A DNA stretch of 64,000 nt from Candidatus Multivorans sp. (GCA_965247095.1 OZ251997.1:512001-576000), one strand, 5' to 3'; numbered from the stretch's first letter, positions 1 to 64,000 are shown. Notes: generated by a model not told the origin, from the letters alone. A program made the numbers and translations.

Positions 1-3
1 GAG

Positions 4-2004
4 GTGGCGGAACTCCTGCCGGAGGAGGACGTGGCCTCCGAACGGCTGCGGCGACTGAGGGAGGGCAGCGATCTGCGCGTCGACGAAGGCCACGCGGACC
101 TGCTTGCCGCCCGCGTCGGCGATCAGGACGAAAGCGCCGAGTTGGAGGAACGCCTCGTTCGCCTGGTCGGTTTTCTGCTTCGGGCAGGGATCGTGGAGAA
201 CAAGGAGACCCTGCTCCAGAACCGGCTCGAGGGGGTGACGTTGCGCAACCAGCAGACCGGGGAGGAGTCGGTCCAGTTCGACCTCTTCGGCTTCCGCGGG
301 TACCCGGTTGAGGTGGAGAGCTACCTGGAAGCGGAAGTCGGCCGCTGGGGCGGCTGGTCCCGGGCCGATCGGGCGACGGTCGTCGACTTTCTGATGGTCA
401 ACCTGACCCCGAACGTCTACCTGAACCTGAACGAGACCCAGGAGCGCCGGAACGCGGCCGCGGAGGCGGTCGGACAGGTGTTCAGCCAGATCCGGGCGGG
501 CCAGGTCATCGTGCGCAAGGGCGACGAGGTCGACCTGGAAGCCATCAACCTGTTGCGGGAGATGACGGGCAGCGAGCGGCCGCTGACCCTGCTCCGATCG
601 CCCCTGGCGTCCGCCCTGATGCTGGGGCTGGCGGTGGCGTTCCTGTGGATCGCGTTCCGGCGCAAGCGGCTGGTTACCGTCGAGGCCCGCGCCTTCGGCA
701 GCGTCGTGCTGTTGCTGATCCTGGGTCTCCTGGCGACCCGTTTCGGCTTCGTGGTCGCGGACGCGCTCGCCGCCTCGTTCGAGATCGAGGCGCTCAGCTC
801 CGCGCGGAGCTACGGCTTCACGATTCCGTTCGCCGCGGTCGCACTCCTGGTGTCCGTGCTCTACGGCCGCGGCGCCGGGTTGCTTGCCGGCCTGGTGTTC
901 TCCGTTCTGGTCGGGCGTCTCGGATGGGCGGAGGCAGCCACCTCACAGCTTGGGTTGGCGGGCGGCACCATGCTCTACGCGCTGACCGGCAGCCTCGCCG
1001 CCGTGTTCGCGCTCGATCAACTGAAGCAACGGTCCGCGGTGATCAGGGCGGGCCTGCTGGTCGGGCTCGTCAACATGGCTTCGGTGACCGTGGTGACGCT
1101 GCTGGACACGAACGGCGCCACGTTCGTCGGCTGGGGCTTCGAACTGCTCTGCGGACTCCTCGGCGGCCTGCTGGTCGCGGCCGCGGTCGGCTTCGCGATC
1201 CCGGTGTTCGAGGCGATGTTGTTCCTGACCACGGACATGAAGCTGATGGAGCTCTCCGACACGAATCTGCCGCTCCTGCAGCGCGTTGCCTTCGAGGCGC
1301 CCGGCACCTTCCAGCACTCCCTGATGGTCGCCAATCTGGCCAAGGCGGGCTGTGAGGCCGTGGGCGCGAACCCGACGCTGGCGTATGTGGGAGGCCTCTA
1401 CCACGACATCGGCAAGGTGATGCGGCCGCAGTATTTCGTGGAGAACCAGCGCGACGCAGACAACCTGCACGACAACCTTGCGCCTTCGATGTCGGCGCTG
1501 ATCCTCGTCGATCACGTGAAGGAGGGCGTCCGCCTGGCGCGGGAGCATGGCCTGCCGCAGCCGATCGTGGACGCGATCGAACAGCACCACGGCACGCGCA
1601 CCCTCGCCTACTTCCTCGACCGGGCGAAGAAACGGGCTGAGCCGGGCCAGACGATCAACGAGCACCAGTACCGCTATATGGGCCCCATGCCCCAGAACAA
1701 GACGATGGGCGTGCTGATGGTCGCCGATACGGTGGAGGCCGCGAGCCGCACCCTCAAGGACTTCTCCGAGGAGTCGATCCGAGCGTTGGTTGCGCGTCTG
1801 TTGGACGACATCGTCGAGGATGGTCAGTTGGATCAGACGGATCTGACCCTTTCCGACCTGCGCCGGCTGAGCTACACCCTGCACAACGTCCTGAAGACGA
1901 TCCACCACCACCGGGTGGAGTATCCCGGCTTCGAATGGGGCAGGGAGAGTCGCGGTTCTCTCCGAGTTCTTCCCGGCGGCGCGGAGAGCGGCGGGTCCGA
2001 CTGA
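4..2004 (+). CDS. 7TM-HD family phosphohydrolase (PgpH-like cyclic-di-AMP phosphodiesterase); probably 5'-truncated by window edge
   Basis: Extracellular region, several hydrophobic TM stretches, then HD domain with APGTFQHS, YHDIGK, YFVENQ, IEQHHGT, ADTVEAASR motifs; upstream of ybeY as in the usual phoH-HD-ybeY-era neighbourhood. Confidence 0.85.
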   Translation: MAELLPEEDVASERLRRLREGSDLRVDEGHADLLAARVGDQDESAELEERLVRLVGFLLRAGIVENKETLLQNRLEGVTLRNQQTGEESVQFDLFGFRGYPVEVESYLEAEVGRWGGWSRADRATVVDFLMVNLTPNVYLNLNETQERRNAAAEAVGQVFSQIRAGQVIVRKGDEVDLEAINLLREMTGSERPLTLLRSPLASALMLGLAVAFLWIAFRRKRLVTVEARAFGSVVLLLILGLLATRFGFVVADALAASFEIEALSSARSYGFTIPFAAVALLVSVLYGRGAGLLAGLVFSVLVGRLGWAEAATSQLGLAGGTMLYALTGSLAAVFALDQLKQRSAVIRAGLLVGLVNMASVTVVTLLDTNGATFVGWGFELLCGLLGGLLVAAAVGFAIPVFEAMLFLTTDMKLMELSDTNLPLLQRVAFEAPGTFQHSLMVANLAKAGCEAVGANPTLAYVGGLYHDIGKVMRPQYFVENQRDADNLHDNLAPSMSALILVDHVKEGVRLAREHGLPQPIVDAIEQHHGTRTLAYFLDRAKKRAEPGQTINEHQYRYMGPMPQNKTMGVLMVADTVEAASRTLKDFSEESIRALVARLLDDIVEDGQLDQTDLTLSDLRRLSYTLHNVLKTIHHHRVEYPGFEWGRESRGSLRVLPGGAESGGSD

Positions 2005-2012
2005 TCCCCAAC

Positions 2013-3323
2013 GTGGCGACCATCGATCTGCAGGTTGAGGCCTCCGTGGAGGCCAGGTGCCGGGCCCTGGCGCCCGGTCTTCGCCGCGTCGCTCACGATG
2101 TGGTCGCGGAACTGGCGCCGGCCCCGGCCACGCTGACCCTGCGCCTCACAGGCGACGACGAGATCCGGGAGTTGAACCGCCGCTACCGGACGGTCGATGC
2201 GTCGACCGACGTGCTCTCGTTTCCCGGCGAGACGACTCCGGAGGGGCGGCACCTGGGCGATGTCGTGATCTCGGTGGAGAAGGCCGTGGCGCGCAGCGGC
2301 GCCGCTCTCGAGCGGGAGCTCCAGGTGCTCGTACTGCACGGCATCCTGCACTGCCTGGGCTACGACCATGAGACGGACGACGGCGAGATGGAGGCCCTGG
2401 AGCAGCGGCTGCGGGCGCACTTCCTGGGGCCGTACAGGACCGGAACGGTGGCGTTCGTGGGCCGTCCGAACGCGGGCAAGTCGACGCTGATGAACCGGAT
2501 GCTGGGCGAGAAGCTGGCGATCGTCTCCGACAAGCCGCAGACCACCCGCCACCGATTGATCGGCATCCTGACCACGGAACGCGGCCAGATGGTGTTCCAC
2601 GACACGCCCGGCCTGCACCGGCCCCTGCACCGGTTGAACCGCAGCATGGTCCACGCCGCCTCCGCGGCACTCAACGAGGCCGATGTCGTATGCCTGGTCC
2701 GCGACGTGGCGGTTCCGTTCGGCAAGGGCGAGGCCTACGCTCTCGATCTCGTCGGCGCCGCGGCGGCAGCCGGACCGGAGCGTCCCATGCTGTGCCTGCT
2801 GAACAAGATCGACCAGGTCAAGAAGCACCGGCTGTTGCCCGAGATCGAGCGCTATGCCGGCCGCGGCGTGTTCAAGGAGATCGTGCCCATCTCGGCGCTC
2901 ACCGGAGACGGCGTGGAACAGGTCCTGGAGATCCTCTGGCAACACCTTCCGGCGGGCGAGCCGCAGCACGATCCCGAGCTTCTGACCGTGCACACCGAAC
3001 GCTTCCTGGTGGCGGAGATGATTCGGGAGAAGGTGCTCGAACAGACGCGGGATGAGTTGCCCTTCACGACCGCCGTCGTCGTCGAGGCCTGGGAGGACGG
3101 CGACAAGCGGACGGAACTGTTCGCCAACATCCTGGTCGACCGGGACAGCCACAAGGGCATCGTGATCGGTCGCGGCGGCAAACGGATCAAGGAGATAGGC
3201 ACCGCGGCCCGCCGGGATCTGGAGGACTTCCTGGGGCGGCGGGTGTACCTGGATTTGCAGGTCAGGACCCACCCGGGATGGCGCGAGGACACAGCCGTGC
3301 TCCACCGCCTGGAGCCGGGCTAG
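2013..3323 (+). CDS. ybeY-era: YbeY endoribonuclease - Era GTPase fusion protein
   Basis: N-half has LNRRYR..TDVLSFP, GDVVIS, HGILHCLGYDH (YbeY). It continues in frame into VGRPNAGKSTL, KPQTTR, DTPG, NKID, ISALTG and the KH domain IREK..ELP, VIGRGG (Era). GTG start at 2013 is inferred. Confidence 0.9.
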   Translation: MATIDLQVEASVEARCRALAPGLRRVAHDVVAELAPAPATLTLRLTGDDEIRELNRRYRTVDASTDVLSFPGETTPEGRHLGDVVISVEKAVARSGAALERELQVLVLHGILHCLGYDHETDDGEMEALEQRLRAHFLGPYRTGTVAFVGRPNAGKSTLMNRMLGEKLAIVSDKPQTTRHRLIGILTTERGQMVFHDTPGLHRPLHRLNRSMVHAASAALNEADVVCLVRDVAVPFGKGEAYALDLVGAAAAAGPERPMLCLLNKIDQVKKHRLLPEIERYAGRGVFKEIVPISALTGDGVEQVLEILWQHLPAGEPQHDPELLTVHTERFLVAEMIREKVLEQTRDELPFTTAVVVEAWEDGDKRTELFANILVDRDSHKGIVIGRGGKRIKEIGTAARRDLEDFLGRRVYLDLQVRTHPGWREDTAVLHRLEPG

Positions 3324-3479
3324 GAGGGTGGGCGGCGCTGTGGGTTGCCAGTTGATGGACTCGCTGATAGACAGGCGGCCAAAGCGCTTTCGTGCATGCA
3401 GGAATCGGTCGAGTCGGCGGCTCGGCTACATCGCTTCGGCGCGGTTTCACCGCGGTAAGGACAAGCAAAGGAGGACTTC

Positions 3480-4901
<1,422 letters not shown>

Positions 4902-4909
4902 GAGTATTC

Positions 4910-6256
4910 GTGCAAGCCTTAGCGATTCGCACCTTCGGCATCGTGCTGGGGTTGACGTTGACCGCGCCGGCCATCGCCGACGACTGGCCGCAGTGGCGGG
5001 GCGCCGACCGCTCCGGCGTGTGGCAGGAGGACGGCGTCCTGGAGCAATTCCCCGAAGGGGGGCTCGAGGTCGTCTGGCGGGTACCTATCCACGGCGGCTA
5101 CTCGGGCCCGGTGGTGGCGGACGGCCGCGTGCTCGTCACCGACTGGCGGCGCGTTGAAGGCACGCGCGCCATCACCGGGAAGGAACGCGTGCTGGCGCTC
5201 GACGAGGAGACCGGCGAGGTGCTCTGGAGTTACGAGTGGGACGTGAACTACTCCGCGCTCCAGCAGAGCTACGCGATCGGCCCGCGCTCCACACCGGCCG
5301 TCGACGGCGACCGCGTGTACGTCATGGGCGCGGTCGGTCACCTGTTCGCGCTGAATGCGGAGACGGGCGACGTGATCTGGAGCTACGACTCGGTGGAGCA
5401 GGGCGATGCCAGCATCACGATCTGGGGGTTCGCCAGTTCGCCGCTCGTGCACGGCGACCTGCTGATCCAGATCGTGGGCGCTGAGCCGGACGGCAAGGTG
5501 GTCGCGTTCAACAAGCACACGGGCGAGGAGGTCTGGCGGTCGCTGTCTTCGGACTGGGAGATGGGCTACGGCCAGCCGATGATCTTCGAACGCGGCGGCG
5601 TGGACCAGCTCATCGTCTGGGAGCCGCAGGCGGTCAACTCGCTCAATCCGGCGACCGGCGAGGTCTACTGGACCGTGCCCTGGGAGGTCGCCTCCGGGAT
5701 GACCGTGACGACCCCGGTGATCGACGGCAACCGGCTCCTGTTCAGCCAGTTCTACCGCGGTTCCCTGTTGCTCGAGTTCGACGAGGAGAAGCCTGAGGTC
5801 ACGGAGCTCTGGCGCGGCAAGAGCCGCAGCGAGATGCCGGAGGAGACGGAGGGGCTTCACGCCCTGATCACCACGCCGATCCTCGAGGGCGACACGATCT
5901 ACGGCGTCTGCAGCTACGGCCAGTTGCGCGGCCTCGACGCCTCGGACGGTTCACGGCTCTGGGAGAGCGACAAGATGACCCGCCAGGGGCGCTGGGGCGC
6001 CGCCTTCATGGTGAAGCACGGCGACCGCTGGTTCGTGAACAACGATGTCGGCGACCTGATCATCGCCCGCTTCACCCGCGACGGGTACGAGGAGATCGAC
6101 CGCGCCAAGCTGATCGAGCCGACCGCGCGGTCCGGCTTCGGGCCCCGGCGGTTCTACGACGCGATGGTCAACTGGTCCCACCCGGCCTACGCCAACCGTC
6201 ACATCATTGCCCGCAATGACGCGGAGATCATTCGTGTCTCCCTGGCTGCCGAGTAG
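4910..6256 (+). CDS. secreted PQQ-like/BamB-type beta-propeller protein
   Basis: Signal peptide then DWPQWRG, repeated ALDxETGExLW / AFNKHTGEEVW motifs, C-terminal WSHPAYAN. Confidence 0.8.
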   Translation: MQALAIRTFGIVLGLTLTAPAIADDWPQWRGADRSGVWQEDGVLEQFPEGGLEVVWRVPIHGGYSGPVVADGRVLVTDWRRVEGTRAITGKERVLALDEETGEVLWSYEWDVNYSALQQSYAIGPRSTPAVDGDRVYVMGAVGHLFALNAETGDVIWSYDSVEQGDASITIWGFASSPLVHGDLLIQIVGAEPDGKVVAFNKHTGEEVWRSLSSDWEMGYGQPMIFERGGVDQLIVWEPQAVNSLNPATGEVYWTVPWEVASGMTVTTPVIDGNRLLFSQFYRGSLLLEFDEEKPEVTELWRGKSRSEMPEETEGLHALITTPILEGDTIYGVCSYGQLRGLDASDGSRLWESDKMTRQGRWGAAFMVKHGDRWFVNNDVGDLIIARFTRDGYEEIDRAKLIEPTARSGFGPRRFYDAMVNWSHPAYANRHIIARNDAEIIRVSLAAE

Positions 6257-6276
6257 CCGGCGTGGGTACTGAGGTG

Positions 6277-8202
6277 ATGTCCGGCGGGTGGAACAGCGGC
6301 CGTCCGTCCACTGCGTGCGCCGGCCTCCTGGCCGGCATCCGGCCGGCCGTCGTCTTCGCGTCGATTGCGATCCTCGCAACCCTGCCAGCCGCCGCCCAGC
6401 AGGGCTCGGAGCGCTGGGCGCCGGCGATCGCGGCCTTCGAAGCACAGGACCGCGAGCAGCCGCCGCAGCCGGGCGGCACCATGTTCCTGGGTTCGTCGAG
6501 CATCCGGTTCTGGGACCTGGAGCGCTGGTTCCCCGCGAGCCGCTTCCCGGGGCTCCGGGCCACCAACCGCGGCTTCGGCGGCTCGCAGATCGCCGACTCC
6601 CTGCGCTACCTCGACCGCATCGTCTGGCCGCACCGCCCGTCGACCATCGTCTTCTACGCCGGCGACAACGACATCGCGGCCGGCAAGTCGGCCCAGGCCG
6701 TTGCCGCGGACTTTGCCGAGCTGAGCCGCCGGGTGTGGGCGAAGTTGCCCGAGGCCCGGCTCATCTACGTGGCGATCAAGCCGAGCCTGGCGCGCTGGCA
6801 GCTCGCCCCCGAGATGCGGTCCGCCAACGCGCTGATCGAGGCATCGGCGGAAGGAGAGCCGCGCCTGACCTTCCTCGACATCGATGCGCCGATGATCGGC
6901 GACGACGGCCGGCCGCGGCCGGAGCTCTTCGTTGCCGACGGTCTGCACTTGAGCGACGACGGCTACCGGCTGTGGACCGACCTGCTGGCGCCCCACTTCG
7001 ACTCCCGCGAACCCGCGGGGCCGGTGGGGGAGCTGATCTTCCCTCCAGAGCACTGGCACAACCATGGCTCTTCCCTGGTCGAGCTGCCCAACGGCGACCT
7101 GCTGGTGGCCTGGTTCCACGGTTCGGGCGAGCGGACCGCCGACGACGTGCGCATCCTGGGCGCCCGCATGAGCGCCGGCGCGACGACCTGGAGCGCGCCC
7201 TTCCTGCTCGCCGACACGCCCGGCTTCCCGGACACGAACTCCACCCTGCTGCTGGCGCCCGTGAGCGCCGGCGGCCACCGGCTGTGGCTGTTCTGGCCCA
7301 CGATCCAGGCGAATCTCTGGGAAAGCGCCCTGATGAAGTACAAGGTCTCGATCGACTTCGAGGGGGCCGGGCCGCCGGTCTGGCAGTGGCAGGACGTGCT
7401 GCACATGAAGCCCGGCGACGGTTTCCACGACCTCGTGGCGAGCCGGACCGACGAGTACTTCCGCAGCCTGGGCTTCACCGGCACCACGGATCCGGCCGCG
7501 CCCGAGGCGGTCCGGCGCTGGGCGGCGCACAACCTGGAACAGGCCGCGGACAAGCTGACCCGGCGGATCGGCTGGTTCACGCGCGCTCACCCGGTCGTCC
7601 TGCCCCTGCCCTCAGGCGGTCAGCGCCTGCTGGTTGGGCTCTACTCCGACGGCTTCAGTTTCGCCTCCGCGACCTACAGCGACGACGGCGGTCACAGTTG
7701 GACGATGAGTGAGCCGATCATCGGCGGCGGCAACATCCAGCCGGCGTTCGCTCTGCGCCGCGACGGCGCCCTGGTCGCCTTCATGCGCGACAACGGACCG
7801 CCGCCGAAGCGGGCCCACGTCGCCGAGTCGAACGACCTGGGTGTCACCTGGTCCATCGCCCGCGACCATCCCGACCTGGTCGAGACCGGCGCCGGGCTTG
7901 AGGTCCTGAGACTCGCGAGCGGCCGCTGGATCGTCGTCCACAACGACATCCCCGACGGCCGGTACCGACTCGCCGTGTCGGTGTCCGAGGACGAGGGCCG
8001 GACGTTCAAACACCGGCGCTACATCGAGCGCGAGGAGAAGGGCGTCGGCCGGTATCACTACCCATCGGTGATCCAGGCCCGGGACGGCCGCGTCCACGTG
8101 ACCTACAGCTATCACGTCGCCGGCGCGCTCGACGACGGCGGCCAGGGCAAGAGCATCAAGCACGTGAGCTTCGACGAGGCCTGGCTCCTCGGCGCAAGCT
8201 GA
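6277..8202 (+). CDS. SGNH/GDSL esterase fused to BNR/Asp-box sialidase-like domain
   Basis: FLGSSSIRFW, NRGFGGS, YAGDND, DGLHL (SGNH blocks). Then HGSSLVELPNGDLLVAWF and Asp-boxes SDDGGHSW, SNDLGVTW, SEDEGRTF, YHYPS. Start uncertain (6262 or 6277). Confidence 0.8.
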   Translation: MSGGWNSGRPSTACAGLLAGIRPAVVFASIAILATLPAAAQQGSERWAPAIAAFEAQDREQPPQPGGTMFLGSSSIRFWDLERWFPASRFPGLRATNRGFGGSQIADSLRYLDRIVWPHRPSTIVFYAGDNDIAAGKSAQAVAADFAELSRRVWAKLPEARLIYVAIKPSLARWQLAPEMRSANALIEASAEGEPRLTFLDIDAPMIGDDGRPRPELFVADGLHLSDDGYRLWTDLLAPHFDSREPAGPVGELIFPPEHWHNHGSSLVELPNGDLLVAWFHGSGERTADDVRILGARMSAGATTWSAPFLLADTPGFPDTNSTLLLAPVSAGGHRLWLFWPTIQANLWESALMKYKVSIDFEGAGPPVWQWQDVLHMKPGDGFHDLVASRTDEYFRSLGFTGTTDPAAPEAVRRWAAHNLEQAADKLTRRIGWFTRAHPVVLPLPSGGQRLLVGLYSDGFSFASATYSDDGGHSWTMSEPIIGGGNIQPAFALRRDGALVAFMRDNGPPPKRAHVAESNDLGVTWSIARDHPDLVETGAGLEVLRLASGRWIVVHNDIPDGRYRLAVSVSEDEGRTFKHRRYIEREEKGVGRYHYPSVIQARDGRVHVTYSYHVAGALDDGGQGKSIKHVSFDEAWLLGAS

Positions 8203-8233
8203 CCACACAACACGTTCAACCGGGGGAGTTCCC

Positions 8234-8614
8234 ATGCGCCAACGACCGTTCTCCGTCGCCGCCCTGATCGCCACTCTCGGCCTCGCCCTGCTGTTCGGTT
8301 CCTGAAGGAGCGCATCTTCGATCCGCTGGGAATGGTCGACACGGACTTCTACGTCCCGGACGAGAAGCTCGACCGCTTCGCCGTGAACTACGTGCCCACG
8401 CCGGAGGGCGGCATGATGGTAGTCGACGATCCGGAGACCAGCGCCTACCGGCAGCCCCCCAAGGTCGAGATGGGGGGCTCCGGCCTGGTCGCCACCGCCG
8501 GCGACTACCTGCGCTTCGCCCGTCGGCATGGTGCTGACCCAGTTGCTGCCCACCGGCACCTATCCGCTCCGCCCGACGATGGAGGTGCTGACGTACCAGG
8601 CGATCGTGGAGTAG
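8234..8614 (+). pseudogene. internally deleted beta-lactamase-family serine hydrolase remnant
   Basis: RBS plus signal-peptide fragment MRQRPFSVAALIATLGLALLF. In another frame FLKERIFDPLGMVDT...GGSGLVATAGDYLRFA, then a C-terminal fragment VGMVLTQ...LTYQAIVE*; no SxxK region present. Confidence 0.75.
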
Positions 8615-8657
8615 GGGCGGCGGGGGGCCGAAGACGATTGAGTACCATCGCCTCAAC

Positions 8658-8692
8658 TGGACACTTTTTCTGTCTGGTCGTATAGTCTGACC
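8658..8692 (+). promoter_or_regulatory. sigma70-like promoter with overlapping palindrome (putative TA operator)
   Basis: TGGACA-17 nt-TATAGT; GGTC...GACC inverted repeat around the -10. Confidence 0.55.
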
Positions 8693-8741
8693 GTTTCAGG
8701 CCCTCGACTTGGGCCTGCCGAAGAACCGCCAGGAGGTGACG

Positions 8742-8963
8742 ATGAGCCGTACGTTGGGCGCCGCCCAGTTCAAGGAACAGTGCCTCGCGATCCTCGATCA
8801 GGTGGGGCCCGAGGGCATCGTGATCACGAAGCATGGGCGGCCCGTGGCGAAGTTGATTCCGATCGTGGGCACGTCGGAGCACCTGATCGGTAGTTTGCGC
8901 GGGAAGCTCCGGATCGTGGGCGACACGATGAGTACCGGGGTCAAGTGGGATGCTGAATCTTGA
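8742..8963 (+). CDS. Phd/YefM family antitoxin
   Basis: AAQFKEQCLAILDQV..IVITKHGRPVAKLIP; AGGAGG RBS; overlaps downstream PIN gene. Confidence 0.88.
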   Translation: MSRTLGAAQFKEQCLAILDQVGPEGIVITKHGRPVAKLIPIVGTSEHLIGSLRGKLRIVGDTMSTGVKWDAES

Positions 8964-9330
8964 TACCCACATCCTGATTGACGCGCTTGAAGGAACCCTG
9001 AAGCCCTCGGAGCGTCGGATCCTGGCGGGCGACCGCTGGAGCATCTCGGCGATCGTTCTCTGGGAGTTGGCCAAGCTCGCTCAGTTGGGTCGCATCGAGT
9101 TTGACTTCGACGACCGTCGGATCGGGAGGACGCTGCGCCAGATCCATACGTGGCCGCTGACGGTAGAGGTCTGTCGCGCCAGTTGTCAGCTCGACTTCAG
9201 AAGTGATCCAGCAGACGAACTGATCGCCGCGACCAGCATCGTCCACGACGTTCCGCTGGTTACCCGGGATCGGATGGTCCTTGGGTCCGGGTTGGTGCCG
9301 CTGGCGGGCGGCGGAGAAGCCGCTCGGTGA
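8950..9330 (+). CDS. VapC/PIN domain toxin
   Basis: LDTHIL, SAIVLWEL, DPADELIAAT, LVTRD acidic PIN motifs. Confidence 0.88.
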   Translation: MLNLDTHILIDALEGTLKPSERRILAGDRWSISAIVLWELAKLAQLGRIEFDFDDRRIGRTLRQIHTWPLTVEVCRASCQLDFRSDPADELIAATSIVHDVPLVTRDRMVLGSGLVPLAGGGEAAR

Positions 9331-9397
9331 TCCGCCCAGCAGATCAACCAAGCCTTTGCCCCTGCGCTCACAGCATGAGCGGGCGCGAGGAGGCCGC

Positions 9398-10024
9398 GTG
9401 AGGAGGAAGGGCAGTGAGGGACGGTTGAGGTTCTTCGACCGTGGGAACACCATGTGTCCGATCTGCCTCGAACGGTTCTCGAGAGAGGCTGTCAAGAAGG
9501 GTCGCGAGGTCACTCTGGAACACGCTCCCCCCAAGACGTTGGGTGGTGTGGAGATGTGTCTGACCTGCACAAGTTGCAATGGGAGTGCCGGAAGCAGTCT
9601 AGATCAAGCCGCTGCGTTGGCGCACCGTATCGGGGAGGAGCAGTCGGCAGGCCATGGCGTGAGGGTCCTGCTCGAGGTTTGCGGAATCAAGCGCACTACG
9701 CACTTCCGGCCCGAAGGCTTCCGAGGTGCTGGCAGCAGCCTTGCCAGAAACCCCGCGGCAAAGCGGTTTCTGACCGAGCTACCAAGCCATGACGTTGTAG
9801 CACTTTCGGTCGAAATGCCGCTGCGCCAGGACTCTGGGCATTGTGGAAGGGACCTCTTCGGGAGAGAGGTCGTAGTACAAGGCGACGGGCATGAGGGGCG
9901 TTGCGTCGTTGTGAACCAGGAGGACCGCGTTTGTACGCTCATGCCAGTGGGTCCGAGGGTACCCTTGAGTGAGGGCGGCGGGGAGAGGTTGGACGGTCTC
10001 GGTCTTGCCCAAGTTAGTCCATAG
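9398..10024 (+). CDS. Zn-binding HNH-like endonuclease, possibly degenerate at C-terminus
   Basis: GAGGAGG RBS plus GTG; CPIC...TLEHAPPKTLGG...LTCTSCN. Confidence 0.55.
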   Translation: MRRKGSEGRLRFFDRGNTMCPICLERFSREAVKKGREVTLEHAPPKTLGGVEMCLTCTSCNGSAGSSLDQAAALAHRIGEEQSAGHGVRVLLEVCGIKRTTHFRPEGFRGAGSSLARNPAAKRFLTELPSHDVVALSVEMPLRQDSGHCGRDLFGREVVVQGDGHEGRCVVVNQEDRVCTLMPVGPRVPLSEGGGERLDGLGLAQVSP

Positions 10025-10811
10025 GTAGCGGCCGCAGCAGTTTCCGGTCGATCAGCGTCTGGAAGTGCCGGACCACCGTCAGTGCAAGGTGGCGGTCACG
10101 GGACAGCAGGCCCATCTCGATGTTGCGGTCGAGAGCGGCCTCCGTGAAGTTGGCCGACGTGATGAACACCACCTCCTCGTCAGCCACAACTGCCTTGGCG
10201 TGGAGAACGCCTTTTGGACCCTTCGGTTCAAGGGAGCGAGGGTCGTAGAACACGTGCGGACGCGACGAGCCCGGCCAGTCGCGATCCCAGAAGCGCTCTG
10301 CGAAACCGCGGACGAGGTGGTCGGCGGCGGTCGTGTTGCCGCGCCGGCGCTCTATGTTCAAGAGAAGCGTGACCTTGAGATCCGGGAGCGCCTCCATTTT
10401 CTCGGCCAGGGTCTTGAAGGCGCGGGGGCCGTCGAAGAAGGCGTAGGTGCTGGCCCAGATCGACCGGGTTGCCGCGTCGATGATCTCGTCGTAGACGCGG
10501 CGGGTGTCGCGGGCGTGAAGCCCCGGAACCTCAGGCCCGGACCAGACGAAGTCGGGGCTGGAGAAGCTGCCGGCGAGTTGGTCCAGGCTTCGCAGCCACG
10601 CGGCGGCGACAGCCTCGGTGACGCCGAGTTGGCGCCATCCGGCAAGCAGGCGCAGCACCGCCTGCCCTTGGCCGCCGCGCAGCGTCATGCTCGCGCGAAG
10701 AGCCGTGACCGAGGGGCTCAGGTCGAGCAGACCGGTTTCCAGCGCCTTCGCGAGCGAAGTCCGTAGATGGGCCGGAAGTTCGAGCAGCGCCTCGACGGCT
10801 TCCTCGTTCAT
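10014..10811 (-). CDS. drmC: DISARM phospholipase D-like nuclease DrmC
   Basis: VWSGPE, HARDT, LHAKAVVAD (HKD), TSANFT, NIEMG; directly downstream of drmB; real start MNEEAV at 10811. Confidence 0.88.
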   Translation of the reverse strand: MNEEAVEALLELPAHLRTSLAKALETGLLDLSPSVTALRASMTLRGGQGQAVLRLLAGWRQLGVTEAVAAAWLRSLDQLAGSFSSPDFVWSGPEVPGLHARDTRRVYDEIIDAATRSIWASTYAFFDGPRAFKTLAEKMEALPDLKVTLLLNIERRRGNTTAADHLVRGFAERFWDRDWPGSSRPHVFYDPRSLEPKGPKGVLHAKAVVADEEVVFITSANFTEAALDRNIEMGLLSRDRHLALTVVRHFQTLIDRKLLRPLPMD

Positions 10812-10825
10812 GGCCGGCCCGCGGG

Positions 10826-12658
10826 TCAATCGACCCGGTCGAAGAAGCCGGCGTTCTCGCCGATGATCGGGACAACGAGCGCCCGGTCGAGATAGTCGTT
10901 CCTCATCTCGCAGGATGTCTCCGCCACCAGTGTGCAGCCGTGACACGCGGCGCCGTGAAGCCAGCGCTTCTCCGTGCTCGAATGCGGGACGTGCTGGGCG
11001 CAGACCGGGTCGTTCGAGCACAGGCTGCCGATATGCAGCGCCTGGCGGAGATGATCGCTTATGCCGCGGGCCTGTTGCACCAGACCGCCGAGTGTTCCCT
11101 CGGCGTCGGCGCTGGCCGTGTACAGCAGGAGTCCGTAGCGTTTCGCTGCGCCGTCGACGTAGATGCGCTCCCTGATCGACGCGGCCGGATAGCCGCAACG
11201 GAGGGCGAGGGACTGGATCAGCAGGTGCGACAGCGTGTGCAGAAGGACATAGGGACCACCGGGAAACGGCCGTTTGTCCGCGTTGGTTCGGTGCCCTTCG
11301 CCCCAGCGCTGGTGGCCGCTCTCGAGAGCCGCGCAACGGTCCTTGACTTCGTGTCTCTGGCGCCAGCTTGAAACGGCTGCCCCGCTCAGCAGCAGGAAGA
11401 TGCCCTCGCCGCGGTTCTCGACGGCGGGGAACCAGGACGGTTCGGAGGCGATCTCCGCTCGGACGACATCTGTCTCGTACTCGCCATCGATGTCGGGAGT
11501 GGCGGCCTCGAATCGGGTGAAGCCAGCGAGCGCCGACACCTCGCGCAGCCTGTGCACCTGGACAACGGCTTCGATCTGTTCCTTGAAGAAACCGCTCTCC
11601 CGCTGCCACACGAGCGCCGGAAGACGCCGCGCGTGGAAGTCGGGGTCGACCGGCACGTCGTCGCCGTAGCCCTCCGGGACCGCGAGCAGCGCGTCGAGTT
11701 CCGCGTACTTCACCGGCTGGTCCTCCGGGGCGCCGCCGCGGCGGCGCTCGACTGCGGAGAGGACGTCGGCGTCGTCGAACCCGTGCAGGGCCGCCATGAC
11801 CTTCGGGATGCCCTTGAGCAGGGCCAGGTTGTCCACGGTCTTGACGACCTGCAGCGTGTCCCACACGTCGGCCACCGCCTGATCGACTGCCGCTCTCTGC
11901 TCCGGTAGCGAAAGCACCGTAACCACCTGCGGAAACCAGGCGTTCGTCGCTGTGCGGATGAGCAGACGGCTTGGCTCTCCGCAGTCCTCGTTAGCGTGGC
12001 GTCCCAGCCACGGGCGGGCCCCGGTGCAATGCCCGAGCGGCCGGTTCTCGATCTCCTTCGCCTCGTGCATCCCGCGCCGCTTGCCGCAACTGCAGCGCAC
12101 GAACAGGTTCGAGAGGTCGCCGCCGGTGCCTTGCTCGTCAAGTTGGAGTTCGCCACGGCAACCGGACTTGCCGCCGTGGACGAAGTCGTACCAGTCGATG
12201 TCGTCGACGTGGCCGCGGGGGCAGCCTCTGACGAACCGGGTCGCGACTACGGCTTTTTTGTCGAACTTGCGTTTGTCGTCTAGAGCCGTGCGGTGAACAA
12301 GGCGTCGAGTCCTGCTCCTGCGCCCGGATGGACTGCTCCTGTCGCCATCGCCCTGCACCAGGAACCACTCTGGAAAGCGGGGCGACGTGATGCCTGGGGA
12401 GTTGGCGCCCGGACGGTCGGATGCCGCTGGCGGCGCGAACAGGCCCGGCGGCTTGCCACCGGCGAGCCCGCGCAGGCGGGCAGCAAGCCGCGGCTCGTCG
12501 ATCGCCTCGAGATGGTGCGTCCTGGGCCAGTAGTCGAGGCCGCCGACGATCGCCGAGTCGCTCGGAAGGTCGACCAGGGCGCCAGGCCCATACGTCGTGA
12601 CCACCTGGCTCCGCCGGACGCTGCCCGTGGGCGTGCTGCTGCTCCGGCTCCTTGCCAT
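10826..12658 (-). CDS. drmB: DISARM DUF1998 protein DrmB
   Basis: VRRSQVVTTYGPGALVD N-terminus; ENRGEGIF; HTLSHLLI; CSNDPVC...ACHGC...ETSCE Zn motif. Confidence 0.92.
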   Translation of the reverse strand: MARSRSSSTPTGSVRRSQVVTTYGPGALVDLPSDSAIVGGLDYWPRTHHLEAIDEPRLAARLRGLAGGKPPGLFAPPAASDRPGANSPGITSPRFPEWFLVQGDGDRSSPSGRRSRTRRLVHRTALDDKRKFDKKAVVATRFVRGCPRGHVDDIDWYDFVHGGKSGCRGELQLDEQGTGGDLSNLFVRCSCGKRRGMHEAKEIENRPLGHCTGARPWLGRHANEDCGEPSRLLIRTATNAWFPQVVTVLSLPEQRAAVDQAVADVWDTLQVVKTVDNLALLKGIPKVMAALHGFDDADVLSAVERRRGGAPEDQPVKYAELDALLAVPEGYGDDVPVDPDFHARRLPALVWQRESGFFKEQIEAVVQVHRLREVSALAGFTRFEAATPDIDGEYETDVVRAEIASEPSWFPAVENRGEGIFLLLSGAAVSSWRQRHEVKDRCAALESGHQRWGEGHRTNADKRPFPGGPYVLLHTLSHLLIQSLALRCGYPAASIRERIYVDGAAKRYGLLLYTASADAEGTLGGLVQQARGISDHLRQALHIGSLCSNDPVCAQHVPHSSTEKRWLHGAACHGCTLVAETSCEMRNDYLDRALVVPIIGENAGFFDRVD

Positions 12659-15600
12659 CAGCGGGACCCTCCGCCTACAGGATCCTGGATGTAGAGGTTC
12701 ACCTGAGGTTCGACGTCGCGCAGCGACCGGTTCACGCGGAACTTCCGGTGATGCGCGGACTCGAACTCCGTGTCCAGCATCTCCCGCAGGAGGGGTTTTC
12801 CACCCTGCCGCTCGTACTGCTGGTATTTCACTTCGGTCCCGACTTCGCGATAGCTGTCGACCACCCGTTGCCAGGAGTCGAGCAGGTCGCCGACCCGGTT
12901 CTGTACGCTCCGAAGCCTCTCCGCCAGGTCCTCTTCGTCCGCGAGCGGTTGGCTTCGGAGCCGGTCGGAGAAGGTCTCGATCAGGCGGCGTTCGAGCATG
13001 GCGCGGACCTCGGAGAGCCGCTCGACGCCTCGCGTTGGCGTCAGCGCCGGATCGGCATGGCGGGCGAGGGCCACGAAGGCGCCGGCCATCCCGCGGTCGA
13101 GAGCCCGGGCGGCGAACGGCGTGACGCTCCCCGCCTCGACCCAGCGGTAGAACGTCTCGTGGTAGTGGCGGAAGCGCTCGTAGTGGGAGCGGTCCCGCGG
13201 CTTGTGGACATTGAGCAGCGTGATCACGAGGCCGGGTCGCGCGTCGTCGCGGCCCACGCGGCTGGTGGCCTGGATGTACTCGGCGTTCGTCTTCGGTTGT
13301 CCCATCACGACCATCAGGCCGAGACGCTGGATGTCTAGGCCGACCGAGATCATGTTCGTCGCCAGGGCGTAGTGGACCCGGTCGCCTTCGTGGAACGCCA
13401 AGCCGAGTCGCCGCCGGGCCCGGGCGACGGCGGCGGTCGAGACCCGCGAGGTCAGCTCCAGGGGGTCGAACGAGGCTTTGCGGTCCCGGAAGTACCTCCG
13501 CTCCTGTCCGAGCCTCAATCTGGCCCCGTAGCCTCGAAGCGTGTTCTGGACCTCCTCCTCGACGATCCGGCGCGCGCCGCCGAGTTCGCGCAGGCTGTTG
13601 AAGTAGGCCAGGACGGTCATGTACGGATCGGCCGGATTGGTCTTGTTCGCCCTGCCTCCAGCGTCGACGTAGGCCTTCTCGGCCGCGGCCATGAGCGGCA
13701 GCAGGAGTCTTCGCATCGTGACCTTCGCGTTTCTGCCCGGCGAGGCGATTCCGACGTAAAGCCGAGCGGGTCTCTCGGTGGGCGGCTTGACCTGGGCGAA
13801 GAAGGAATCACGACGGCTCGGGCCCGGCGGCGGAAAGACCTGGGTCATCGAGCGGCCGAAGAGGGCGCGGATCTGGTCCTGCGCCTGCCTCGCGGTCGCG
13901 GTGGAGGCGACGATTTTGGGCCTTGCAGCGCGACCGCTCGAGCGGTGAAGCGAGAGCGCTTCGATCGCCGTTTCGTAGAGCCCGGTCATCGAGCCGAGGG
14001 GGCCGGCGATCAGGTGCAACTCGTCCTGGACGATCAGGTCCGGCGGCGGCAGCGGCGAGGGCATTGGCCGGCCCCGACCCGGTTCGGCGGCGCCGTAGAA
14101 ACCGTGTTCGTCGAACCGGTCGGCGTTGCCGAGGAGCGCGCCCGACCGCGCTTCCCACGGCAACGCCGCAAACTTGTCGACTGTGGCGATCAGGAAGCAG
14201 GGCAGGCGGCGGTACAACGGCTCGTCGACGGCGACGATGGGCAGGGCGCGGTCGCCGGCGAAGTCGCACTCCCAGTTGGCGCACACCACGCGCAGGTTGC
14301 GGGGTTCGTCCGCGTTTGGTTCGAGCGAGAACGAATCGGGCTCGAACTTCGTGCCGCACCAGGGGCAGTCTTCAAGGGGGATGGGGGACGGTTCGTACTT
14401 CGGCTTCTTCTTGTAGCGGTTCGTCTTCGCGCGAGCCGAGGCGCTGTTGGCGTCGCCCTTGCGGCCGAGCACGTTGGGCGTCGCCGCCTTCCCGACCCAG
14501 AGACCGATCTCGAACGGCCACTCGCCGTAGCGTTCGGGCGCCCGGTCCCGCTCCAGCTCGAGCGCGCAGATCAGCCCCGCTGCCCGGGCCAACTGGTCCA
14601 GGGTCAGCAGGCGCAGCGTGTAGCGCATGATGACCGAGACCCCCGCGCCCGCTCGGCCGCCCGCTTCCGGGTGGCGCAGCCGCCGCAGGACGATGGCGAA
14701 GGCCGCCAGACCCAGGTAGGCCTCCGTCTTGCCGCCGCCAGTGGGAAAGAAGAGGAGATCCACGACCTCCCGGTGGCGGTCGTCTGGATCCGCCAGTGGG
14801 GCGAGGTTCAGCAGGATGAAGGCGAGCTGGAAGGCGCGCCACCTGGGGCCTTCGTCCTCGAAGCCGCTGGGATTTCGGCGCCGGAGGGCCCCTGCTATGG
14901 CCCGGTTGGCGACCCGGAACGCGTCCAGGGCCTGTTCGTCTCTACAGAGAGCCGCGATGCCCCGTTCCATCCGGGAGGCGGCGAACTCGGCGCGGCGCAG
15001 AAGCTCCTCGGCTGTCTCCCGGTGGTCCATGTCGAAGGCCGCAGGTTCGGCGCGACGCTCTCCGATCCACTCGCGGTAGGCGGCGAGGAGAGGTTGGAGT
15101 GCCCGCTCGGCCTCGCCGCCGGTGGCCAGCTCGCCGAGCCGGTCCATGGACAGGTCGACGCCTTCCGGTTCGAACGTCTCCGTCTTCTCGACTTCCGCCT
15201 GAGGGATCCAGGCGGTGCGGACCAGGCGGCAACCGCCGTCGTCGTCCGCGTTCCACTGAGCCGAGACGTTGTGGCCGGTGGCGTACCGGGGCGCGCCGGC
15301 GTAGTGCAGGGCGGCGACCTGTTCATCCCAATCGTCGCCCAGGGCCGGGCGGGGATCGGGACGTGGCAGGAACGGGCGGTCGCTCCACACTTCGATCTCG
15401 GCCTGGAACGCGTAGGTGGTCTCGGCTTCGTCGAGCGAGGCCGCCGGCTGCCGGTTGTTGACCAGGAAGACGGCGACCGAGCGGGCGCCCGGCGGGATCG
15501 TCGAGATCCCCGTGACGAGCCTCCGCTCCACGTGGAGCTGCAAGCCGCCCGAGGCGGGGACATCGTGAAGCGTCGCTCCTTCGCCCGCCACGAGTTCGAC

Positions 15601-16059
15601 CGCGACGACCTCCTCTCGCGGCGTCCGCTGCCAGCAGCGACGGCCCTTGCCCGAATCGTCGACTGCGTCAGTGACCTCGTAGTCTCCCCAGCGCACGGTG
15701 ATCCGAAGCGTCGTGTCCGCAGCCAGGAAGCTCAGCCCGATCGAAGACGGAAAGAACGCCTTCTTCGCTGCCTTTCGGTCCTCGGTGGATTCCTCGGCGA
15801 GGCCGGCTCGCTCTGGGACCTCGTCGAGGTCGTCGTCGTCCTCGTCGGCGCCCGCGTCTAGCTCGGGCGGCGTGTCGGACGGAATCAGGAAGCCGGTGAG
15901 GTACCAGTTCGATGGCGATTCGTAGATCGGCAAGCGCTCGCGGGCGAGTTCGTGGCCGGCGCCGGGGCCGACGAGGTCGACTTTGAGGGCGTCGACGAGG
16001 TCCTGGCGCACGTCCAGAGAGCTTGTCGCCGCCGGAACGGCGGCGCCGGCTTCGGTCAT
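12658..16059 (-). CDS. drmA: DISARM SF2 helicase DrmA
   Basis: WRAFQLAF, FPTGGGKTEAY, RYTLRLLTLDQ, QDELH, ATNMISVGLDI, YIQATSRVGR, SLRDVE; stop overlaps drmB start (TGATG). Confidence 0.92.
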   Translation of the reverse strand: MTEAGAAVPAATSSLDVRQDLVDALKVDLVGPGAGHELARERLPIYESPSNWYLTGFLIPSDTPPELDAGADEDDDDLDEVPERAGLAEESTEDRKAAKKAFFPSSIGLSFLAADTTLRITVRWGDYEVTDAVDDSGKGRRCWQRTPREEVVAVELVAGEGATLHDVPASGGLQLHVERRLVTGISTIPPGARSVAVFLVNNRQPAASLDEAETTYAFQAEIEVWSDRPFLPRPDPRPALGDDWDEQVAALHYAGAPRYATGHNVSAQWNADDDGGCRLVRTAWIPQAEVEKTETFEPEGVDLSMDRLGELATGGEAERALQPLLAAYREWIGERRAEPAAFDMDHRETAEELLRRAEFAASRMERGIAALCRDEQALDAFRVANRAIAGALRRRNPSGFEDEGPRWRAFQLAFILLNLAPLADPDDRHREVVDLLFFPTGGGKTEAYLGLAAFAIVLRRLRHPEAGGRAGAGVSVIMRYTLRLLTLDQLARAAGLICALELERDRAPERYGEWPFEIGLWVGKAATPNVLGRKGDANSASARAKTNRYKKKPKYEPSPIPLEDCPWCGTKFEPDSFSLEPNADEPRNLRVVCANWECDFAGDRALPIVAVDEPLYRRLPCFLIATVDKFAALPWEARSGALLGNADRFDEHGFYGAAEPGRGRPMPSPLPPPDLIVQDELHLIAGPLGSMTGLYETAIEALSLHRSSGRAARPKIVASTATARQAQDQIRALFGRSMTQVFPPPGPSRRDSFFAQVKPPTERPARLYVGIASPGRNAKVTMRRLLLPLMAAAEKAYVDAGGRANKTNPADPYMTVLAYFNSLRELGGARRIVEEEVQNTLRGYGARLRLGQERRYFRDRKASFDPLELTSRVSTAAVARARRRLGLAFHEGDRVHYALATNMISVGLDIQRLGLMVVMGQPKTNAEYIQATSRVGRDDARPGLVITLLNVHKPRDRSHYERFRHYHETFYRWVEAGSVTPFAARALDRGMAGAFVALARHADPALTPTRGVERLSEVRAMLERRLIETFSDRLRSQPLADEEDLAERLRSVQNRVGDLLDSWQRVVDSYREVGTEVKYQQYERQGGKPLLREMLDTEFESAHHRKFRVNRSLRDVEPQVNLYIQDPVGGGSR

Positions 16060-16062
16060 GCG

Positions 16063-16653
16063 CTATGTCCCTCGTGATTCCCGAAGCAGCGAGGTCACGT
16101 CGCGCCACAGTTTGTCGAAGGATGGTGCGGTTCGTGCCGCGTCCAGGTCGAAGGCGGCCGTGAACTTGGGCTGATGACGTGTGGGGTGGTAGGTCGCGCC
16201 GCGCAGCACGTTCTGGCTAAGCCATCCCTTGGCGTCCTTGATCGATTCCGGATTCGGGGGCGGCTTCGCTTCGACGCCATGCTTCTCCGCGATCGAGGAG
16301 GTGGCGGCAAGAAACCAGGCCTCGTACTCGGTCTTGGCCAGTACGGCGCGGATGGGGCGATCCGCTCGCGCGAGTCTGGCGCGCCGAAGCAACTCGATGC
16401 CGAGCTCCGCCGGACAGTCGTTGTCCGCATCCAGCAGGATCAGGATGGCGCCGTTGGGACCGGCCTGTCTGGCAGCGAACTCAACGTAGCGTTCCAGCTC
16501 TCCAGGCTTCACTATGCGTTGACGCTTCACTCGAATCGGCCGGTGAATCCGCATCAAAGAGTGGGGCGAGACGTTTTCCGCGACCCGCCGGAGCAGGATG
16601 GGCATGGCCTTGACTTCGCCGTGGCCCTCGACAATGGAAGCGATCTGGAGCAC
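16063..16653 (-). CDS. DUF4276-family TOPRIM-like protein
   Basis: IVEGHGE...ILLDAD, EYEAWFLA, PESIKDAK, PSFDKL; 3 nt from upstream ATPase and 3 nt from drmA. Confidence 0.75.
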   Translation of the reverse strand: MLQIASIVEGHGEVKAMPILLRRVAENVSPHSLMRIHRPIRVKRQRIVKPGELERYVEFAARQAGPNGAILILLDADNDCPAELGIELLRRARLARADRPIRAVLAKTEYEAWFLAATSSIAEKHGVEAKPPPNPESIKDAKGWLSQNVLRGATYHPTRHQPKFTAAFDLDAARTAPSFDKLWRDVTSLLRESRGT

Positions 16654-16656
16654 GGC

Positions 16657-17868
16657 TCAGGGCTCGGTGCCGAACAGCCTGATCTGCCCGGGCTTCGGGC
16701 TCGACATGGTCGGATCTGGATCGATCTGGTCCATTCTCAGTAGCTCGCCGGCTGTGAACAGCTTGTCCTTAAGCACTGAGCGCCCGGCCTCGTCCAAGGG
16801 GCCGATACGGGTCTCCCCGTGTGCGGCGCGAACCGCGATGATCGAATCGGCCGGGATCTCGTCGTCGTCGAGAAGGTCGGGGCTGTGGCTGGTCACGAGA
16901 ATCTGAATGTGCTCGGCGGCATCGCGAAGACTGTCGATGAGAACCCCGGCAGCCGCGGGATGGAGCGCCAATTCCGGTTCCTCGATCCCCACAAGCCCCG
17001 GCATGGCGCGTCCGTTGCCGGCGCCCTGGAAGACCGCCACCAGGATGCCCAAGGCCCGGAGCGTGCCGTCCGACATGTTGCTTGCCTCGAACTTCCAGGG
17101 GTGCTTCGCGCCACGGACTTCCTGGCGGAACTCGAGGGTCTCTCTGGAACCTGCCATCTTGCGCCCAACGCCGGTGATTCCCGGTACGACGGTCCCCAGG
17201 TAGTCCTGGATTCGCCGCTTGGACTCGGGTGACCGTGCCGTGAGATTGGCCAGCACGCTCGCGATATTGCTGCCGTCCCGATTCAGGAGTTCGCCGGGGT
17301 CTGGCGGCTGAGGTTGCCGGATCTCCTGCGGGTTCAGACTGTAGAAGCCGATGGTGGACAGCGCCTCGTAGACGCGGCGGAAGGACTCGTGGCCAGACAC
17401 GTTGACCAGGTACAGCCGGTCCGACGCAGCGAGGGGGCCGATTAGCAGGGTGCTCTTCCTGACCTGACCCTTCTCCACGTTGTAGTAGTCGGAATCCCCG
17501 CCGTTGCGAGGCACCACCAGGCACTCTTCGCGCTGGACTTCGTATCCTCCCGGCCTTCTTGCAGCCACCGTGAATGCGTAGTGCCCGTGGGATTCCTCCA
17601 GATCGAGCTCTACGCGAATCCCGAAGTGCGTCGGATGGCCGCCAGACCTCCGTCGCACGTCGTTGATTCCACCGCGGTCGCGCAATGCGTGGTCGATCGA
17701 GTACCGAAGCGAGTCCCGTAGAAAGCAGAGAGCATCGAGGAAATTGCTCTTCCCCGAGCCGTTCGGCCCGAGAAGGAAGCACAGGTTCGCCGGCGACACG
17801 TCGCACGCGGCGATGCTCTTGTAGTTGCGCAGCGCAACCCGGGTCAGCAGGCGGCGGTCGGCGGTCAC
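16657..17868 (-). CDS. ABC/SMC-like ATPase (AAA_21 type)
   Basis: LRNYKSI, GPNGSGKSN (Walker A), MSDGT (signature), IEEPE (Walker B), LVTSHSP (H-loop); GTG start at 17868 inferred. Confidence 0.85.
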   Translation of the reverse strand: MTADRRLLTRVALRNYKSIAACDVSPANLCFLLGPNGSGKSNFLDALCFLRDSLRYSIDHALRDRGGINDVRRRSGGHPTHFGIRVELDLEESHGHYAFTVAARRPGGYEVQREECLVVPRNGGDSDYYNVEKGQVRKSTLLIGPLAASDRLYLVNVSGHESFRRVYEALSTIGFYSLNPQEIRQPQPPDPGELLNRDGSNIASVLANLTARSPESKRRIQDYLGTVVPGITGVGRKMAGSRETLEFRQEVRGAKHPWKFEASNMSDGTLRALGILVAVFQGAGNGRAMPGLVGIEEPELALHPAAAGVLIDSLRDAAEHIQILVTSHSPDLLDDDEIPADSIIAVRAAHGETRIGPLDEAGRSVLKDKLFTAGELLRMDQIDPDPTMSSPKPGQIRLFGTEP

Positions 17869-18119
17869 GCTGTCTCGCCCGCGTTGCGCCGTGGGCTCCG
17901 CCGCCGTGGCGCTCCGGCGCTTGAGCCTTGATTGGCGGCGGTCCATTGGACTGGGCGCTCCGGTCGTCGCTCGGAACTGCTGAGGACGCGCCCGCTCATG
18001 CGGGGAGTCTAGTCGTAGCGAGTGTCGGGTCGTAGGGTCGTCGGCTTGATTTCCGCTCTGTTTGCGCTTACTCTCGGGCTCCGGCCCGGGTGACGACCTA
18101 CGCAGCCTGACGAAGACCA

Positions 18120-18845
18120 ATGTCCGACAACAGCACGATCGAGTGGACCGATGCCACCTGGAACCCGGTCCGCGGCTGCACCAAGGTCAGTTCGGGTTGT
18201 GCCCACTGCTACGCGGAGAGGTTCTCGGAACGCTTCCGCGGCGTTCGGAACCACCCCTTCGAGCAGGGGTTCGACCTTCGGCGGGTCCCGGAGAAGCTCG
18301 ACCAACCCCGCCGTTGGCGCCGGCCACGGCGCGTGTTCGTCAACTCCATGAGCGACCTCTTCCACCCGCAGGTCCCCGAGTCGTACATCGCCGACGTGGG
18401 ACACGTGATGGGCGAGGTCCGTAGGCACACCTACCAGGTCCTCACCAAACGGCACGAGCGAATGGAGGATCTCCTCTCCGGCCCCCTCGCCTGGATGGGC
18501 GAACTTCCCAACGTGTGGTTCGGCGTGAGCGTCGAGAATCGCCGCCAGGGCCTGCCGCGGCTCGAAGCCCTGCGGCGAACTCCCGCCGCGGTCCGCTTCG
18601 CCTCCGTCGAGCCGCTGCTCGAGGACCTGGGCGACTTCGACCTGACCGGCATCGACTGGGTCATCGTGGGTGGCGAGAGCGGGCCAGGAGCGCGACCGAT
18701 GGAGGAAGCGTGGGTGGTCAACGTCCTTCGCCAATGCCGGCGAGACGGCGTGCCCTTCTTCTTCAAGCAGTGGGGCGGCGTGCACAAGCACCGGAACGGG
18801 CGGTTGCTCGGGGGGAGGACGTACGACGAGTCTCCGGTGAACTGA
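18120..18845 (+). CDS. DUF5131 (phage Gp37/Gp68-like) three-Cys protein
   Basis: IEWTDATWNPVRGCTKVSSGCAHCYAE, FVNSMSDLFH, LTKR, WVIVGGESG, FFFKQWGG. Confidence 0.9.
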   Translation: MSDNSTIEWTDATWNPVRGCTKVSSGCAHCYAERFSERFRGVRNHPFEQGFDLRRVPEKLDQPRRWRRPRRVFVNSMSDLFHPQVPESYIADVGHVMGEVRRHTYQVLTKRHERMEDLLSGPLAWMGELPNVWFGVSVENRRQGLPRLEALRRTPAAVRFASVEPLLEDLGDFDLTGIDWVIVGGESGPGARPMEEAWVVNVLRQCRRDGVPFFFKQWGGVHKHRNGRLLGGRTYDESPVN

Positions 18846-19093
18846 GGAACGGTCGGGGGCGGTGATGGTGGGGTTTCGGGTCTTGAGAGGAAGCCGCCAA
18901 CGCGGTCTACTTGGGCCACCTCTTGAGCGCCATGTTCAGAGCGAGTCGTTCGCGCCGGCTCGCCTCGTCGGGCTCCTCAAACCCGAGGGACCGGAGCCGC
19001 TCCTCGCGGTCGCGGGTCCGTTGTGTGTCAGCGTCGCCCAAGGACCTGTCGGATACCGGAGGGGTTCGCTATGACGGCAGCGTCCAGCCTAGC

Positions 19094-21033
19094 CCGAAGT
19101 TCTGGTGCCCAAGTCGTGAAACTCCTGCAATGACGGTGTTTTTTTGGAAATGGGTGTGTTGTGTACTGGGTACGGTTGGTCAAGGTCGGAGGTTGAGGAG
19201 GCTGAATGCCTCGGCCTGGAGGGGTGTTGGTCTGGCCAGGACATCCGCGGTGGCGTTCTCCTGGCCCTGCATTCGGACGCGATTTCGGGTCAGGGTGGCG
19301 AGGTCGGCGATCAGGGTCTGGAAGCTGTGGACGGGTAGTCCTTGCGGTGTGCGCTTGCCGCTCGCCTTGGGGCGGGCTGCGGGGGACCGGCGAGCCGGCT
19401 GTACGGGCGAGGAGCGTTCGTCCCTTGGGTCGTCGTCGTCGAAGAGCAAGGGAGCGAGAAGGCGTCGCATGTGCCACTCGACGTAGTAGGCGAGCATGCA
19501 CAGAAAGACGTGGGCTCGCACTCTGTCGGCCAGGCGATGGTGGACGGGCCGGACCTTGAGGTCGACGCTCTTGTAGCTGCGGAAGGCGCGCTCGACGCGG
19601 CTGAGGCTCTTGTAGGCCCGGACCGCCTCCGGCGCCGGGAGGTCGGCCTCGGCCACGTTGGTGCGGATGACGTAGAAGCCGTCGAGGGCGGCCTCTTCGG
19701 CGATCCGCGTCTGATTGCGGCAGTAGCGGAAGCCGTCTTCGTCGATCTCGGTGTCGAAGTGCTTGCCGACCTTGTGGGCGCGCAGGGCGCGGTCGGCGCG
19801 GGCGGCGATCTTGTCCTTGCCCCGCAGGGGGCGCTGTGGGCGCCTTGTCGCTTCGGCGACGGCCTCCAGCTTGCGCTCGGTGGCGTCGAGAAGCTCCTGG
19901 CGCTTGCGGCGCCGCCTGGTTGCCAGCAGCGGGTTCCGGCACACGATCAGCCGCTCTGCGGGGTACAGCTCGGGGGCGCTCAGTTCGGCCATGTCCCGTT
20001 CGTCGAAGATCGACAGTTGCAGGTGGCCCTGCTGCACCAGGGTGCGGATCGCGGGCGCGCGCAGGGCGGTGATCCACGACAGGCCGCCGGGTTCGAGGTC
20101 TTCGCGGATGCGGGCGCTGGTGAGCAGGCCCCGATCGCCGACCATGACCACGCGGTCGAGCGAGAAGCGCTCGTTGAGCTTCTGCACTTGGGCACTCAGC
20201 GTGCCGGGATCGGCGGTGTTGCCTTCGAAGACCTCGACCGCGACCGGGCATCCGTCCCGGTTGCAGAGCAGCGCGAAGACGATCTGGGGCTTGCCCGGCT
20301 TGCCGTCCTTGGAGTACCCGCGCCGGGCGAGGGCGCATTTCGCGCCCTCGAAGTAGACCGAGGTCACGTCGCACAAGACGAGGCAACCGTCTTTGAGGTG
20401 CTGTTCGGCCAGCCGTCGCTCGATGCGTTGCTGCCGTTTGAGCAGCCAATCCATGGCGGAGTAGAGCTCGTCGGCGCCCGCCTCCTCGACTCCGAGTTCC
20501 TCGCCGAGGGTGTGGGACGAGGTCTCGCTTGAGAGTCCGCGTGCGGTGGCGAGCTTGGAGCGAGGTTCGAGGATGCGGGCGATGATCATGGCGAGCGCGA
20601 GCGCCCGTTCGCGCGAGGGTCGGCGGTCGAGGAGTGTCTCGAGGCCGCGTCGTCGCGCGGCGCCGAGCGTGGCGGCGACATGACCGTGGGGCCTGGAGCG
20701 CAGGATTTCGAAGGCGGAGTCGAGGGAGGGCAGTGCGACGCCGCCCTTGAGGAGAGTGCGCAGGCCCTCGACGAGATGATCGGGCCACTTGGAGAGGTTG
20801 GCGAGTGTCCGTTTGCAGACTCTTCCGTGGTCTCGGTAGGACTCGCGCAGGAGCACGGCGGGTGGCGAGTTGCGGTTGGGTACGCGTTCGATGTACATGG
20901 CTTCTATTGTAGCTTCATCATGTCTCCATATCTACCACACTTGACCATACTACATGGGTACATTATGCGGCCCGAAAACCGTAAAACCCTAGGCGCGGCA
21001 ACGATCCGCGACACTCAGGCCCCAGAACTTCGG
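19094..21033 (-). mobile_element. IS1634-family insertion sequence
   Basis: 21-bp terminal IRs CCGAAGTTCTGGTGCCCAAGT (19094-19114) and ACTCAGGCCCCAGAACTTCGG (21013-21033), 18/21 matching; flanks CCTAGC / CTTAGC (imperfect DR). Confidence 0.85.
19180..20898 (-). CDS. IS1634-family DDE transposase
   Basis: MYIERVPNRNSPPAVLLRESYR N-terminus; CDVTSVYFEG, RGYSKD, VGDRG, VERAFR, RVRAHVFLCMLAYY. Confidence 0.92.
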   Translation of the reverse strand: MYIERVPNRNSPPAVLLRESYRDHGRVCKRTLANLSKWPDHLVEGLRTLLKGGVALPSLDSAFEILRSRPHGHVAATLGAARRRGLETLLDRRPSRERALALAMIIARILEPRSKLATARGLSSETSSHTLGEELGVEEAGADELYSAMDWLLKRQQRIERRLAEQHLKDGCLVLCDVTSVYFEGAKCALARRGYSKDGKPGKPQIVFALLCNRDGCPVAVEVFEGNTADPGTLSAQVQKLNERFSLDRVVMVGDRGLLTSARIREDLEPGGLSWITALRAPAIRTLVQQGHLQLSIFDERDMAELSAPELYPAERLIVCRNPLLATRRRRKRQELLDATERKLEAVAEATRRPQRPLRGKDKIAARADRALRAHKVGKHFDTEIDEDGFRYCRNQTRIAEEAALDGFYVIRTNVAEADLPAPEAVRAYKSLSRVERAFRSYKSVDLKVRPVHHRLADRVRAHVFLCMLAYYVEWHMRRLLAPLLFDDDDPRDERSSPVQPARRSPAARPKASGKRTPQGLPVHSFQTLIADLATLTRNRVRMQGQENATADVLARPTPLQAEAFSLLNLRP

Positions 21034-21034
21034 C

Positions 21035-21490
21035 TTAGCCTGACGCTGCCGGGGCGTCCGCGTGCAACGACAGCCGCTCTCGGGCTTGGAGAATGGCCAG
21101 GAGCGGCGTGCGAGGCCGCAGGTGGGCGTAGGACTGGGGAGGGCGAAAGTTGCACTCGGCGTTCTGAAGCGGAAGTGGGCTTCGCAGTCTCCGCACGTCC
21201 ACAAGTGCGATGGCCGAGATGGAGTCCCGGCCGCCGACGTAGGCGTTGAACTCGGGCCGGTCGATACCGACTCTGTCTCCCGATCGCCGCCAGACTTCTT
21301 CCGGGCTGGCACAGCGCACCGCTTGCACGGTGGCCGTGGCGACGATCTGGTGCCAAGGGCTCGTCGCGTAGAACCAGATTCTGGTGCCGGGAGGCAGGCG
21401 AACGTTGCGCCTTCGGATCTCTACGCTCTTCGTTCCCGAGAGCAGCATCTTCACGTACTTGGGTTTGATCGCCATCAGGACGTCGCTCAC
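21035..21490 (-). CDS. ASCH domain protein
   Basis: LMAIKPKYVKMLLSGTKSVEIRR, WFYATSP, RPPQSY. Confidence 0.85.
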   Translation of the reverse strand: MSDVLMAIKPKYVKMLLSGTKSVEIRRRNVRLPPGTRIWFYATSPWHQIVATATVQAVRCASPEEVWRRSGDRVGIDRPEFNAYVGGRDSISAIALVDVRRLRSPLPLQNAECNFRPPQSYAHLRPRTPLLAILQARERLSLHADAPAASG

Positions 21491-21591
21491 TTCTCGGGTC
21501 CCTCTTAGGCCGTGGGTGACGACTAGCTGCCGTGCTGGTGGCGATCTGTTGGGTTCCAGGTCGTTTCTTCGGGTTGCAACGCGCGTGGACT

Positions 21592-23853
21592 TCAAAGCCC
21601 ACGGATCGCCTTCCAGAACTCGCGTAGTGCCGGGTTCGTTGTCCCGCCCTCGCCCTCGGCGATGATCCTGGGCGGGTAGGCGAGTCTTCGGAGCTTGCCG
21701 TCGGGCCCACTCTTCTGTGTCTTCTTGTCTTCCAGCAGTCCGTGGTCGCGCAGGAGGTTTTCGAGAGCCCACCAGCACGGGTTGGTAGAGATGCCGCGCT
21801 GCTTGAGCATGCCCTCGGAGAGGTAGTACATTCTCTCGGAAACATGAAGCAGCTTATGCAGAAGTTCGATCGTTTCCTCTGCCTGCTCGCTGTACTGGGG
21901 TTGCGTCGGCGGCTCTTCGGCGGGTATCGGCATTCCAATCTTCTCGCAGATGGCGGCCATCCTGGCGGGGTCGTACTCCGTCCGGCCGTCGCGGTGCGCA
22001 AGTCCATAGAGGTCGACTCCGATCTCGAGGCGAAGCCCGCTAAGCCTGGTGGTCGAAACGTCGACCCTTAGTCCGGTGAATGTGGATTTTGTCGAGGCCT
22101 GGAAGGACCAGTCGGCGCCCCGAAAGTCCGTGTCCACGAAGTCGCAGTTCTCGACGTGCACGTTCCGCTGGACGGTATCGCGGAAGTTCGAGCCCGTGAA
22201 TGACGCCTCGAACAAGTGAGGATCAGGTGTCCGCTCGTGCTTGCACAGGAGCGCCGCGTACAGCGTACCGGCGTTCTCTCGATTCGTCTCGCGGGTCGGA
22301 ACCGGTACACGGCGGGCGGAAAGAGCGTCCAGGACCGAGGCAAGGAAGTCGGGCCCCTCTTCTTCGACATGCTCGGCGAACTCGGCTGCGACCGTGGGAC
22401 TCACCTGGGAACGCCCGAGAAGGCCGGCGACGTCTTCCTGACGGGCGAGTCGCTCGGCGAGGAAGCGGGCGACGAAGAAGGCGTAGTAGTACTCGTGGGA
22501 GAAGGCGAGCATGCGCGGACCGTTCGTGTGGGAGGATCCGTTCTGCGTCGCCAGGAAGGCGTAGGACGAGGCGCGGGAGATGAAGGCGCGAAGGTCGGGC
22601 CCGGTCATTCCAACCTCGTCGGCAAAGAGCTCGGCGATGGTGTCCAAAGAAGCCTTGTCGAGTTCTCGCCTTTCCTGCCACCACATCTCTTCGGCCAGCA
22701 TGCGCAGGAATTGCCAGTGGTTCTCCTCGGTGAGGATGGGCTGGTCCTTGGCATTGAGGAACTTGCCCACCTCGCGCCGGACGAAGCTGTCGATGATGCT
22801 GCGAATGGGCCGGTCGCCGTCGGCGAAGCCGGCGGACTCGCGAGCGGTTTCCACGGCGGCAGCCAGGAAGAACGGAGTGGAGAAGAGCTGTGCGCTCCCG
22901 TTCCCGGAGAAGGTGCTCTCGAGCTCCTCCAGAGCCTGGTCGGGTGACGCGGCTCCGAGCGTCTGGTATTGGTCGTCCTTCTTCAGATAGGTGCACATCT
23001 CCCGTTTCGTCCACGGCTGGAGCTCTACGGGAACGATTGCGAAGCTGGCATCGCTCGACGTGAACCGGTCGGCGCTCGCTCGGATCCGGCCGAAGTCGAA
23101 GTAGGTGGAACGTGCGGAAGCGATGGTTGCCCCGCGGCCGTCCAGGCGTGCGAGGAATTGAGTCAGTGCGTCGATCGCCTCGCCTCCTCCTCCCGCACCC
23201 AGGAGTTCGTCGAAGCCGTCGATGATCGGAACGATGAGCCGGTGCTTCGTGAGAGTGGCCAGTGCCCGGTACGTGAAGCGGGCGTTCAGGTCCTGAAGGA
23301 GGAGTGCCACAGCGTCGTCGAGACGCGCGAGATAGCGGGCCTGGGCATCGATGTAGAGGTAGAGGAAATCCGCGTTGTGATTCAGATACGCGTCGGCCTG
23401 ACGGTGTGCCAGGTGTCGAAGAACCACCGTCTTTCCGGCTCCGGCGGCACCGCGCAAGAACACGACGCGAGTTGCGCCGTGGGGGACGTCCGCGAGGAGA
23501 CTCTCTATGACATTCCTGGCCGAACCTTCGCCTTCGTCGGAATCCGCCGTCGTGGCCCTTGGTTCGATGTATTTGCTGTTCTCGACATCACATGCAAAGA
23601 AGATCGACTCTGCCAGAGCGGTCAGGTTCGCCATCTCCTCGGACGCCAGGAAGGCATGGTAGGCCATTCTTGAACCGTTGAGCTGAACCTCCGGGTACAT
23701 GCCGGAGCTTTGGAGGAACGTCGCTTCGTAACTCGTGCTCTGCCGGGTCCAGATTGCGGTTCCCGGTGGGAGCGCTACGCGAGAGTGCGTGTCCGCGAAC
23801 GATGCAAGATCGGCTCGAATCTCGGCCAGCAGTCGTTCACTGAGCGTTGTCAT
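21592..23853 (-). CDS. NACHT/STAND NTPase with pentapeptide-like repeats and unrecognised N- and C-terminal domains
   Basis: LRGAAGAGKT (Walker A), IIDGFDE (Walker B), ASAR (sensor), TPFFL, FSHEYYYAFF (WHD); ASFTGSNFRD..CDFVDTDFRGADW repeats. Confidence 0.82.
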   Translation of the reverse strand: MTTLSERLLAEIRADLASFADTHSRVALPPGTAIWTRQSTSYEATFLQSSGMYPEVQLNGSRMAYHAFLASEEMANLTALAESIFFACDVENSKYIEPRATTADSDEGEGSARNVIESLLADVPHGATRVVFLRGAAGAGKTVVLRHLAHRQADAYLNHNADFLYLYIDAQARYLARLDDAVALLLQDLNARFTYRALATLTKHRLIVPIIDGFDELLGAGGGGEAIDALTQFLARLDGRGATIASARSTYFDFGRIRASADRFTSSDASFAIVPVELQPWTKREMCTYLKKDDQYQTLGAASPDQALEELESTFSGNGSAQLFSTPFFLAAAVETARESAGFADGDRPIRSIIDSFVRREVGKFLNAKDQPILTEENHWQFLRMLAEEMWWQERRELDKASLDTIAELFADEVGMTGPDLRAFISRASSYAFLATQNGSSHTNGPRMLAFSHEYYYAFFVARFLAERLARQEDVAGLLGRSQVSPTVAAEFAEHVEEEGPDFLASVLDALSARRVPVPTRETNRENAGTLYAALLCKHERTPDPHLFEASFTGSNFRDTVQRNVHVENCDFVDTDFRGADWSFQASTKSTFTGLRVDVSTTRLSGLRLEIGVDLYGLAHRDGRTEYDPARMAAICEKIGMPIPAEEPPTQPQYSEQAEETIELLHKLLHVSERMYYLSEGMLKQRGISTNPCWWALENLLRDHGLLEDKKTQKSGPDGKLRRLAYPPRIIAEGEGGTTNPALREFWKAIRGL

Positions 23854-24587
23854 GGCGGGCCACCCAAGGCCAGGTACTCAACAGACATTTGAGAAAGAAG
23901 GTCGGCGTAGGAGCTCGGATACGTGCGGTCTATCGTAACGAGAAGCAGTCGGCTGTGGTCGGCAGCTCCCGCCATCAGGCCGGGCAAGATGTCGTCGTCG
24001 TTGGAGACGACGGCTACCCAGTCGGCCGCATGGTGGCGGGCAAAGTGTATCGTGTCGGCGACGATAGCCGTGTCCACGAGTTTCTGACGCTCCGCGACGA
24101 TGGCCTCGCGCGACGTGACCCCGCAGTCCGGGCGCATGGGGCATCGGTTGCGCTGCCAGTGTCTGAGATCGTCGAGAGGGCAATCGTCAGGATGGCGACA
24201 GTTGCTTGGGCGGTCGACCCTGAGAGCGGGAAGACCGGACCAGAGCCTGAGGGTGTGGCTCAGGTCATGGTCCGGCAGGGCCATGAGTGAATCGGCCATG
24301 CGGACGAAGACGCGGGAGGGTGGTCCTCCGGTCGGGTAGTAGCGTCGCGCGATGGCGCCTAACGCCTGCCTCGCCTCGGTGTGGTCGTTGGTTCTCTCGT
24401 CGTGCCAGCCGCCGTAAAGGCGGATGCGTAGGGACTCTGGCGGAGGCTGCAGTCTGCGGATCTCGCGTAGTAGCAGCGAGATGATTCCATCGAGAGCTTC
24501 GCTGTGGTCCCGGAACTTGGGACGACGGCCTCTCGGCAGGGCGGCGACGTTGAAATAGTCGACGAGGGCGTGGGCGGTGCGTGGCAT
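23850..24587 (-). CDS. NYN/PIN-like ribonuclease with four-Cys insertion
   Basis: ALVDYFN, RLYGGW, QKLVDTAIVAD, VVSNDDDILP (NYN/LabA acidic motifs); C-x5-C-x12-C-x5-C insert; stop overlaps NACHT start (ATGA). Start may be 24587 or 24638. Confidence 0.75.
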   Translation of the reverse strand: MPRTAHALVDYFNVAALPRGRRPKFRDHSEALDGIISLLLREIRRLQPPPESLRIRLYGGWHDERTNDHTEARQALGAIARRYYPTGGPPSRVFVRMADSLMALPDHDLSHTLRLWSGLPALRVDRPSNCRHPDDCPLDDLRHWQRNRCPMRPDCGVTSREAIVAERQKLVDTAIVADTIHFARHHAADWVAVVSNDDDILPGLMAGAADHSRLLLVTIDRTYPSSYADLLSQMSVEYLALGGPP

Positions 24588-24848
24588 GGGGGTTCGGTGG
24601 CGGGCGTCGGCCCGCGTGATGGAGGTGACGTGCGGCAAGGGGGTGAGCCGGCGCAGTCGGCAAGGGCTGGATCCGCTCGCTGCCGACTCGCTTGGTCAGG
24701 TCAGCCGAGGGACGTGGACGGTACCACGCCACGGGGCCCGTGATGCCGGCTTCGCAAGACGTGCCAGCCCAAGCGTGCCCGGCGATGGTCACTCCAGCCG
24801 CATCGGCAGCAGCCTGGTAGCGGGCGACTGCGGCTTCGGTGGGAGTGG

Positions 24849-25607
24849 TCAGGAGCCGTACGGAAACTCCGAGTTGGGAAAATGCTGCGCCCACAACGAG
24901 GCCGCTAATCCACGCCAGAATCGTAGGACGGCGTCGGACCAGTCGGCCAGGTCCGTTTCGGTTACATAGAGTTCGCCGCCGCCCAACGGTGCGAAGGCTA
25001 GGTGGGATGCTTGCATAGCCGCTGCTCGCCGCTGCTCGTCGACGGACGCCCCTTCTGCGGTGCTCAGCTCAAACACGAAGAGATCCGGCCTTAGCGCTGC
25101 GAGTCCGAGGGCCGATTTGCCAGAGCCGTGCTTGATGGTGTTCGCAGCGAGTCTGAGTTCCTTGAGCTTCGCTGCACCCGGCAGAGCAGTTGGAACCACT
25201 TTGGAGCCCAGCAGGCTGTAGTTCAAGGCCTTCCAGCTATACTCCGTTCCCGTTCGTGCCTCGCAGGTCTGATAGAAGAGGCTCTTCTGCTGCTGCTCGA
25301 ACAGGTGCTGCAGGCCGACTGCGAGCACGTTCAATACGCTTTGGCGGATAGCGAACATCGTTTCACCGTATTCGTTGCCATAGTCCGTCGCCCGCTCAGC
25401 CAGGTCGCCGAGGTCACCGTCGTGGTCAGGCCCGGCCGGCTGGGCGCAAAGGCGCTCGAACTCTGCGTCTGTGGCAGCCTCCGCTTCCTGCTCAAGGTTC
25501 TCGAAGACAGGGGGTATTTTCCTCAGAGCGGCTGCGCGGTAGGCCTGGACCGGAGGGACGTAGAACATGGGAATGTGGTGAGCCAGCCAGGCCGTGTCCA
25601 TGAACAT
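24849..25607 (-). CDS. hypothetical helical protein, HEPN-like
   Basis: HLFEQQ plus ELRLAANTIKHG resemble the HEPN E...RxxxNxxKH layout; lower GC than flanks. Confidence 0.5.
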   Translation of the reverse strand: MFMDTAWLAHHIPMFYVPPVQAYRAAALRKIPPVFENLEQEAEAATDAEFERLCAQPAGPDHDGDLGDLAERATDYGNEYGETMFAIRQSVLNVLAVGLQHLFEQQQKSLFYQTCEARTGTEYSWKALNYSLLGSKVVPTALPGAAKLKELRLAANTIKHGSGKSALGLAALRPDLFVFELSTAEGASVDEQRRAAAMQASHLAFAPLGGGELYVTETDLADWSDAVLRFWRGLAASLWAQHFPNSEFPYGS

Positions 25608-25669
25608 AGAGCGAGTTCCTATACGTGGGTTCGTCGGCGTCCGGAATGTTCACGGCGGCGGCGAACGGG

Positions 25670-28600
25670 TCATGCCTGGTTGAGCTGCCCTTCCGCCTCG
25701 GCTCGCCGGGCGTTGAGCTCCAGGAGCCGGGCTAGGACTTCGTCACGGACTTCGTCGGGCCAGCGGTAGCGGTAGGGCTTCTTCTTGTTGCCCCAGGTGT
25801 CTTCGTCGATCTCGTGGTCGAGGATGAACTTGCAGGCGGTCGGGATGTCGGTCCAGCCGTAGGCGTCGAGGACGGCGCGGTCCATGGCGGCGTGGAGGTC
25901 GCGGAGCTTCTGGATGGCGGGGCTGGTTTGGCCTCGGTCGTGGAAGCGGTTGTAGGTCTTGGTCAGGCCCTCGTCGTTCTCGATCATCAGGGCGGCGCGG
26001 TAGTCGTAGTAGGCCTTGCCGGCGGCTTCGAGGGCGGCGTGGGTCTCCCAAGCTTGGGGGAAGGGGAAGGTTTCGAAGCAGTCGGAGGGCGTGTACCGCA
26101 AGTCGTCTTTCATTGAAGAGCCGAAGAACCGGGCCCAGAGTTCGTGGGGGCGGGCCTGGAGGGCGCAGAGCGCGGCGTTGGTCGGGAGGGGAAAGATGAT
26201 GAGAGTCTCCGCGTAGACCATTCCGTTGGGTAGGTAAGTAGAGGCTGCGTGCTGACCGACTCGGGCGATCGCGAGGACGCGGTCCAGGTCGGCGATGGCG
26301 GCGTACAGAGCGGGTTGGCGGTCGCCGTAGTACCACCATCGGTTGCGGCGCGAGGCTCGCTTCGACTTGGAGCGTTCTGGCTTGACCCTCTCCTCGACGA
26401 TCGCGAGCAAGTCCGGCCAGTCCGCCGCGACCGGACTCGGATAGTCGACCGGCACGACGCCTCTTCGTAGCCATTCGCGGCGCATCTCGCTCGAGGCCCC
26501 GTTCCACCGTTCCGCGCCGTCTTCGCGGCGTAGCGGATAGTCCCGGAAGTTGATGACGTACCGATGATGAGCGTGAGTCGGACTAGCGTTGACCTCAGCG
26601 CCGCCGATGTACGGGAAGATCGCCTCCCGGTTGTGCGGATCGTCCTCGATCAGCCGTTCCATCTCGGCCAGAGGCGTCGCGACCCCTTTCTTGTCCGTGT
26701 CGTCGAACGTGAAGCCCATGCCGAGGACGTAGCTGCCGACGAAGCTCTTGCCGTCGTTCTCTGCGAGCCGCTCCGGGTCCTCGTGGCCGCCACTGTGGAA
26801 CAGGAAGGCGGTGATGGTCGGCTTCGGGACGCCGTCAAGCAGCCTCGCGCTGGTCCAAGGGCCACGGTGGATATGGAGAACACTGACGATGACCGCCGCG
26901 AGTCCGGGCCACTCGACACGCCGCCGCGCCCGGTAGATCGCTCCGCCGTGCTCGCAGATGTAGCGCAGGCCCGTGGCGCGGGTGTCCCCCTGGGCGATCG
27001 TGTTGGTGGCGATCAGGCCGAAGGCGCCGTTCTCACGGAGCAGATTGAAGGCGCGCCGGAAGAAGTGGGCGACCAGATCGGCGTTGCCGTGGCTCTTTTC
27101 GTGAACTTGCTGGAGCCAGTCCTTGTAGCCAGATACGTTGGCGTTGCCGATCGTGTTCTTGCCCGCGAACGGCGGGTTGCCGACGATCCCGTCAAAGCCG
27201 GGATTCTCACGCTCTCCGGGAAGGAACACTTCCGGGAACTCGATCTTCCAGTGGAACGGCGCCAGCGGGGGATTCGCCTTCCGCAGGTCGTCCAGCCAAC
27301 CGGCGTAGGCGTGGGCGCCTGGAGGGGTTGCCTCGTCTCGCGGAGGCGGCTGCAAGGCTTGGGCGAACTGCCGGCGCAACTCCTCCCGCTCCTTCGGTTT
27401 CTTGCCCTCGAAGAACGCGGCCACAGCCAGATCTCCGTGCGTCTTCACCCGCGCCAGATCATGCTCCGCTTCGTCGAGCCGATCCCGCAGTTCCTTATCG
27501 GGCGTCTCCTCGCCGGCGTCCTGGATCTCACGCCGCAGTCGGAGCGCCTTCTGGACCTGATCGCGGATCCACGTCGTTTCGATGCCAGCCTGGAAGCGCT
27601 TCTGGCTGCCCTCCCAGTGGAAGGCCTGAATCTGCTCCAGGGTGAGCCCTACGAGCGAGTCGCCGTGGCGGAAGGCATGGTCGAGGAAGGTCAACGGGTG
27701 GTCCCTTGCCAGGGTGGCGAGCCACAGGGACAGCTTCGCCAGGTCGACCGCGACCGGATTCCGGTCGACGCCGTAGAGGCAGTTGCGGGCAATGAGACGG
27801 CGGGCGTGGACGGTCTCGTCGCTGTCGGGCGGGATGTTCGGCGTGGCGTCGTAGTAGCGCCACGACTCGACCAGGACGTCGCCGAGTTGGCGGCAGGCTT
27901 CGACCAGGAAGGCGCCGGAGCCCATGGCCGGGTCGCAGATGCAGAGGTCGAGGATCTGTTCCGGGCGGGGCACGGGAGGCGTCGGCGACTCGCCGGATGC
28001 GGGGCGGGACGCCCGCGTGCCATCCGTGCGCCCGATGACGGGCGCTCGGAGTGGTTCGCGGGTGGCGCGGATCGCGCCACCCGGGTTCCCAGGGGTGACG
28101 CTTCCCATGTGGGCAGCCTCTCTTCGCAACCGATCCAGGATCGATTCCAGGGTGTCGCGGACGATCGGGCCGGTGAGCGACCTGGGCGTGTAGTGAGAGC
28201 CGGAACGCCGGCGTTCTTCGCTGGGCTGGAGGATCAGGTCGTCGCGCCGCGCCAGATCGGGCGTGGCGTCGCGGTCGATGACCGAGTCGAGGGCGGCGTG
28301 GAGTTCGTCGAGCGTGGCCGCGTCGTGGACCGCCTTCGCGGCTTTCCCGGTCAGGTTGCGGTCGGTCCGTTGCTTGGTCCATCGCACTCGGCTGCCGGCG
28401 GGCTCGGCGAGCAGTTCCTCCAGGTTCACGGTCGCTGGCGCGCCGTGCTTCTTGGCCGCCTTGATCGCCGCGGACCGCCCCCCGGCGCGTTCGAGCTGGA
28501 AGCCCATCATCGTCTCGTAGACGGCGCCGATCTGCTCGACGTCCAGGGCGCGGTAGGAGAGGCGCTCGCCGTCGAGGACGAGGAGCTTCTCCAGCGCACG

Positions 28601-29827
28601 GAAGATGGTGCCGTCGGAGACGCGGGGCGCCTGTACGCGTTCGTGGCTCTGAGCCGCGCCGACGAGGGGGCGGCCCTCCAGGAACTTGTAGCGGTCCGGG
28701 TCGAAGAGGACGCCGTGCCGGGGCGGGAGCCGCAGCCGTGCCGCTTCGGCGCCGTTGTGGACCATCCGAAACAGGGTCAGCAGTCCTGCCCAGGTGCCGT
28801 AGCGCTGGTTCATCGTGTCGGGGTGGAGCGCGGCGTCGGCCCGCAGCCGTTCGTAGAGGCCGGCAAGGGAGTAGTGGCGTTCGAAGGTCCGGTTGTCGGA
28901 CAGCAGGCCGCGCTCTTCCGCGTAGAGCAGGAACACCAGCCGCAGGACCACCGTGAGCAGGCCGCGGTAGACGTCGTTGCGGTCTTCCCGGAGCTGTTGG
29001 TTCAGCAGGTCGCCGCGCGAGGCGTCGTGGGCTGCCTGGAAGCCGCGCAGCAGCTCGTAGAGGGCGTGCAGCACCTGTCTCGCGAGCTTCTCGCTGACCT
29101 CGTTCTGGTACTTGCGGCTGTCGGCGAGCAGGGCCGCCAAGCGCTGTTCCCGCGGCAGGGCCAGCAGCCGGCGCTCGTTCAGCAGCAGTCGAAGCGCGGT
29201 GCAGATCGGCCGGCCCGCCACCAACAGCATGTCGGCAACATTGAAGTCCATCCAGCCCGAGCTCTCGCCGTGCGGCGCCGAGACGAGGCGCAGGGCGCGG
29301 CCGTTGAAGAGCAGGCCGGCGGGGACTCTCTTCGCCCGGAGCAGTCGTTCCAGCCGGCTGTGGGGCGAGGCTTCGAGCCGGCCGGCGCCGGCGGCGACCC
29401 TGTCGAAGTCCTGGCCGGGCTCAAGGGCCTGCACCAGCAGTTGCCAAGCCGGGCCTTCCTCGCTCGGTTCTAGTTCGCGGACCGCGAAGTCGGGGCGCAG
29501 CGTCTCGCCGTAGTCGGGCAGGTGAAGGCTCAGATCCTCCGGCATCGGGGCGGCGCTGCCGCCGGCGTAGCCCCTGGGCGAGAAGTTCCAGCCGAGCACG
29601 GTGCGGGCGAACGGCTCGAAATCGGGCAGGAGGGCTGAGGGCTCGTCGCCCGATCCGGACCGCCGGCATTCAACGGCCGCCTGCAGGCGGCGCTGGCCCT
29701 CCTGGTCGCTGCGTTGCAGCACCGCGCCGGCCTTGTCCAGCGCCGGCGCCGAGACGACGAGACCGGTCGGCTGCACGAAGCCGAGCCACTCCAGGTGGGC
29801 GAGCGTGTTCGCGTTCGGTTGGGCCAT
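25670..29827 (-). CDS. drmMI: DISARM class I N6-adenine methyltransferase DrmMI
   Basis: HLEWLGFVQPTGLVVS N-terminus, VEQIGAVYE, GSHYTP, DPAMGSGAFL, VGNPPF, C-terminal LRYTPSDCFETFPFP, GLTKTYNRFH; lies between drmD and drmA. Confidence 0.88.
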   Translation of the reverse strand: MAQPNANTLAHLEWLGFVQPTGLVVSAPALDKAGAVLQRSDQEGQRRLQAAVECRRSGSGDEPSALLPDFEPFARTVLGWNFSPRGYAGGSAAPMPEDLSLHLPDYGETLRPDFAVRELEPSEEGPAWQLLVQALEPGQDFDRVAAGAGRLEASPHSRLERLLRAKRVPAGLLFNGRALRLVSAPHGESSGWMDFNVADMLLVAGRPICTALRLLLNERRLLALPREQRLAALLADSRKYQNEVSEKLARQVLHALYELLRGFQAAHDASRGDLLNQQLREDRNDVYRGLLTVVLRLVFLLYAEERGLLSDNRTFERHYSLAGLYERLRADAALHPDTMNQRYGTWAGLLTLFRMVHNGAEAARLRLPPRHGVLFDPDRYKFLEGRPLVGAAQSHERVQAPRVSDGTIFRALEKLLVLDGERLSYRALDVEQIGAVYETMMGFQLERAGGRSAAIKAAKKHGAPATVNLEELLAEPAGSRVRWTKQRTDRNLTGKAAKAVHDAATLDELHAALDSVIDRDATPDLARRDDLILQPSEERRRSGSHYTPRSLTGPIVRDTLESILDRLRREAAHMGSVTPGNPGGAIRATREPLRAPVIGRTDGTRASRPASGESPTPPVPRPEQILDLCICDPAMGSGAFLVEACRQLGDVLVESWRYYDATPNIPPDSDETVHARRLIARNCLYGVDRNPVAVDLAKLSLWLATLARDHPLTFLDHAFRHGDSLVGLTLEQIQAFHWEGSQKRFQAGIETTWIRDQVQKALRLRREIQDAGEETPDKELRDRLDEAEHDLARVKTHGDLAVAAFFEGKKPKEREELRRQFAQALQPPPRDEATPPGAHAYAGWLDDLRKANPPLAPFHWKIEFPEVFLPGERENPGFDGIVGNPPFAGKNTIGNANVSGYKDWLQQVHEKSHGNADLVAHFFRRAFNLLRENGAFGLIATNTIAQGDTRATGLRYICEHGGAIYRARRRVEWPGLAAVIVSVLHIHRGPWTSARLLDGVPKPTITAFLFHSGGHEDPERLAENDGKSFVGSYVLGMGFTFDDTDKKGVATPLAEMERLIEDDPHNREAIFPYIGGAEVNASPTHAHHRYVINFRDYPLRREDGAERWNGASSEMRREWLRRGVVPVDYPSPVAADWPDLLAIVEERVKPERSKSKRASRRNRWWYYGDRQPALYAAIADLDRVLAIARVGQHAASTYLPNGMVYAETLIIFPLPTNAALCALQARPHELWARFFGSSMKDDLRYTPSDCFETFPFPQAWETHAALEAAGKAYYDYRAALMIENDEGLTKTYNRFHDRGQTSPAIQKLRDLHAAMDRAVLDAYGWTDIPTACKFILDHEIDEDTWGNKKKPYRYRWPDEVRDEVLARLLELNARRAEAEGQLNQA
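27993..28094 (-). repeat. GAAC-hairpin repeat family, full composite (head+A+B+C) inside drmMI
   Basis: CCCTGGGAAC CCGGGTGGCGCG-ATC-CGCGCCACCCG CGAACCAC TCCGAGCGCCCG-TCAT-CGGGCGCACGGA TGGCAC GCGGGC-GTCCC-GCCCCGC ATCCGG. Confidence 0.9.
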
Positions 29828-29830
29828 CGT

Positions 29831-30256
29831 CTACGGCGGGGTGAGCACGGGGATGACGCGGCGTCCAGCCTGACGGTAGATGCGAAAATCGGAGTCGAGC
29901 GTGAGAACCGAGGCGTTCTTTGTCTGCTCGACGATCCAGACCAGACAGGCATCCGCGAGCGACATCGGTATGTTGCCGTAGCGCCGCATCAAGCGGCCTA
30001 CGGCGCGGGCGTGGTCGGGGAATGCGAGTGGATCCGCGACTTTGAGGACACCGCGCTCGACGAGGGTGATCGGCAGGCTCGGATCGGCCGAGGCGCGAGC
30101 CAGCAGGAAGGAAGCCTCCGAGAGGACGGCCTCGCAGGTGAGCAGGGGCGGCGCCAGGGTCCTGAACTGATCGACGGCCCAAGCGTGATGCTCCTCGCGC
30201 GCGTCGAACGCCGCGACGATGGGCCCTGCGTCAACGACGACGGTCGGCTGTGGCAC
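29831..30256 (-). CDS. PIN domain toxin (VapC-like)
   Basis: VVDAGP, CEAVLSEA, MSLADACL, TLDSDFRIYR. Confidence 0.88.
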   Translation of the reverse strand: MPQPTVVVDAGPIVAAFDAREEHHAWAVDQFRTLAPPLLTCEAVLSEASFLLARASADPSLPITLVERGVLKVADPLAFPDHARAVGRLMRRYGNIPMSLADACLVWIVEQTKNASVLTLDSDFRIYRQAGRRVIPVLTPP

Positions 30257-30533
30257 GGGCTCTTATCGTGGCCGGCCCGCGACCCGAGTCCGCAACGATC
30301 GCCTCCTCGAGGAAGCGCGGATTCGTTGCCAGGTCACCGTGGCCGCTGTCGACGGACCCGATGAGGTCGCTCATCAGATCGGCACAACTCGGCGCGGCGG
30401 GCTCGGGGAGGCCGTCAAGGCCCTTCTCGACGATATCGCGGAGAAGGGCCGACCGTGTGACGTTGCGCCTCCGCGCTTCGCTGTCGATGGCGGCGTGGAG
30501 CTCGGCGGGCAGCTTGATGGAGAGCGTGTGCAT
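30231..30533 (-). CDS. ribbon-helix-helix (CopG-like) antitoxin
   Basis: TLSIKLPAELHAAIDSEARRRNVTRSALLRD; DLATNPRFL tail; overlaps PIN gene. Confidence 0.82.
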   Translation of the reverse strand: MHTLSIKLPAELHAAIDSEARRRNVTRSALLRDIVEKGLDGLPEPAAPSCADLMSDLIGSVDSGHGDLATNPRFLEEAIVADSGRGPATIRARATADRRR

Positions 30534-30539
30534 GAAGAA

Positions 30540-30568
30540 AGTGTAGTGCCAGTGGTTACAACATGCAA
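30540..30568 (-). promoter_or_regulatory. sigma70-like promoter, probably leaderless, for the RHH/PIN pair
   Basis: TTGCAT-17 nt-TACACT ending 6 nt before the ATG at 30533; no RBS. Confidence 0.6.
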
Positions 30569-30608
30569 TACGGTGCCGTCGTGGCGGACCTTTTTCAACG
30601 CGGCGGGG

Positions 30609-33600
30609 TCAGTTCGTCTCCGGCCACAGGTAGACGATGCCGAGCGGCTCCACCGGCGGCACGGCGCGGACCTCGTAGAAGTCGCGGACGCGCTGGGGCT
30701 CCTGCTCCAGGTCGCGGTCGAACTGCTCCAGGCGACGGCGCCAGGAGCGCATGTCGGCCGTCAACTGCCGCTCCTCGGCCTGGCTGAAGGCCAGGGTCCG
30801 TTGCACCAGCGCCGATTCCCGTCGCGCCAACTCGCCGCCGACGTGCCTGCGCTGGCTCTCCAGAGTCTCGCGGAGCTCCCGGCTTTCGCGCTCGCCACGT
30901 TCGCGCAGGCGCTCGGTTGCGGATTCCTCCATCGCGCTGGCGCGGGCTTCGAGTTGGGGCCGGAGTTCGTCGATGTCGCGAGAAGCCGAACCCAGGAGCC
31001 GGCGGACCACGACCTCGTTCACCGGGCGGCTGCCGGATCTCGCCAGCGACTGCTCGAGCAGGTCGAGGGCGCGAATCTCGGCGTCACGCGCGTAGGCGGC
31101 GAGCGGGGCGTTGCGGCGAGTCGGCTCGATCCACCGCGCCGCCACCGTGACCACCTCTTCGTGCAGCCGTTCGGCGCCCTTGCCGTAGAGGGTCAGCCGG
31201 CCGAGCAGGACGACCCGGGGGATCGAGTCGGCCGACTGGGCGAGGCAGGCGCGGGAGAGGTCGTGGTGGACGAAGCCCTGGGAACGGAAGCGGGCAAGCA
31301 GACGCTGGGCGACGCGCTGCTCCAGATGGAGGTGGACGGTGTCGTCGGTGAGGACGCCGGCGTCCTCGAACACCACCGGGCGCGGCGGCTCCTCCTTTCG
31401 CCACTCGGTGAGCTTCTGGTGGCGGCGCCGGGGCCGGCGGAGGGAATCGAGGGTGCCGGCCCAGGTCGGGTCGCCGTGGGTCTGGCCGTCCAGGGTGGGG
31501 AAGGTCCACATTTCGCCGCCGTCTTCGCTCCGCGTCCGCCTCAACGGTTTGGCGCCGACGAGTTCGAGCGAGCAGGAGAGGGCGTCGCGGAAGGCGTTCA
31601 CCTCGAACTGGACCCACTTGCGGGACCGTTGCAGGAGGTCCTGGCAGCGAGTGATCTGCCCCTTCAGTTCGTCCCGGCGTTGCCGCGCGGCTTCCAGTTC
31701 TTCGTTGGCGATGCGCCGGCGCTCGGCGTCGATGTCGGCGTGCTTGATCTCGCGCGCCAGGCGCTCGGCGTCGCGATGGCGGATGCCGGTCTTCGTCAGG
31801 CGGCGCTCCACCGAATCGTGGATCACCCTGGAGAGGCTGCCGAGTTCGGTCTTGATCGTCTCGGTCTTCCTGACGAGGACCTGCAGTACGCGGTCCTCGG
31901 CGCGTTGGGGCAGGACGAAGTAGTGGCAGCGGACCTCGTGCGCGGGCTGCAGCTTGCGGTCGATGCGGCCGTTCCGCTGCTCGATCCGGCCCGGATTCCA
32001 GGGCAGGTCGAAGTGGAACAGGTCGGTGCAGTGGGCCTGGAAGTTCAGGCCTTCGCGGGCGGCGTCCGTGGCCAGGAGGATACGCAGCGGTTCGTCCTTC
32101 GGGTCGGCGTTGAACCGGCGCTGGATCTCGCGGCGCCGGGGTCCCCGGGTGAGCCCGTCGATGGTCACGATCCGTTCCTCGGCGCGGTCGGTGCTCGCAA
32201 TCGCGGCGTCGAGCATGGTGCGGAGATACCGCTTCGTGCCTTCCCGGTTCTCGGTGAAGATCAGCAGTCGGCGGTTGTTCCAACGGGGCGCGGGTGTGCC
32301 GGCGGGGAGGGCCTTGCCCAGGGAAGGCAGGCCGTGGCATAGATGCTCGCGGATCCAATCCACGAGTTCGCGTGTCTTCGCGTCGGGCCTGCCGCGGGCG
32401 TGCTCGGCGATGCGCTGCATCCGGTCGAGGAGATCGTTTTCGCGCTGGAGGAGGCGCGGCAGCGAGCCGGGCAGGCGCCCTATGCCGGCTGCGGGCGAGA
32501 CGCCCGCGTTCCCAGGGGCGGAGCGACCATCGTCGGACTCAGCGGCGGCGTTCAGGTCGCGGATCTGGTCTTGCTCCTCTCGTTCAGCTTCTTCGTCGGT
32601 GAACGCCGCGCGGTCCTCGTCGCTGCTTTCTCCGGCCAGCCAGGAGGCGGAGACGAAGCGACCGGTCTGGCTCTCGCCGGAGTCGTCTTCGGCGCCGGCA
32701 TTGGCGGCGCCAGCGTCCGCGGCCTTTCGGCGGCGGCGTTCGAGCGTGTTGCGGTGGGTCTTGAGGCTGCGCGCGAACGCCTCGATGGACGACAGCAGCC
32801 GCTGCTGGAGGCCGACGACGAGCAGGCCCGAGGCGGCGCGGGCAGACTTCGAGGCCGCCTCGAATCGCTCCTCGCGGGCCTCGCGGTACTCGTCGAGCAG
32901 GCGGGACAGCGCGAGCTCGGGCGCGTCCCCGGGGAGACCGTCAATGCTCACTCGGACCACGTTCCGCTTCGGGAAGCCGCCCTGGACGTCGCGGATGTCC
33001 TCCTTGAGGCGGCGCACCATGACCGTTTCGAGGGATCTGCTCTGCACCTTGACGCCGCGGGTGAAGCGGTTCGGATCGAGCAGCTCGAGCAGGGTGGAGA
33101 AGCTGTTCGAGTGGCCGTTGTGGGGCGTCGCGGAGAGGAAGAGCCGGTGCTCGAAGCGGCCGCAGAGGTCGCGGACGGCCCTGGTGAACTTCGACTCGAT
33201 GCCGTAGCGCCCGCCGCTTGAAGGCGCGGCGTGATGCGCCTCGTCGAGGATCAGGAGGCTGCCGGGAAGCACCGGCCCCAGCCATTCGCGCATCGGGTCG
33301 GCGTAGGTCGGATCCCGCAGCAGGTTGTGGGAGACCAGGAAGCGGCTGTGGGTGCGCCACGGATTCACGCCGAAGCCGCGCTCGCGCCGCATGCGGGTGA
33401 AGTAGGCGCGGTCGAGGATCTGGAACAGCAGGCCGAAACGCTCCTCCATCTCGCCCTGCCACTGTTCGAGGACAGAGCTCGGCGCCGAGACGACGATCGT
33501 CTTGACCTTCTTGCGCAGCAATAGCTCGCGGGCGATCAGGCCGGCCTCGATCGTCTTGCCGAGACCGGTGTCGTCAGCGATGAAGAGGTTGACGCGGGGC

Positions 33601-34088
33601 ATGCGGAGTGCCTTGCGCAGAGGCTCCATCTGGTACGCGTCGAGCTTGATGCCGGCGCGAAACGGCGCCTGGAACAGGTTCGGATCGGTCGCGGTGACGC
33701 AGTTCCAGCGCAGCGTGTGCAGGAAGGCGCTGAAGCGGCGCGGCGTGTCGAAGCCCTTGGCCGCGAGCTCGGCCCAGCCCTCCTGCTTCAGGATGCGGCG
33801 GTCGATCTCGTAGTCCCAAAAAACCTCGATCTCCTCGCCCTGGGCGTCGTCCTCGGCGCAGGCGAGGCGGACGACCGAGGATTGGCCAGGCTTCTCGCCG
33901 GGTTGGACTTCCTCGACCAGCCAGCGGCGGCTGCGGACGTGGACCAGTTGGCCGACTTCGGGGTCGTGTTCGGGGAGTTCGTGGTCGAAGGGGGAGCGGG
34001 CGGGTGCCATCCGTGCGCCCGGTGACGGGCGCTCGGACTGGTTCGCGTGTGGCGCGGAAACGCGCCACCCGGGTTCGGGGGGTGTCAT
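30609..34088 (-). CDS. drmD: DISARM SNF2-like helicase DrmD
   Basis: PEVGQLVHVRSRRW, QAPFRAGI, ADDTGLGKTIEA, DEAHH, LSATP, ATDAAREGLN, WNPGRIEQRNGRIDR, EPLGIVYLWP. Confidence 0.92.
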   Translation of the reverse strand: MTPPEPGWRVSAPHANQSERPSPGARMAPARSPFDHELPEHDPEVGQLVHVRSRRWLVEEVQPGEKPGQSSVVRLACAEDDAQGEEIEVFWDYEIDRRILKQEGWAELAAKGFDTPRRFSAFLHTLRWNCVTATDPNLFQAPFRAGIKLDAYQMEPLRKALRMPRVNLFIADDTGLGKTIEAGLIARELLLRKKVKTIVVSAPSSVLEQWQGEMEERFGLLFQILDRAYFTRMRRERGFGVNPWRTHSRFLVSHNLLRDPTYADPMREWLGPVLPGSLLILDEAHHAAPSSGGRYGIESKFTRAVRDLCGRFEHRLFLSATPHNGHSNSFSTLLELLDPNRFTRGVKVQSRSLETVMVRRLKEDIRDVQGGFPKRNVVRVSIDGLPGDAPELALSRLLDEYREAREERFEAASKSARAASGLLVVGLQQRLLSSIEAFARSLKTHRNTLERRRRKAADAGAANAGAEDDSGESQTGRFVSASWLAGESSDEDRAAFTDEEAEREEQDQIRDLNAAAESDDGRSAPGNAGVSPAAGIGRLPGSLPRLLQRENDLLDRMQRIAEHARGRPDAKTRELVDWIREHLCHGLPSLGKALPAGTPAPRWNNRRLLIFTENREGTKRYLRTMLDAAIASTDRAEERIVTIDGLTRGPRRREIQRRFNADPKDEPLRILLATDAAREGLNFQAHCTDLFHFDLPWNPGRIEQRNGRIDRKLQPAHEVRCHYFVLPQRAEDRVLQVLVRKTETIKTELGSLSRVIHDSVERRLTKTGIRHRDAERLAREIKHADIDAERRRIANEELEAARQRRDELKGQITRCQDLLQRSRKWVQFEVNAFRDALSCSLELVGAKPLRRTRSEDGGEMWTFPTLDGQTHGDPTWAGTLDSLRRPRRRHQKLTEWRKEEPPRPVVFEDAGVLTDDTVHLHLEQRVAQRLLARFRSQGFVHHDLSRACLAQSADSIPRVVLLGRLTLYGKGAERLHEEVVTVAARWIEPTRRNAPLAAYARDAEIRALDLLEQSLARSGSRPVNEVVVRRLLGSASRDIDELRPQLEARASAMEESATERLRERGERESRELRETLESQRRHVGGELARRESALVQRTLAFSQAEERQLTADMRSWRRRLEQFDRDLEQEPQRVRDFYEVRAVPPVEPLGIVYLWPETN
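32485..32518 (-). repeat. GAAC-hairpin repeat (head+C) inside drmD
   Basis: CCCCTGGGAAC GCGGGC-GTCTC-GCCCGC AGCCGG, encoding APGNAGVSPAAG. Confidence 0.85.
34004..34076 (-). repeat. GAAC-hairpin repeat (A+B) in 5' end of drmD
   Basis: GAAC CCGGGTGGCGCG-TTTC-CGCGCCACACG CGAACCAG TCCGAGCGCCCG-TCAC-CGGGCGCACGGA TGGCAC. Confidence 0.9.
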
Positions 34089-34099
34089 TCGGGGTGAGC

Positions 34100-35125
34100 C
34101 TACCGGCGGCCTGCAGCCGTTTCGACCTGTTCGTGCAGCGTCCGCAAGGCGTTGTACGAGGCGGCTCGCAGGTTGAGCGGTCCGCGCACGGCTTCCCAGC
34201 GGCGCACGGTTGCCGCGGTGACCCTGAGCGCGGCGGCGAACTCGGCGACCGTCAGGCCGCTACGCCGGCGGAGCCTGGAGACGCGGGCGCCGGTGGGGCG
34301 GAAGGGTGGCGCGACACCCGGGGCCTTCTTCGTGGCGCCCTTTCGCCGGCTCGGGGGCCGGGAAGCGCCACCGCGTTTTCGAGCGTTGCGCGCCGCCTTC
34401 TTCCGCGGTCTGGAGCGGGGATCCCGCGCCTCGTCCGTGTCCAGATCGATGCCGAAGATCCCCGACAGGTCGCCTTCCGCCAGGGAATCCGCACCCGCCG
34501 CGCCGGCCGGCAGCGCCAGGTCGGCGTCAATCAGCTCCGATTCGTCGACCTTTCGCAGCAGGAAGAGGAGTTCGGGGCTGTCGTCGAGCCGGTTGCCGAC
34601 GCCGTACAGGACCGAAGCCACGTGCTTGCACATGCCGGCCCAGTCCGGGCAGTCGCAGTCGAACTCGATCTGGCTCGGAGTCGGAAACAGGCCGCGGTTG
34701 CGATCCGTGACGACAGCCATCACCTGGTCGGAGAGTCGTCCCTGGAGCAACTCGATGACCGATCCGATCTGTCCGGTGCATCTGGCCTTGATGGACTTCC
34801 AGACAGCGGGCTTGAGCTTCTGGATGCGAATGGCGACGTGGTAGAGCCTCGTGCCGACGACCAGTGCGTCGACGCGGCCGGCCCGGATCGCCAAGTCGCA
34901 GACCGCGCCGTGGCGCGCGTAGCTGCGGCCGCGCGGCAACCGGTTGCGGTAGTCGGAGAAGGACTCCAGGTGCTTGCACCAGCGCTTGCCCCAGAAGCTC
35001 CGGGCAATCAGGTTCCCCGTGATTTCGACCGGCTGCACCTTCTTGCCCTGCTTGCGGAGACTGGCGACCTTCCGCGCGGCCCTGGCTCGTCGCGCGGCGA
35101 CTGGAACGTAGGTCGGAAACCTCAT
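34100..35125 (-). CDS. SWIM zinc-finger protein with C-terminal XRE-like HTH
   Basis: NRLPRGRSYAR, CDCPDWAGMCKH (SWIM), LFLLR; C-terminal SGLTVAEFAAALRVTAATVRRWE. Confidence 0.85.
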   Translation of the reverse strand: MRFPTYVPVAARRARAARKVASLRKQGKKVQPVEITGNLIARSFWGKRWCKHLESFSDYRNRLPRGRSYARHGAVCDLAIRAGRVDALVVGTRLYHVAIRIQKLKPAVWKSIKARCTGQIGSVIELLQGRLSDQVMAVVTDRNRGLFPTPSQIEFDCDCPDWAGMCKHVASVLYGVGNRLDDSPELLFLLRKVDESELIDADLALPAGAAGADSLAEGDLSGIFGIDLDTDEARDPRSRPRKKAARNARKRGGASRPPSRRKGATKKAPGVAPPFRPTGARVSRLRRRSGLTVAEFAAALRVTAATVRRWEAVRGPLNLRAASYNALRTLHEQVETAAGRR

Positions 35126-35142
35126 GACAGATCCCGCGCTTC

Positions 35143-37833
35143 CTACGCTTTCGCCCGAGTGATGTCCAGACGGACCAGGTCGAGCAGTTCGTCATCGGAA
35201 AGCTCGGTGAGCTTCATCTCGCGGCCATCCTCCAGCAGATCGTTCACCAGTTCGCTCTTCTCCGTGATCATCCGGTCGATTCTCTCCTCGATGGTGCCGG
35301 AGGTGATGAACTTATGGACCAGCACGCCCTGTCGCTGGCCGATGCGAAAGGCCCGGTCGGTAGCCTGATTCTCGACGGCGGGGTTCCACCAGCGGTCGAA
35401 GTGAATCACATGCGAAGCCGCCGTCAGGTTCAGGCCCGTGCCTCCCGCCTTGAGGGACAGGACGAAGAACGGCGGTCCGTCGCGGCGCTGAAAGGCTTCG
35501 ACCAGAGCGCTGCGCTGCCTGACTCCGGTGCCTCCGTGCAGCGCCAGCCCCGGCCGACCGAAGGTCGCGGCCAGATGGTCGGACAACGGATCGATGATCT
35601 CCCGGAACTGCGTGAACACGAGGGCGCGTTCCTGGCGTTCGGCCAGTTCCGCGCAGATCTCGGCGATGCGTTTGAACTTGCCGCTGTCGTTCGGCTTGTA
35701 GGCGCCGTCTCCGGAAAGCTGACTGGGATGATTGCAGACCTGCTTCAATCGCATGAGCGTCTGCAACACGAGGCCCCGCCGCTTGATGCCGTCGACCGAT
35801 TCCAGGCCGCGCTGCATCGACCGCACGACTCGCTCGTAGAGTGCAACCTGGGGTCGGGTCAGATGACAGTAGCGCGCCGCCTCGGTCTTGTCGGGCAGGT
35901 CGTCGATGATGCGGCGGTCCGTCTTGAGGCGGCGCAGGATGTAGGGCGCGACAAGTCGGCGAAGCGGCGCGAACTGTTGCTCCTCGCGCCGTTCCAGCGT
36001 CTTGACGAACCGCTGGAACACCGCGCGCGAGCCGAGCAGACCGGGATTGAGGAAGTCGAACAGTGCCCACAGATCTCCCGGATGGTTCTCCACCGGGGTA
36101 CCGGTCATCGCGATGCGCGCGCCGGCCTGGAGCTTCCGAGTGGACCGGCTCTGGAGCGTACCGGGGTTCTTGATGGCCTGCGCTTCGTCCAGGATGACCA
36201 GTCGCCACCGCACCTCCGCCAGCCAGGGCTGCCGAGCGAGCATGGCGTACGTGGTCACCACCAGATCGGCGCCGGCCAGCGACCGCGCGGGGGCGTCCGC
36301 GATCTCCGTCAAGGTCTCGCGATCGGTTTCGGACGGGTGCAGGAATCGAAGGTCCAGCGACGGCGCGAACCGCGCCGCTTCGGCGCGCCAGTTTCCGAGC
36401 AGGGACGCCGGAATCAGGAGCAGCGACGGCGGCCGCTGCTCCTCCTGGCAAAGGCCGCGGTCGGAGAGCAGCAACGCCAGCACTTGAATGGTCTTGCCCA
36501 GGCCCATGTCGTCGGCCAGACAGGCGCCGAGGCCCAGGCGGGTCAGGAGGGCGAGCCATGCCACGCCATCGCGTTGATACGGCCGCAGGGTCCCTTGCAG
36601 CGCGCCGCCGTCGACGGGGGCGAGCGTCTCCGGTTGACGCATGCCGGCGAGAATCTCGCGCATGCCGTCTCCGGCCTCGACATGAACCCAGGGGCGTTCG
36701 GCCTCGGTTTCCGCCTCGTCCCGAAGATCGGCCGACGCGCCGGCGAGGAGGCGCATTCCCTCGATGAAGGAGATGCCGTGGTCGCCGGCCGCCTGACGCA
36801 CGGCATCCCAATGCTCGATCGCCTGACGCAGGCGATCGCGGTCCACCTCGACCCACTGACCCTTGAGGAGCACCAGATTGCCGTCGCTGCCGAGCAGCGC
36901 ATTCAGGTCGTCTTCGGAGAGCGGCTCGCCGCCGAGAGCGACCTCGACCCGAAAGTCGAGCACGGCGTCCGCGCCCACCAGGGACGGCGCCTCGCCGACC
37001 GTCACGGAGACCTGCGGTCGCGCGCGCTTGCGCCACCAGTCAGGTAGCCGCACGGACAGGCCGCTCTCCTCGAGTTCCGGGACGCTGCGCAGGAGTCGGT
37101 AGGCGCGATCCGGCGTCCAGGCCATCGGCCGGTAGACGTCACCGGAATCCACCATCTCCCTTGCCCAGTCGCAAGCAGCCGCGGCCTGCTGGATCGGCGA
37201 CAGCAGCGTGATGAGTGCCGAGCGGTTGTTCTCGCCCGCGTATTGTTCGAGTGCTCGCCGCAGCGGCAGGTGCCGCGCTCGTCCGGTCGCGCCGAATCGC
37301 GCGGCATACGTAGCCATGAACGCGAACGGTCGTGCCGCGTCGTTCCGATTCTCGGCCAGGTGGAAGCAGACCCGCCCGACCTGATGCCAGTTCGGCGCTC
37401 GCTCACGCAGGAACGCGGACAGCCCGCCGGCAGTCGAAGCGGCCTGGCTCACCCAGTCGTTCACCTCGGTCCAGATGCGTTGCAGGCGCTCCGCGGACAG
37501 GTATTCGCCGCCGATCATCGGTGGGGCGGCTTCAACGAGAGCGGCGCACTCGGCCGAAGTCGGTGGTTCAACGCTGAGCGAAGCCGCCCCTTCCGCGTTC
37601 GGGTTCACAGCGGGCAGGTGGCAAAGCGCGGTCAGATGGCGCTCGGCGAAGCTCTGCCAGTAGCGGACGGCGGGCCGCTCCCGGGTATCGGTCTTTTCGG
37701 CCGCCAGCGTGAAGAGAGCCTCTCGCCAATCGGCGTCGAAGGCGCGTTCAAGGTGCTGGAGCCGCTCCGGGATCTCTTCAACGCCGGGATCCGCCCAGCG
37801 CACGTCGCCGGCCGGTGTCAGTCCGAGGCTCAC
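35143..37833 (-). CDS. SNF2-family helicase (SWIM-associated type)
   Basis: LRPYQ, LADDMGLGKT, ILDEAQ, TGTPVEN, LRRLK, VFTQF, SLKAGGTGLNL, WWNPAVENQATDRAFRIGQ; start uncertain (37833 or 37896). Confidence 0.88.
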   Translation of the reverse strand: MSLGLTPAGDVRWADPGVEEIPERLQHLERAFDADWREALFTLAAEKTDTRERPAVRYWQSFAERHLTALCHLPAVNPNAEGAASLSVEPPTSAECAALVEAAPPMIGGEYLSAERLQRIWTEVNDWVSQAASTAGGLSAFLRERAPNWHQVGRVCFHLAENRNDAARPFAFMATYAARFGATGRARHLPLRRALEQYAGENNRSALITLLSPIQQAAAACDWAREMVDSGDVYRPMAWTPDRAYRLLRSVPELEESGLSVRLPDWWRKRARPQVSVTVGEAPSLVGADAVLDFRVEVALGGEPLSEDDLNALLGSDGNLVLLKGQWVEVDRDRLRQAIEHWDAVRQAAGDHGISFIEGMRLLAGASADLRDEAETEAERPWVHVEAGDGMREILAGMRQPETLAPVDGGALQGTLRPYQRDGVAWLALLTRLGLGACLADDMGLGKTIQVLALLLSDRGLCQEEQRPPSLLLIPASLLGNWRAEAARFAPSLDLRFLHPSETDRETLTEIADAPARSLAGADLVVTTYAMLARQPWLAEVRWRLVILDEAQAIKNPGTLQSRSTRKLQAGARIAMTGTPVENHPGDLWALFDFLNPGLLGSRAVFQRFVKTLERREEQQFAPLRRLVAPYILRRLKTDRRIIDDLPDKTEAARYCHLTRPQVALYERVVRSMQRGLESVDGIKRRGLVLQTLMRLKQVCNHPSQLSGDGAYKPNDSGKFKRIAEICAELAERQERALVFTQFREIIDPLSDHLAATFGRPGLALHGGTGVRQRSALVEAFQRRDGPPFFVLSLKAGGTGLNLTAASHVIHFDRWWNPAVENQATDRAFRIGQRQGVLVHKFITSGTIEERIDRMITEKSELVNDLLEDGREMKLTELSDDELLDLVRLDITRAKA

Positions 37834-38051
37834 GCCGAGCCCGCTTGCCGGCACGATGCGCGCGAGCGAGGCGACGGCTGGGCGGATCTTCGCCACGGGC
37901 TGTCCGAGGGGAAGATCGTGGAGTGCCGGTCGATCGGCGAGATCGGCCCGGTGGGCGGTCCGTCGAGGGTGTGGAGGAGACGCTCCAACCTCATCGATTC
38001 GTTGACGCCAGACGACCGAGTGGCTGCAATATAGGCGATTTCGCCGTCTCC

Positions 38052-39104
38052 TCAGGCGAACATTACCGCCGCCGCCTGCTCCCTGAGCGCGGTCGGGTTC
38101 CCAAGCACCTGCCGGTCGTAGCCGACGCGCTTGTAGAAGATGTGCATGTCGCACTCGTGGGTGAAGCCGATGCCGCCGAAGACCTGGGTGGTCATGGTGA
38201 CGGCGTGGCTTGCGACCTCGGTGGCGTGGGCCTTGAGCAGGGGAGCGAGGTGACAGGTCTCGTCGGAGCCCTCGTCCCAGGCGTCGGCGGTGTGCCAGAG
38301 CAGGGACTCGACGGGCTCGACTTCGGCCAGGACTTCGGCGCAGATGTGCTTGACGGCTTGGAAGGAGCCGATGATGCGCTCGAACTGCTTGCGGTCCTTG
38401 GCGTATTCGACGGCGATCTGCAGTCCCTTCTGGGCCGCGCCGAGGGCGTCGGCGGCCAAGGCGATCTGCGCCGCGTAGACGGCGCGCTGTGTGCTCTCGG
38501 CACTGCCGCCGAGACTCTCGGCGGAGTTCAGGTCGACGCCGGAGAACGTGACTTCGGCGACGCGCCGGGTGTCGTCGACGGTCTGCAGGGGCTCGACCTC
38601 GATTCCGGGAGTGGTTGCCTCGAGCAGGTGCAAACTGCCCCCGGATTCGAGCAGGAACGCGTCGGACCAGGCGGCGTCGGGCACGTAGAGCACGGTCCCG
38701 TCGACGCGGCCGTTCAAGGTTGGGGCGTCGAGGATCGGCGTGACCAGGAGCCGGCCTTCGGCGATCCCTTCAAGCAGCTCGTTCCGGCGCTCGCTGTCGC
38801 CGGCGCCCGCGATCAGCAGCGGCGCCAGGACGTAGGACGAGTGGAAGTTGACCGGCGCCGCGGCGCGGCCGATCTCCTGGGCCGCGATTCCGGCCTCCTG
38901 CATACCGAGTTCCGAGCCGCCGAGGTCCATGTCGACGAGCAAACCGGTGATCCCCTGGTCGCCGAGTTGGCCGTGGATCGCCTTGTCCCGCCCAGACTCG
39001 GAGTCCATCACGCGGCGGACGCGCTCGACCCCCACGTCCTGGGCGAGAAAGCGGGCGATCGAGTCTCGGAGCAGCTCCTGCGGCTGCGTCAGTCCAAAGT
39101 CGAT
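38052..39104 (-). CDS. acyl-CoA dehydrogenase, second subunit of a tandem pair; apparent ATC start
   Basis: DFGLTQPQELLRDS N-terminus, RKQFERIIGSFQAVKH, FGGIGFTHE; AAGGAG then 6 nt then ATC. Confidence 0.8.
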   Translation of the reverse strand: MDFGLTQPQELLRDSIARFLAQDVGVERVRRVMDSESGRDKAIHGQLGDQGITGLLVDMDLGGSELGMQEAGIAAQEIGRAAAPVNFHSSYVLAPLLIAGAGDSERRNELLEGIAEGRLLVTPILDAPTLNGRVDGTVLYVPDAAWSDAFLLESGGSLHLLEATTPGIEVEPLQTVDDTRRVAEVTFSGVDLNSAESLGGSAESTQRAVYAAQIALAADALGAAQKGLQIAVEYAKDRKQFERIIGSFQAVKHICAEVLAEVEPVESLLWHTADAWDEGSDETCHLAPLLKAHATEVASHAVTMTTQVFGGIGFTHECDMHIFYKRVGYDRQVLGNPTALREQAAAVMFA

Positions 39105-39148
39105 GCTGGACTCCTTCGCGTGGTTCGTCGAGCGCGGCGGCGCGGACT

Positions 39149-40342
39149 CTAGGCCGCGGCCGGCTTCGGCGCCCGCGGCAGTCCGAGACCCCGCTCGCCG
39201 ATGATGTTCTTCTGGATCTGGGCGGTGCCGCCGCCGATGATCAGGCCGAGGGCGTACATGTAGTTGCGCTGCCAGTTGCCGTAGTCGCGGACGTGCTTCG
39301 AGCCGTGCCTGAGCACGCCGCGTTCGGCCATGGCGTCGATCGCCAGGGCGCAGACGTCGTAGTTCAACTGGCAGTTGTTCAGCTTGACGATGAGACCGCC
39401 GGCCCCGGAGTCGCGCTTCTTCAGCCGGTCGGTGAGGAGGCGCAACTGGTGGTACTTCATCGCCTGCACCCGGCCTTCGAGCTTGAGCAGGCGATCGCGG
39501 TAGACAGGCGAATCGAGCAGACCGGTTTCGCGCAGGATGTCGACGCAGCCGGCGAGGTAGTTCTCCGTAGCGTTCGAGCGTCCCAGCATGTTGCGCTCGA
39601 AGCGCAGGGTGTAGGTGCCGACCTCCCAGCCCTGGCCGGGGCGGCCGATCACGTTCATGGCCGGTACCCGCACGTCGGTGAAGAAGACCTCGTTGAAGGA
39701 GGCGTCTCCGGTCATCGTCATCAGCGGCCGGACATCGAGCCCGGGCGTGTCCATCGACAGAACGATGTAGCTGATGCCTCCGTGCTTTCCGGCGTCCGAT
39801 TCGGTGCGGACCAACGCGAACATCATGTCGGCCTCGCGGGCGCCGCTGGTCCAGATCTTCTGGCCGTTGATCACGTACTCGTCGCCGTCGAGCCGCGCGG
39901 CGGTGCGCAGCGACGCCAGGTCGGAGCCGGATCCCGGCTCGCTGTACCCCTGGCACCAGATCAGCTCGCCACGGATCGTGGGGCCGATCAGCTCCTGCTT
40001 CTGGTCCTCGCGGCCGAAGTGCAGCAGCGTCGGGACGAACATGCTGATGCCCTGGTTTTCCATCCCGAGGGAAATCCCGGCGCTCTGGAACTCCTCCTCG
40101 ATTACCAGGCTCGCGAGGGCGTCGGGCTCGTGGCCGGCGCCCCCGTAGCGCGTCGGGATCGTGCGGCCGGCGTAGCCGGCGTCCACGAGCCGCTTCTGCC
40201 ACTCGATGACCTGCATGCGGACCTCCGAGGCGTCGCCGCCGAAGCCGGGCCCGGCCGGGACCGCAACGTCCTCGTTGGCGGCGAAGAAGGAGCGGACATC
40301 CTCTCGGAGTTCGTTGTATTCGGAACCGATGAATGTATCCAT
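39149..40342 (-). CDS. acyl-CoA dehydrogenase
   Basis: WCQGYSEPGSGSDLASL, NGQKIWTS, FNEVFFTDV, IGGGTAQIQKNII. Confidence 0.92.
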   Translation of the reverse strand: MDTFIGSEYNELREDVRSFFAANEDVAVPAGPGFGGDASEVRMQVIEWQKRLVDAGYAGRTIPTRYGGAGHEPDALASLVIEEEFQSAGISLGMENQGISMFVPTLLHFGREDQKQELIGPTIRGELIWCQGYSEPGSGSDLASLRTAARLDGDEYVINGQKIWTSGAREADMMFALVRTESDAGKHGGISYIVLSMDTPGLDVRPLMTMTGDASFNEVFFTDVRVPAMNVIGRPGQGWEVGTYTLRFERNMLGRSNATENYLAGCVDILRETGLLDSPVYRDRLLKLEGRVQAMKYHQLRLLTDRLKKRDSGAGGLIVKLNNCQLNYDVCALAIDAMAERGVLRHGSKHVRDYGNWQRNYMYALGLIIGGGTAQIQKNIIGERGLGLPRAPKPAAA

Positions 40343-40420
40343 GATGGACGCGACTTTATCGCGCTCAGGAGGCTCTCGTCAGCGCCTCGGAGCATTCGGA
40401 GTAAGCTCTTTTGTCCGATG

Positions 40421-40493
40421 GTGCCATCCGTGCGCCCGTCATCGGGCGCACGGACTGGTTCACGGGTGGCGCGGACCGCGCCACCCGGGTTCC
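40421..40493 (-). repeat. GAAC-hairpin repeat (A+B), intergenic, perfect stems
   Basis: GGAAC CCGGGTGGCGCG-GTC-CGCGCCACCCG TGAACCAG TCCGTGCGCCCG-ATGA-CGGGCGCACGGA TGGCAC. Confidence 0.9.
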
Positions 40494-40529
40494 GGAGGGC
40501 CGGCAACGAATAGCGGCGGCGGGGGCGAA

Positions 40530-41708
40530 ATGAGCGACGACACGGTTGGCGGAGACTTGGCGGCAGAGGCAGACGGCGCCGGCGAGCAGGCGCCGTCCAG
40601 CCGCGATGCGCTGCGTCTGGAACAGTTGCGGCAGGCGGCGGCTTCGGCCGGCGTCGACGCGGTCGTACTTACTCCGGCGGCCACGATGACATGGCTGCTC
40701 GGCCATCACTTCGACGCGCACGAACGGCTGTTTCTGCTCATCGTGCCGACAGCGGCCGCGCCGGTGGCGGTCGTTCCGGCCCTGGAAGAGGCCAACTTCC
40801 GCGGCGCGGCGCCGTCCGTCGAGTCGCTTCATCTCTGGGACGACGCCGACGGGCCCGAGAAGGCCGCCGCGGAGGCGTTCAAGTGTCTGGCCAAGGCGTC
40901 CCGAGTGGCGGTGGAGCCGCTGAGCCTGCGCTACATGGAGTTCGAGCACGTTCGCCGGGAGCTCCCGAACGCACAGATCGAGAGCGCCGAAAGGGTCGTA
41001 GTCGCGTTGCGACTCAAGAAGAGCGACGAGGAGGCGGCCGCGATGCGGCGGGCGTCGAAGATCGCTGAAGCGGCGCTCGAGTTCACGCTCCGGGACGTGC
41101 GTCCCGGGCGCAAGGAGATCGAGATCGCGTCCAAGCTCTCGAGCGAGTTGCTGCGGCGGGGCGGAGGCGGCATCTCGTTCGGACCGATCGTCCTGAGCGG
41201 GCCGAAGTCGGCGTTGCCGCACGGCGTGCCGGACGAGCGCGAGATGCAGGAGGGCGAGTTCCTGTTGATCGATTTCGGGACGTCGTCCGACGGCTACCAC
41301 TGCGACATCACGCGCACCTTCGTGGTCAGCGGTTCGCCCACCGACCGGATGCGGGAGGTCTACGAGTCGGTCCTGCAGGCGAACATCCGCGGCGTCGCCG
41401 CGTCACGGCCCGGAGTAACCTACGACTACGTCCACAAGAACTGCCAGGCCAATCTCCACGCCCCCCGCTTCAAGGAGTTCATGACCCACCGCACCGGGCA
41501 CGGCCTGGGCCTGGAGGTCCACGAACCGCCTTCCGTGATGGCCGGCAACTACGTCGTCGTCGAGGAGGGCGCCGTGTTCACCATCGAGCCGGGGCTCTAC
41601 CTCGAGGGCTGGGGCGGCGTACGGATCGAGGACAACGTCCGCGTCACGCGGGACGGCTGCGAGCTGCTGACTTCGTCGCCGCGGGAACTGCGCATCCTCG
41701 GCGCCTAG
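40530..41708 (+). CDS. M24 family Xaa-Pro peptidase
   Basis: SALPHG, IDFG..GYHCDITRT, HRTGHGLGLEVHE, TIEPGLY, GVRIED; start MSDDTV at 40530. Confidence 0.9.
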   Translation: MSDDTVGGDLAAEADGAGEQAPSSRDALRLEQLRQAAASAGVDAVVLTPAATMTWLLGHHFDAHERLFLLIVPTAAAPVAVVPALEEANFRGAAPSVESLHLWDDADGPEKAAAEAFKCLAKASRVAVEPLSLRYMEFEHVRRELPNAQIESAERVVVALRLKKSDEEAAAMRRASKIAEAALEFTLRDVRPGRKEIEIASKLSSELLRRGGGGISFGPIVLSGPKSALPHGVPDEREMQEGEFLLIDFGTSSDGYHCDITRTFVVSGSPTDRMREVYESVLQANIRGVAASRPGVTYDYVHKNCQANLHAPRFKEFMTHRTGHGLGLEVHEPPSVMAGNYVVVEEGAVFTIEPGLYLEGWGGVRIEDNVRVTRDGCELLTSSPRELRILGA

Positions 41709-44700
41709 CTAGAAGTGGAAGTGAACGCCGATCTGGCCGCGGCGGCTGTCGCCGAGGCCGCTGCGGATGGCGCCGTCGAAGTTGAAGAGCAGGGAGCCCT
41801 GGGAGGCGTCGAGGCGGTTGTCGACGTTCGTCACGTTGAAGATCTCAAGGACCGGCTCCAGCGTGACGCCGCGGCCGAGGGTGAATGGGCGCGAGAGGCG
41901 GATGTCCCAGGTCAGGAAGTCGTTCTCGCGCCGTAGGCTGTTGCGCTGCAGGATGCTGCCGTCGGCGCAGATGCGGTCGGTCGGTTGGGCGGCCCGCAGG
42001 CCGCGGCTGGCGCAGGACTCGGACACCGGCGACGCCGACAGGTAGCGGAACGCGTTGCTGAACTGGACGCCGCGGGGCAGGGCGAAGAGCAGGTAGCCGG
42101 CGACCTGGTGTCGGCGGTCGCGGTCCGACCAGCCGAACTCGGGGCCGAGGTTGGTCGGATCGGCGTAGCGGAAGGTGAAGGGGTCCCGCTCGTTGTCGTC
42201 GTCCGAACGGTCGCGGCTCAGGGTGTAGTTCACCTCGAAGGTGAGCAGACCGTCTGCCGCGTCGCGGCCGCGCAGGGTCGCGGTCAGGCCGTGGTAACGG
42301 GAGCGCGCGGAGCTCTCGGTGTTGTTCAGGGCGTTGATGCCGCCGCCGTCAGGGTGGGTTCCGACGGCGAAGGGCGAACCGAAGGCGGCGTGATTGCGGT
42401 CGACGAAGCGGAACAGTTCGTTTGTGCGGGCGTGCTGGTAGGCGAGTTCGGCGGTCAGGCCGCGGCCCAGGCGGCGCTCGAAACCGGTGCCGAAGGACCG
42501 GGTTTCCGGCAGCTCCAGGTCGCGGTCGACGACCGTGATGTCGGGCAGGAACGGCGACGTGTCCGAACCGTCGATCTGCTCGTCCACCCCTGGCACGGGA
42601 CCGAGTGCCGGCGAAGCGGCGCTGCTGCGGAAGAGGAGCTGCTGGAATGCGCCGTTCGTGGTTCGGGGGCCGGCCAACACCAGGCTGGGAATGCGGGAGA
42701 CGTAGGCGCCCGCGTTGAGCCGCAGGATGGTGCTGCCGTCTCCCGAGGCGTCCCAGACCAGGCCGAGACGGGGCTGGAAGTTGTCGAGGTCGTCCGGGAT
42801 CGTGCCGTCGGAGGGGAAGCGCGGATCGTCGAGGTAGGGGGCGAAGTACGTCTCCTCCGGCGCGACTAGCGGATCCGGATTCCAGGTCCCCTCCCAGCGC
42901 AGTCCGAGGTTGAGGACCAGCCGGTCGGTGGCGTGCCAGGTGTCCTGGAGGAACAGGCCGACTTCGTTGACATCGAAGGCCTGCCGGCCGAGATCCTCCG
43001 GCGGCACGCCGGGCACGGTCGCCGCCTGCAGGTAGACCAGCACCGGACCGGTGATCTCGGCGCCGGGCGGGCAGATGCCCGCGGCGCTGCTCGAGCCGTC
43101 GGAGCAGGTCACGTAGCGGTTGCCCTGTTCGACGAAGGCGATGAAGCCGTCGACCGAGTCGAAGATGTAGCGGCTGTTTCCGAAGCCGACGAACTGCTGG
43201 CTGACGCCGGTCCGGTTGACCTCGATCCCGGCCTTGATCAGGTGGTTGCCGACAAGGGTGGAGACGTTGTCGACGAGTTGTCTGCGCTCGTCCGCCCCGT
43301 CCGCGCCGATGGGCAGGAAGAACGGCAGGCCGATGCGGAACCCGTCGGCGAAGTCCATGCCGATGTCGGGGAAGGGCCGGCCGCCGAGGACCTGGTAGGG
43401 CGGCGGGGGAGGGGGCGCCACGCCCGGCTGGAGCGGTCCGCCGTAGCGCCGCGGGCGGTTCTCCCGCGCCCATTGCAGGCGCGCCTCGTTCGAGGTCCGG
43501 TTGCTGAGCAGGGATCTGAGGCTCAGGTTGACGGCGTGCGAGTAGTCCTGCTCGATGCCGTTCGCGGAAAGGCCCCAGGAATCGACGTCGAAGGTGCCGT
43601 TCTCCTGCTCCGACCACGTGTAGTTGTACTTGACCGACGCCTGGTGGCGCTCGCTCAGGTTGAAGTCCAGCTTGGCGATCAGGGCCCGGTTGTCGTCGGT
43701 GCGCTCGATGGGGCCGAACTCGTCGTCGAACAGGCCGGGCCAGCGGGTCCTGAGGAAGCTGTCGAGCCGGGCCAGGTTGGCCGGACTGGCGACGCCGCGA
43801 ACGAGCTGTTTGGTTTCCGCCGCGTCCTGCTCGTCGTAGGCGCCGAAGAAGAACACCCGCTCGCGCTTGATCGGCCCGCCGAGCGTGAAGCCGTACTGCA
43901 GACGACTGAAGTCCGGCTTCGCCGCCTCGCCGGCGGGGTGTTCGGACGAGATGCCGTCCCACTGCCGGAAGGTGTGAAGCGTGCCCTCCAACTCGTTCGT
44001 GCCGGACTTCGTGATCACGTTGACGAAGCCGCCGGCCGAGCGCCCGAACTCGGCGGTCGCGCCCTGGTTGATCACCACCATCTCCTGGATCGCGTCCTGG
44101 TTGAAGGTGAAGGCCGGTCGCTGGCCGCCGCGCTGCTCGCCGAAGAAGGAGTTGTTGAAGTCGGCCCCGTCGACGATGAAGTTGTTGAAGATGCCGCGCT
44201 GACCGCTGATGTTCAACTCGTCACCGTCCGGTCCCTGGGAGAGGGACGCGCCCGGCGTGAGCAGCGTGAGGTCGAGAAAGTTGCGGCCGTTCGTGGGCAG
44301 CCCTTCGATCACCTCGTCGGCAAGCCGCTGCGAGGTCGTCACGTCGTCGGTGGCGGGCGTCTGGTTCGCGTCCTCGCTGACCGTGATCTCCTCGGCAACC
44401 ACGTCCTTCAGCGCGAGGTCGAGGTTCAGGGTCTCGCCCACGCGCAAGGTCAGGCCGGCGATCCGCTCCATCTGTCCCCGGTCGTCCTTCGTCACGATCA
44501 GTTCGTACGATCCGAGCGGCAGCAGGGTGCGGGCGAAGGTGCCGGAAGCCGTCGTCTCTACGGACGTCAAGAATCCGGTTTCGCCGTGCTGAATCAGCAC
44601 CAGGGCGCCCTCGACGGGTGCTCCGCCCGGGCCGCGGACGACGCCCCGGATGATGCCGGTGGTTGCCTCGGACTGGGCGGTTGCCGGAGCTGCGGCGGCG

Positions 44701-44753
44701 ATACCCGCGGCCGCTACGAGCAGGACGGCGGCGAGGGGCGAACGGAGCGTCAT
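41709..44753 (-). CDS. Oar-like TonB-dependent receptor with N-terminal carboxypeptidase-regulatory-like domain
   Basis: Signal peptide, GIIRGVVR, LPTNGRNFLDL, AEFGRSAGG, TKSGTNE, YGFTLGGPI, FLQDTW, NFQPRLG, C-terminal FHF. Confidence 0.88.
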   Translation of the reverse strand: MTLRSPLAAVLLVAAAGIAAAAPATAQSEATTGIIRGVVRGPGGAPVEGALVLIQHGETGFLTSVETTASGTFARTLLPLGSYELIVTKDDRGQMERIAGLTLRVGETLNLDLALKDVVAEEITVSEDANQTPATDDVTTSQRLADEVIEGLPTNGRNFLDLTLLTPGASLSQGPDGDELNISGQRGIFNNFIVDGADFNNSFFGEQRGGQRPAFTFNQDAIQEMVVINQGATAEFGRSAGGFVNVITKSGTNELEGTLHTFRQWDGISSEHPAGEAAKPDFSRLQYGFTLGGPIKRERVFFFGAYDEQDAAETKQLVRGVASPANLARLDSFLRTRWPGLFDDEFGPIERTDDNRALIAKLDFNLSERHQASVKYNYTWSEQENGTFDVDSWGLSANGIEQDYSHAVNLSLRSLLSNRTSNEARLQWARENRPRRYGGPLQPGVAPPPPPPYQVLGGRPFPDIGMDFADGFRIGLPFFLPIGADGADERRQLVDNVSTLVGNHLIKAGIEVNRTGVSQQFVGFGNSRYIFDSVDGFIAFVEQGNRYVTCSDGSSSAAGICPPGAEITGPVLVYLQAATVPGVPPEDLGRQAFDVNEVGLFLQDTWHATDRLVLNLGLRWEGTWNPDPLVAPEETYFAPYLDDPRFPSDGTIPDDLDNFQPRLGLVWDASGDGSTILRLNAGAYVSRIPSLVLAGPRTTNGAFQQLLFRSSAASPALGPVPGVDEQIDGSDTSPFLPDITVVDRDLELPETRSFGTGFERRLGRGLTAELAYQHARTNELFRFVDRNHAAFGSPFAVGTHPDGGGINALNNTESSARSRYHGLTATLRGRDAADGLLTFEVNYTLSRDRSDDDNERDPFTFRYADPTNLGPEFGWSDRDRRHQVAGYLLFALPRGVQFSNAFRYLSASPVSESCASRGLRAAQPTDRICADGSILQRNSLRRENDFLTWDIRLSRPFTLGRGVTLEPVLEIFNVTNVDNRLDASQGSLLFNFDGAIRSGLGDSRRGQIGVHFHF

Positions 44754-44808
44754 CACGGAAGTGGCGCGACCGCGGCGCGCCTCGGAGGCGAATGATAGCG
44801 GGCGCCGT

Positions 44809-44840
44809 CCTGGGAACCTGGGCGTCTCGCCCGCTTCCGG
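44809..44840 (+). repeat. GAAC-hairpin repeat (head+C), intergenic
   Basis: CCTGGGAAC CTGGGC-GTCTC-GCCCGC TTCCGG. Confidence 0.8.
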
Positions 44841-44850
44841 GGGCGTCGAC

Positions 44851-46296
44851 TCAGGCTTGCAGGGTTTCGCGCAACCGGCGAACGACATCCGGCTGCCTGC
44901 CGATCAGGTTCTCCGTTTCCATCGGATCGGCTTCCAGATCCCACAGGATGTCCTCGTCCCCGAAGCCGGTCACCAGCTTGTAGCGGCCGTCGTAGGCGAG
45001 CCGCCAGTCGCGGAGGCCGGACAGGACGACCTCCCGGTGACTGTCGGTCCGTCCTTCGAGCAGGTCGCGCAGGGAACGGCTGTCCATGTCGGCCGGGGTG
45101 CCCAGGCCGGCGTAGTCGAGGAAGGTGGCGGCGAGATCGAGCACGGTCGTCGGCAGGTGGCACTCGTACCCGGCGCGGATGCCGGGCCCGGCGGCCAGGA
45201 GGGGTACGCCGGCCGAGGCCTGGTACGGAACGGACTTCCCCCACCTCGCGTGGTCGCCGAGCATCTCGCCGTGGTCGCTCGAGTAGACGACGATCGTGTT
45301 GTCGAGCTGACCCGTTTCCTCCAGCATGTCCATGTAGCGGCCCAGCCAGGTGTCGATGTTCTCGATCATCGCGGCGTAGTTCTGGCGCGTCGCCGTGTGT
45401 TCGGCGGGCGTCAGGGCGCCCTCGTAGGCGTAGGGCTGACCCAGACCTCCGAGTCCGCGGACCCGCTGTTCCATATCGGCCGTGATGTCGACCGGCGGAT
45501 GAGGGCCGACGAAGTTGATCACCAGGTGCCAGGGGCGGTCTTGCGGCGCCGCCCCGATCAGGTCCAGGCCGTTCCGGGCGATCCAGTTGTCGCAGTAGGC
45601 CTCGGGGCCTAGCGGCGAGGTGATCACGTCGCCCCACCAACTGTCGGGATAGTTCGAGCGCCGCCGGCGAAAGTCTTCGGCGCAGGCTTTGCCCTGCGGC
45701 GGTTCGAGCGAGTCGAGATAGGCGTAGTACGGGTCCTTCGGCCCTTCCGGATCGCTGAGGTAGGACCCCATGCCGTCGCCCTTGCCGCAGTTGTTGATCT
45801 GCGCGGAGAAGCCCCAGTCATCCGCGAAGTTCGAGCCGTCGAGGCCCCAGTTGCCGCTGTTCTTGGACAGGTCGAACTTGCCGACTCCCATCGTGTGGTA
45901 GCCGGAGTCGCGGAGCAGTCCGTAGAAGGTCTGCTGGTCCAGGGGATAGTCGTCCCGGTTGTCGCGTACGCCGCAGCGGTCGTACTCGCGACCGGCGGCG
46001 AGGCAGGCCCGTGACGGGCCGCACACGGGTGACGGCACCAGGGCGCGGGTGAAGTTGACGCCGTCGCGGGCCAGGCGATCGATGTTCGGTGTGCGGAGCG
46101 GCGCCAGGCCGTTGCCGTCGAGGCCGAGCCAGTCGGGCCGTTGCTGATCGGGGAAGAAGAAGAGGAGATTCGGTCTCGCGTCCGATACCGCCTGCGGTTC
46201 GGCGTCGCCGCAGCCCGCGAGGCCGGCCAGGGCGCCGCCGGCCAGGAGCCGCGAAGAATGCTGGAGGAAGTCTCGGCGGGTTCGTCGGGCGGTCAT
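44851..46296 (-). CDS. Tat-exported sulfatase
   Basis: TRRDFL Tat motif, PDQQR, CGPSR, GKFDL, SSDHG. Confidence 0.9.
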   Translation of the reverse strand: MTARRTRRDFLQHSSRLLAGGALAGLAGCGDAEPQAVSDARPNLLFFFPDQQRPDWLGLDGNGLAPLRTPNIDRLARDGVNFTRALVPSPVCGPSRACLAAGREYDRCGVRDNRDDYPLDQQTFYGLLRDSGYHTMGVGKFDLSKNSGNWGLDGSNFADDWGFSAQINNCGKGDGMGSYLSDPEGPKDPYYAYLDSLEPPQGKACAEDFRRRRSNYPDSWWGDVITSPLGPEAYCDNWIARNGLDLIGAAPQDRPWHLVINFVGPHPPVDITADMEQRVRGLGGLGQPYAYEGALTPAEHTATRQNYAAMIENIDTWLGRYMDMLEETGQLDNTIVVYSSDHGEMLGDHARWGKSVPYQASAGVPLLAAGPGIRAGYECHLPTTVLDLAATFLDYAGLGTPADMDSRSLRDLLEGRTDSHREVVLSGLRDWRLAYDGRYKLVTGFGDEDILWDLEADPMETENLIGRQPDVVRRLRETLQA

Positions 46297-46567
46297 GGGA
46301 CTTTCCTCTCGGTCTGTCAAACGGGACTTGAAGGGACCAACGTCGTTTGGCTAGCTTAGAGGATACAGACCCCAAGGATCGGCCGTGCGGCCGGGATTCT
46401 CTCCCTGTCAGTCGGTCGACCACATCGACTTTGGAGGAAGCACGATGGAGCGACGTTCGCTAGCTGGCTTGCTGGGAGTAGTAGCCGCCTTCGTCTGCTT
46501 GGCCCCGCACCGCGATCTCACCAGCGGCCTCCGATGTACTCCATGGCCATGGCGGGGGATGTGAGGG

Positions 46568-46632
46568 CGAACCACTCCGGGCGCCCGTCATCGGGCGCAT
46601 GGATGAAACGCGGGCGTCTCGCCCGCATCCGG
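46568..46632 (+). repeat. GAAC-hairpin repeat (B+C) overlapping start of DUF3604 gene
   Basis: CGAACCAC TCCGGGCGCCCG-TCAT-CGGGCGCATGGA TGAAAC GCGGGC-GTCTC-GCCCGC ATCCGG. Confidence 0.88.
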
Positions 46633-49194
46633 TCTGGATGGACGCTCGCCGCGGTGGCGATAGCCCTGACGCTCTCGGGCTGCTCAGGCCCCGGACCGGG
46701 TCCCGTCTACGACCGGGACCTGGGCGCCGCGATCGAGCAGCTCAAGGAGGACGTCGCGGCCCAGCCGACGGATGAGTCGTCGCTCCCCGCCCGGGCGGCG
46801 GTGGTCGCGGATTGGGCCGACGCTCTCTCGCTCGCGGGTCACGAGTTGGGCCTCGACGGACCGCGGGTGCGTATCCAGTCGACCCTGCCGCCGACCGGCG
46901 ACGCGGCGCTCACCGCCGCCGCCCAGGTCGACCGGCTGGTGAGCGAGTACACGCTGCGCGAGGAAGAGGGCGCGCTGGGAACCCTGGGGGCCGAGTCGCT
47001 CGGTCCGTTCGAGGCGCGGCAGTACGCGACGCTCAGCCAGATCTGGACCGCCGGCACGCGCGCGGTCGAGCCGGGCGGCGGGTTCTGGGTGGCGCGCCAC
47101 TTCAACGCGAACTACGGCGCCTACCAGACCGATGACCCGGGCGCCGCGGGCTACGTCACGATCGAGTCCGACGCCGCGAACGTCCGGTTCGAGACCGACG
47201 TCTACATGGCCTCCGGCCCCCACGGCGGCTTCCGGGCGCCCGAACCGGCGCTGGCCTTCCGGGTCGCCGAAGGGCGGCTGGAACCCGGCGAGAGCGTGAC
47301 GGTCACCTATGGCGACACCACCGGCGGTGGCCCGGGCATCATGATGACGCAGACCTCGGGTGCGCGGACTCCGTTCCCGCTCTACGTCGACCTCGACGGC
47401 GCCGGGGAGTGGCGGCCGTTGCCGATCCTGCCGTTCGCGGTCGTCGGCACGACGGTCGCGGGGGTGCATGGTTTCGCGCCGAGCGTGGTCCGGCCGGGCG
47501 AGAGCTTCGAACTCTCGGTGCGCGCCGAGGATCGCTTCTACAACCGGGCCACCGGCGACATTCCCGGCTTCGATGTGGTGGTCAATGGAGAGGTGGTGGC
47601 TTCTACCGAGCCGGGGAGCGAGGCGATCACGATCGTCGAGCTGGCCCTCGACGAACCGGGCGTCTACTGGACGACCTTGTGTTCGCGTGACGTTGAGCCC
47701 CAGATCACCGGCGGGGCGAACCCGATCCTCGTGGTCGAGGACCCCGAGTACGGCATCTACTGGGGAGACACCCATGGCCACTCGGGCTATGCCGAGGGCA
47801 TCGGCACGCTCGACTTCTTCCTGCAGTTCGCGCGCGACGACGCCCGGCTCGACTTCGTCACCCACTCGGAGCACGACACGGCGCTCGACGCCGGGGAGTG
47901 GGAACTGATGCGGGCCAAGAGCGCGGAGTACGACGACCCCGGCCGCTTCATCCCCTACCTCGGCTGGGAGTGGACCCGCCATACCCGCCAGGGCGGCGGC
48001 CACCACAACGTGCTGTACCGGACCGTCGGCGACCAGGATCTCGTCTCGGTGCTGGAGTTTCCGACCCTGTCCGAGCTCTACCGGGAGCTCGACACCCGCT
48101 ACGACCGCCGGGACGTGGTTGTCATTCCGCACGCCCACAACCCGGGCGACTTCCGGCTGTCCCATCCCGGTCTGGAGCCCCTGGTCGAGGTCATGTCGAT
48201 GCACGGCAGCTTCGAGTGGTTCATGCAGGAGTACCTCTCGCGCGGGCACCAGGTCGGCGTGGTCGCCGCGTCCGACGATCACCTCTCCCATCCGGGGTAC
48301 TCGGCCCCGAACCGCACCTCCCTGGCTCAGCGCGGCGGGCTGGGCGCTGTGTTCTCGCGGGAGAAGTCGCGCGACGCGATCTTCGACGGGCTCAAGGCGC
48401 GCCGCACCTACGCGACGACCGGGGACCGGATCATCCTCGACTTCCGGGTCAACGACACACTGATGGGCTCGCGTGCGCCGTTTTCAGAGACCAGGGAGAT
48501 CGCAGGCCGGGTGATCGGCACCGCGCCGATCGGTTCGATCGCTCTGATCAAGAACAAGACGGAACTCTGGAGCCGGGACTACTCGCTCGATACCGGCGCC
48601 GGAGCGCCAACCGAGTTGCTGCTCACGTTCTACTCGGAGGAGACGCCGGTGCACATGGGCGACGCGCCGCGGGGATGGCGACACTGGCGGGGCAGCCTGA
48701 CCGTCGCCGGCGCTACGTTGCGGTCGATCGAGGGCACCGACTTCGCGAATCCGACGACCCAACACGTGGAGCAGAGCGGCAACGGCGCCATGTTCCGGAC
48801 CAACACGCGCGGCGAGACGAGCTCGCTCCGGCTGTCGGTGGCCGATGTCCAGCCCGGCGCCGCAATCGTCCTGGAACTCGACGAGGCCGCCGAGACCGGA
48901 TCGGCGCCGCCGTTCTACCGCCCGCGCGCCGTCATTCCCGGCGGCCGGGTCCGCCTGCCACTGTCGGAACTGCGCGGCGGTCGGATGGAGAAGCTGCTGC
49001 CGATTGAGAACTACCACCGCGACTCGGTGACCCTGCGACGGATTCGCCCGGACGGCCCACGGGATCTCACCTTCACCTACACGGACACCCAGACGCCTCG
49101 ACAGGGCGACTACTACTACGTCCGCGTCCGGCAGTTGAACGACGCCATGGCCTGGTCGAGCCCGGTCTGGGTCGGAGGACATCCGTCGCAGTAG
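46603..49194 (+). CDS. DUF3604/PHP-like metallohydrolase lipoprotein
   Basis: LSGC lipobox; YWGDTHGHS, THSEH, EWT..GHHNV, VIPH, EVMSMHG, ASDDH, YATTG, YYVRVRQ..AWSSP; start 46603 or 46534-46549. Confidence 0.8.
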   Translation: MKRGRLARIRSGWTLAAVAIALTLSGCSGPGPGPVYDRDLGAAIEQLKEDVAAQPTDESSLPARAAVVADWADALSLAGHELGLDGPRVRIQSTLPPTGDAALTAAAQVDRLVSEYTLREEEGALGTLGAESLGPFEARQYATLSQIWTAGTRAVEPGGGFWVARHFNANYGAYQTDDPGAAGYVTIESDAANVRFETDVYMASGPHGGFRAPEPALAFRVAEGRLEPGESVTVTYGDTTGGGPGIMMTQTSGARTPFPLYVDLDGAGEWRPLPILPFAVVGTTVAGVHGFAPSVVRPGESFELSVRAEDRFYNRATGDIPGFDVVVNGEVVASTEPGSEAITIVELALDEPGVYWTTLCSRDVEPQITGGANPILVVEDPEYGIYWGDTHGHSGYAEGIGTLDFFLQFARDDARLDFVTHSEHDTALDAGEWELMRAKSAEYDDPGRFIPYLGWEWTRHTRQGGGHHNVLYRTVGDQDLVSVLEFPTLSELYRELDTRYDRRDVVVIPHAHNPGDFRLSHPGLEPLVEVMSMHGSFEWFMQEYLSRGHQVGVVAASDDHLSHPGYSAPNRTSLAQRGGLGAVFSREKSRDAIFDGLKARRTYATTGDRIILDFRVNDTLMGSRAPFSETREIAGRVIGTAPIGSIALIKNKTELWSRDYSLDTGAGAPTELLLTFYSEETPVHMGDAPRGWRHWRGSLTVAGATLRSIEGTDFANPTTQHVEQSGNGAMFRTNTRGETSSLRLSVADVQPGAAIVLELDEAAETGSAPPFYRPRAVIPGGRVRLPLSELRGGRMEKLLPIENYHRDSVTLRRIRPDGPRDLTFTYTDTQTPRQGDYYYVRVRQLNDAMAWSSPVWVGGHPSQ

Positions 49195-49337
49195 GGGGCG
49201 GATTCAAGCGGGGAGTTCGGCTCAGGAAGTCGGGGCAGTCCCCTACGCTGCGCTTCTCAACCCGAGGGAAATCGCGCCCGAGCCCCTACCGGCTACGCTC
49301 GGCGGACCGGCCCCTATTGACTTCTTCCAACTTGTCG

Positions 49338-49853
49338 CTATTTGGGCAGCACGTCTTGGGCTTCATTGCGATCGGTGACTCCCTTATCTCTAGTGTCAGC
49401 CAATGACCTAACTTGTGGCGTCTTTTTTCCCGAGGCCGCCTTTTTTTCCTCCTTTGTCTGTATGCTGCCTTGGACGGATGCGCCTTCCTCTACGGACACA
49501 CGAGGTGCCGTGACATTACCCACGACAGTTGCTGTTCGTTTGATCACCACGGTTTCGTCGCCACGCATGTCGCCTTCGAGCATGCCTTCGATGGTGATTC
49601 TCTGGGCCTTGAGGTTGGCCTTGATGCGGCCGCTTTCCCCGATCGTGAGGTTGTGGTTCTTTAGCTCAACGGTGCCTGATACGACCCCTTGAATGACCAA
49701 GTGTTCCTCGGCAGACAGTTCCCCGCCCTTGAAGGTCACGGTTGAACCGAGAACGGAAGATGCGCTGTTGTCGTTGTCAGGTATCGTTGATGATACGCTT
49801 AGCGCAGGTGTAGCCGGCGTAGCAGGTGTAATGGCTTCTTTGGGTTTAAACAA
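49338..49853 (-). CDS. bactofilin (polymer-forming cytoskeletal protein)
   Basis: SVLGSTVTFKGG..LVIQGVVSG..LTIGESGRIKA..ITIEG..VVGNVTAPRVSVEEGA; lower GC. Confidence 0.85.
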   Translation of the reverse strand: MFKPKEAITPATPATPALSVSSTIPDNDNSASSVLGSTVTFKGGELSAEEHLVIQGVVSGTVELKNHNLTIGESGRIKANLKAQRITIEGMLEGDMRGDETVVIKRTATVVGNVTAPRVSVEEGASVQGSIQTKEEKKAASGKKTPQVRSLADTRDKGVTDRNEAQDVLPK

Positions 49854-50442
49854 TGTCCGTCTCCATAGTGGTTGGGAATCTGCGTGAGTTTATGTCGCCA
49901 TGGCTGACGCTTCCAGACTTCCAGCGACGCGCCTAGTGGTGGGCCTCGTGTGCTGCGGTCGGGCCGGGGTGGCGGTGGCTCTCGAGAGCGTCAGCCGCTG
50001 GGCGTCTAGCGCCGGGCCTTCGATGGCTTCCGTCTGGGGACCGTCGCCCCAGGGGGGCAGGTAGGCGACGGTGACCAGGGCGGGAATCCGGGGAAGTGGC
50101 TTGAGAGGGGTCGTCATGTCTGCCGCGTCATACTCGTGGCGCTACGTTCGGGGATAGGTACAAGACTGAGCGGATTCGCTGACTATACTAGGTGAGGGTG
50201 GGGCTCGTGTAAAGACGCGGTAGGGTGAAGTCCGCTGTGGGTCGGACGGCATTTGTCGCGGGAGGGGACGGACTGGGTCTCCTGCTCTGGTTTTGGAATG
50301 GTGAAATCAGCCAGAGTAGACCAGCCCGGTTGGAAGTTCGAACGTGGGCGTAGTGGCCAGCAAGAGCAAGTGTCGGCCGGCACCAGGCCACAAGGGCCCT
50401 AATCGCCGAAGCCCATCCCAGGATAGGAGAGTGGACTCTCCG

Positions 50443-51411
50443 ATGGCGGGGCGGCGGATGGCGGTGACGATGGGGGACGCGTCTGGCGTAGGTCCCGAGA
50501 TCGCTGTGCGTTGCTTCGCGGAGGGGCTGCTCGGTGACGACGTGATCGTGTACGGAGACGCCGCGGTGCTGGCTAGGGCGGCGGAGGTCCTTGGACTCGA
50601 TGTGCCTCTTTGCGTTGTGGAAGACACGGCGCGGCAAGGCGCGCTAAACGTTCGCGACTTGAAGTGGCTGTCCGCCGACCGGCTGACACCCGGAGTTCTC
50701 AATCCGGAGGCAGGAGCGGCGGCCTTGGCCTACTTGGAGCAGGCGACTCGCGACACACTGGCCGGCAAGGTTGCCGGAGTCGTGACCCTGCCGATGAACA
50801 AAGAGGCGACACGCGCGTCGCGGCCCGACTTCAAGGGCCATACCGAGTTCATCGCCGGCCTGTGCGGCGCCGAGCACTTCGCGATGATGTTGACGGTGCC
50901 GGAAGTGGCGGTGACCCACGTCAGCGCTCACGTCAGCCTGCGCGAGGCGATCGAGCGTGTAGAACCTGTGCGGATCCGCAAGGTCATCGACTTGACCCAC
51001 GAGGCTCTTTCCCGGTTCATCGAACGGCCGCGGATTGCGGTCTGCGGGTTGAACCCGCATGCGGGGGAGCACGGCCTGTTCGGCACCGAGGACGAGGAGA
51101 TCATCCGGCCGACGATCGAGCGGGCAGCGGCGGACGGCCTGGATGTGTCCGGCCCGCATCCGGCGGACACGATCTTCCGCCAGGCGATCCAGCTCGACCG
51201 CTACGACGCCGTCGTCTGCATGTACCACGACCAGGGCCACGCGCCGATGAAGCTCTACGGCTTCGAGCGCGGCGTCAACGTGACGATCGGCCTGCCCATC
51301 GTCCGCACCTCGGTCGACCACGGCACCGCCTTCGACATCGCCTGGCAGGGCAAGGCGTTCACGGACTCGCTGGGCCACGCGCTCGACTACGCGTGGAAGC
51401 TGGCTGGCTAG
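50443..51411 (+). CDS. pdxA: PdxA-family 4-hydroxythreonine-4-phosphate / 4-phospho-threonate dehydrogenase
   Basis: TMGDASGVGPE, PMNKE, GHTEF, GLNPHAGE, PADT, MYHDQG, RTSVDHGTAFDIA. Confidence 0.9.
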   Translation: MAGRRMAVTMGDASGVGPEIAVRCFAEGLLGDDVIVYGDAAVLARAAEVLGLDVPLCVVEDTARQGALNVRDLKWLSADRLTPGVLNPEAGAAALAYLEQATRDTLAGKVAGVVTLPMNKEATRASRPDFKGHTEFIAGLCGAEHFAMMLTVPEVAVTHVSAHVSLREAIERVEPVRIRKVIDLTHEALSRFIERPRIAVCGLNPHAGEHGLFGTEDEEIIRPTIERAAADGLDVSGPHPADTIFRQAIQLDRYDAVVCMYHDQGHAPMKLYGFERGVNVTIGLPIVRTSVDHGTAFDIAWQGKAFTDSLGHALDYAWKLAG

Positions 51412-51450
51412 CGTCGGGAACGAGTCACGGGCTCGGCGTTTAGCGGACGG

Positions 51451-51687
51451 CTATGAGGACGGCACCGCAGAGTCGATGTCGGCCTGGAAGCGGCGTGCAT
51501 CGATCCTGGGAGCGTTTCGGGCCGATTCCTCAAGCACTGTGCGGGTGACGAAGCGCCGGGCGGCCACAGGACGCAGCTCGGCAACGGGCGTGCCGTTTCG
51601 GGTGACGGTCATGGCTTGGCTCTCCTGGACGGTGCGAAGCACGTAGGACAGGTTATTGCGGAGCTGGTTCTGCGTGATCGTGACCAC
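51451..51687 (-). CDS. orphan Phd/YefM-like antitoxin
   Basis: ITQNQLRNNLSYVLRTV..TVTRNGTPVAELRP; no toxin downstream. Confidence 0.65.
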   Translation of the reverse strand: MVTITQNQLRNNLSYVLRTVQESQAMTVTRNGTPVAELRPVAARRFVTRTVLEESARNAPRIDARRFQADIDSAVPSS

Positions 51688-51775
51688 CTGGAGGACCGTA
51701 GCAGACTGCTTTGGGAAGACGCGCCTTGCTGTACAGTGACTCTTCGCTAGGGGCTTGCGCGGCAGAACGATCTGA

Positions 51776-51807
51776 CCTGGGAACGCGGGCATCCTGCCCG
51801 CATCCGG
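51776..51807 (+). repeat. GAAC-hairpin repeat (head+C), intergenic
   Basis: CCTGGGAAC GCGGGC-ATCCT-GCCCGC ATCCGG followed by CCGGCGC-GAA-GCGCCGG. Confidence 0.85.
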
Positions 51808-51868
51808 CGCGAAGCGCCGGCCTCTGGGAGTTCTGCCGCGCTAGGCCGACAACGATGAGGAGGTTGTG

Positions 51869-53392
51869 ATGGGCGCACGTACGCGAGGGTTGCTTGCGGC
51901 GGTGCTGGCTGCCGCACTGCTTTCGGCAGCCTGCTCCACGGACGGCAGCGGCGGTGACACGGAGGGCGTGGCGGTGACTGCGCAGCCGCCGAACATCGTC
52001 GTCATCCTGGCCGACGATCTCGGCTACGCGGACGTGTCGGCATACGGCACCCGCGTCCAGACGCCGAACATCGACCGCATCGGCCGGGAAGGGGCGGTTT
52101 TCACCCAGGGCTACGTGACGACGCCGGTGTGCTCGCCATCGCGCGCTGGCCTGCTCACCGGCCGCTACCAGCAGCGCTTCGGTTTCGAGTACAACGCGCG
52201 TCAGGCACCGGAAGTGCCGGACGTGGGGCTGATCGCCGGTGAACTGACGATCGCGGACCACCTCCGCGCTGCCGGTTACGCAACGGGAATCGTCGGCAAG
52301 TGGCACCTGGGCTTCAAGGACGAGCACTACCCGACCAACCGCGGTTTCGACGAGTTCTACGGACATCTCTCAGGCGCCACGCGGTTCATCAACACCAGCA
52401 CCGAGGGTGTCGTCTCGATGCCGACGAACCAGGAGTTCCGGAGGCGCGCGCCCGATGACCCGCGCACGGACCTCCTGGTGCGGGGAACGGAACCGCCGGC
52501 GCCGCCTCCTCGCAGCCGCGGCAACCTGATCGTGCGCGGCCCCGAGAAGACGGTGATCGACGAACCGGCCTACATCACGGACATTTTTGGCGACGAGTCG
52601 GTGGACTTCATCCGCCGGCACGCGGAAGAGCCCTTCTTCCTGTACTCCGCGTTCAACGCGCCGCACTCTCCGTTCGAGGTCACGGAGGAGTACTACAACC
52701 GTTTTCCCGATGTCGAGAACGAGCTGCAGCGGATCTACTTCGGCATGATCGCCGCGCTCGACGACGCGGTCGGCCGCATCCTGGACGCGCTGGACGAGGC
52801 CGGGATCGCGGACAATACGCTGGTCGTGTTCCTGTCGGACAACGGCTGCGCCGGCTACTTCCCGGGGCTGTGCTCGTGCGAGCCGCTCTCCGGCGGCAAG
52901 CTGACCTACTACGAGGGCGGCGTGCGGGTTCCCTTCCTGGTGCGTTGGCCGGCCGAGGTTGCGGCCGGAACCCGGATCGACGCGCCGGTGTCGACCCTCG
53001 ACATCCTGCCGACGGCACTGGCGGCGGCCGAGGCCGCGGTGCCGCCCGATCTCGAACTCGACGGGCACGACCTGATGCCGCTCCTGGACGGGTCGGCCGA
53101 GGCTTTGGGCCGCGAGCGCTTCGTGTGGCGGAACTACCCGACGGTTGCAGTTCGAAGCGGCGACATGAAGCTGATCAAGCCGAACCAGGATGAACCCGGC
53201 GGCTTTCTCTACGACCTGGCGAGCGATCAGCGCGAGCAGAGCGACCTGGCAGGCGAGCGGCCGGAGGAGGTCGCCTCGCTCGAAGCGGTGATCGAGGACT
53301 GGCGCTCGATCACGGTGGAGCCGGCCTGGGGCCGCCGCGGGCCGGTGTCCTACTCGATCTGCAACATCGAACCGATCGGCTTCGAAAATTAG
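51869..53392 (+). CDS. sulfatase (lipoprotein)
   Basis: SAAC lipobox-like, LADDLG, CSPSRAGLLTG, GKWHLG, SDNG, YEGGVRVP. Confidence 0.92.
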   Translation: MGARTRGLLAAVLAAALLSAACSTDGSGGDTEGVAVTAQPPNIVVILADDLGYADVSAYGTRVQTPNIDRIGREGAVFTQGYVTTPVCSPSRAGLLTGRYQQRFGFEYNARQAPEVPDVGLIAGELTIADHLRAAGYATGIVGKWHLGFKDEHYPTNRGFDEFYGHLSGATRFINTSTEGVVSMPTNQEFRRRAPDDPRTDLLVRGTEPPAPPPRSRGNLIVRGPEKTVIDEPAYITDIFGDESVDFIRRHAEEPFFLYSAFNAPHSPFEVTEEYYNRFPDVENELQRIYFGMIAALDDAVGRILDALDEAGIADNTLVVFLSDNGCAGYFPGLCSCEPLSGGKLTYYEGGVRVPFLVRWPAEVAAGTRIDAPVSTLDILPTALAAAEAAVPPDLELDGHDLMPLLDGSAEALGRERFVWRNYPTVAVRSGDMKLIKPNQDEPGGFLYDLASDQREQSDLAGERPEEVASLEAVIEDWRSITVEPAWGRRGPVSYSICNIEPIGFEN

Positions 53393-53521
53393 TGGACCGG
53401 CGGAACGTTTCGCGCGGTTCTCGGTTACAAGAGTGAAGTCCAAAGCACCGATGTAGCCGATGAACGCCGACCAGGAGCGGGCGCCGCTTCTGACGGCAAG
53501 CGAGAAGCGGGAGGAGAGAAA

Positions 53522-55006
53522 ATGGCCACCTGCAATGAGATGGAGCTTGGTCAGCGGTGCGGACCCGCCGGAGTGTTGGCGGCGACGCTGGCGATGGTGC
53601 TGTCGATCGGAGCATGCGAACGCTCGACGGCACCTGACGGGTCGAGCGCCGAGGACGACATAGCTGCGTTGGTTGCGGAGGTCGGTCCAGACTGGGAAGT
53701 CGTGGAGGATTACCTCGATCGTGAACGGGAGTGGATGGCCCGGATCCTCGTGTCTGGCGAGGCCTCGGAGGACGACTCGTCCCCGAGCGTCGGAGAGGCG
53801 GCTAGTGCAAAGCCACGGATCTTCGTGCTTCGCTCATCGGGAGATGGCGCTCCGCCGAGGGCCGAAGTGGAGCAACGGCTACGAGCAGCGCTCGAGGCTC
53901 GGGACGGTGCCGAAGTAGTAGACCCGCGGCGCGGAGACGAGGACTCGCCTCCGAGCGCTCTGGTGAACGAGGCTCTGCGAGCAGCGCTTGAGGCTCAGAA
54001 CGGCGCCGGAGTGGTGGACGTGCCCCGAGACGAGGACTCGCCTCTTAGCGCGGAGAGCATGGCGCCCGATTCCCCCGAGATTGGCCGTGCCGCCGCTGCG
54101 GCAATCGCGATTCTGGAAGCTGGCGGCGCGCACGAGAAGACGGTCGAGGCCGCGGAGTTTCTCGTAAACCATGCGGCGCTGGCACCGGGAGGCGTGGAGT
54201 ACGCCTCCAGGGGCGCGAAGGCTCTGCTCGAATTCGCACCCGACTACGAGGGTTGGGGCTTCATGCTTCAACGAATGCACTTGTTGGGGCGTGTCGGGCC
54301 GGACAGGGGGCCCGCGGCAGATGCGTTCTTCGAGGAGTTGGCCTCCGAGGCCGAGGATCCGGTGCTGCGTGCCGCCGGGCGCTACTACATCGCGGCCGGA
54401 CGGATGCAGTCCACAAACGCCCCCGGAATGTCCGAGCAGGATCGCGTAATCAAGCGTCAAAGCGCTCTCGATGCGGCGACTGGCTTGAGCGCTGGGGTCG
54501 AGGAGGAATCGCTCCCCGGGGACGAGCGGACATTCGCGGATGCGGAGGCCGACCTCATCCGGAGCATCCGCAACGCGACTGTGGGCAGTAAGGTGCCGGA
54601 CCTTGTGGGCAGTCGGCTGGATGGCGTTGAAGAACGCCTCTCGGACTACAGGGGCCGTGTGGTGCTTCTCGATTTCTGGGCGACGTGGTGCGGGCCGTGC
54701 GTGGCTGCACTGCCGCAGAAACGGCAACTCGTTGCCGATCTCCCCGCAGATCGATTCGCTCTCCTGTCGATCAGTGTCGACGCAGACCTTGACACCGTGA
54801 CCGGGTTCATGGAGGAGGAGCCGATGCCGTGGTCAAGCTGGCATGTCGGAATGAGGAGCGACATCACGCGGACCCTGCATGTCGGTTCATATCCCACCTA
54901 CATTCTGATCGACGAACAAGGCGAGATTCTGGCTAGAACGAACCACCTCCCGGAGGAGTTCGTGGGTCTCATCGAAGAAACGGTCGGAGGTGGCCCGGAG
55001 GCTTGA
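53522..55006 (+). CDS. TlpA/ResA-like thioredoxin-fold lipoprotein with long N-terminal region
   Basis: IGAC lipobox; LSDYRGRVVLLDFWATWCGPC; SYPTYILID. Confidence 0.85.
   Translation: MATCNEMELGQRCGPAGVLAATLAMVLSIGACERSTAPDGSSAEDDIAALVAEVGPDWEVVEDYLDREREWMARILVSGEASEDDSSPSVGEAASAKPRIFVLRSSGDGAPPRAEVEQRLRAALEARDGAEVVDPRRGDEDSPPSALVNEALRAALEAQNGAGVVDVPRDEDSPLSAESMAPDSPEIGRAAAAAIAILEAGGAHEKTVEAAEFLVNHAALAPGGVEYASRGAKALLEFAPDYEGWGFMLQRMHLLGRVGPDRGPAADAFFEELASEAEDPVLRAAGRYYIAAGRMQSTNAPGMSEQDRVIKRQSALDAATGLSAGVEEESLPGDERTFADAEADLIRSIRNATVGSKVPDLVGSRLDGVEERLSDYRGRVVLLDFWATWCGPCVAALPQKRQLVADLPADRFALLSISVDADLDTVTGFMEEEPMPWSSWHVGMRSDITRTLHVGSYPTYILIDEQGEILARTNHLPEEFVGLIEETVGGGPEA
53879..54051 (+). repeat. 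diverged in-frame ~80-bp tandem duplication in TlpA gene
   Basis: LRAALEARDGAEVVDPRRGDEDSPPSA / LRAALEAQNGAGVVDVPRDEDSPLSA. Confidence 0.75.
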
Positions 55007-55019
55007 AGGGGAGGAGGCC

Positions 55020-55793
55020 ATGACGATGTGTTGTGACATGGTGCGTGTTCGGTGGTGCAGAACCGCCGCGGCCTTGGCGGTGCTGGCGATGGGGCTGTCG
55101 ATCGGAGCATGCGAACGCTCGGCGACCGCGGATGCGGCGAATGCCGAGGACGAGTTCGCGGCATTGATTGCCGAAGTCGGTCCCGACTGGGAGGTCGTCG
55201 AGGACTACATCGACCGCCAGCGGGAGTGGATGAAACGGAGCATGGAGCGTCTCACCGCGAAGGCGGAAGATCCGGACGGTGCAAACGAGGAGGAGGAGTC
55301 CGAGTTTCCGGACGTGAGCCGTGCTGCGGCCGCGGCAGCGGCGATCCTCGAGGACGGGGGCTCCCACGAGAAGACGATTCAGGCGGCGGAGTTCCTCGTC
55401 AATCAGGCGGCAATGGTTCCGGGGGGCGACAAGCATGGCTACAGGGGCGCGAAGGCTCTGCTGGAGCACGCACCGGACAACGAAGGCTGGCGGTTTCGTG
55501 CTGGCTCGGATGCACTCCATGCGGCACTATGGTGAGGACGGGAAACCCACTCGGCCCGGGTTCGAGGCCTTTTTCGAGGAACTGGCGTCCGACGCCGAAG
55601 ATCCGGTGCTCCGTGCGGCGGGCCGCTTCTACGTTGCGGCGGGGCTGATGGAGTCCGTCAACGTGCTCGCCCTGGCGCCGGACCTAAATGCTCATCGGCG
55701 AACACGGTGAGATCCTGGCCCGGACCGGTGGCCTGAATGACGAGTTCCTGTCCCTGATCGAGGAGGCGGTTTGGGGGTAGCCCGGAGGCTTGA
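55020..55793 (+). pseudogene. degenerate tandem paralogue of the TlpA-like gene
   Basis: Shares IGACERS, EVGPDWEVVEDY, HEKT..AAEFLVN and FFEELAS..EDPVLRAAGR (after a frameshift near 55490) and the C-terminal GEILART..LIEE..PEA*; the WCGPC domain is deleted and in-frame stops are present. Confidence 0.85.
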
Positions 55794-55880
55794 GTCCGGC
55801 GCGCATCTGCCGCCAGGGGGGTACCGGACCGCCTCTCAGATACACCGCGGGGACGATTCGGGTTATCGTGGAGGTCGTTC

Positions 55881-57215
55881 ATGCGTAGCGGCCTTTCCTC
55901 ACACGCTCTGGCCCTGTTCCTGGTCGCGGTCGTCGCCGGCCCGGGAGCCGGTACTGCCCAGAATCTCACCGAGGCGATCGCCGAGGACTACCGGGCCGAG
56001 CTGAAGTCGCTCTTCGAGCACTTCCACCGCAACCCGGAGCTGTCCTTCCTGGAACACAAGACGGCGGCGCGCCTCGCCGCGGAGCTCCAGAAGTCCGGGG
56101 TCGAAGTCACGGAGGGGATCGGCCGCACCGGCATCGTCGGCATGATGCGGAACGGCGACGGGCCGCTGGTGCTGGTCCGCGCGGACATGGACGGCTTGCC
56201 GGTTGCGGAGAAGTCGGAACTGCCGTACGCATCGACCGTCACCCAGGTCGATCTCTCGGGCGAAGAGGTTCCTGTGATGCACGCGTGTGGCCACGACGTC
56301 CACATCACCTCGATGGTCGGCGTGGCGCGCCGGCTGGCGGCGACGCGCGACCAGTGGTCGGGGACGGTGATGTTCGTCGGGCAGCCGGCCGAGGAGCGGA
56401 TCATGGGCGCCCGCGAGATGATCGAGGACGGCCTGTACGAGCGCTTCGGCGTGCCGGACTACGCGCTGGCATTCCACGTCGCGGCGGGCAAGCCGGCCGG
56501 GAAGATCGACGTGCCGCCGGGCCTGCTCGCATCGTCGTCGGACAGTGTCGACGTCACGGTGTTCGGCATCGGCGCGCACGGTGCGTCGCCGCACCGCGGC
56601 AAGGATCCGATCTACATCGCGGCGCAGCTCGTGGTGGCGCTGCAGGGCATCGTGAGCCGGGAACTGAACCCGCTCGAGCCCGGCGTGGTCACCGTGGGCG
56701 CGATCCACGGCGGCTTCAAGCACAACGTGATCCCGGATCGGGTCGAGCTGCAGCTCACCGTGCGGGCGAACAGCGAAGAGACGCGGGAGCAGTTGCTGTC
56801 GGCGATCGAGCGGATCGCCGAGGGGGTCGGCCGGGCGGCGGGGCTGCCGAGCTCGCTGCTGCCGAAGGTGGTGCGAACGAAGGAATCGACGCCGGTGACG
56901 GTGAACGACTCGGAACTGGCGGCCAGGGTGCGCGCCGCGATCGGGCGCGGCATGGGCGATGACGTGTTCCACACCGAGCCGCCCTCCGGCATGGGCGCCG
57001 AGGACTTCGCGTACTTCGTGGGCACGGAGCACAAGGTGCCCGGCACGTACTTCGATGTCGGAGGCACGTCGCAAGCCGATCTGGAAGCAGAGGCGGCGGG
57101 CGGGCCGCCAGTGCCGTCCCACCACTCGCCGTTCTTCCGCATCGAGCCGGAACCGGCGATTCGCGCGGGTGTCGAGGCGATGACCCTGGCGGTGCTCGAC
57201 CTGCTTCGGCCGTAG
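55881..57215 (+). CDS. M20D amidohydrolase (secreted)
   Basis: HRNPELSF, RADMDGLP, MHACGHDVH, QPAEE, GAHGASPH, GAEDF, HHSP. Confidence 0.9.
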   Translation: MRSGLSSHALALFLVAVVAGPGAGTAQNLTEAIAEDYRAELKSLFEHFHRNPELSFLEHKTAARLAAELQKSGVEVTEGIGRTGIVGMMRNGDGPLVLVRADMDGLPVAEKSELPYASTVTQVDLSGEEVPVMHACGHDVHITSMVGVARRLAATRDQWSGTVMFVGQPAEERIMGAREMIEDGLYERFGVPDYALAFHVAAGKPAGKIDVPPGLLASSSDSVDVTVFGIGAHGASPHRGKDPIYIAAQLVVALQGIVSRELNPLEPGVVTVGAIHGGFKHNVIPDRVELQLTVRANSEETREQLLSAIERIAEGVGRAAGLPSSLLPKVVRTKESTPVTVNDSELAARVRAAIGRGMGDDVFHTEPPSGMGAEDFAYFVGTEHKVPGTYFDVGGTSQADLEAEAAGGPPVPSHHSPFFRIEPEPAIRAGVEAMTLAVLDLLRP

Positions 57216-57219
57216 GCCG

Positions 57220-57879
57220 ATGCCCGAGCCCGAAGGCCCCTTCGAGCAGATTCCGGAACCCGCGCTGGGGAAGGTCCTCGCCGAGCTGGAGCGCCTCTAT
57301 CCGGACGCGGACTGCGAACTCCGGCACGAGAACGCCCTGCAGCTCCTGATCGCGACGATCCTCTCGGCCCAGTCCACCGACGTGCGCGTGAACCAGGTCA
57401 CGGCGACCCTGTTCGAGCGCTACCGGTCTGCTTTGGACTTCGCGGCCGCCGATCCGGCCGTGTTCGAACAGGAGATCCGCAGCACGGGCTTCTTCCGCAA
57501 CAAGACGAAGAGCGTGCTGGGCGCGGCGAGGAAGATCACAGACGACTTCGGCGGCGAGGTGCCGGACACGATGGAGGAACTCGTCACCCTTCCGGGCGTG
57601 GCGCGCAAGACGGCGAACGTCGTGCTCGGAACCTGGTTCAAGAAGCCGGTCGGCGTCGTCGTCGACACCCACATCGGTCGCCTTGCCCGCCGCCTGGGCA
57701 TCACCCGCGAGACGGATCCGGTCCGGGTGGAGCGGGACCTGATGAACCGGCTGCCGCGGGACAGGTGGATCTTCGCCGGTCACGCGATCATCTGGCACGG
57801 CCGCCGCGTCTGCTCCGCGCGCCGGCCCGACTGCGCGAGCTGCACGCTCGCCGCGTGGTGTCCGCGCAACGGGTTGTAG
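57220..57879 (+). CDS. nth: endonuclease III
   Basis: [17 protein letters not shown] (HhH), VDTH, C-x6-C-x2-C-x5-C FeS motif. Confidence 0.95.
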
Positions 57880-57911
57880 CGGTAGTCCCTGCTGCTAGGC
57901 TGCCGCGTCCT

Positions 57912-60728
57912 ATGAGGAAGCGAACGGGTAGTCCGCTGCTTCGGTTTGCGGCGGTGTTGGTGCTGGCGGCCGCGCCGCTGGTCTCCGGACCGCCTCCGGC
58001 GCCGCCGCCGTTCTACGCGATCCAGGGCGTACGGGTCGAGGTCGGCGACGGCACGGTGCTCGAAGGGGCGACGGTCGTGATCGAGAACGGGACGATCACG
58101 GCAGTGGGGTTGGATGCGGCGATCCCGGCGCACGCCAGGGTCATCGACGGTGAGGGCCTGACGGTGTTTCCGGGGCTGATCGACGCCATGGGCAGTCTGC
58201 CGCAGCAGCGGCGTCCCGGCGGCGGCCCCGCCGCGGGTGGACCCGCTCCCGGCGGTCCGCGGCGGCGGCCGGATGCCAACAGCCCGCTGCCGCGCGGGCC
58301 GGAGGACCGCCCGCAGACGACTCCCTGGAAGCGGGCCGCGGACGACTTGGCGCTTGACGCGGAGGCGGTCGAGGCCTGGCGCAAGGCGGGGTTCACGTCG
58401 GTTGCGGCGCGAGCCGGCCAGGGCCTGTTCCCGGGACGGCTGTCCCTGGTGCGATTCGGCGAGCCGGGGGCGGATCCCGAACATCAGGTCGTCGCTCCTG
58501 AACTCGCGCAGATGGCTTCGTTCGACACCGGCGGCGGTTTCGGCTCCTACCCGGGCGCCCTGATGGGCAAGATCGCCTACTTGCGGCAGGTGCTGCTGGA
58601 CGCGGGTCACTATGCGGCCGCGGTCGCTTCCTACGAGGCGGACCCCGCGGGTTGGCGGCGGCCCGACTTCGATCGCACACTGGCGCCCCTGGCAGCGACC
58701 GCGGCGGGGAACGAGCGCATTCTGTTGCCGGGTTCGAGCGCCGCGGAGATCGAGCGGGCGCTCCGTCTGGGCGAGGAGTTCGGCCTGGACTCGATCGTCT
58801 ACGGCGGCCAGGAAGCCTACCGGCTCGCCGGGGAGCTCGCGGCTGCCGGCGTTCCGGTGCTGGTCGACGTCGACTGGCCCGAGGCGTTGCCGGAGCGCGA
58901 CCGGGATCCGGACGCCGACCGGCCGCTGAGGCAGATTCTCCACGAACGCTTGGCGCCGTCGACCCCGGTCGAGCTGGCGGAGGCGGGCGCGCAGTTCGCC
59001 TTCTCGTCGGGCGGCGCGAAGTCCGCCGACGAGTTTCTCGCCGGTGTGCGTCGCGCGATCGAAGGAGGGCTGGAACCGGGGCGCGCGCTCACGGCGTTGA
59101 CCCGCGACGCGGCCGCGACCTACGGCCTGGAGGATCGGATCGGCAGGGTGGCCGAAGGGTTGGCGGCCGACCTGGTGCTGGCCGATGGCTACCCGTGGCA
59201 GGAATCGGTGCGGGTCGCGGCGGTGTTCGTCGACGGCCGCCGGTACGCCGCCTCTGACGGCGACGACGCCGGAGCTGCTGAAGGCGAAGAAGGCGAAGAA
59301 GGCGAAGAGGGTGCGAAGGACGCGCCGGCGCCGCTGCGGCTGGCCGAAGTCGCGGAGAGGTACGAGGCGGTCGCCGGCGACTCGGCGGTGCCGATGACCG
59401 GGCCGTACCGGCAGGACGACGTGCTCGCGATCGTCGGCGGGACGGTCCTGACCATGGCCGGGGAGACGATCGAGAACGGCACCGTCGTGGTGCGCGACGG
59501 CCGGGTCGCCGCGGTCGGCAGGCGCGTGAGGCCGCCCCGGGGCGCTCACGTGATCGATGCCGCCGGCCGTTACGTGGTCCCCGGGATCATCGACGCGCAC
59601 TCCCACATCGCCGCCGAGGGCGGGATCAACGAGGGCAGTCTGGCGGTGACTTCCATGGTGCGGGTCGCCGATGTGGTCGATCCGACCGACATCGGCATCT
59701 ACCGCGCTCTGGCGGGCGGCGTGACGACGATCAACGTGCTGCACGGCAGCGCGAACCCGATCGGCGGCCAGAACCAGGTGCTCAAGCTGCGCTGGGGGCA
59801 GGACGCCGACGGCATGCGTTTCGAGGGCGCGCCGCCCGGCATCAAGTTCGCCCTCGGCGAGAACCCGAAGCGGTCGCGGTCCTTCGGTCAGGGTCCGCGG
59901 CGCTATCCGGCGACCCGGATGGGTGTGCTGGACGTGATCCGGCAGGCGTTCACCGAGGCCGCCGAGTACCAAGGGGCGTGGGCGCGTCACCGCGAGGCGG
60001 AAGCCGCCGGCGAGCGCAGCCGGCCGCCGGCCCGCGATCTGGAGCTCGAGGCGCTGGTGGAGATCCTGGAGGGACGCCGCCTGGTCCACGCCCACAGCTA
60101 CCGCGCCGACGAGATCCTGCAGTTGCTCCGCCTGGCGGAAGAGCTGGGCTTCCGGATCGCCACCCTGCAGCATGTGCTCGAGGGCTACCGGGTGGCGGAC
60201 GAGATCGCGGCCCACGGCGCCGGAGCTTCGACCTTCTCCGACTGGTGGGCGTACAAGGTCGAGGCCTACGAGGCGATCCCGTACAACGCCGCCCTGATGA
60301 CCGACCGCGGCGTCGTCGTGTCGATCAACTCGGATGACGCGGAGGAGATGCGCCACCTGAACCACGAGGCGGCCAAGGCGGTCAAGTGGGGGGGCTTAAG
60401 CGACGAGCAGGCGCTCGCCCTGGTCACGATCAACCCGGCGAAGCAGCTTCGGATCGACGACCGCGTCGGTTCGATCGAGGTCGGCAAGGACGCGGATCTC
60501 GTCATCTACGACGGGCATCCGCTGAGTTCCTACGCGGTGGTTCAGACCACCCTGGTCGACGGCAAGGTCTACTTCGACCGCGAGTTGGACCAGGTCCGGC
60601 AGCGGCGCCTGGCCGCGCTGGAACAGTCGCTGATGGAGTCAAGCGCTACGACCCAGGGATCCCAGGACCCGCCCGTAGTTGAACCGAAGCCCCGCGGGTC
60701 GGACGACAACGGTGGAGAAGCGCCGTGA
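57912..60728 (+). CDS. two-domain amidohydrolase-family protein
   Basis: Domain 1 FPGLIDAMG (no HxH); domain 2 [41 protein letters not shown]. Confidence 0.85.
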
Positions 60729-62038
60729 GGGCCATCGGGCAGCGGACGTTTCGGGTGTCGTTGCGATCGGTCGCCGCCGGGCTGCTGACCCTGGCCGCGG
60801 CGCTGGTCCCTGCGACGGCAGCAGCTCAGACGCTGGCGATCGAGGGCGGTACGGTGCACCCGGTCTCTGGACCGTCCTATGTCGGTACGGTGGTCGTGCG
60901 GGACGGTCTGATCGAGGCGGCCGGGCCTGGGGTCGCGACACCCGCGGACGCCGAGGTGATCGCCGCCGCCGGGCTGCACGTCTACCCCGGCCTGTTCAAC
61001 GCCTACACCTCGGTCGGCCTGGTCGAGATCGGCTCGATCGCGGCCACGCGGGACGACAGCGAACTGGGCGACACGCCCCACCTGCGGGCGCTGGAGGCGA
61101 TCCACCCCGCGAGCGAGATCATCCCGGTGACCCGGGCGAACGGCATCACGCATGTGGTGTCGGCGCCCGGCGGCGGCCCCTGGGCGGGTCAGGCGTCGGC
61201 GATCCTGCTCGACGGATGGACGGTGGAGGAGATGGCGGTCGAGGCCAGCGTCGGTCTGGTGCTCGAATGGCCCAGCCTCGAGACCCGTGAGTTCGACTTC
61301 TCGACCTTCAGCGTACAGGAGAAGAAGTTCTCCGAGGCGAAGAAGGACTACGAGCGCACGATCGATGAACTCGCGGACTGGATAGACGCGGCCCGCCAGT
61401 ACGACCATGCCCGGTCTGCCGCGGGATCCGGAGCGGCGGTGGAGCAGAACCACGCCCTGGAAGCTGTGGCGAAGGTCGCGCGGGGCGAGTTGCCCCTGAT
61501 CGTCGTCGCCGACCGGGCGCGGGCGATCCGGGATGCCGCGGCGTTTGCCGAGGAGCACGACCTGCGACTGGTGCTGGCTTCGGGACGCGAGGCCGCGAAG
61601 GAAGCCGAGCTGCTCGCCGAGAAGGGCATACCGGTCATCCTGGGGGCCGTCCAGGCCTTGCCTGTGCAGGAGGACGACCCTTACGACGGTCCGTTCACCT
61701 CACCGGGCGAACTGCACAGCGCCGGGGTCTCGATCGGCTTCGGCACCTTCGACTCGTCGAGCGCCCGGGTTCTGCCCTACGAGGTGGCGACGGCCGTCGC
61801 CCATGGTCTTGACCCGGACGCCGCGCTGCACGCCCTGACCCTGGGCGCCGCCGAGATCCTCGGTCTCGACGACCGGTTGGGTTCGATCGACGCGGGCAAG
61901 TGGGCCAACCTGATCGTCACCGATGGCGATCCGTTGGAAGTCCGCACCGCGGTGCGCCAGGTGCTCATCCGCGGCCGGTCCGTCGACCTGGCGAACCGGC
62001 ACATCCGGTCGTACGAGCGGTACAGCAGCCGGCCCTAG
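60725..62038 (+). CDS. amidohydrolase-family protein (metal ligands degenerate)
   Basis: Signal peptide; [31 protein letters not shown]; overlaps upstream stop (GTGA). Confidence 0.82.
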
Positions 62039-62039
62039 C

Positions 62040-62090
62040 AGCGTGCGCGGCAGGAAGAATCGGCGTACCCCATGTTCTGCGGCGCACGCT
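62040..62090. terminator. inverted repeat between convergent genes
   Basis: AGCGTGCGCGGCAG...CTGCGGCGCACGCT; no U-tract. Confidence 0.3.
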
Positions 62091-62114
62091 CATAGGCCCG
62101 GGCGGCTGCGGGGA

Positions 62115-62669
62115 CTACTGCTCCTGGCTTGAGGCCGCCTCCGCTTCCTGCGCCTGGAGCATGGCGACCACCCGTTGCGTCAGATCGACCCGCTGGCTGG
62201 CGTGGAGCACGCCGCCGATGCTGGCGTTCAGGATCAGGTCGTAGCCGCCCTCGTCGATCAACTGCTGGACGATCGGGCGCAGCCGCTCGTTGATCCGCTG
62301 CAGCGCTTCCTCTTCCTTCTTCGACGCGCCGCGCTGGGCGTCGTCGGCCAGGCGTTGCGACTCCCGCTGCAGATCCTCGAGCTGGTGCTGGATGCCGCGG
62401 AGCTCGTCCGGTCCCTTGCCGACCGCGCTCTGGCGCAGGCTCTGCTGCTGGTTGGCATTGGCTTCGAGTGCCGCCCGGGTCTGGGTCTGGATCTGCTGCA
62501 GGTACGCCGCGAGTTCCTTCCCCTCCCGCGCTTCGGCGACCACGAGTTCGACGTTGATCACGGCGATGCGAACGCCGCCGGCTGCCGCTTCCTGGGCGTA
62601 CAGGGACGACGAGGCGGTGGCCAGAAGTAGGGCGGTAAGCGAACAGATGATGAGGCGGCGACGTGTCAT
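62115..62669 (-). CDS. skp: OmpH/Skp periplasmic chaperone
   Basis: Signal peptide, RIAVINV, coiled-coil, GYDLIL, VDLTQRV. Confidence 0.82.
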   Translation of the reverse strand: MTRRRLIICSLTALLLATASSSLYAQEAAAGGVRIAVINVELVVAEAREGKELAAYLQQIQTQTRAALEANANQQQSLRQSAVGKGPDELRGIQHQLEDLQRESQRLADDAQRGASKKEEEALQRINERLRPIVQQLIDEGGYDLILNASIGGVLHASQRVDLTQRVVAMLQAQEAEAASSQEQ

Positions 62670-63007
62670 TGGGATTCTCCACCGGGAGTGTAGATCGGCA
62701 TGGGGAATGGCGTGACCTTCCGGCCCTCCCGCCGTTCGAGATCGCGGATGCGGGCCGCACCCTGCTTCGTGACCTGATCGATGCGCAGCACCGAATGAAT
62801 CGGCAGATAGGTGCGTTGGACGCCGTTGAACTCGCGCTGCAGCCGTTCTTCCGAGGGATCGACGACGATCTGGGTCTTCTCGCCGAACACGAGCTCGCCG
62901 ATCTCGACAAAGCCGAGCAGACCGCCCTGGGCGACCGAGCGGGCGTACACCTCGTAAACCTCGCCCTGGCTCAGAAACGTCACCCGGTAGATCAGCTCGT
63001 CGGACAC
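62666..63007 (-). CDS. DUF1820 family protein
   Basis: YRVTFLSQGEVYEVYAR, GFVEI, VVDPSEERL..EF, IPIHSVLRID-like motif. Confidence 0.8.
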   Translation of the reverse strand: MSDELIYRVTFLSQGEVYEVYARSVAQGGLLGFVEIGELVFGEKTQIVVDPSEERLQREFNGVQRTYLPIHSVLRIDQVTKQGAARIRDLERREGRKVTPFPMPIYTPGGESQ

Positions 63008-63011
63008 GGGT

Positions 63012-64000
63012 TCACTTGGACTGCTGCAGTTTGGCGAAAGCGGCAGCCATGACGTTCAGGTTCTTCGAATCCGGCTGGCGTTTGCGGTAGTTCTTGTAGT
63101 CCGCCTTCGTTCCGACGAGTTGCGATCCCGGCGGCGCCAGCCCCAGACGACGGCGCTTGCGGTCGATGCTCTCGATGATGACCTTGAGTTGGCGCCCGGG
63201 CGGGTAGGCGCGCTGCGCCTGGTTGCCGTCGGGGAGAGTGACCGCGGACATCGGCAGCAGACCGGTCAGGCCGGGTTCGAGTTCGACGAAGATGCCGAAG
63301 CGCGACACCTGCTCGACGCGACCCTCGACCTCGGCGCCCTCTACGTACTGCTCGCCGAGGTTGTTCCAGGGGTCGTCCGCCGGCACCTCGCGCAGGGATA
63401 ACGCGATCCGGCGCCGCTTGGGCGCCACCTCGACGATCCAGCCCTCGACCTCCTCGCCTTCTGCAAACTCAAGTGCGCTCATCTGCTTGCCGATCGGGAG
63501 TTGGGACGTGTGCACGAGACCGTCGAGGCCGGGGGCCAGCTCGACGAACAAGCCGAACTCGCTGTGCCGCACCACCTTGCCCTTGAACTTCTCGCCGGCA
63601 GTGAAGTTCTTCGCCGTCTCCTTCCACGGATCCGCCTCGAGCGCCTTCATGGACAGCGAGATGCGCGCGCTGCGCTTGCCGTTCTTCTTCTCGATCTTGG
63701 TCACCACGGCTTCCACGCTCTGCCCGACCTTCAACAGGTCGCCGGGTTCGCCCGACCGGGTTCGGGAGATTTGGGTGCGGTGGACGAGGCCGCCGATTCC
63801 TCCTCCCAGATCGACGAAGGCGCCGAAATCGGTTACCGAGGTCACGTTGCCGCTGATCGGTTCGCCGGATTCCTGCTTGGCGCGGATTTCGTCCAGCGCG
63901 TGCTTGCGCTCGTTGCGGATTGCGAGTCGTCGCGTGAGCACGATCCGGCGGCCAGCCTCCTTGATCTCAAGGACGTGGAAGACGTACGTGTTGTTCACGT
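63012..64000 (-). CDS. multi-S1-domain protein (ribosomal protein S1-like), 5'-truncated
   Basis: Three S1 repeats FGAFVDL/FGLFVEL/FGIFVEL with ISLSMK..DPW linkers; C-terminal MAAAFAK. Confidence 0.85.
   Translation of the reverse strand, partial: VNNTYVFHVLEIKEAGRRIVLTRRLAIRNERKHALDEIRAKQESGEPISGNVTSVTDFGAFVDLGGGIGGLVHRTQISRTRSGEPGDLLKVGQSVEAVVTKIEKKNGKRSARISLSMKALEADPWKETAKNFTAGEKFKGKVVRHSEFGLFVELAPGLDGLVHTSQLPIGKQMSALEFAEGEEVEGWIVEVAPKRRRIALSLREVPADDPWNNLGEQYVEGAEVEGRVEQVSRFGIFVELEPGLTGLLPMSAVTLPDGNQAQRAYPPGRQLKVIIESIDRKRRRLGLAPPGSQLVGTKADYKNYRKRQPDSKNLNVMAAAFAKLQQSK

Follow-up and report, generated by a model that had tools for sequence, protein, structure and literature searches.

A NYN-fold nuclease gene coupled to a NACHT NTPase gene inside a DISARM locus as a candidate two-gene STAND defence module

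The window, i.e. the whole stretch of 64,000 nucleotides from Candidatus Multivorans sp. that was analysed, harbours a class-1-type DISARM locus with drmD, drmMI, drmA and drmB on one strand (PADLOC E 9e-304 for DrmD and 1e-81 for DrmB). No drmC gene was identified among the window ORFs scanned. Between drmMI and drmA, three genes on the same strand encode a NYN-like nuclease, a NACHT NTPase and an ASCH-domain protein, a placement already given in the first-pass annotation and borne out by the PADLOC matches to both DISARM genes. The genes of this interval are arranged as follows:

25670..29827, minus strand: drmMI, DISARM methyltransferase (PADLOC DrmMI, E 0)
24849..25607, minus strand: gene of 252 aa, no family match
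23850..24587, minus strand: predicted NYN-fold nuclease gene, 245 aa, long form (ORF; upstream member of the pair)
21592..23853, minus strand: NACHT (STAND) NTPase with predicted pentapeptide repeats, 753 aa (downstream member of the pair)
21035..21472, minus strand: ASCH-domain gene, 145 aa (Pfam ASCH, E 2.8e-5)
19180..20898, minus strand: DDE transposase of an IS (Pfam DDE_Tnp_1, E 2e-13)
18120-18845, opposite strand: DUF5131 / PDC-M41B-like gene
16657-18120, minus strand: HEC-01A ORF (PADLOC E 5.8e-158)
16063-16653, minus strand: HEC-01B (PADLOC E 3.4e-72)
12658..16059, minus strand: drmA, DISARM helicase (PADLOC DrmA, E 1.3e-271)

The 252-aa gene, the DDE transposase, the DUF5131 gene and HEC-01A/B had been overlooked in the first-pass annotation. 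HEC-01A/B is an ATPase/TOPRIM-type candidate pair and forms another cassette embedded in DISARM, and a PDC-M30B-like gene is also found among the defence-like genes of the locus. The pair of NYN and NACHT genes is one of several cassettes embedded here. The 252-aa gene gave no match in Pfam, PADLOC or NCBIfam, and its homologues were found upstream of NYN only in loci L002, L004 and L005. The transposase is missing from L002, a 99% identical locus.

Counted from its ATG, the NYN ORF encodes 245 residues, while the longest version of the frame starts at a TTG and reaches position 24638. The AF2 model of the protein (pLDDT 91.9) is best described as an NYN/PIN-like three-layer α/β fold. In a wide structural search with VIA, the top match was the NYN domain of MARF1 (5yaa_A; Z 12.4, rmsd 3.2, alignment length 144 of 150), followed by the LabA-like protein 2qip_A (Z 10.5) and, further down the ranking, by FEN/ExoIX-type PIN nucleases (Z about 8); Foldseek returned no match for the model at E <= 0.001. 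In sequence comparison the window protein reaches 20.5 bits against Pfam NYN (PF01936; E 7.5e-4), below the gathering cut-off of 24.2, and the same Pfam family is matched at E <= 0.01 by 23 of the 59 NYN family members (best E 2.5e-8). The acidic motifs VD (D10), QKLVD (168–172) and VVSNDDD (193–199) are intact. D10, N13, K169, D172, D197 and D199 are invariant in all 59 aligned family members, and D178 is kept in 58 of them. This conserved acidic cluster provides the putative metal-binding residues. Both the predicted fold and the pattern of conserved aspartates resemble those of MARF1 NYN (5yaa) and VPA0982 (2qip), with a putative catalytic role.

The long form of the protein contains one additional element:

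24108..24236, minus strand: insert in the NYN fold, about residues 118–160, with four Cys (putative Zn knuckle)

The cysteines of this insert (C130, C136, C149 and C155) are invariant in all 29 long-form members, and the insert is modelled with a pLDDT of 86–89 (AF2). In short-form proteins, which account for 30 of the 59 aligned members, it is missing entirely. The earlier designation of the enzyme as a Zn-containing NYN protein may therefore hold for the 29 long forms, although it does not extend to the family as a whole. The insert is probably an accessory element, a Zn knuckle for contact with substrate or partner.

The NACHT protein can be divided into four regions:

23554..23853, minus strand: N-terminal domain, about residues 1–100 (helix, four strands, helices)
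22414..23511, minus strand: NTPase module with helical and winged-helix parts, about residues 115–480 (approximate boundaries)
21994..22281, minus strand: predicted pentapeptide-repeat region, about residues 525–620 (family profile)
21595..21993, minus strand: C-terminal region, about residues 621–753 (conserved residues)

Within the NTPase module, Pfam places NACHT at residues 129–219 and AAA_16 at 116–234. The NACHT model (PF05729) scores 31.4 bits, above its cut-off of 26.7, and together with the Walker A (GAAGAGKT, 135–142) and Walker B motifs (IIDGFDEL, with D212, D215 and E216) this places the protein in the NACHT clade of STAND NTPases. A total of 113 homologues have lengths near 750 aa. 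In an alignment of 102 sequences G138, G140, K141, D212, D215, E216, R248 and H453 are invariant, so that the Walker motifs noted at first pass prove to be intact and under strong conservation, as is the putative winged-helix motif. H453 belongs to an FSHE motif whose spacing from the P-loop is as expected and in which F451 is likewise invariant and E454 nearly so. In NACHT STANDs, a conserved histidine of the winged-helix domain contacts ADP.

The pentapeptide-like repeats that had been noticed in the C-terminal half are weak in the window sequence alone (Pfam matches at 547–596, below cut-offs) and become clear at the level of the family profile, which matches solved pentapeptide-repeat proteins (MfpA, Qnr, designed beta1) with E-values of 1.3e-12 to 1e-10 at profile positions of about 526–623. 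The profile thus predicts tandem repeats of the A(D/N)LXX type forming a right-handed β-helix, and we propose that this region serves as a sensor surface. The C-terminal region gave no Pfam match and no usable Atlas feature match; its conserved residues are G640, G716, F746 and W747.

At the other end of the protein, the first 100 or so residues match no Pfam family. The AF2 model of this domain (pLDDT 83) found no convincing fold match, the best VIA hit having a Z of 5.4, and Foldseek listed nothing at E <= 0.001. D15, F19, D21 and W35 are nearly invariant. These results support the previous statement that no effector can be recognised as fused to NACHT, and the N-terminal domain is proposed to be a docking or output domain.

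At the junction of the two genes the minus strand reads ...CCGCCATGACAACG..., so that the stop codon TGA of NYN and the start codon ATG of NACHT share the sequence ATGA. Together with the NYN-like gene itself, its acidic motifs and its four cysteines, this overlap with the 753-aa NACHT gene had been described at first pass and was confirmed from the ORFs. The arrangement is not particular to the window: of 80 loci with a NACHT homologue, 63 have a NYN-family gene directly upstream in the same orientation, and they are distributed over Acidobacteriota, Gemmatimonadota, Pseudomonadota, Myxococcota, Bacteroidota, Spirochaetota, Actinomycetota and others. In 60 of the 63 paired loci the two are separate ORFs, separated by −8 to +36 nt in 59 of these 60 and overlapping at the NACHT start in 28. 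Single-ORF forms are rare (L011, and P0014 with 901 aa). In the reverse direction, a search of 400 further Acidobacteriota genomes gave eight NYN matches at E <= 1e-10, and all eight are directly followed by a NACHT-family match, indicating that the NYN family does not stand alone in those genomes.

Both genes are co-inherited. The pairwise identities of NYN and NACHT correlate with a Pearson coefficient of 0.96 over 51 pairs, a value reached by none of 999 permutations in a Mantel test, and long-form and short-form NYN fall in separate NACHT clades. The Cys-rich NYN noted at first pass is the long form with its four Cys; other clades possess the short form or lack NYN. Flanking genes are variable, about 9 loci being the most that have any one of them in common, and the branching of the NACHT tree does not follow taxonomy. 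Together, these observations support a two-gene unit that is coupled, conserved across many phyla and intact in its active sites, for which horizontal movement as a self-contained module is the best explanation.

The reading that we consider on balance probable is that of a two-gene STAND defence module, in which the NACHT protein would act as sensor and switch and the separate NYN RNase as output. The C-terminal half of NACHT, composed of the pentapeptide β-helix and the C-terminal domain, would recognise an infection cue, and nucleotide exchange in the NACHT module would lead to oligomerisation. The N-terminal domain of about 100 aa, which lacks enzymatic features, could then relay the signal through physical contact to the NYN protein. 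As a metal-dependent PIN-like endoribonuclease, the latter would take RNA as its substrate and cut cellular and/or phage transcripts, thereby halting the infection, probably by abortive infection. A split sensor and effector had been suggested at first pass, and the conserved coupling, the intact sites and the lack of a fused effector are in line with it; what does not stand is an obligatory form of this arrangement, since a whole clade of the NACHT family lacks the nuclease.

This monophyletic clade comprises 14 NACHT homologues, mostly from Solirubrobacterales, with no NYN upstream, and three more NYN-less loci (L006, L010 and L012) lie inside the long-form NYN clade. None of five genomes of the NYN-less clade contained a strong NYN match elsewhere, the single match having an E-value of 1.1e-4. 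As the N-terminal domain is kept in 16 of the 17 NYN-less loci, the NACHT protein evidently exists, and perhaps works, without NYN, which counts against an obligate sensor/effector relationship. Accordingly, NACHT could be a complete single-gene defence or switch with its own N- or C-terminal output, NYN being a dispensable accessory that merely co-travels in two of three NACHT clades, be it as an RNA-processing helper, as a second, independent toxin or as a regulator of NACHT expression. We regard this as unlikely, though to be taken seriously: the fold of the N-terminal domain does not look catalytic, the putative catalytic residues of NYN are invariant throughout the family, and NYN lies close to or overlaps the NACHT start in nearly all separate-ORF loci, and each of the eight independently found NYN members is followed by a NACHT gene. 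Moreover, in six loci of the NYN-less clade a nuclease-like neighbour of Schlafen type (AlbA_2/HATPase_c_4/HTH) adjoins NACHT, which fits replacement of the effector and an autonomous NACHT equally well.

PIN-like RNases are common toxins. Together with the close translational coupling, in which the small nuclease gene comes first, and the mobile, variable contexts of the pair, this could also point to a toxin-antitoxin-like addiction module. NYN would then be a constitutive RNase toxin that NACHT neutralises until it is triggered or the locus is lost, and the module would stabilise the island instead of sensing phage. Such a module appears improbable. Known antitoxins are far less elaborate than a STAND NTPase of 753 aa that combines an invariant ATPase site with a repeat sensor, a Pfam scan identified no autoregulatory DNA-binding domain, and NACHT persists without NYN while the toxin never appeared alone in the Acidobacteriota genomes searched, the reverse of the usual antitoxin loss.

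The genomic surroundings bear on the question whether the pair serves immunity at all. In other genomes many of the immediate neighbours are housekeeping enzymes, and the viral contigs and plasmids searched yielded no copy. Both observations count against a defence role and would suit a housekeeping or stress switch of RNA turnover that came to lie in a genomic island by chance. This explanation is nevertheless highly doubtful, because the pair is distributed very patchily, with NYN matches in 9 of 401 Acidobacteriota genomes (the window's own included) and in one of eight other genomes of the same genus, and because the NACHT phylogeny departs from that of the hosts. In addition, L002 and L005 likewise carry the pair inside DISARM, which makes at least three genomes together with the window, and its neighbours elsewhere include R-M methyltransferases, mad2, integrases, PIN, HipA and DarT-NADAR genes. 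Travelling across many phyla and lying inside DISARM, the pair is a plausible candidate for NLR-like phage defence.

The ASCH protein matches PADLOC PDC-M11B over residues 1–120 (E 2.5e-26), which belongs to a different candidate system; none of the 19 proteins of the window that were compared with PADLOC matched the partner PDC-M11A. That NYN, NACHT and ASCH act jointly, the last of them binding or modifying RNA, had been offered as an option and retains scarcely any probability, being already contradicted by synteny: the gene begins 119 nt past the NACHT stop on the same strand (about 100 nt in the first-pass annotation), and likewise in L002, but this genome, 99% identical, is the one locus among 80 in which ASCH adjoins NACHT, while the only other homologue, in L009, sits beside a type IIG R-M gene, about 4.5 kb upstream of where NYN begins, and L005 carries the same DISARM-embedded pair without ASCH. 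The ASCH gene is a neighbour outside the conserved pair.

The earlier impression that the pair does not correspond to a named system persists. PADLOC v2.0.0 gave no family-level match for NYN or NACHT (HEC and PDC models included) but weak matches only, which sets the pair apart from catalogued embedded cassettes, and no paper was found in the literature that names it. Two assignments of the NACHT protein were rejected. It scores 25.1 bits against the DS-8 anti-phage protein model (NCBIfam NF053861), restricted to residues 378–473, compared with an equivalog threshold of 790 bits, and PADLOC gave no Avs match for the window protein; a weak Avs2 match occurs in one of 19 NACHT family members (E 4.6e-4). 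Some AVAST types are multi-gene. The pair shares with Avs/AVAST a STAND NTPase as proposed sensor tied to a putative nuclease-type output, but differs by its NACHT module and pentapeptide repeats, in place of an Avs-type ATPase and TPR-like repeats, and by the separately encoded putative effector.

In the sections available of a study on bacterial NACHT (bNACHT) proteins, these protect against phage via N-terminal effectors, are encoded by single genes, rarely in poorly conserved operons, use the conserved winged-helix histidine and, according to a figure legend, include pentapeptide repeats among their architectures (bioRxiv 10.1101/2022.07.19.500537). The window NACHT resembles them in its central module, Walker A/B motifs, putative winged-helix histidine, C-terminal repeats as presumed sensor and position in a defence island. 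As far as that account goes, it is unlike them in that an N-terminus of about 100 aa resembling no known fold takes the place of the fused effector, and a nuclease is found on a separate, strongly conserved gene upstream.

For the nuclease, the nearest comparison is HEC-09, portrayed in the available text of a second study as a MARF1-like NYN protein embedded in a defence locus, whose single gene gave no protection in E. coli (bioRxiv 10.1101/2024.01.29.577857). This lack of protection counts against the proposed reading of the pair, as does the lack of a shared EAD-type adaptor. The window NYN is similarly embedded, but its family lacks an HTH domain, is paired with a NACHT gene and in half of its members carries the four-Cys insert. 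Since HEC-09 is matched weakly by 6 of 59 members (best E 0.0027), the sequences define a family that appears distinct from HEC-09 and from known NYN/LabA-like RNases. According to the portions at hand of the same study, DISARM, BREX, RM and Hma loci contain embedded genes that often prove to be defence systems (bioRxiv 10.1101/2024.01.29.577857), and the pair conforms to this pattern by its location beside HEC-01A/B and PDC-M11B-, PDC-M41B- and PDC-M30B-like genes. A switch NTPase with an effector on the adjacent gene also recalls the EAD-coupled conflict systems, in which, by the excerpted description, NTPase and effector carry the same adaptor domain (eLife 2020, PMC7159879). EAD-type coupling was rejected for the pair, as hhalign aligned the profile of the NACHT N-terminal domain with that of NYN at a probability of 0.1% and no common domain was detected.

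Taken together, sequence comparison makes it plausible that the pair is a form of NLR-like phage defence whose RNase is encoded separately. If this is correct, the NACHT switch would act through a nuclease from a second gene instead of a fused effector.

The NYN-like gene, the NACHT gene and the ASCH gene share one strand:

23850–24587, minus strand: NYN-like predicted nuclease, 245 aa (counted from the ATG of the first-pass annotation)
21592–23853, minus strand: NACHT protein, 753 aa (Pfam NACHT, 31.4 bits at a cut-off of 26.7)
21035–21472, minus strand: ASCH protein, 145 aa (Pfam ASCH, E 2.8e-5)

The junction between NYN and NACHT reads CCGCCATGACAACG, in which ATGA contains both the stop codon of NYN and the start codon of NACHT, and 119 nt lie between the NACHT stop and the ASCH start. 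A promoter and terminator scan of positions 20800–25800 returned one promoter-like site near the DDE transposase element (IS) and no terminator, with no excess over shuffled sequences. All NYN motifs reported in the first-pass annotation are present, comprising D10 of the VD motif, QKLVD (168–172) and SNDDD (195–199), as are the four cysteines of the insert (130, 136, 149 and 155). The NACHT protein displays the expected intact Walker A and Walker B motifs, GAAGAGKT and IIDGFDEL, and an FSHE motif that includes H453; neither the NTPase site nor the histidine of the WHD varies across the 102 aligned homologues. In the segment described as pentapeptide-like repeats, the single sequence gives a weak Pfam signal. 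A profile built from 102 homologues matches pentapeptide-repeat proteins of known structure, MfpA and Qnr, at E ~1e-12 over positions 526–623, and by this family profile the predicted pentapeptide region is unambiguous.

The proposed coupling of the two genes is conserved in other genomes. A word-indexed search yielded 113 NACHT homologues of ~750 aa, and 141 NACHT relatives were confirmed in species-representative genomes. The best 80 of these 141 were taken with 6-kb flanks, and upstream NYN genes were detected by iterative profile search over all six-frame ORFs. A match to the NYN family lies immediately upstream of NACHT, on the same strand, in 63/80 loci. Separate ORFs encode the two proteins at 60 of the 63 loci, and in 59/60 the NYN stop is situated at −8 to +36 nt from the NACHT start codon (28 overlapping). 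The reverse search leads to the same neighbour: NYN was detected at E ≤ 1e-10 in 9/401 Acidobacteriota genomes, including that of the window, and in 8/8 of the others NYN is directly followed, in the same orientation, by a match to the NACHT family. When the flanking ORFs were clustered all against all, no other family occurred in more than ~9 loci, the remaining large clusters being antisense shadows of the NACHT gene.

In three loci, NYN and NACHT occupy a single ORF (L011, 4876–8280; L070, 5683–7821; L078, 4681–7479), as they do in protein P0014 (901 aa), the one match in a search of longer proteins for fused NYN. These four may be true fusions, deletions or assembly indels. The three loci are metagenome-assembled and possibly affected by indels or degradation, and thus do not constitute firm Rosetta-stone evidence. 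Two further loci carry more than one NYN gene: L065 harbors two NYN-NACHT pairs in tandem (2382–2951 and 5410–5958), and L031 a long-form NYN, i.e. one with the four-Cys insert, at 13157–13870 on the minus strand, opposite to and ~7 kb from a short-form pair (5415–5990).

A FastTree phylogeny of 76 NACHT sequences, which omits L070, L073, L078, L080 and L081 (match < 600 aa) as well as the window (L001), displays three groups that are well supported by local SH-like values. The first (32 sequences) contains 28 with a long-form NYN of ~235–245 aa including the Cys insert, three without NYN and one single-ORF locus. The second (30 sequences) is associated with a short-form NYN of ~190 aa without insert, two members being labelled long from ORF length alone. 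The third (14 sequences, mostly Solirubrobacterales) has no NYN. Phyla are mixed inside the first and second groups, a sign of horizontal spread. For the two proteins, pairwise identities are correlated with a Pearson coefficient of 0.96 over 51 pairs (omitting L011, L027, L033, L061, L062, L065, L068, L070, L073, L078, L080 and L081), a value reached in 0/999 permutations. This shows that NYN and NACHT travel together by co-inheritance; co-evolution does not follow from the correlation alone. No NACHT relative was found in viral contigs, and tblastn against plasmids gave no match. Cultured carriers are Methylorubrum rhodinum DSM 2163, a Streptomyces sp. and an Embleya sp., and the pair is therefore testable.

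Ten residues are invariant in the NYN alignment (n = 59): D10, N13, Y58, G60, W61, K169, D172, D197, D199 and P202. The AlphaFold model of the window NYN is confident (pLDDT 91.9). Foldseek gave no PDB match to it at E ≤ 0.001; in a VIA wide search against representatives, the closest structure is the NYN domain of MARF1 (Z 12.4, 144 residues, rmsd 3.2), followed by LabA-like VPA0982 (Z 10.5) and by PIN nucleases of the FEN/ExoIX type at Z ~8. Pfam NYN is matched by 23/59 family members, the window NYN falling slightly under the threshold; the NYN profile found chance-level matches alone among PDB sequences (E 0.046), and NCBIfam has no match for NYN, for the 252-aa protein or for the 196-aa protein. 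On the combined basis of invariant residues, model, structural matches and partial Pfam matching, the window NYN belongs to an NYN family that is divergent and whose acidic site is intact. The proposal that the NYN protein contains zinc needs qualification: the four cysteines are invariant in 29/29 long-form members, but the entire insert is absent from the 30 short-form members of the alignment, so the putative Zn knuckle would be a feature of one clade and not a requirement of the module. In a set of 1.84 billion representative proteins, 194 clusters match the NYN profile at E ≤ 1e-30, and relaxing the threshold to E ≤ 1e-10 raises this to 982; the 150 top-ranking matches are all stand-alone proteins of 143–284 aa. 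With these 194 clusters and the 141 NACHT relatives, the family is not rare.

The ~100 N-terminal residues of NACHT are predicted to form a helix, four strands and further helices (pLDDT 83). As in the first-pass annotation, no effector domain was recognised here: the best hit in the VIA wide search is unconvincing (Z 5.4), Foldseek found no PDB match at E ≤ 0.001, and Atlas look-alikes of residues 1–112 score at most 0.82 and belong to mixed families. Due to the lack of a convincing match for this domain, no enzymatic effector is recognisable in NACHT. Atlas look-alikes of residues 625–753 include no usable match. Complex prediction with full-length NACHT and NYN scored 0.00 in two runs without controls, a value uninformative on binding.

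The N-terminal domain is kept in the 14-member NYN-less clade and in 16/17 of all NYN-less loci, and five genomes of that clade contain no strong NYN match anywhere. A Schlafen protein (AlbA_2/HATPase_c_4/wHTH), which matches a pAgo-associated model of PADLOC at E 9e-29, adjoins the NACHT start in six loci of the clade:

~4510–5925, minus strand, in L045, L052, L053, L058 and L071: Schlafen-like gene, divergent from NACHT
4181–6004 in L066: Schlafen-like gene, ATGA overlap with NACHT

Directly 5′ of other NYN-less NACHT genes are a JAB+ThiF (E1-like) gene (L079, 4321–5730) and a GmrSD_N/NsnA-like gene (L074, 4138–5130). Such neighbours could represent a replacement of the effector, or NACHT could work alone. 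Schlafen-like proteins also occur 3′ of the NYN-NACHT pair in L025, L038 and L059. In the long-form clade, NYN has been lost at three loci, of which L006 retains an NYN remnant and L012 has an extended ORF; in L010, the NACHT protein is truncated at its N-terminus.

As initially described, the pair lies within a DISARM locus, with drmMI and drmA on either side:

10826–12658: drmB
12658–16059: drmA
18120–18845, plus strand: DUF5131 protein (Pfam E 5.6e-97; PADLOC PDC-M41B and PDC-M30B, ~E 1e-100)
19180–20898: DDE_Tnp_1 transposase (IS), between the ASCH and DUF5131 genes
25670–29827: drmMI
30609–34088: drmD
34100–35125: HTH protein
35143–38154: second SNF2 helicase, DpdE/ZorD-like, with DUF3670

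No drmC was found among the window ORFs scanned, and ordinary metabolic genes start past ~38.2 kb. The insert between drmMI and drmA, ~9.6 kb long and composed of at least four separate cassettes, splits the DISARM locus. Its gene content extends beyond the three genes reported earlier to a 252-aa gene without family match, the DDE transposase, the DUF5131 gene (the sole plus-strand gene of the embedded block) and a HEC-01A/HEC-01B pair. HEC and PDC are names of candidate defence families explained in a preprint on embedded defence, according to which an embedded gene in a DISARM, BREX, RM or Hma locus is often a defence system (bioRxiv 10.1101/2024.01.29.577857). The IS is absent from the 99%-identical locus L002, and its insertion inside the embedded block is thus recent. 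In L005, whose NACHT is 78% identical to that of the window, the order is drmMI, 252-aa gene, NYN, NACHT, ~3.4 kb of other DNA and drmA; the pair is accordingly DISARM-embedded in more than one species of the lineage, with different adjacent cargo. Elsewhere, flank scans covered 101/110 nearest ORFs (200–900 aa, each side), chosen by length from 340 in 58 loci; in this aggregated output, which may include shadow ORFs, the neighbours are mixed, with R-M methyltransferases, mad2, integrases, PIN, HipA, DarT-NADAR and many metabolic enzymes.

The suggestion that ASCH is a partner of the pair is not supported, as L002 is the sole other locus where ASCH adjoins the pair. The 80 loci contain one further ASCH homologue, 50% identical to that of the window, in L009, where ~4.5 kb separate it from the start of NYN further downstream. 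Since it directly precedes a type IIG restriction-methyltransferase gene there, both in the interval 336–4259, the ASCH family is suggested to be tied to modification-dependent systems and not to the NACHT pair. The window ASCH matches PADLOC PDC-M11B (E 2.5e-26), and PDC-M11A is absent among the 19 window proteins scanned; a literature search for PDC-M11, whose definition may lie in supplementary data outside its scope, found no paper describing the NYN-NACHT pair. The 252-aa gene stands beside the pair in L002, L004 and L005 only. Both genes lie outside the conserved module, and a model of the system is better drawn without ASCH.

The expectation that the pair would match no named system was borne out at family level within PADLOC v2.0.0, which has no family-level model for either protein; weak matches are present. 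The window NYN has none; the window NACHT matches BrxF at E 0.006, 6/59 NYN members show weak HEC-09 matches, and one of 19 NACHT members a weak Avs2 match. NCBIfam gives NACHT a local match of 25 bits to DS8_antiphage, for which the cut-off is 790. According to the respective preprints, the NYN candidate HEC-09 gave no protection (bioRxiv 10.1101/2024.01.29.577857), and pentapeptide repeats are among bacterial NACHT architectures, the tested bNACHT genes lying only rarely in operons, which are poorly conserved (bioRxiv 10.1101/2022.07.19.500537). In the latter study, bNACHT25 and bNACHT16 were hyperactivated by a substitution at the conserved histidine of the WHD, the residue equivalent to H453. 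The EAD systems of Kaur and colleagues (PMC7159879) rely on homotypic coupling; no profile similarity was found between the NACHT N-terminal domain and NYN, so the pair is not of that kind. A literature search found no paper naming an NYN+NACHT or NYN+STAND system, supplementary tables, a possible home of the clade, lying outside its scope.

In conclusion, the NYN-NACHT pair is confirmed: it is a real and conserved module of two genes that spreads horizontally, retains its catalytic sites intact and is located here in DISARM. That the two genes form a functional unit is held with much higher confidence than the full mechanism. In the most likely reading, NACHT would be a STAND sensor that controls the separately encoded NYN RNase, and this full mechanism with an RNase supplied in trans is, on balance, slightly favoured. 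In the usual description of bacterial NLR-like proteins, the effector is fused into a single polypeptide. A NACHT family that retains a catalytically intact RNase as a distinct, translationally coupled gene across many phyla would differ from this usual form, and what makes the module interesting is the effector encoded in trans, together with a NACHT N-terminal domain without family assignment. The module would fall within a known category, NLR-like defence with a nuclease output, as a new form of it and not as a category of its own.

A broader reading, taken jointly with all its parts, appears rather unlikely. The pair would then represent a novel and widespread type of NLR-like immunity with an unfused effector, in which the new ~100-aa N-terminal domain of NACHT heterotypically recruits and activates the stand-alone NYN RNase. 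The pentapeptide-repeat beta-helix mimics DNA in Qnr and MfpA, and the short one of NACHT would serve as bait for phage DNA-binding proteins. If this broader reading were true, the NYN-less clade and its Schlafen-like neighbour would show that the docking domain can swap stand-alone RNase partners.

The pair is one candidate among hundreds of embedded ones, and the general logic of a STAND sensor with a nuclease is familiar. It would offer a clean system for how STAND oligomerisation reaches an effector in trans, as well as a new adaptor domain and a further entry among DISARM-embedded defence cassettes.
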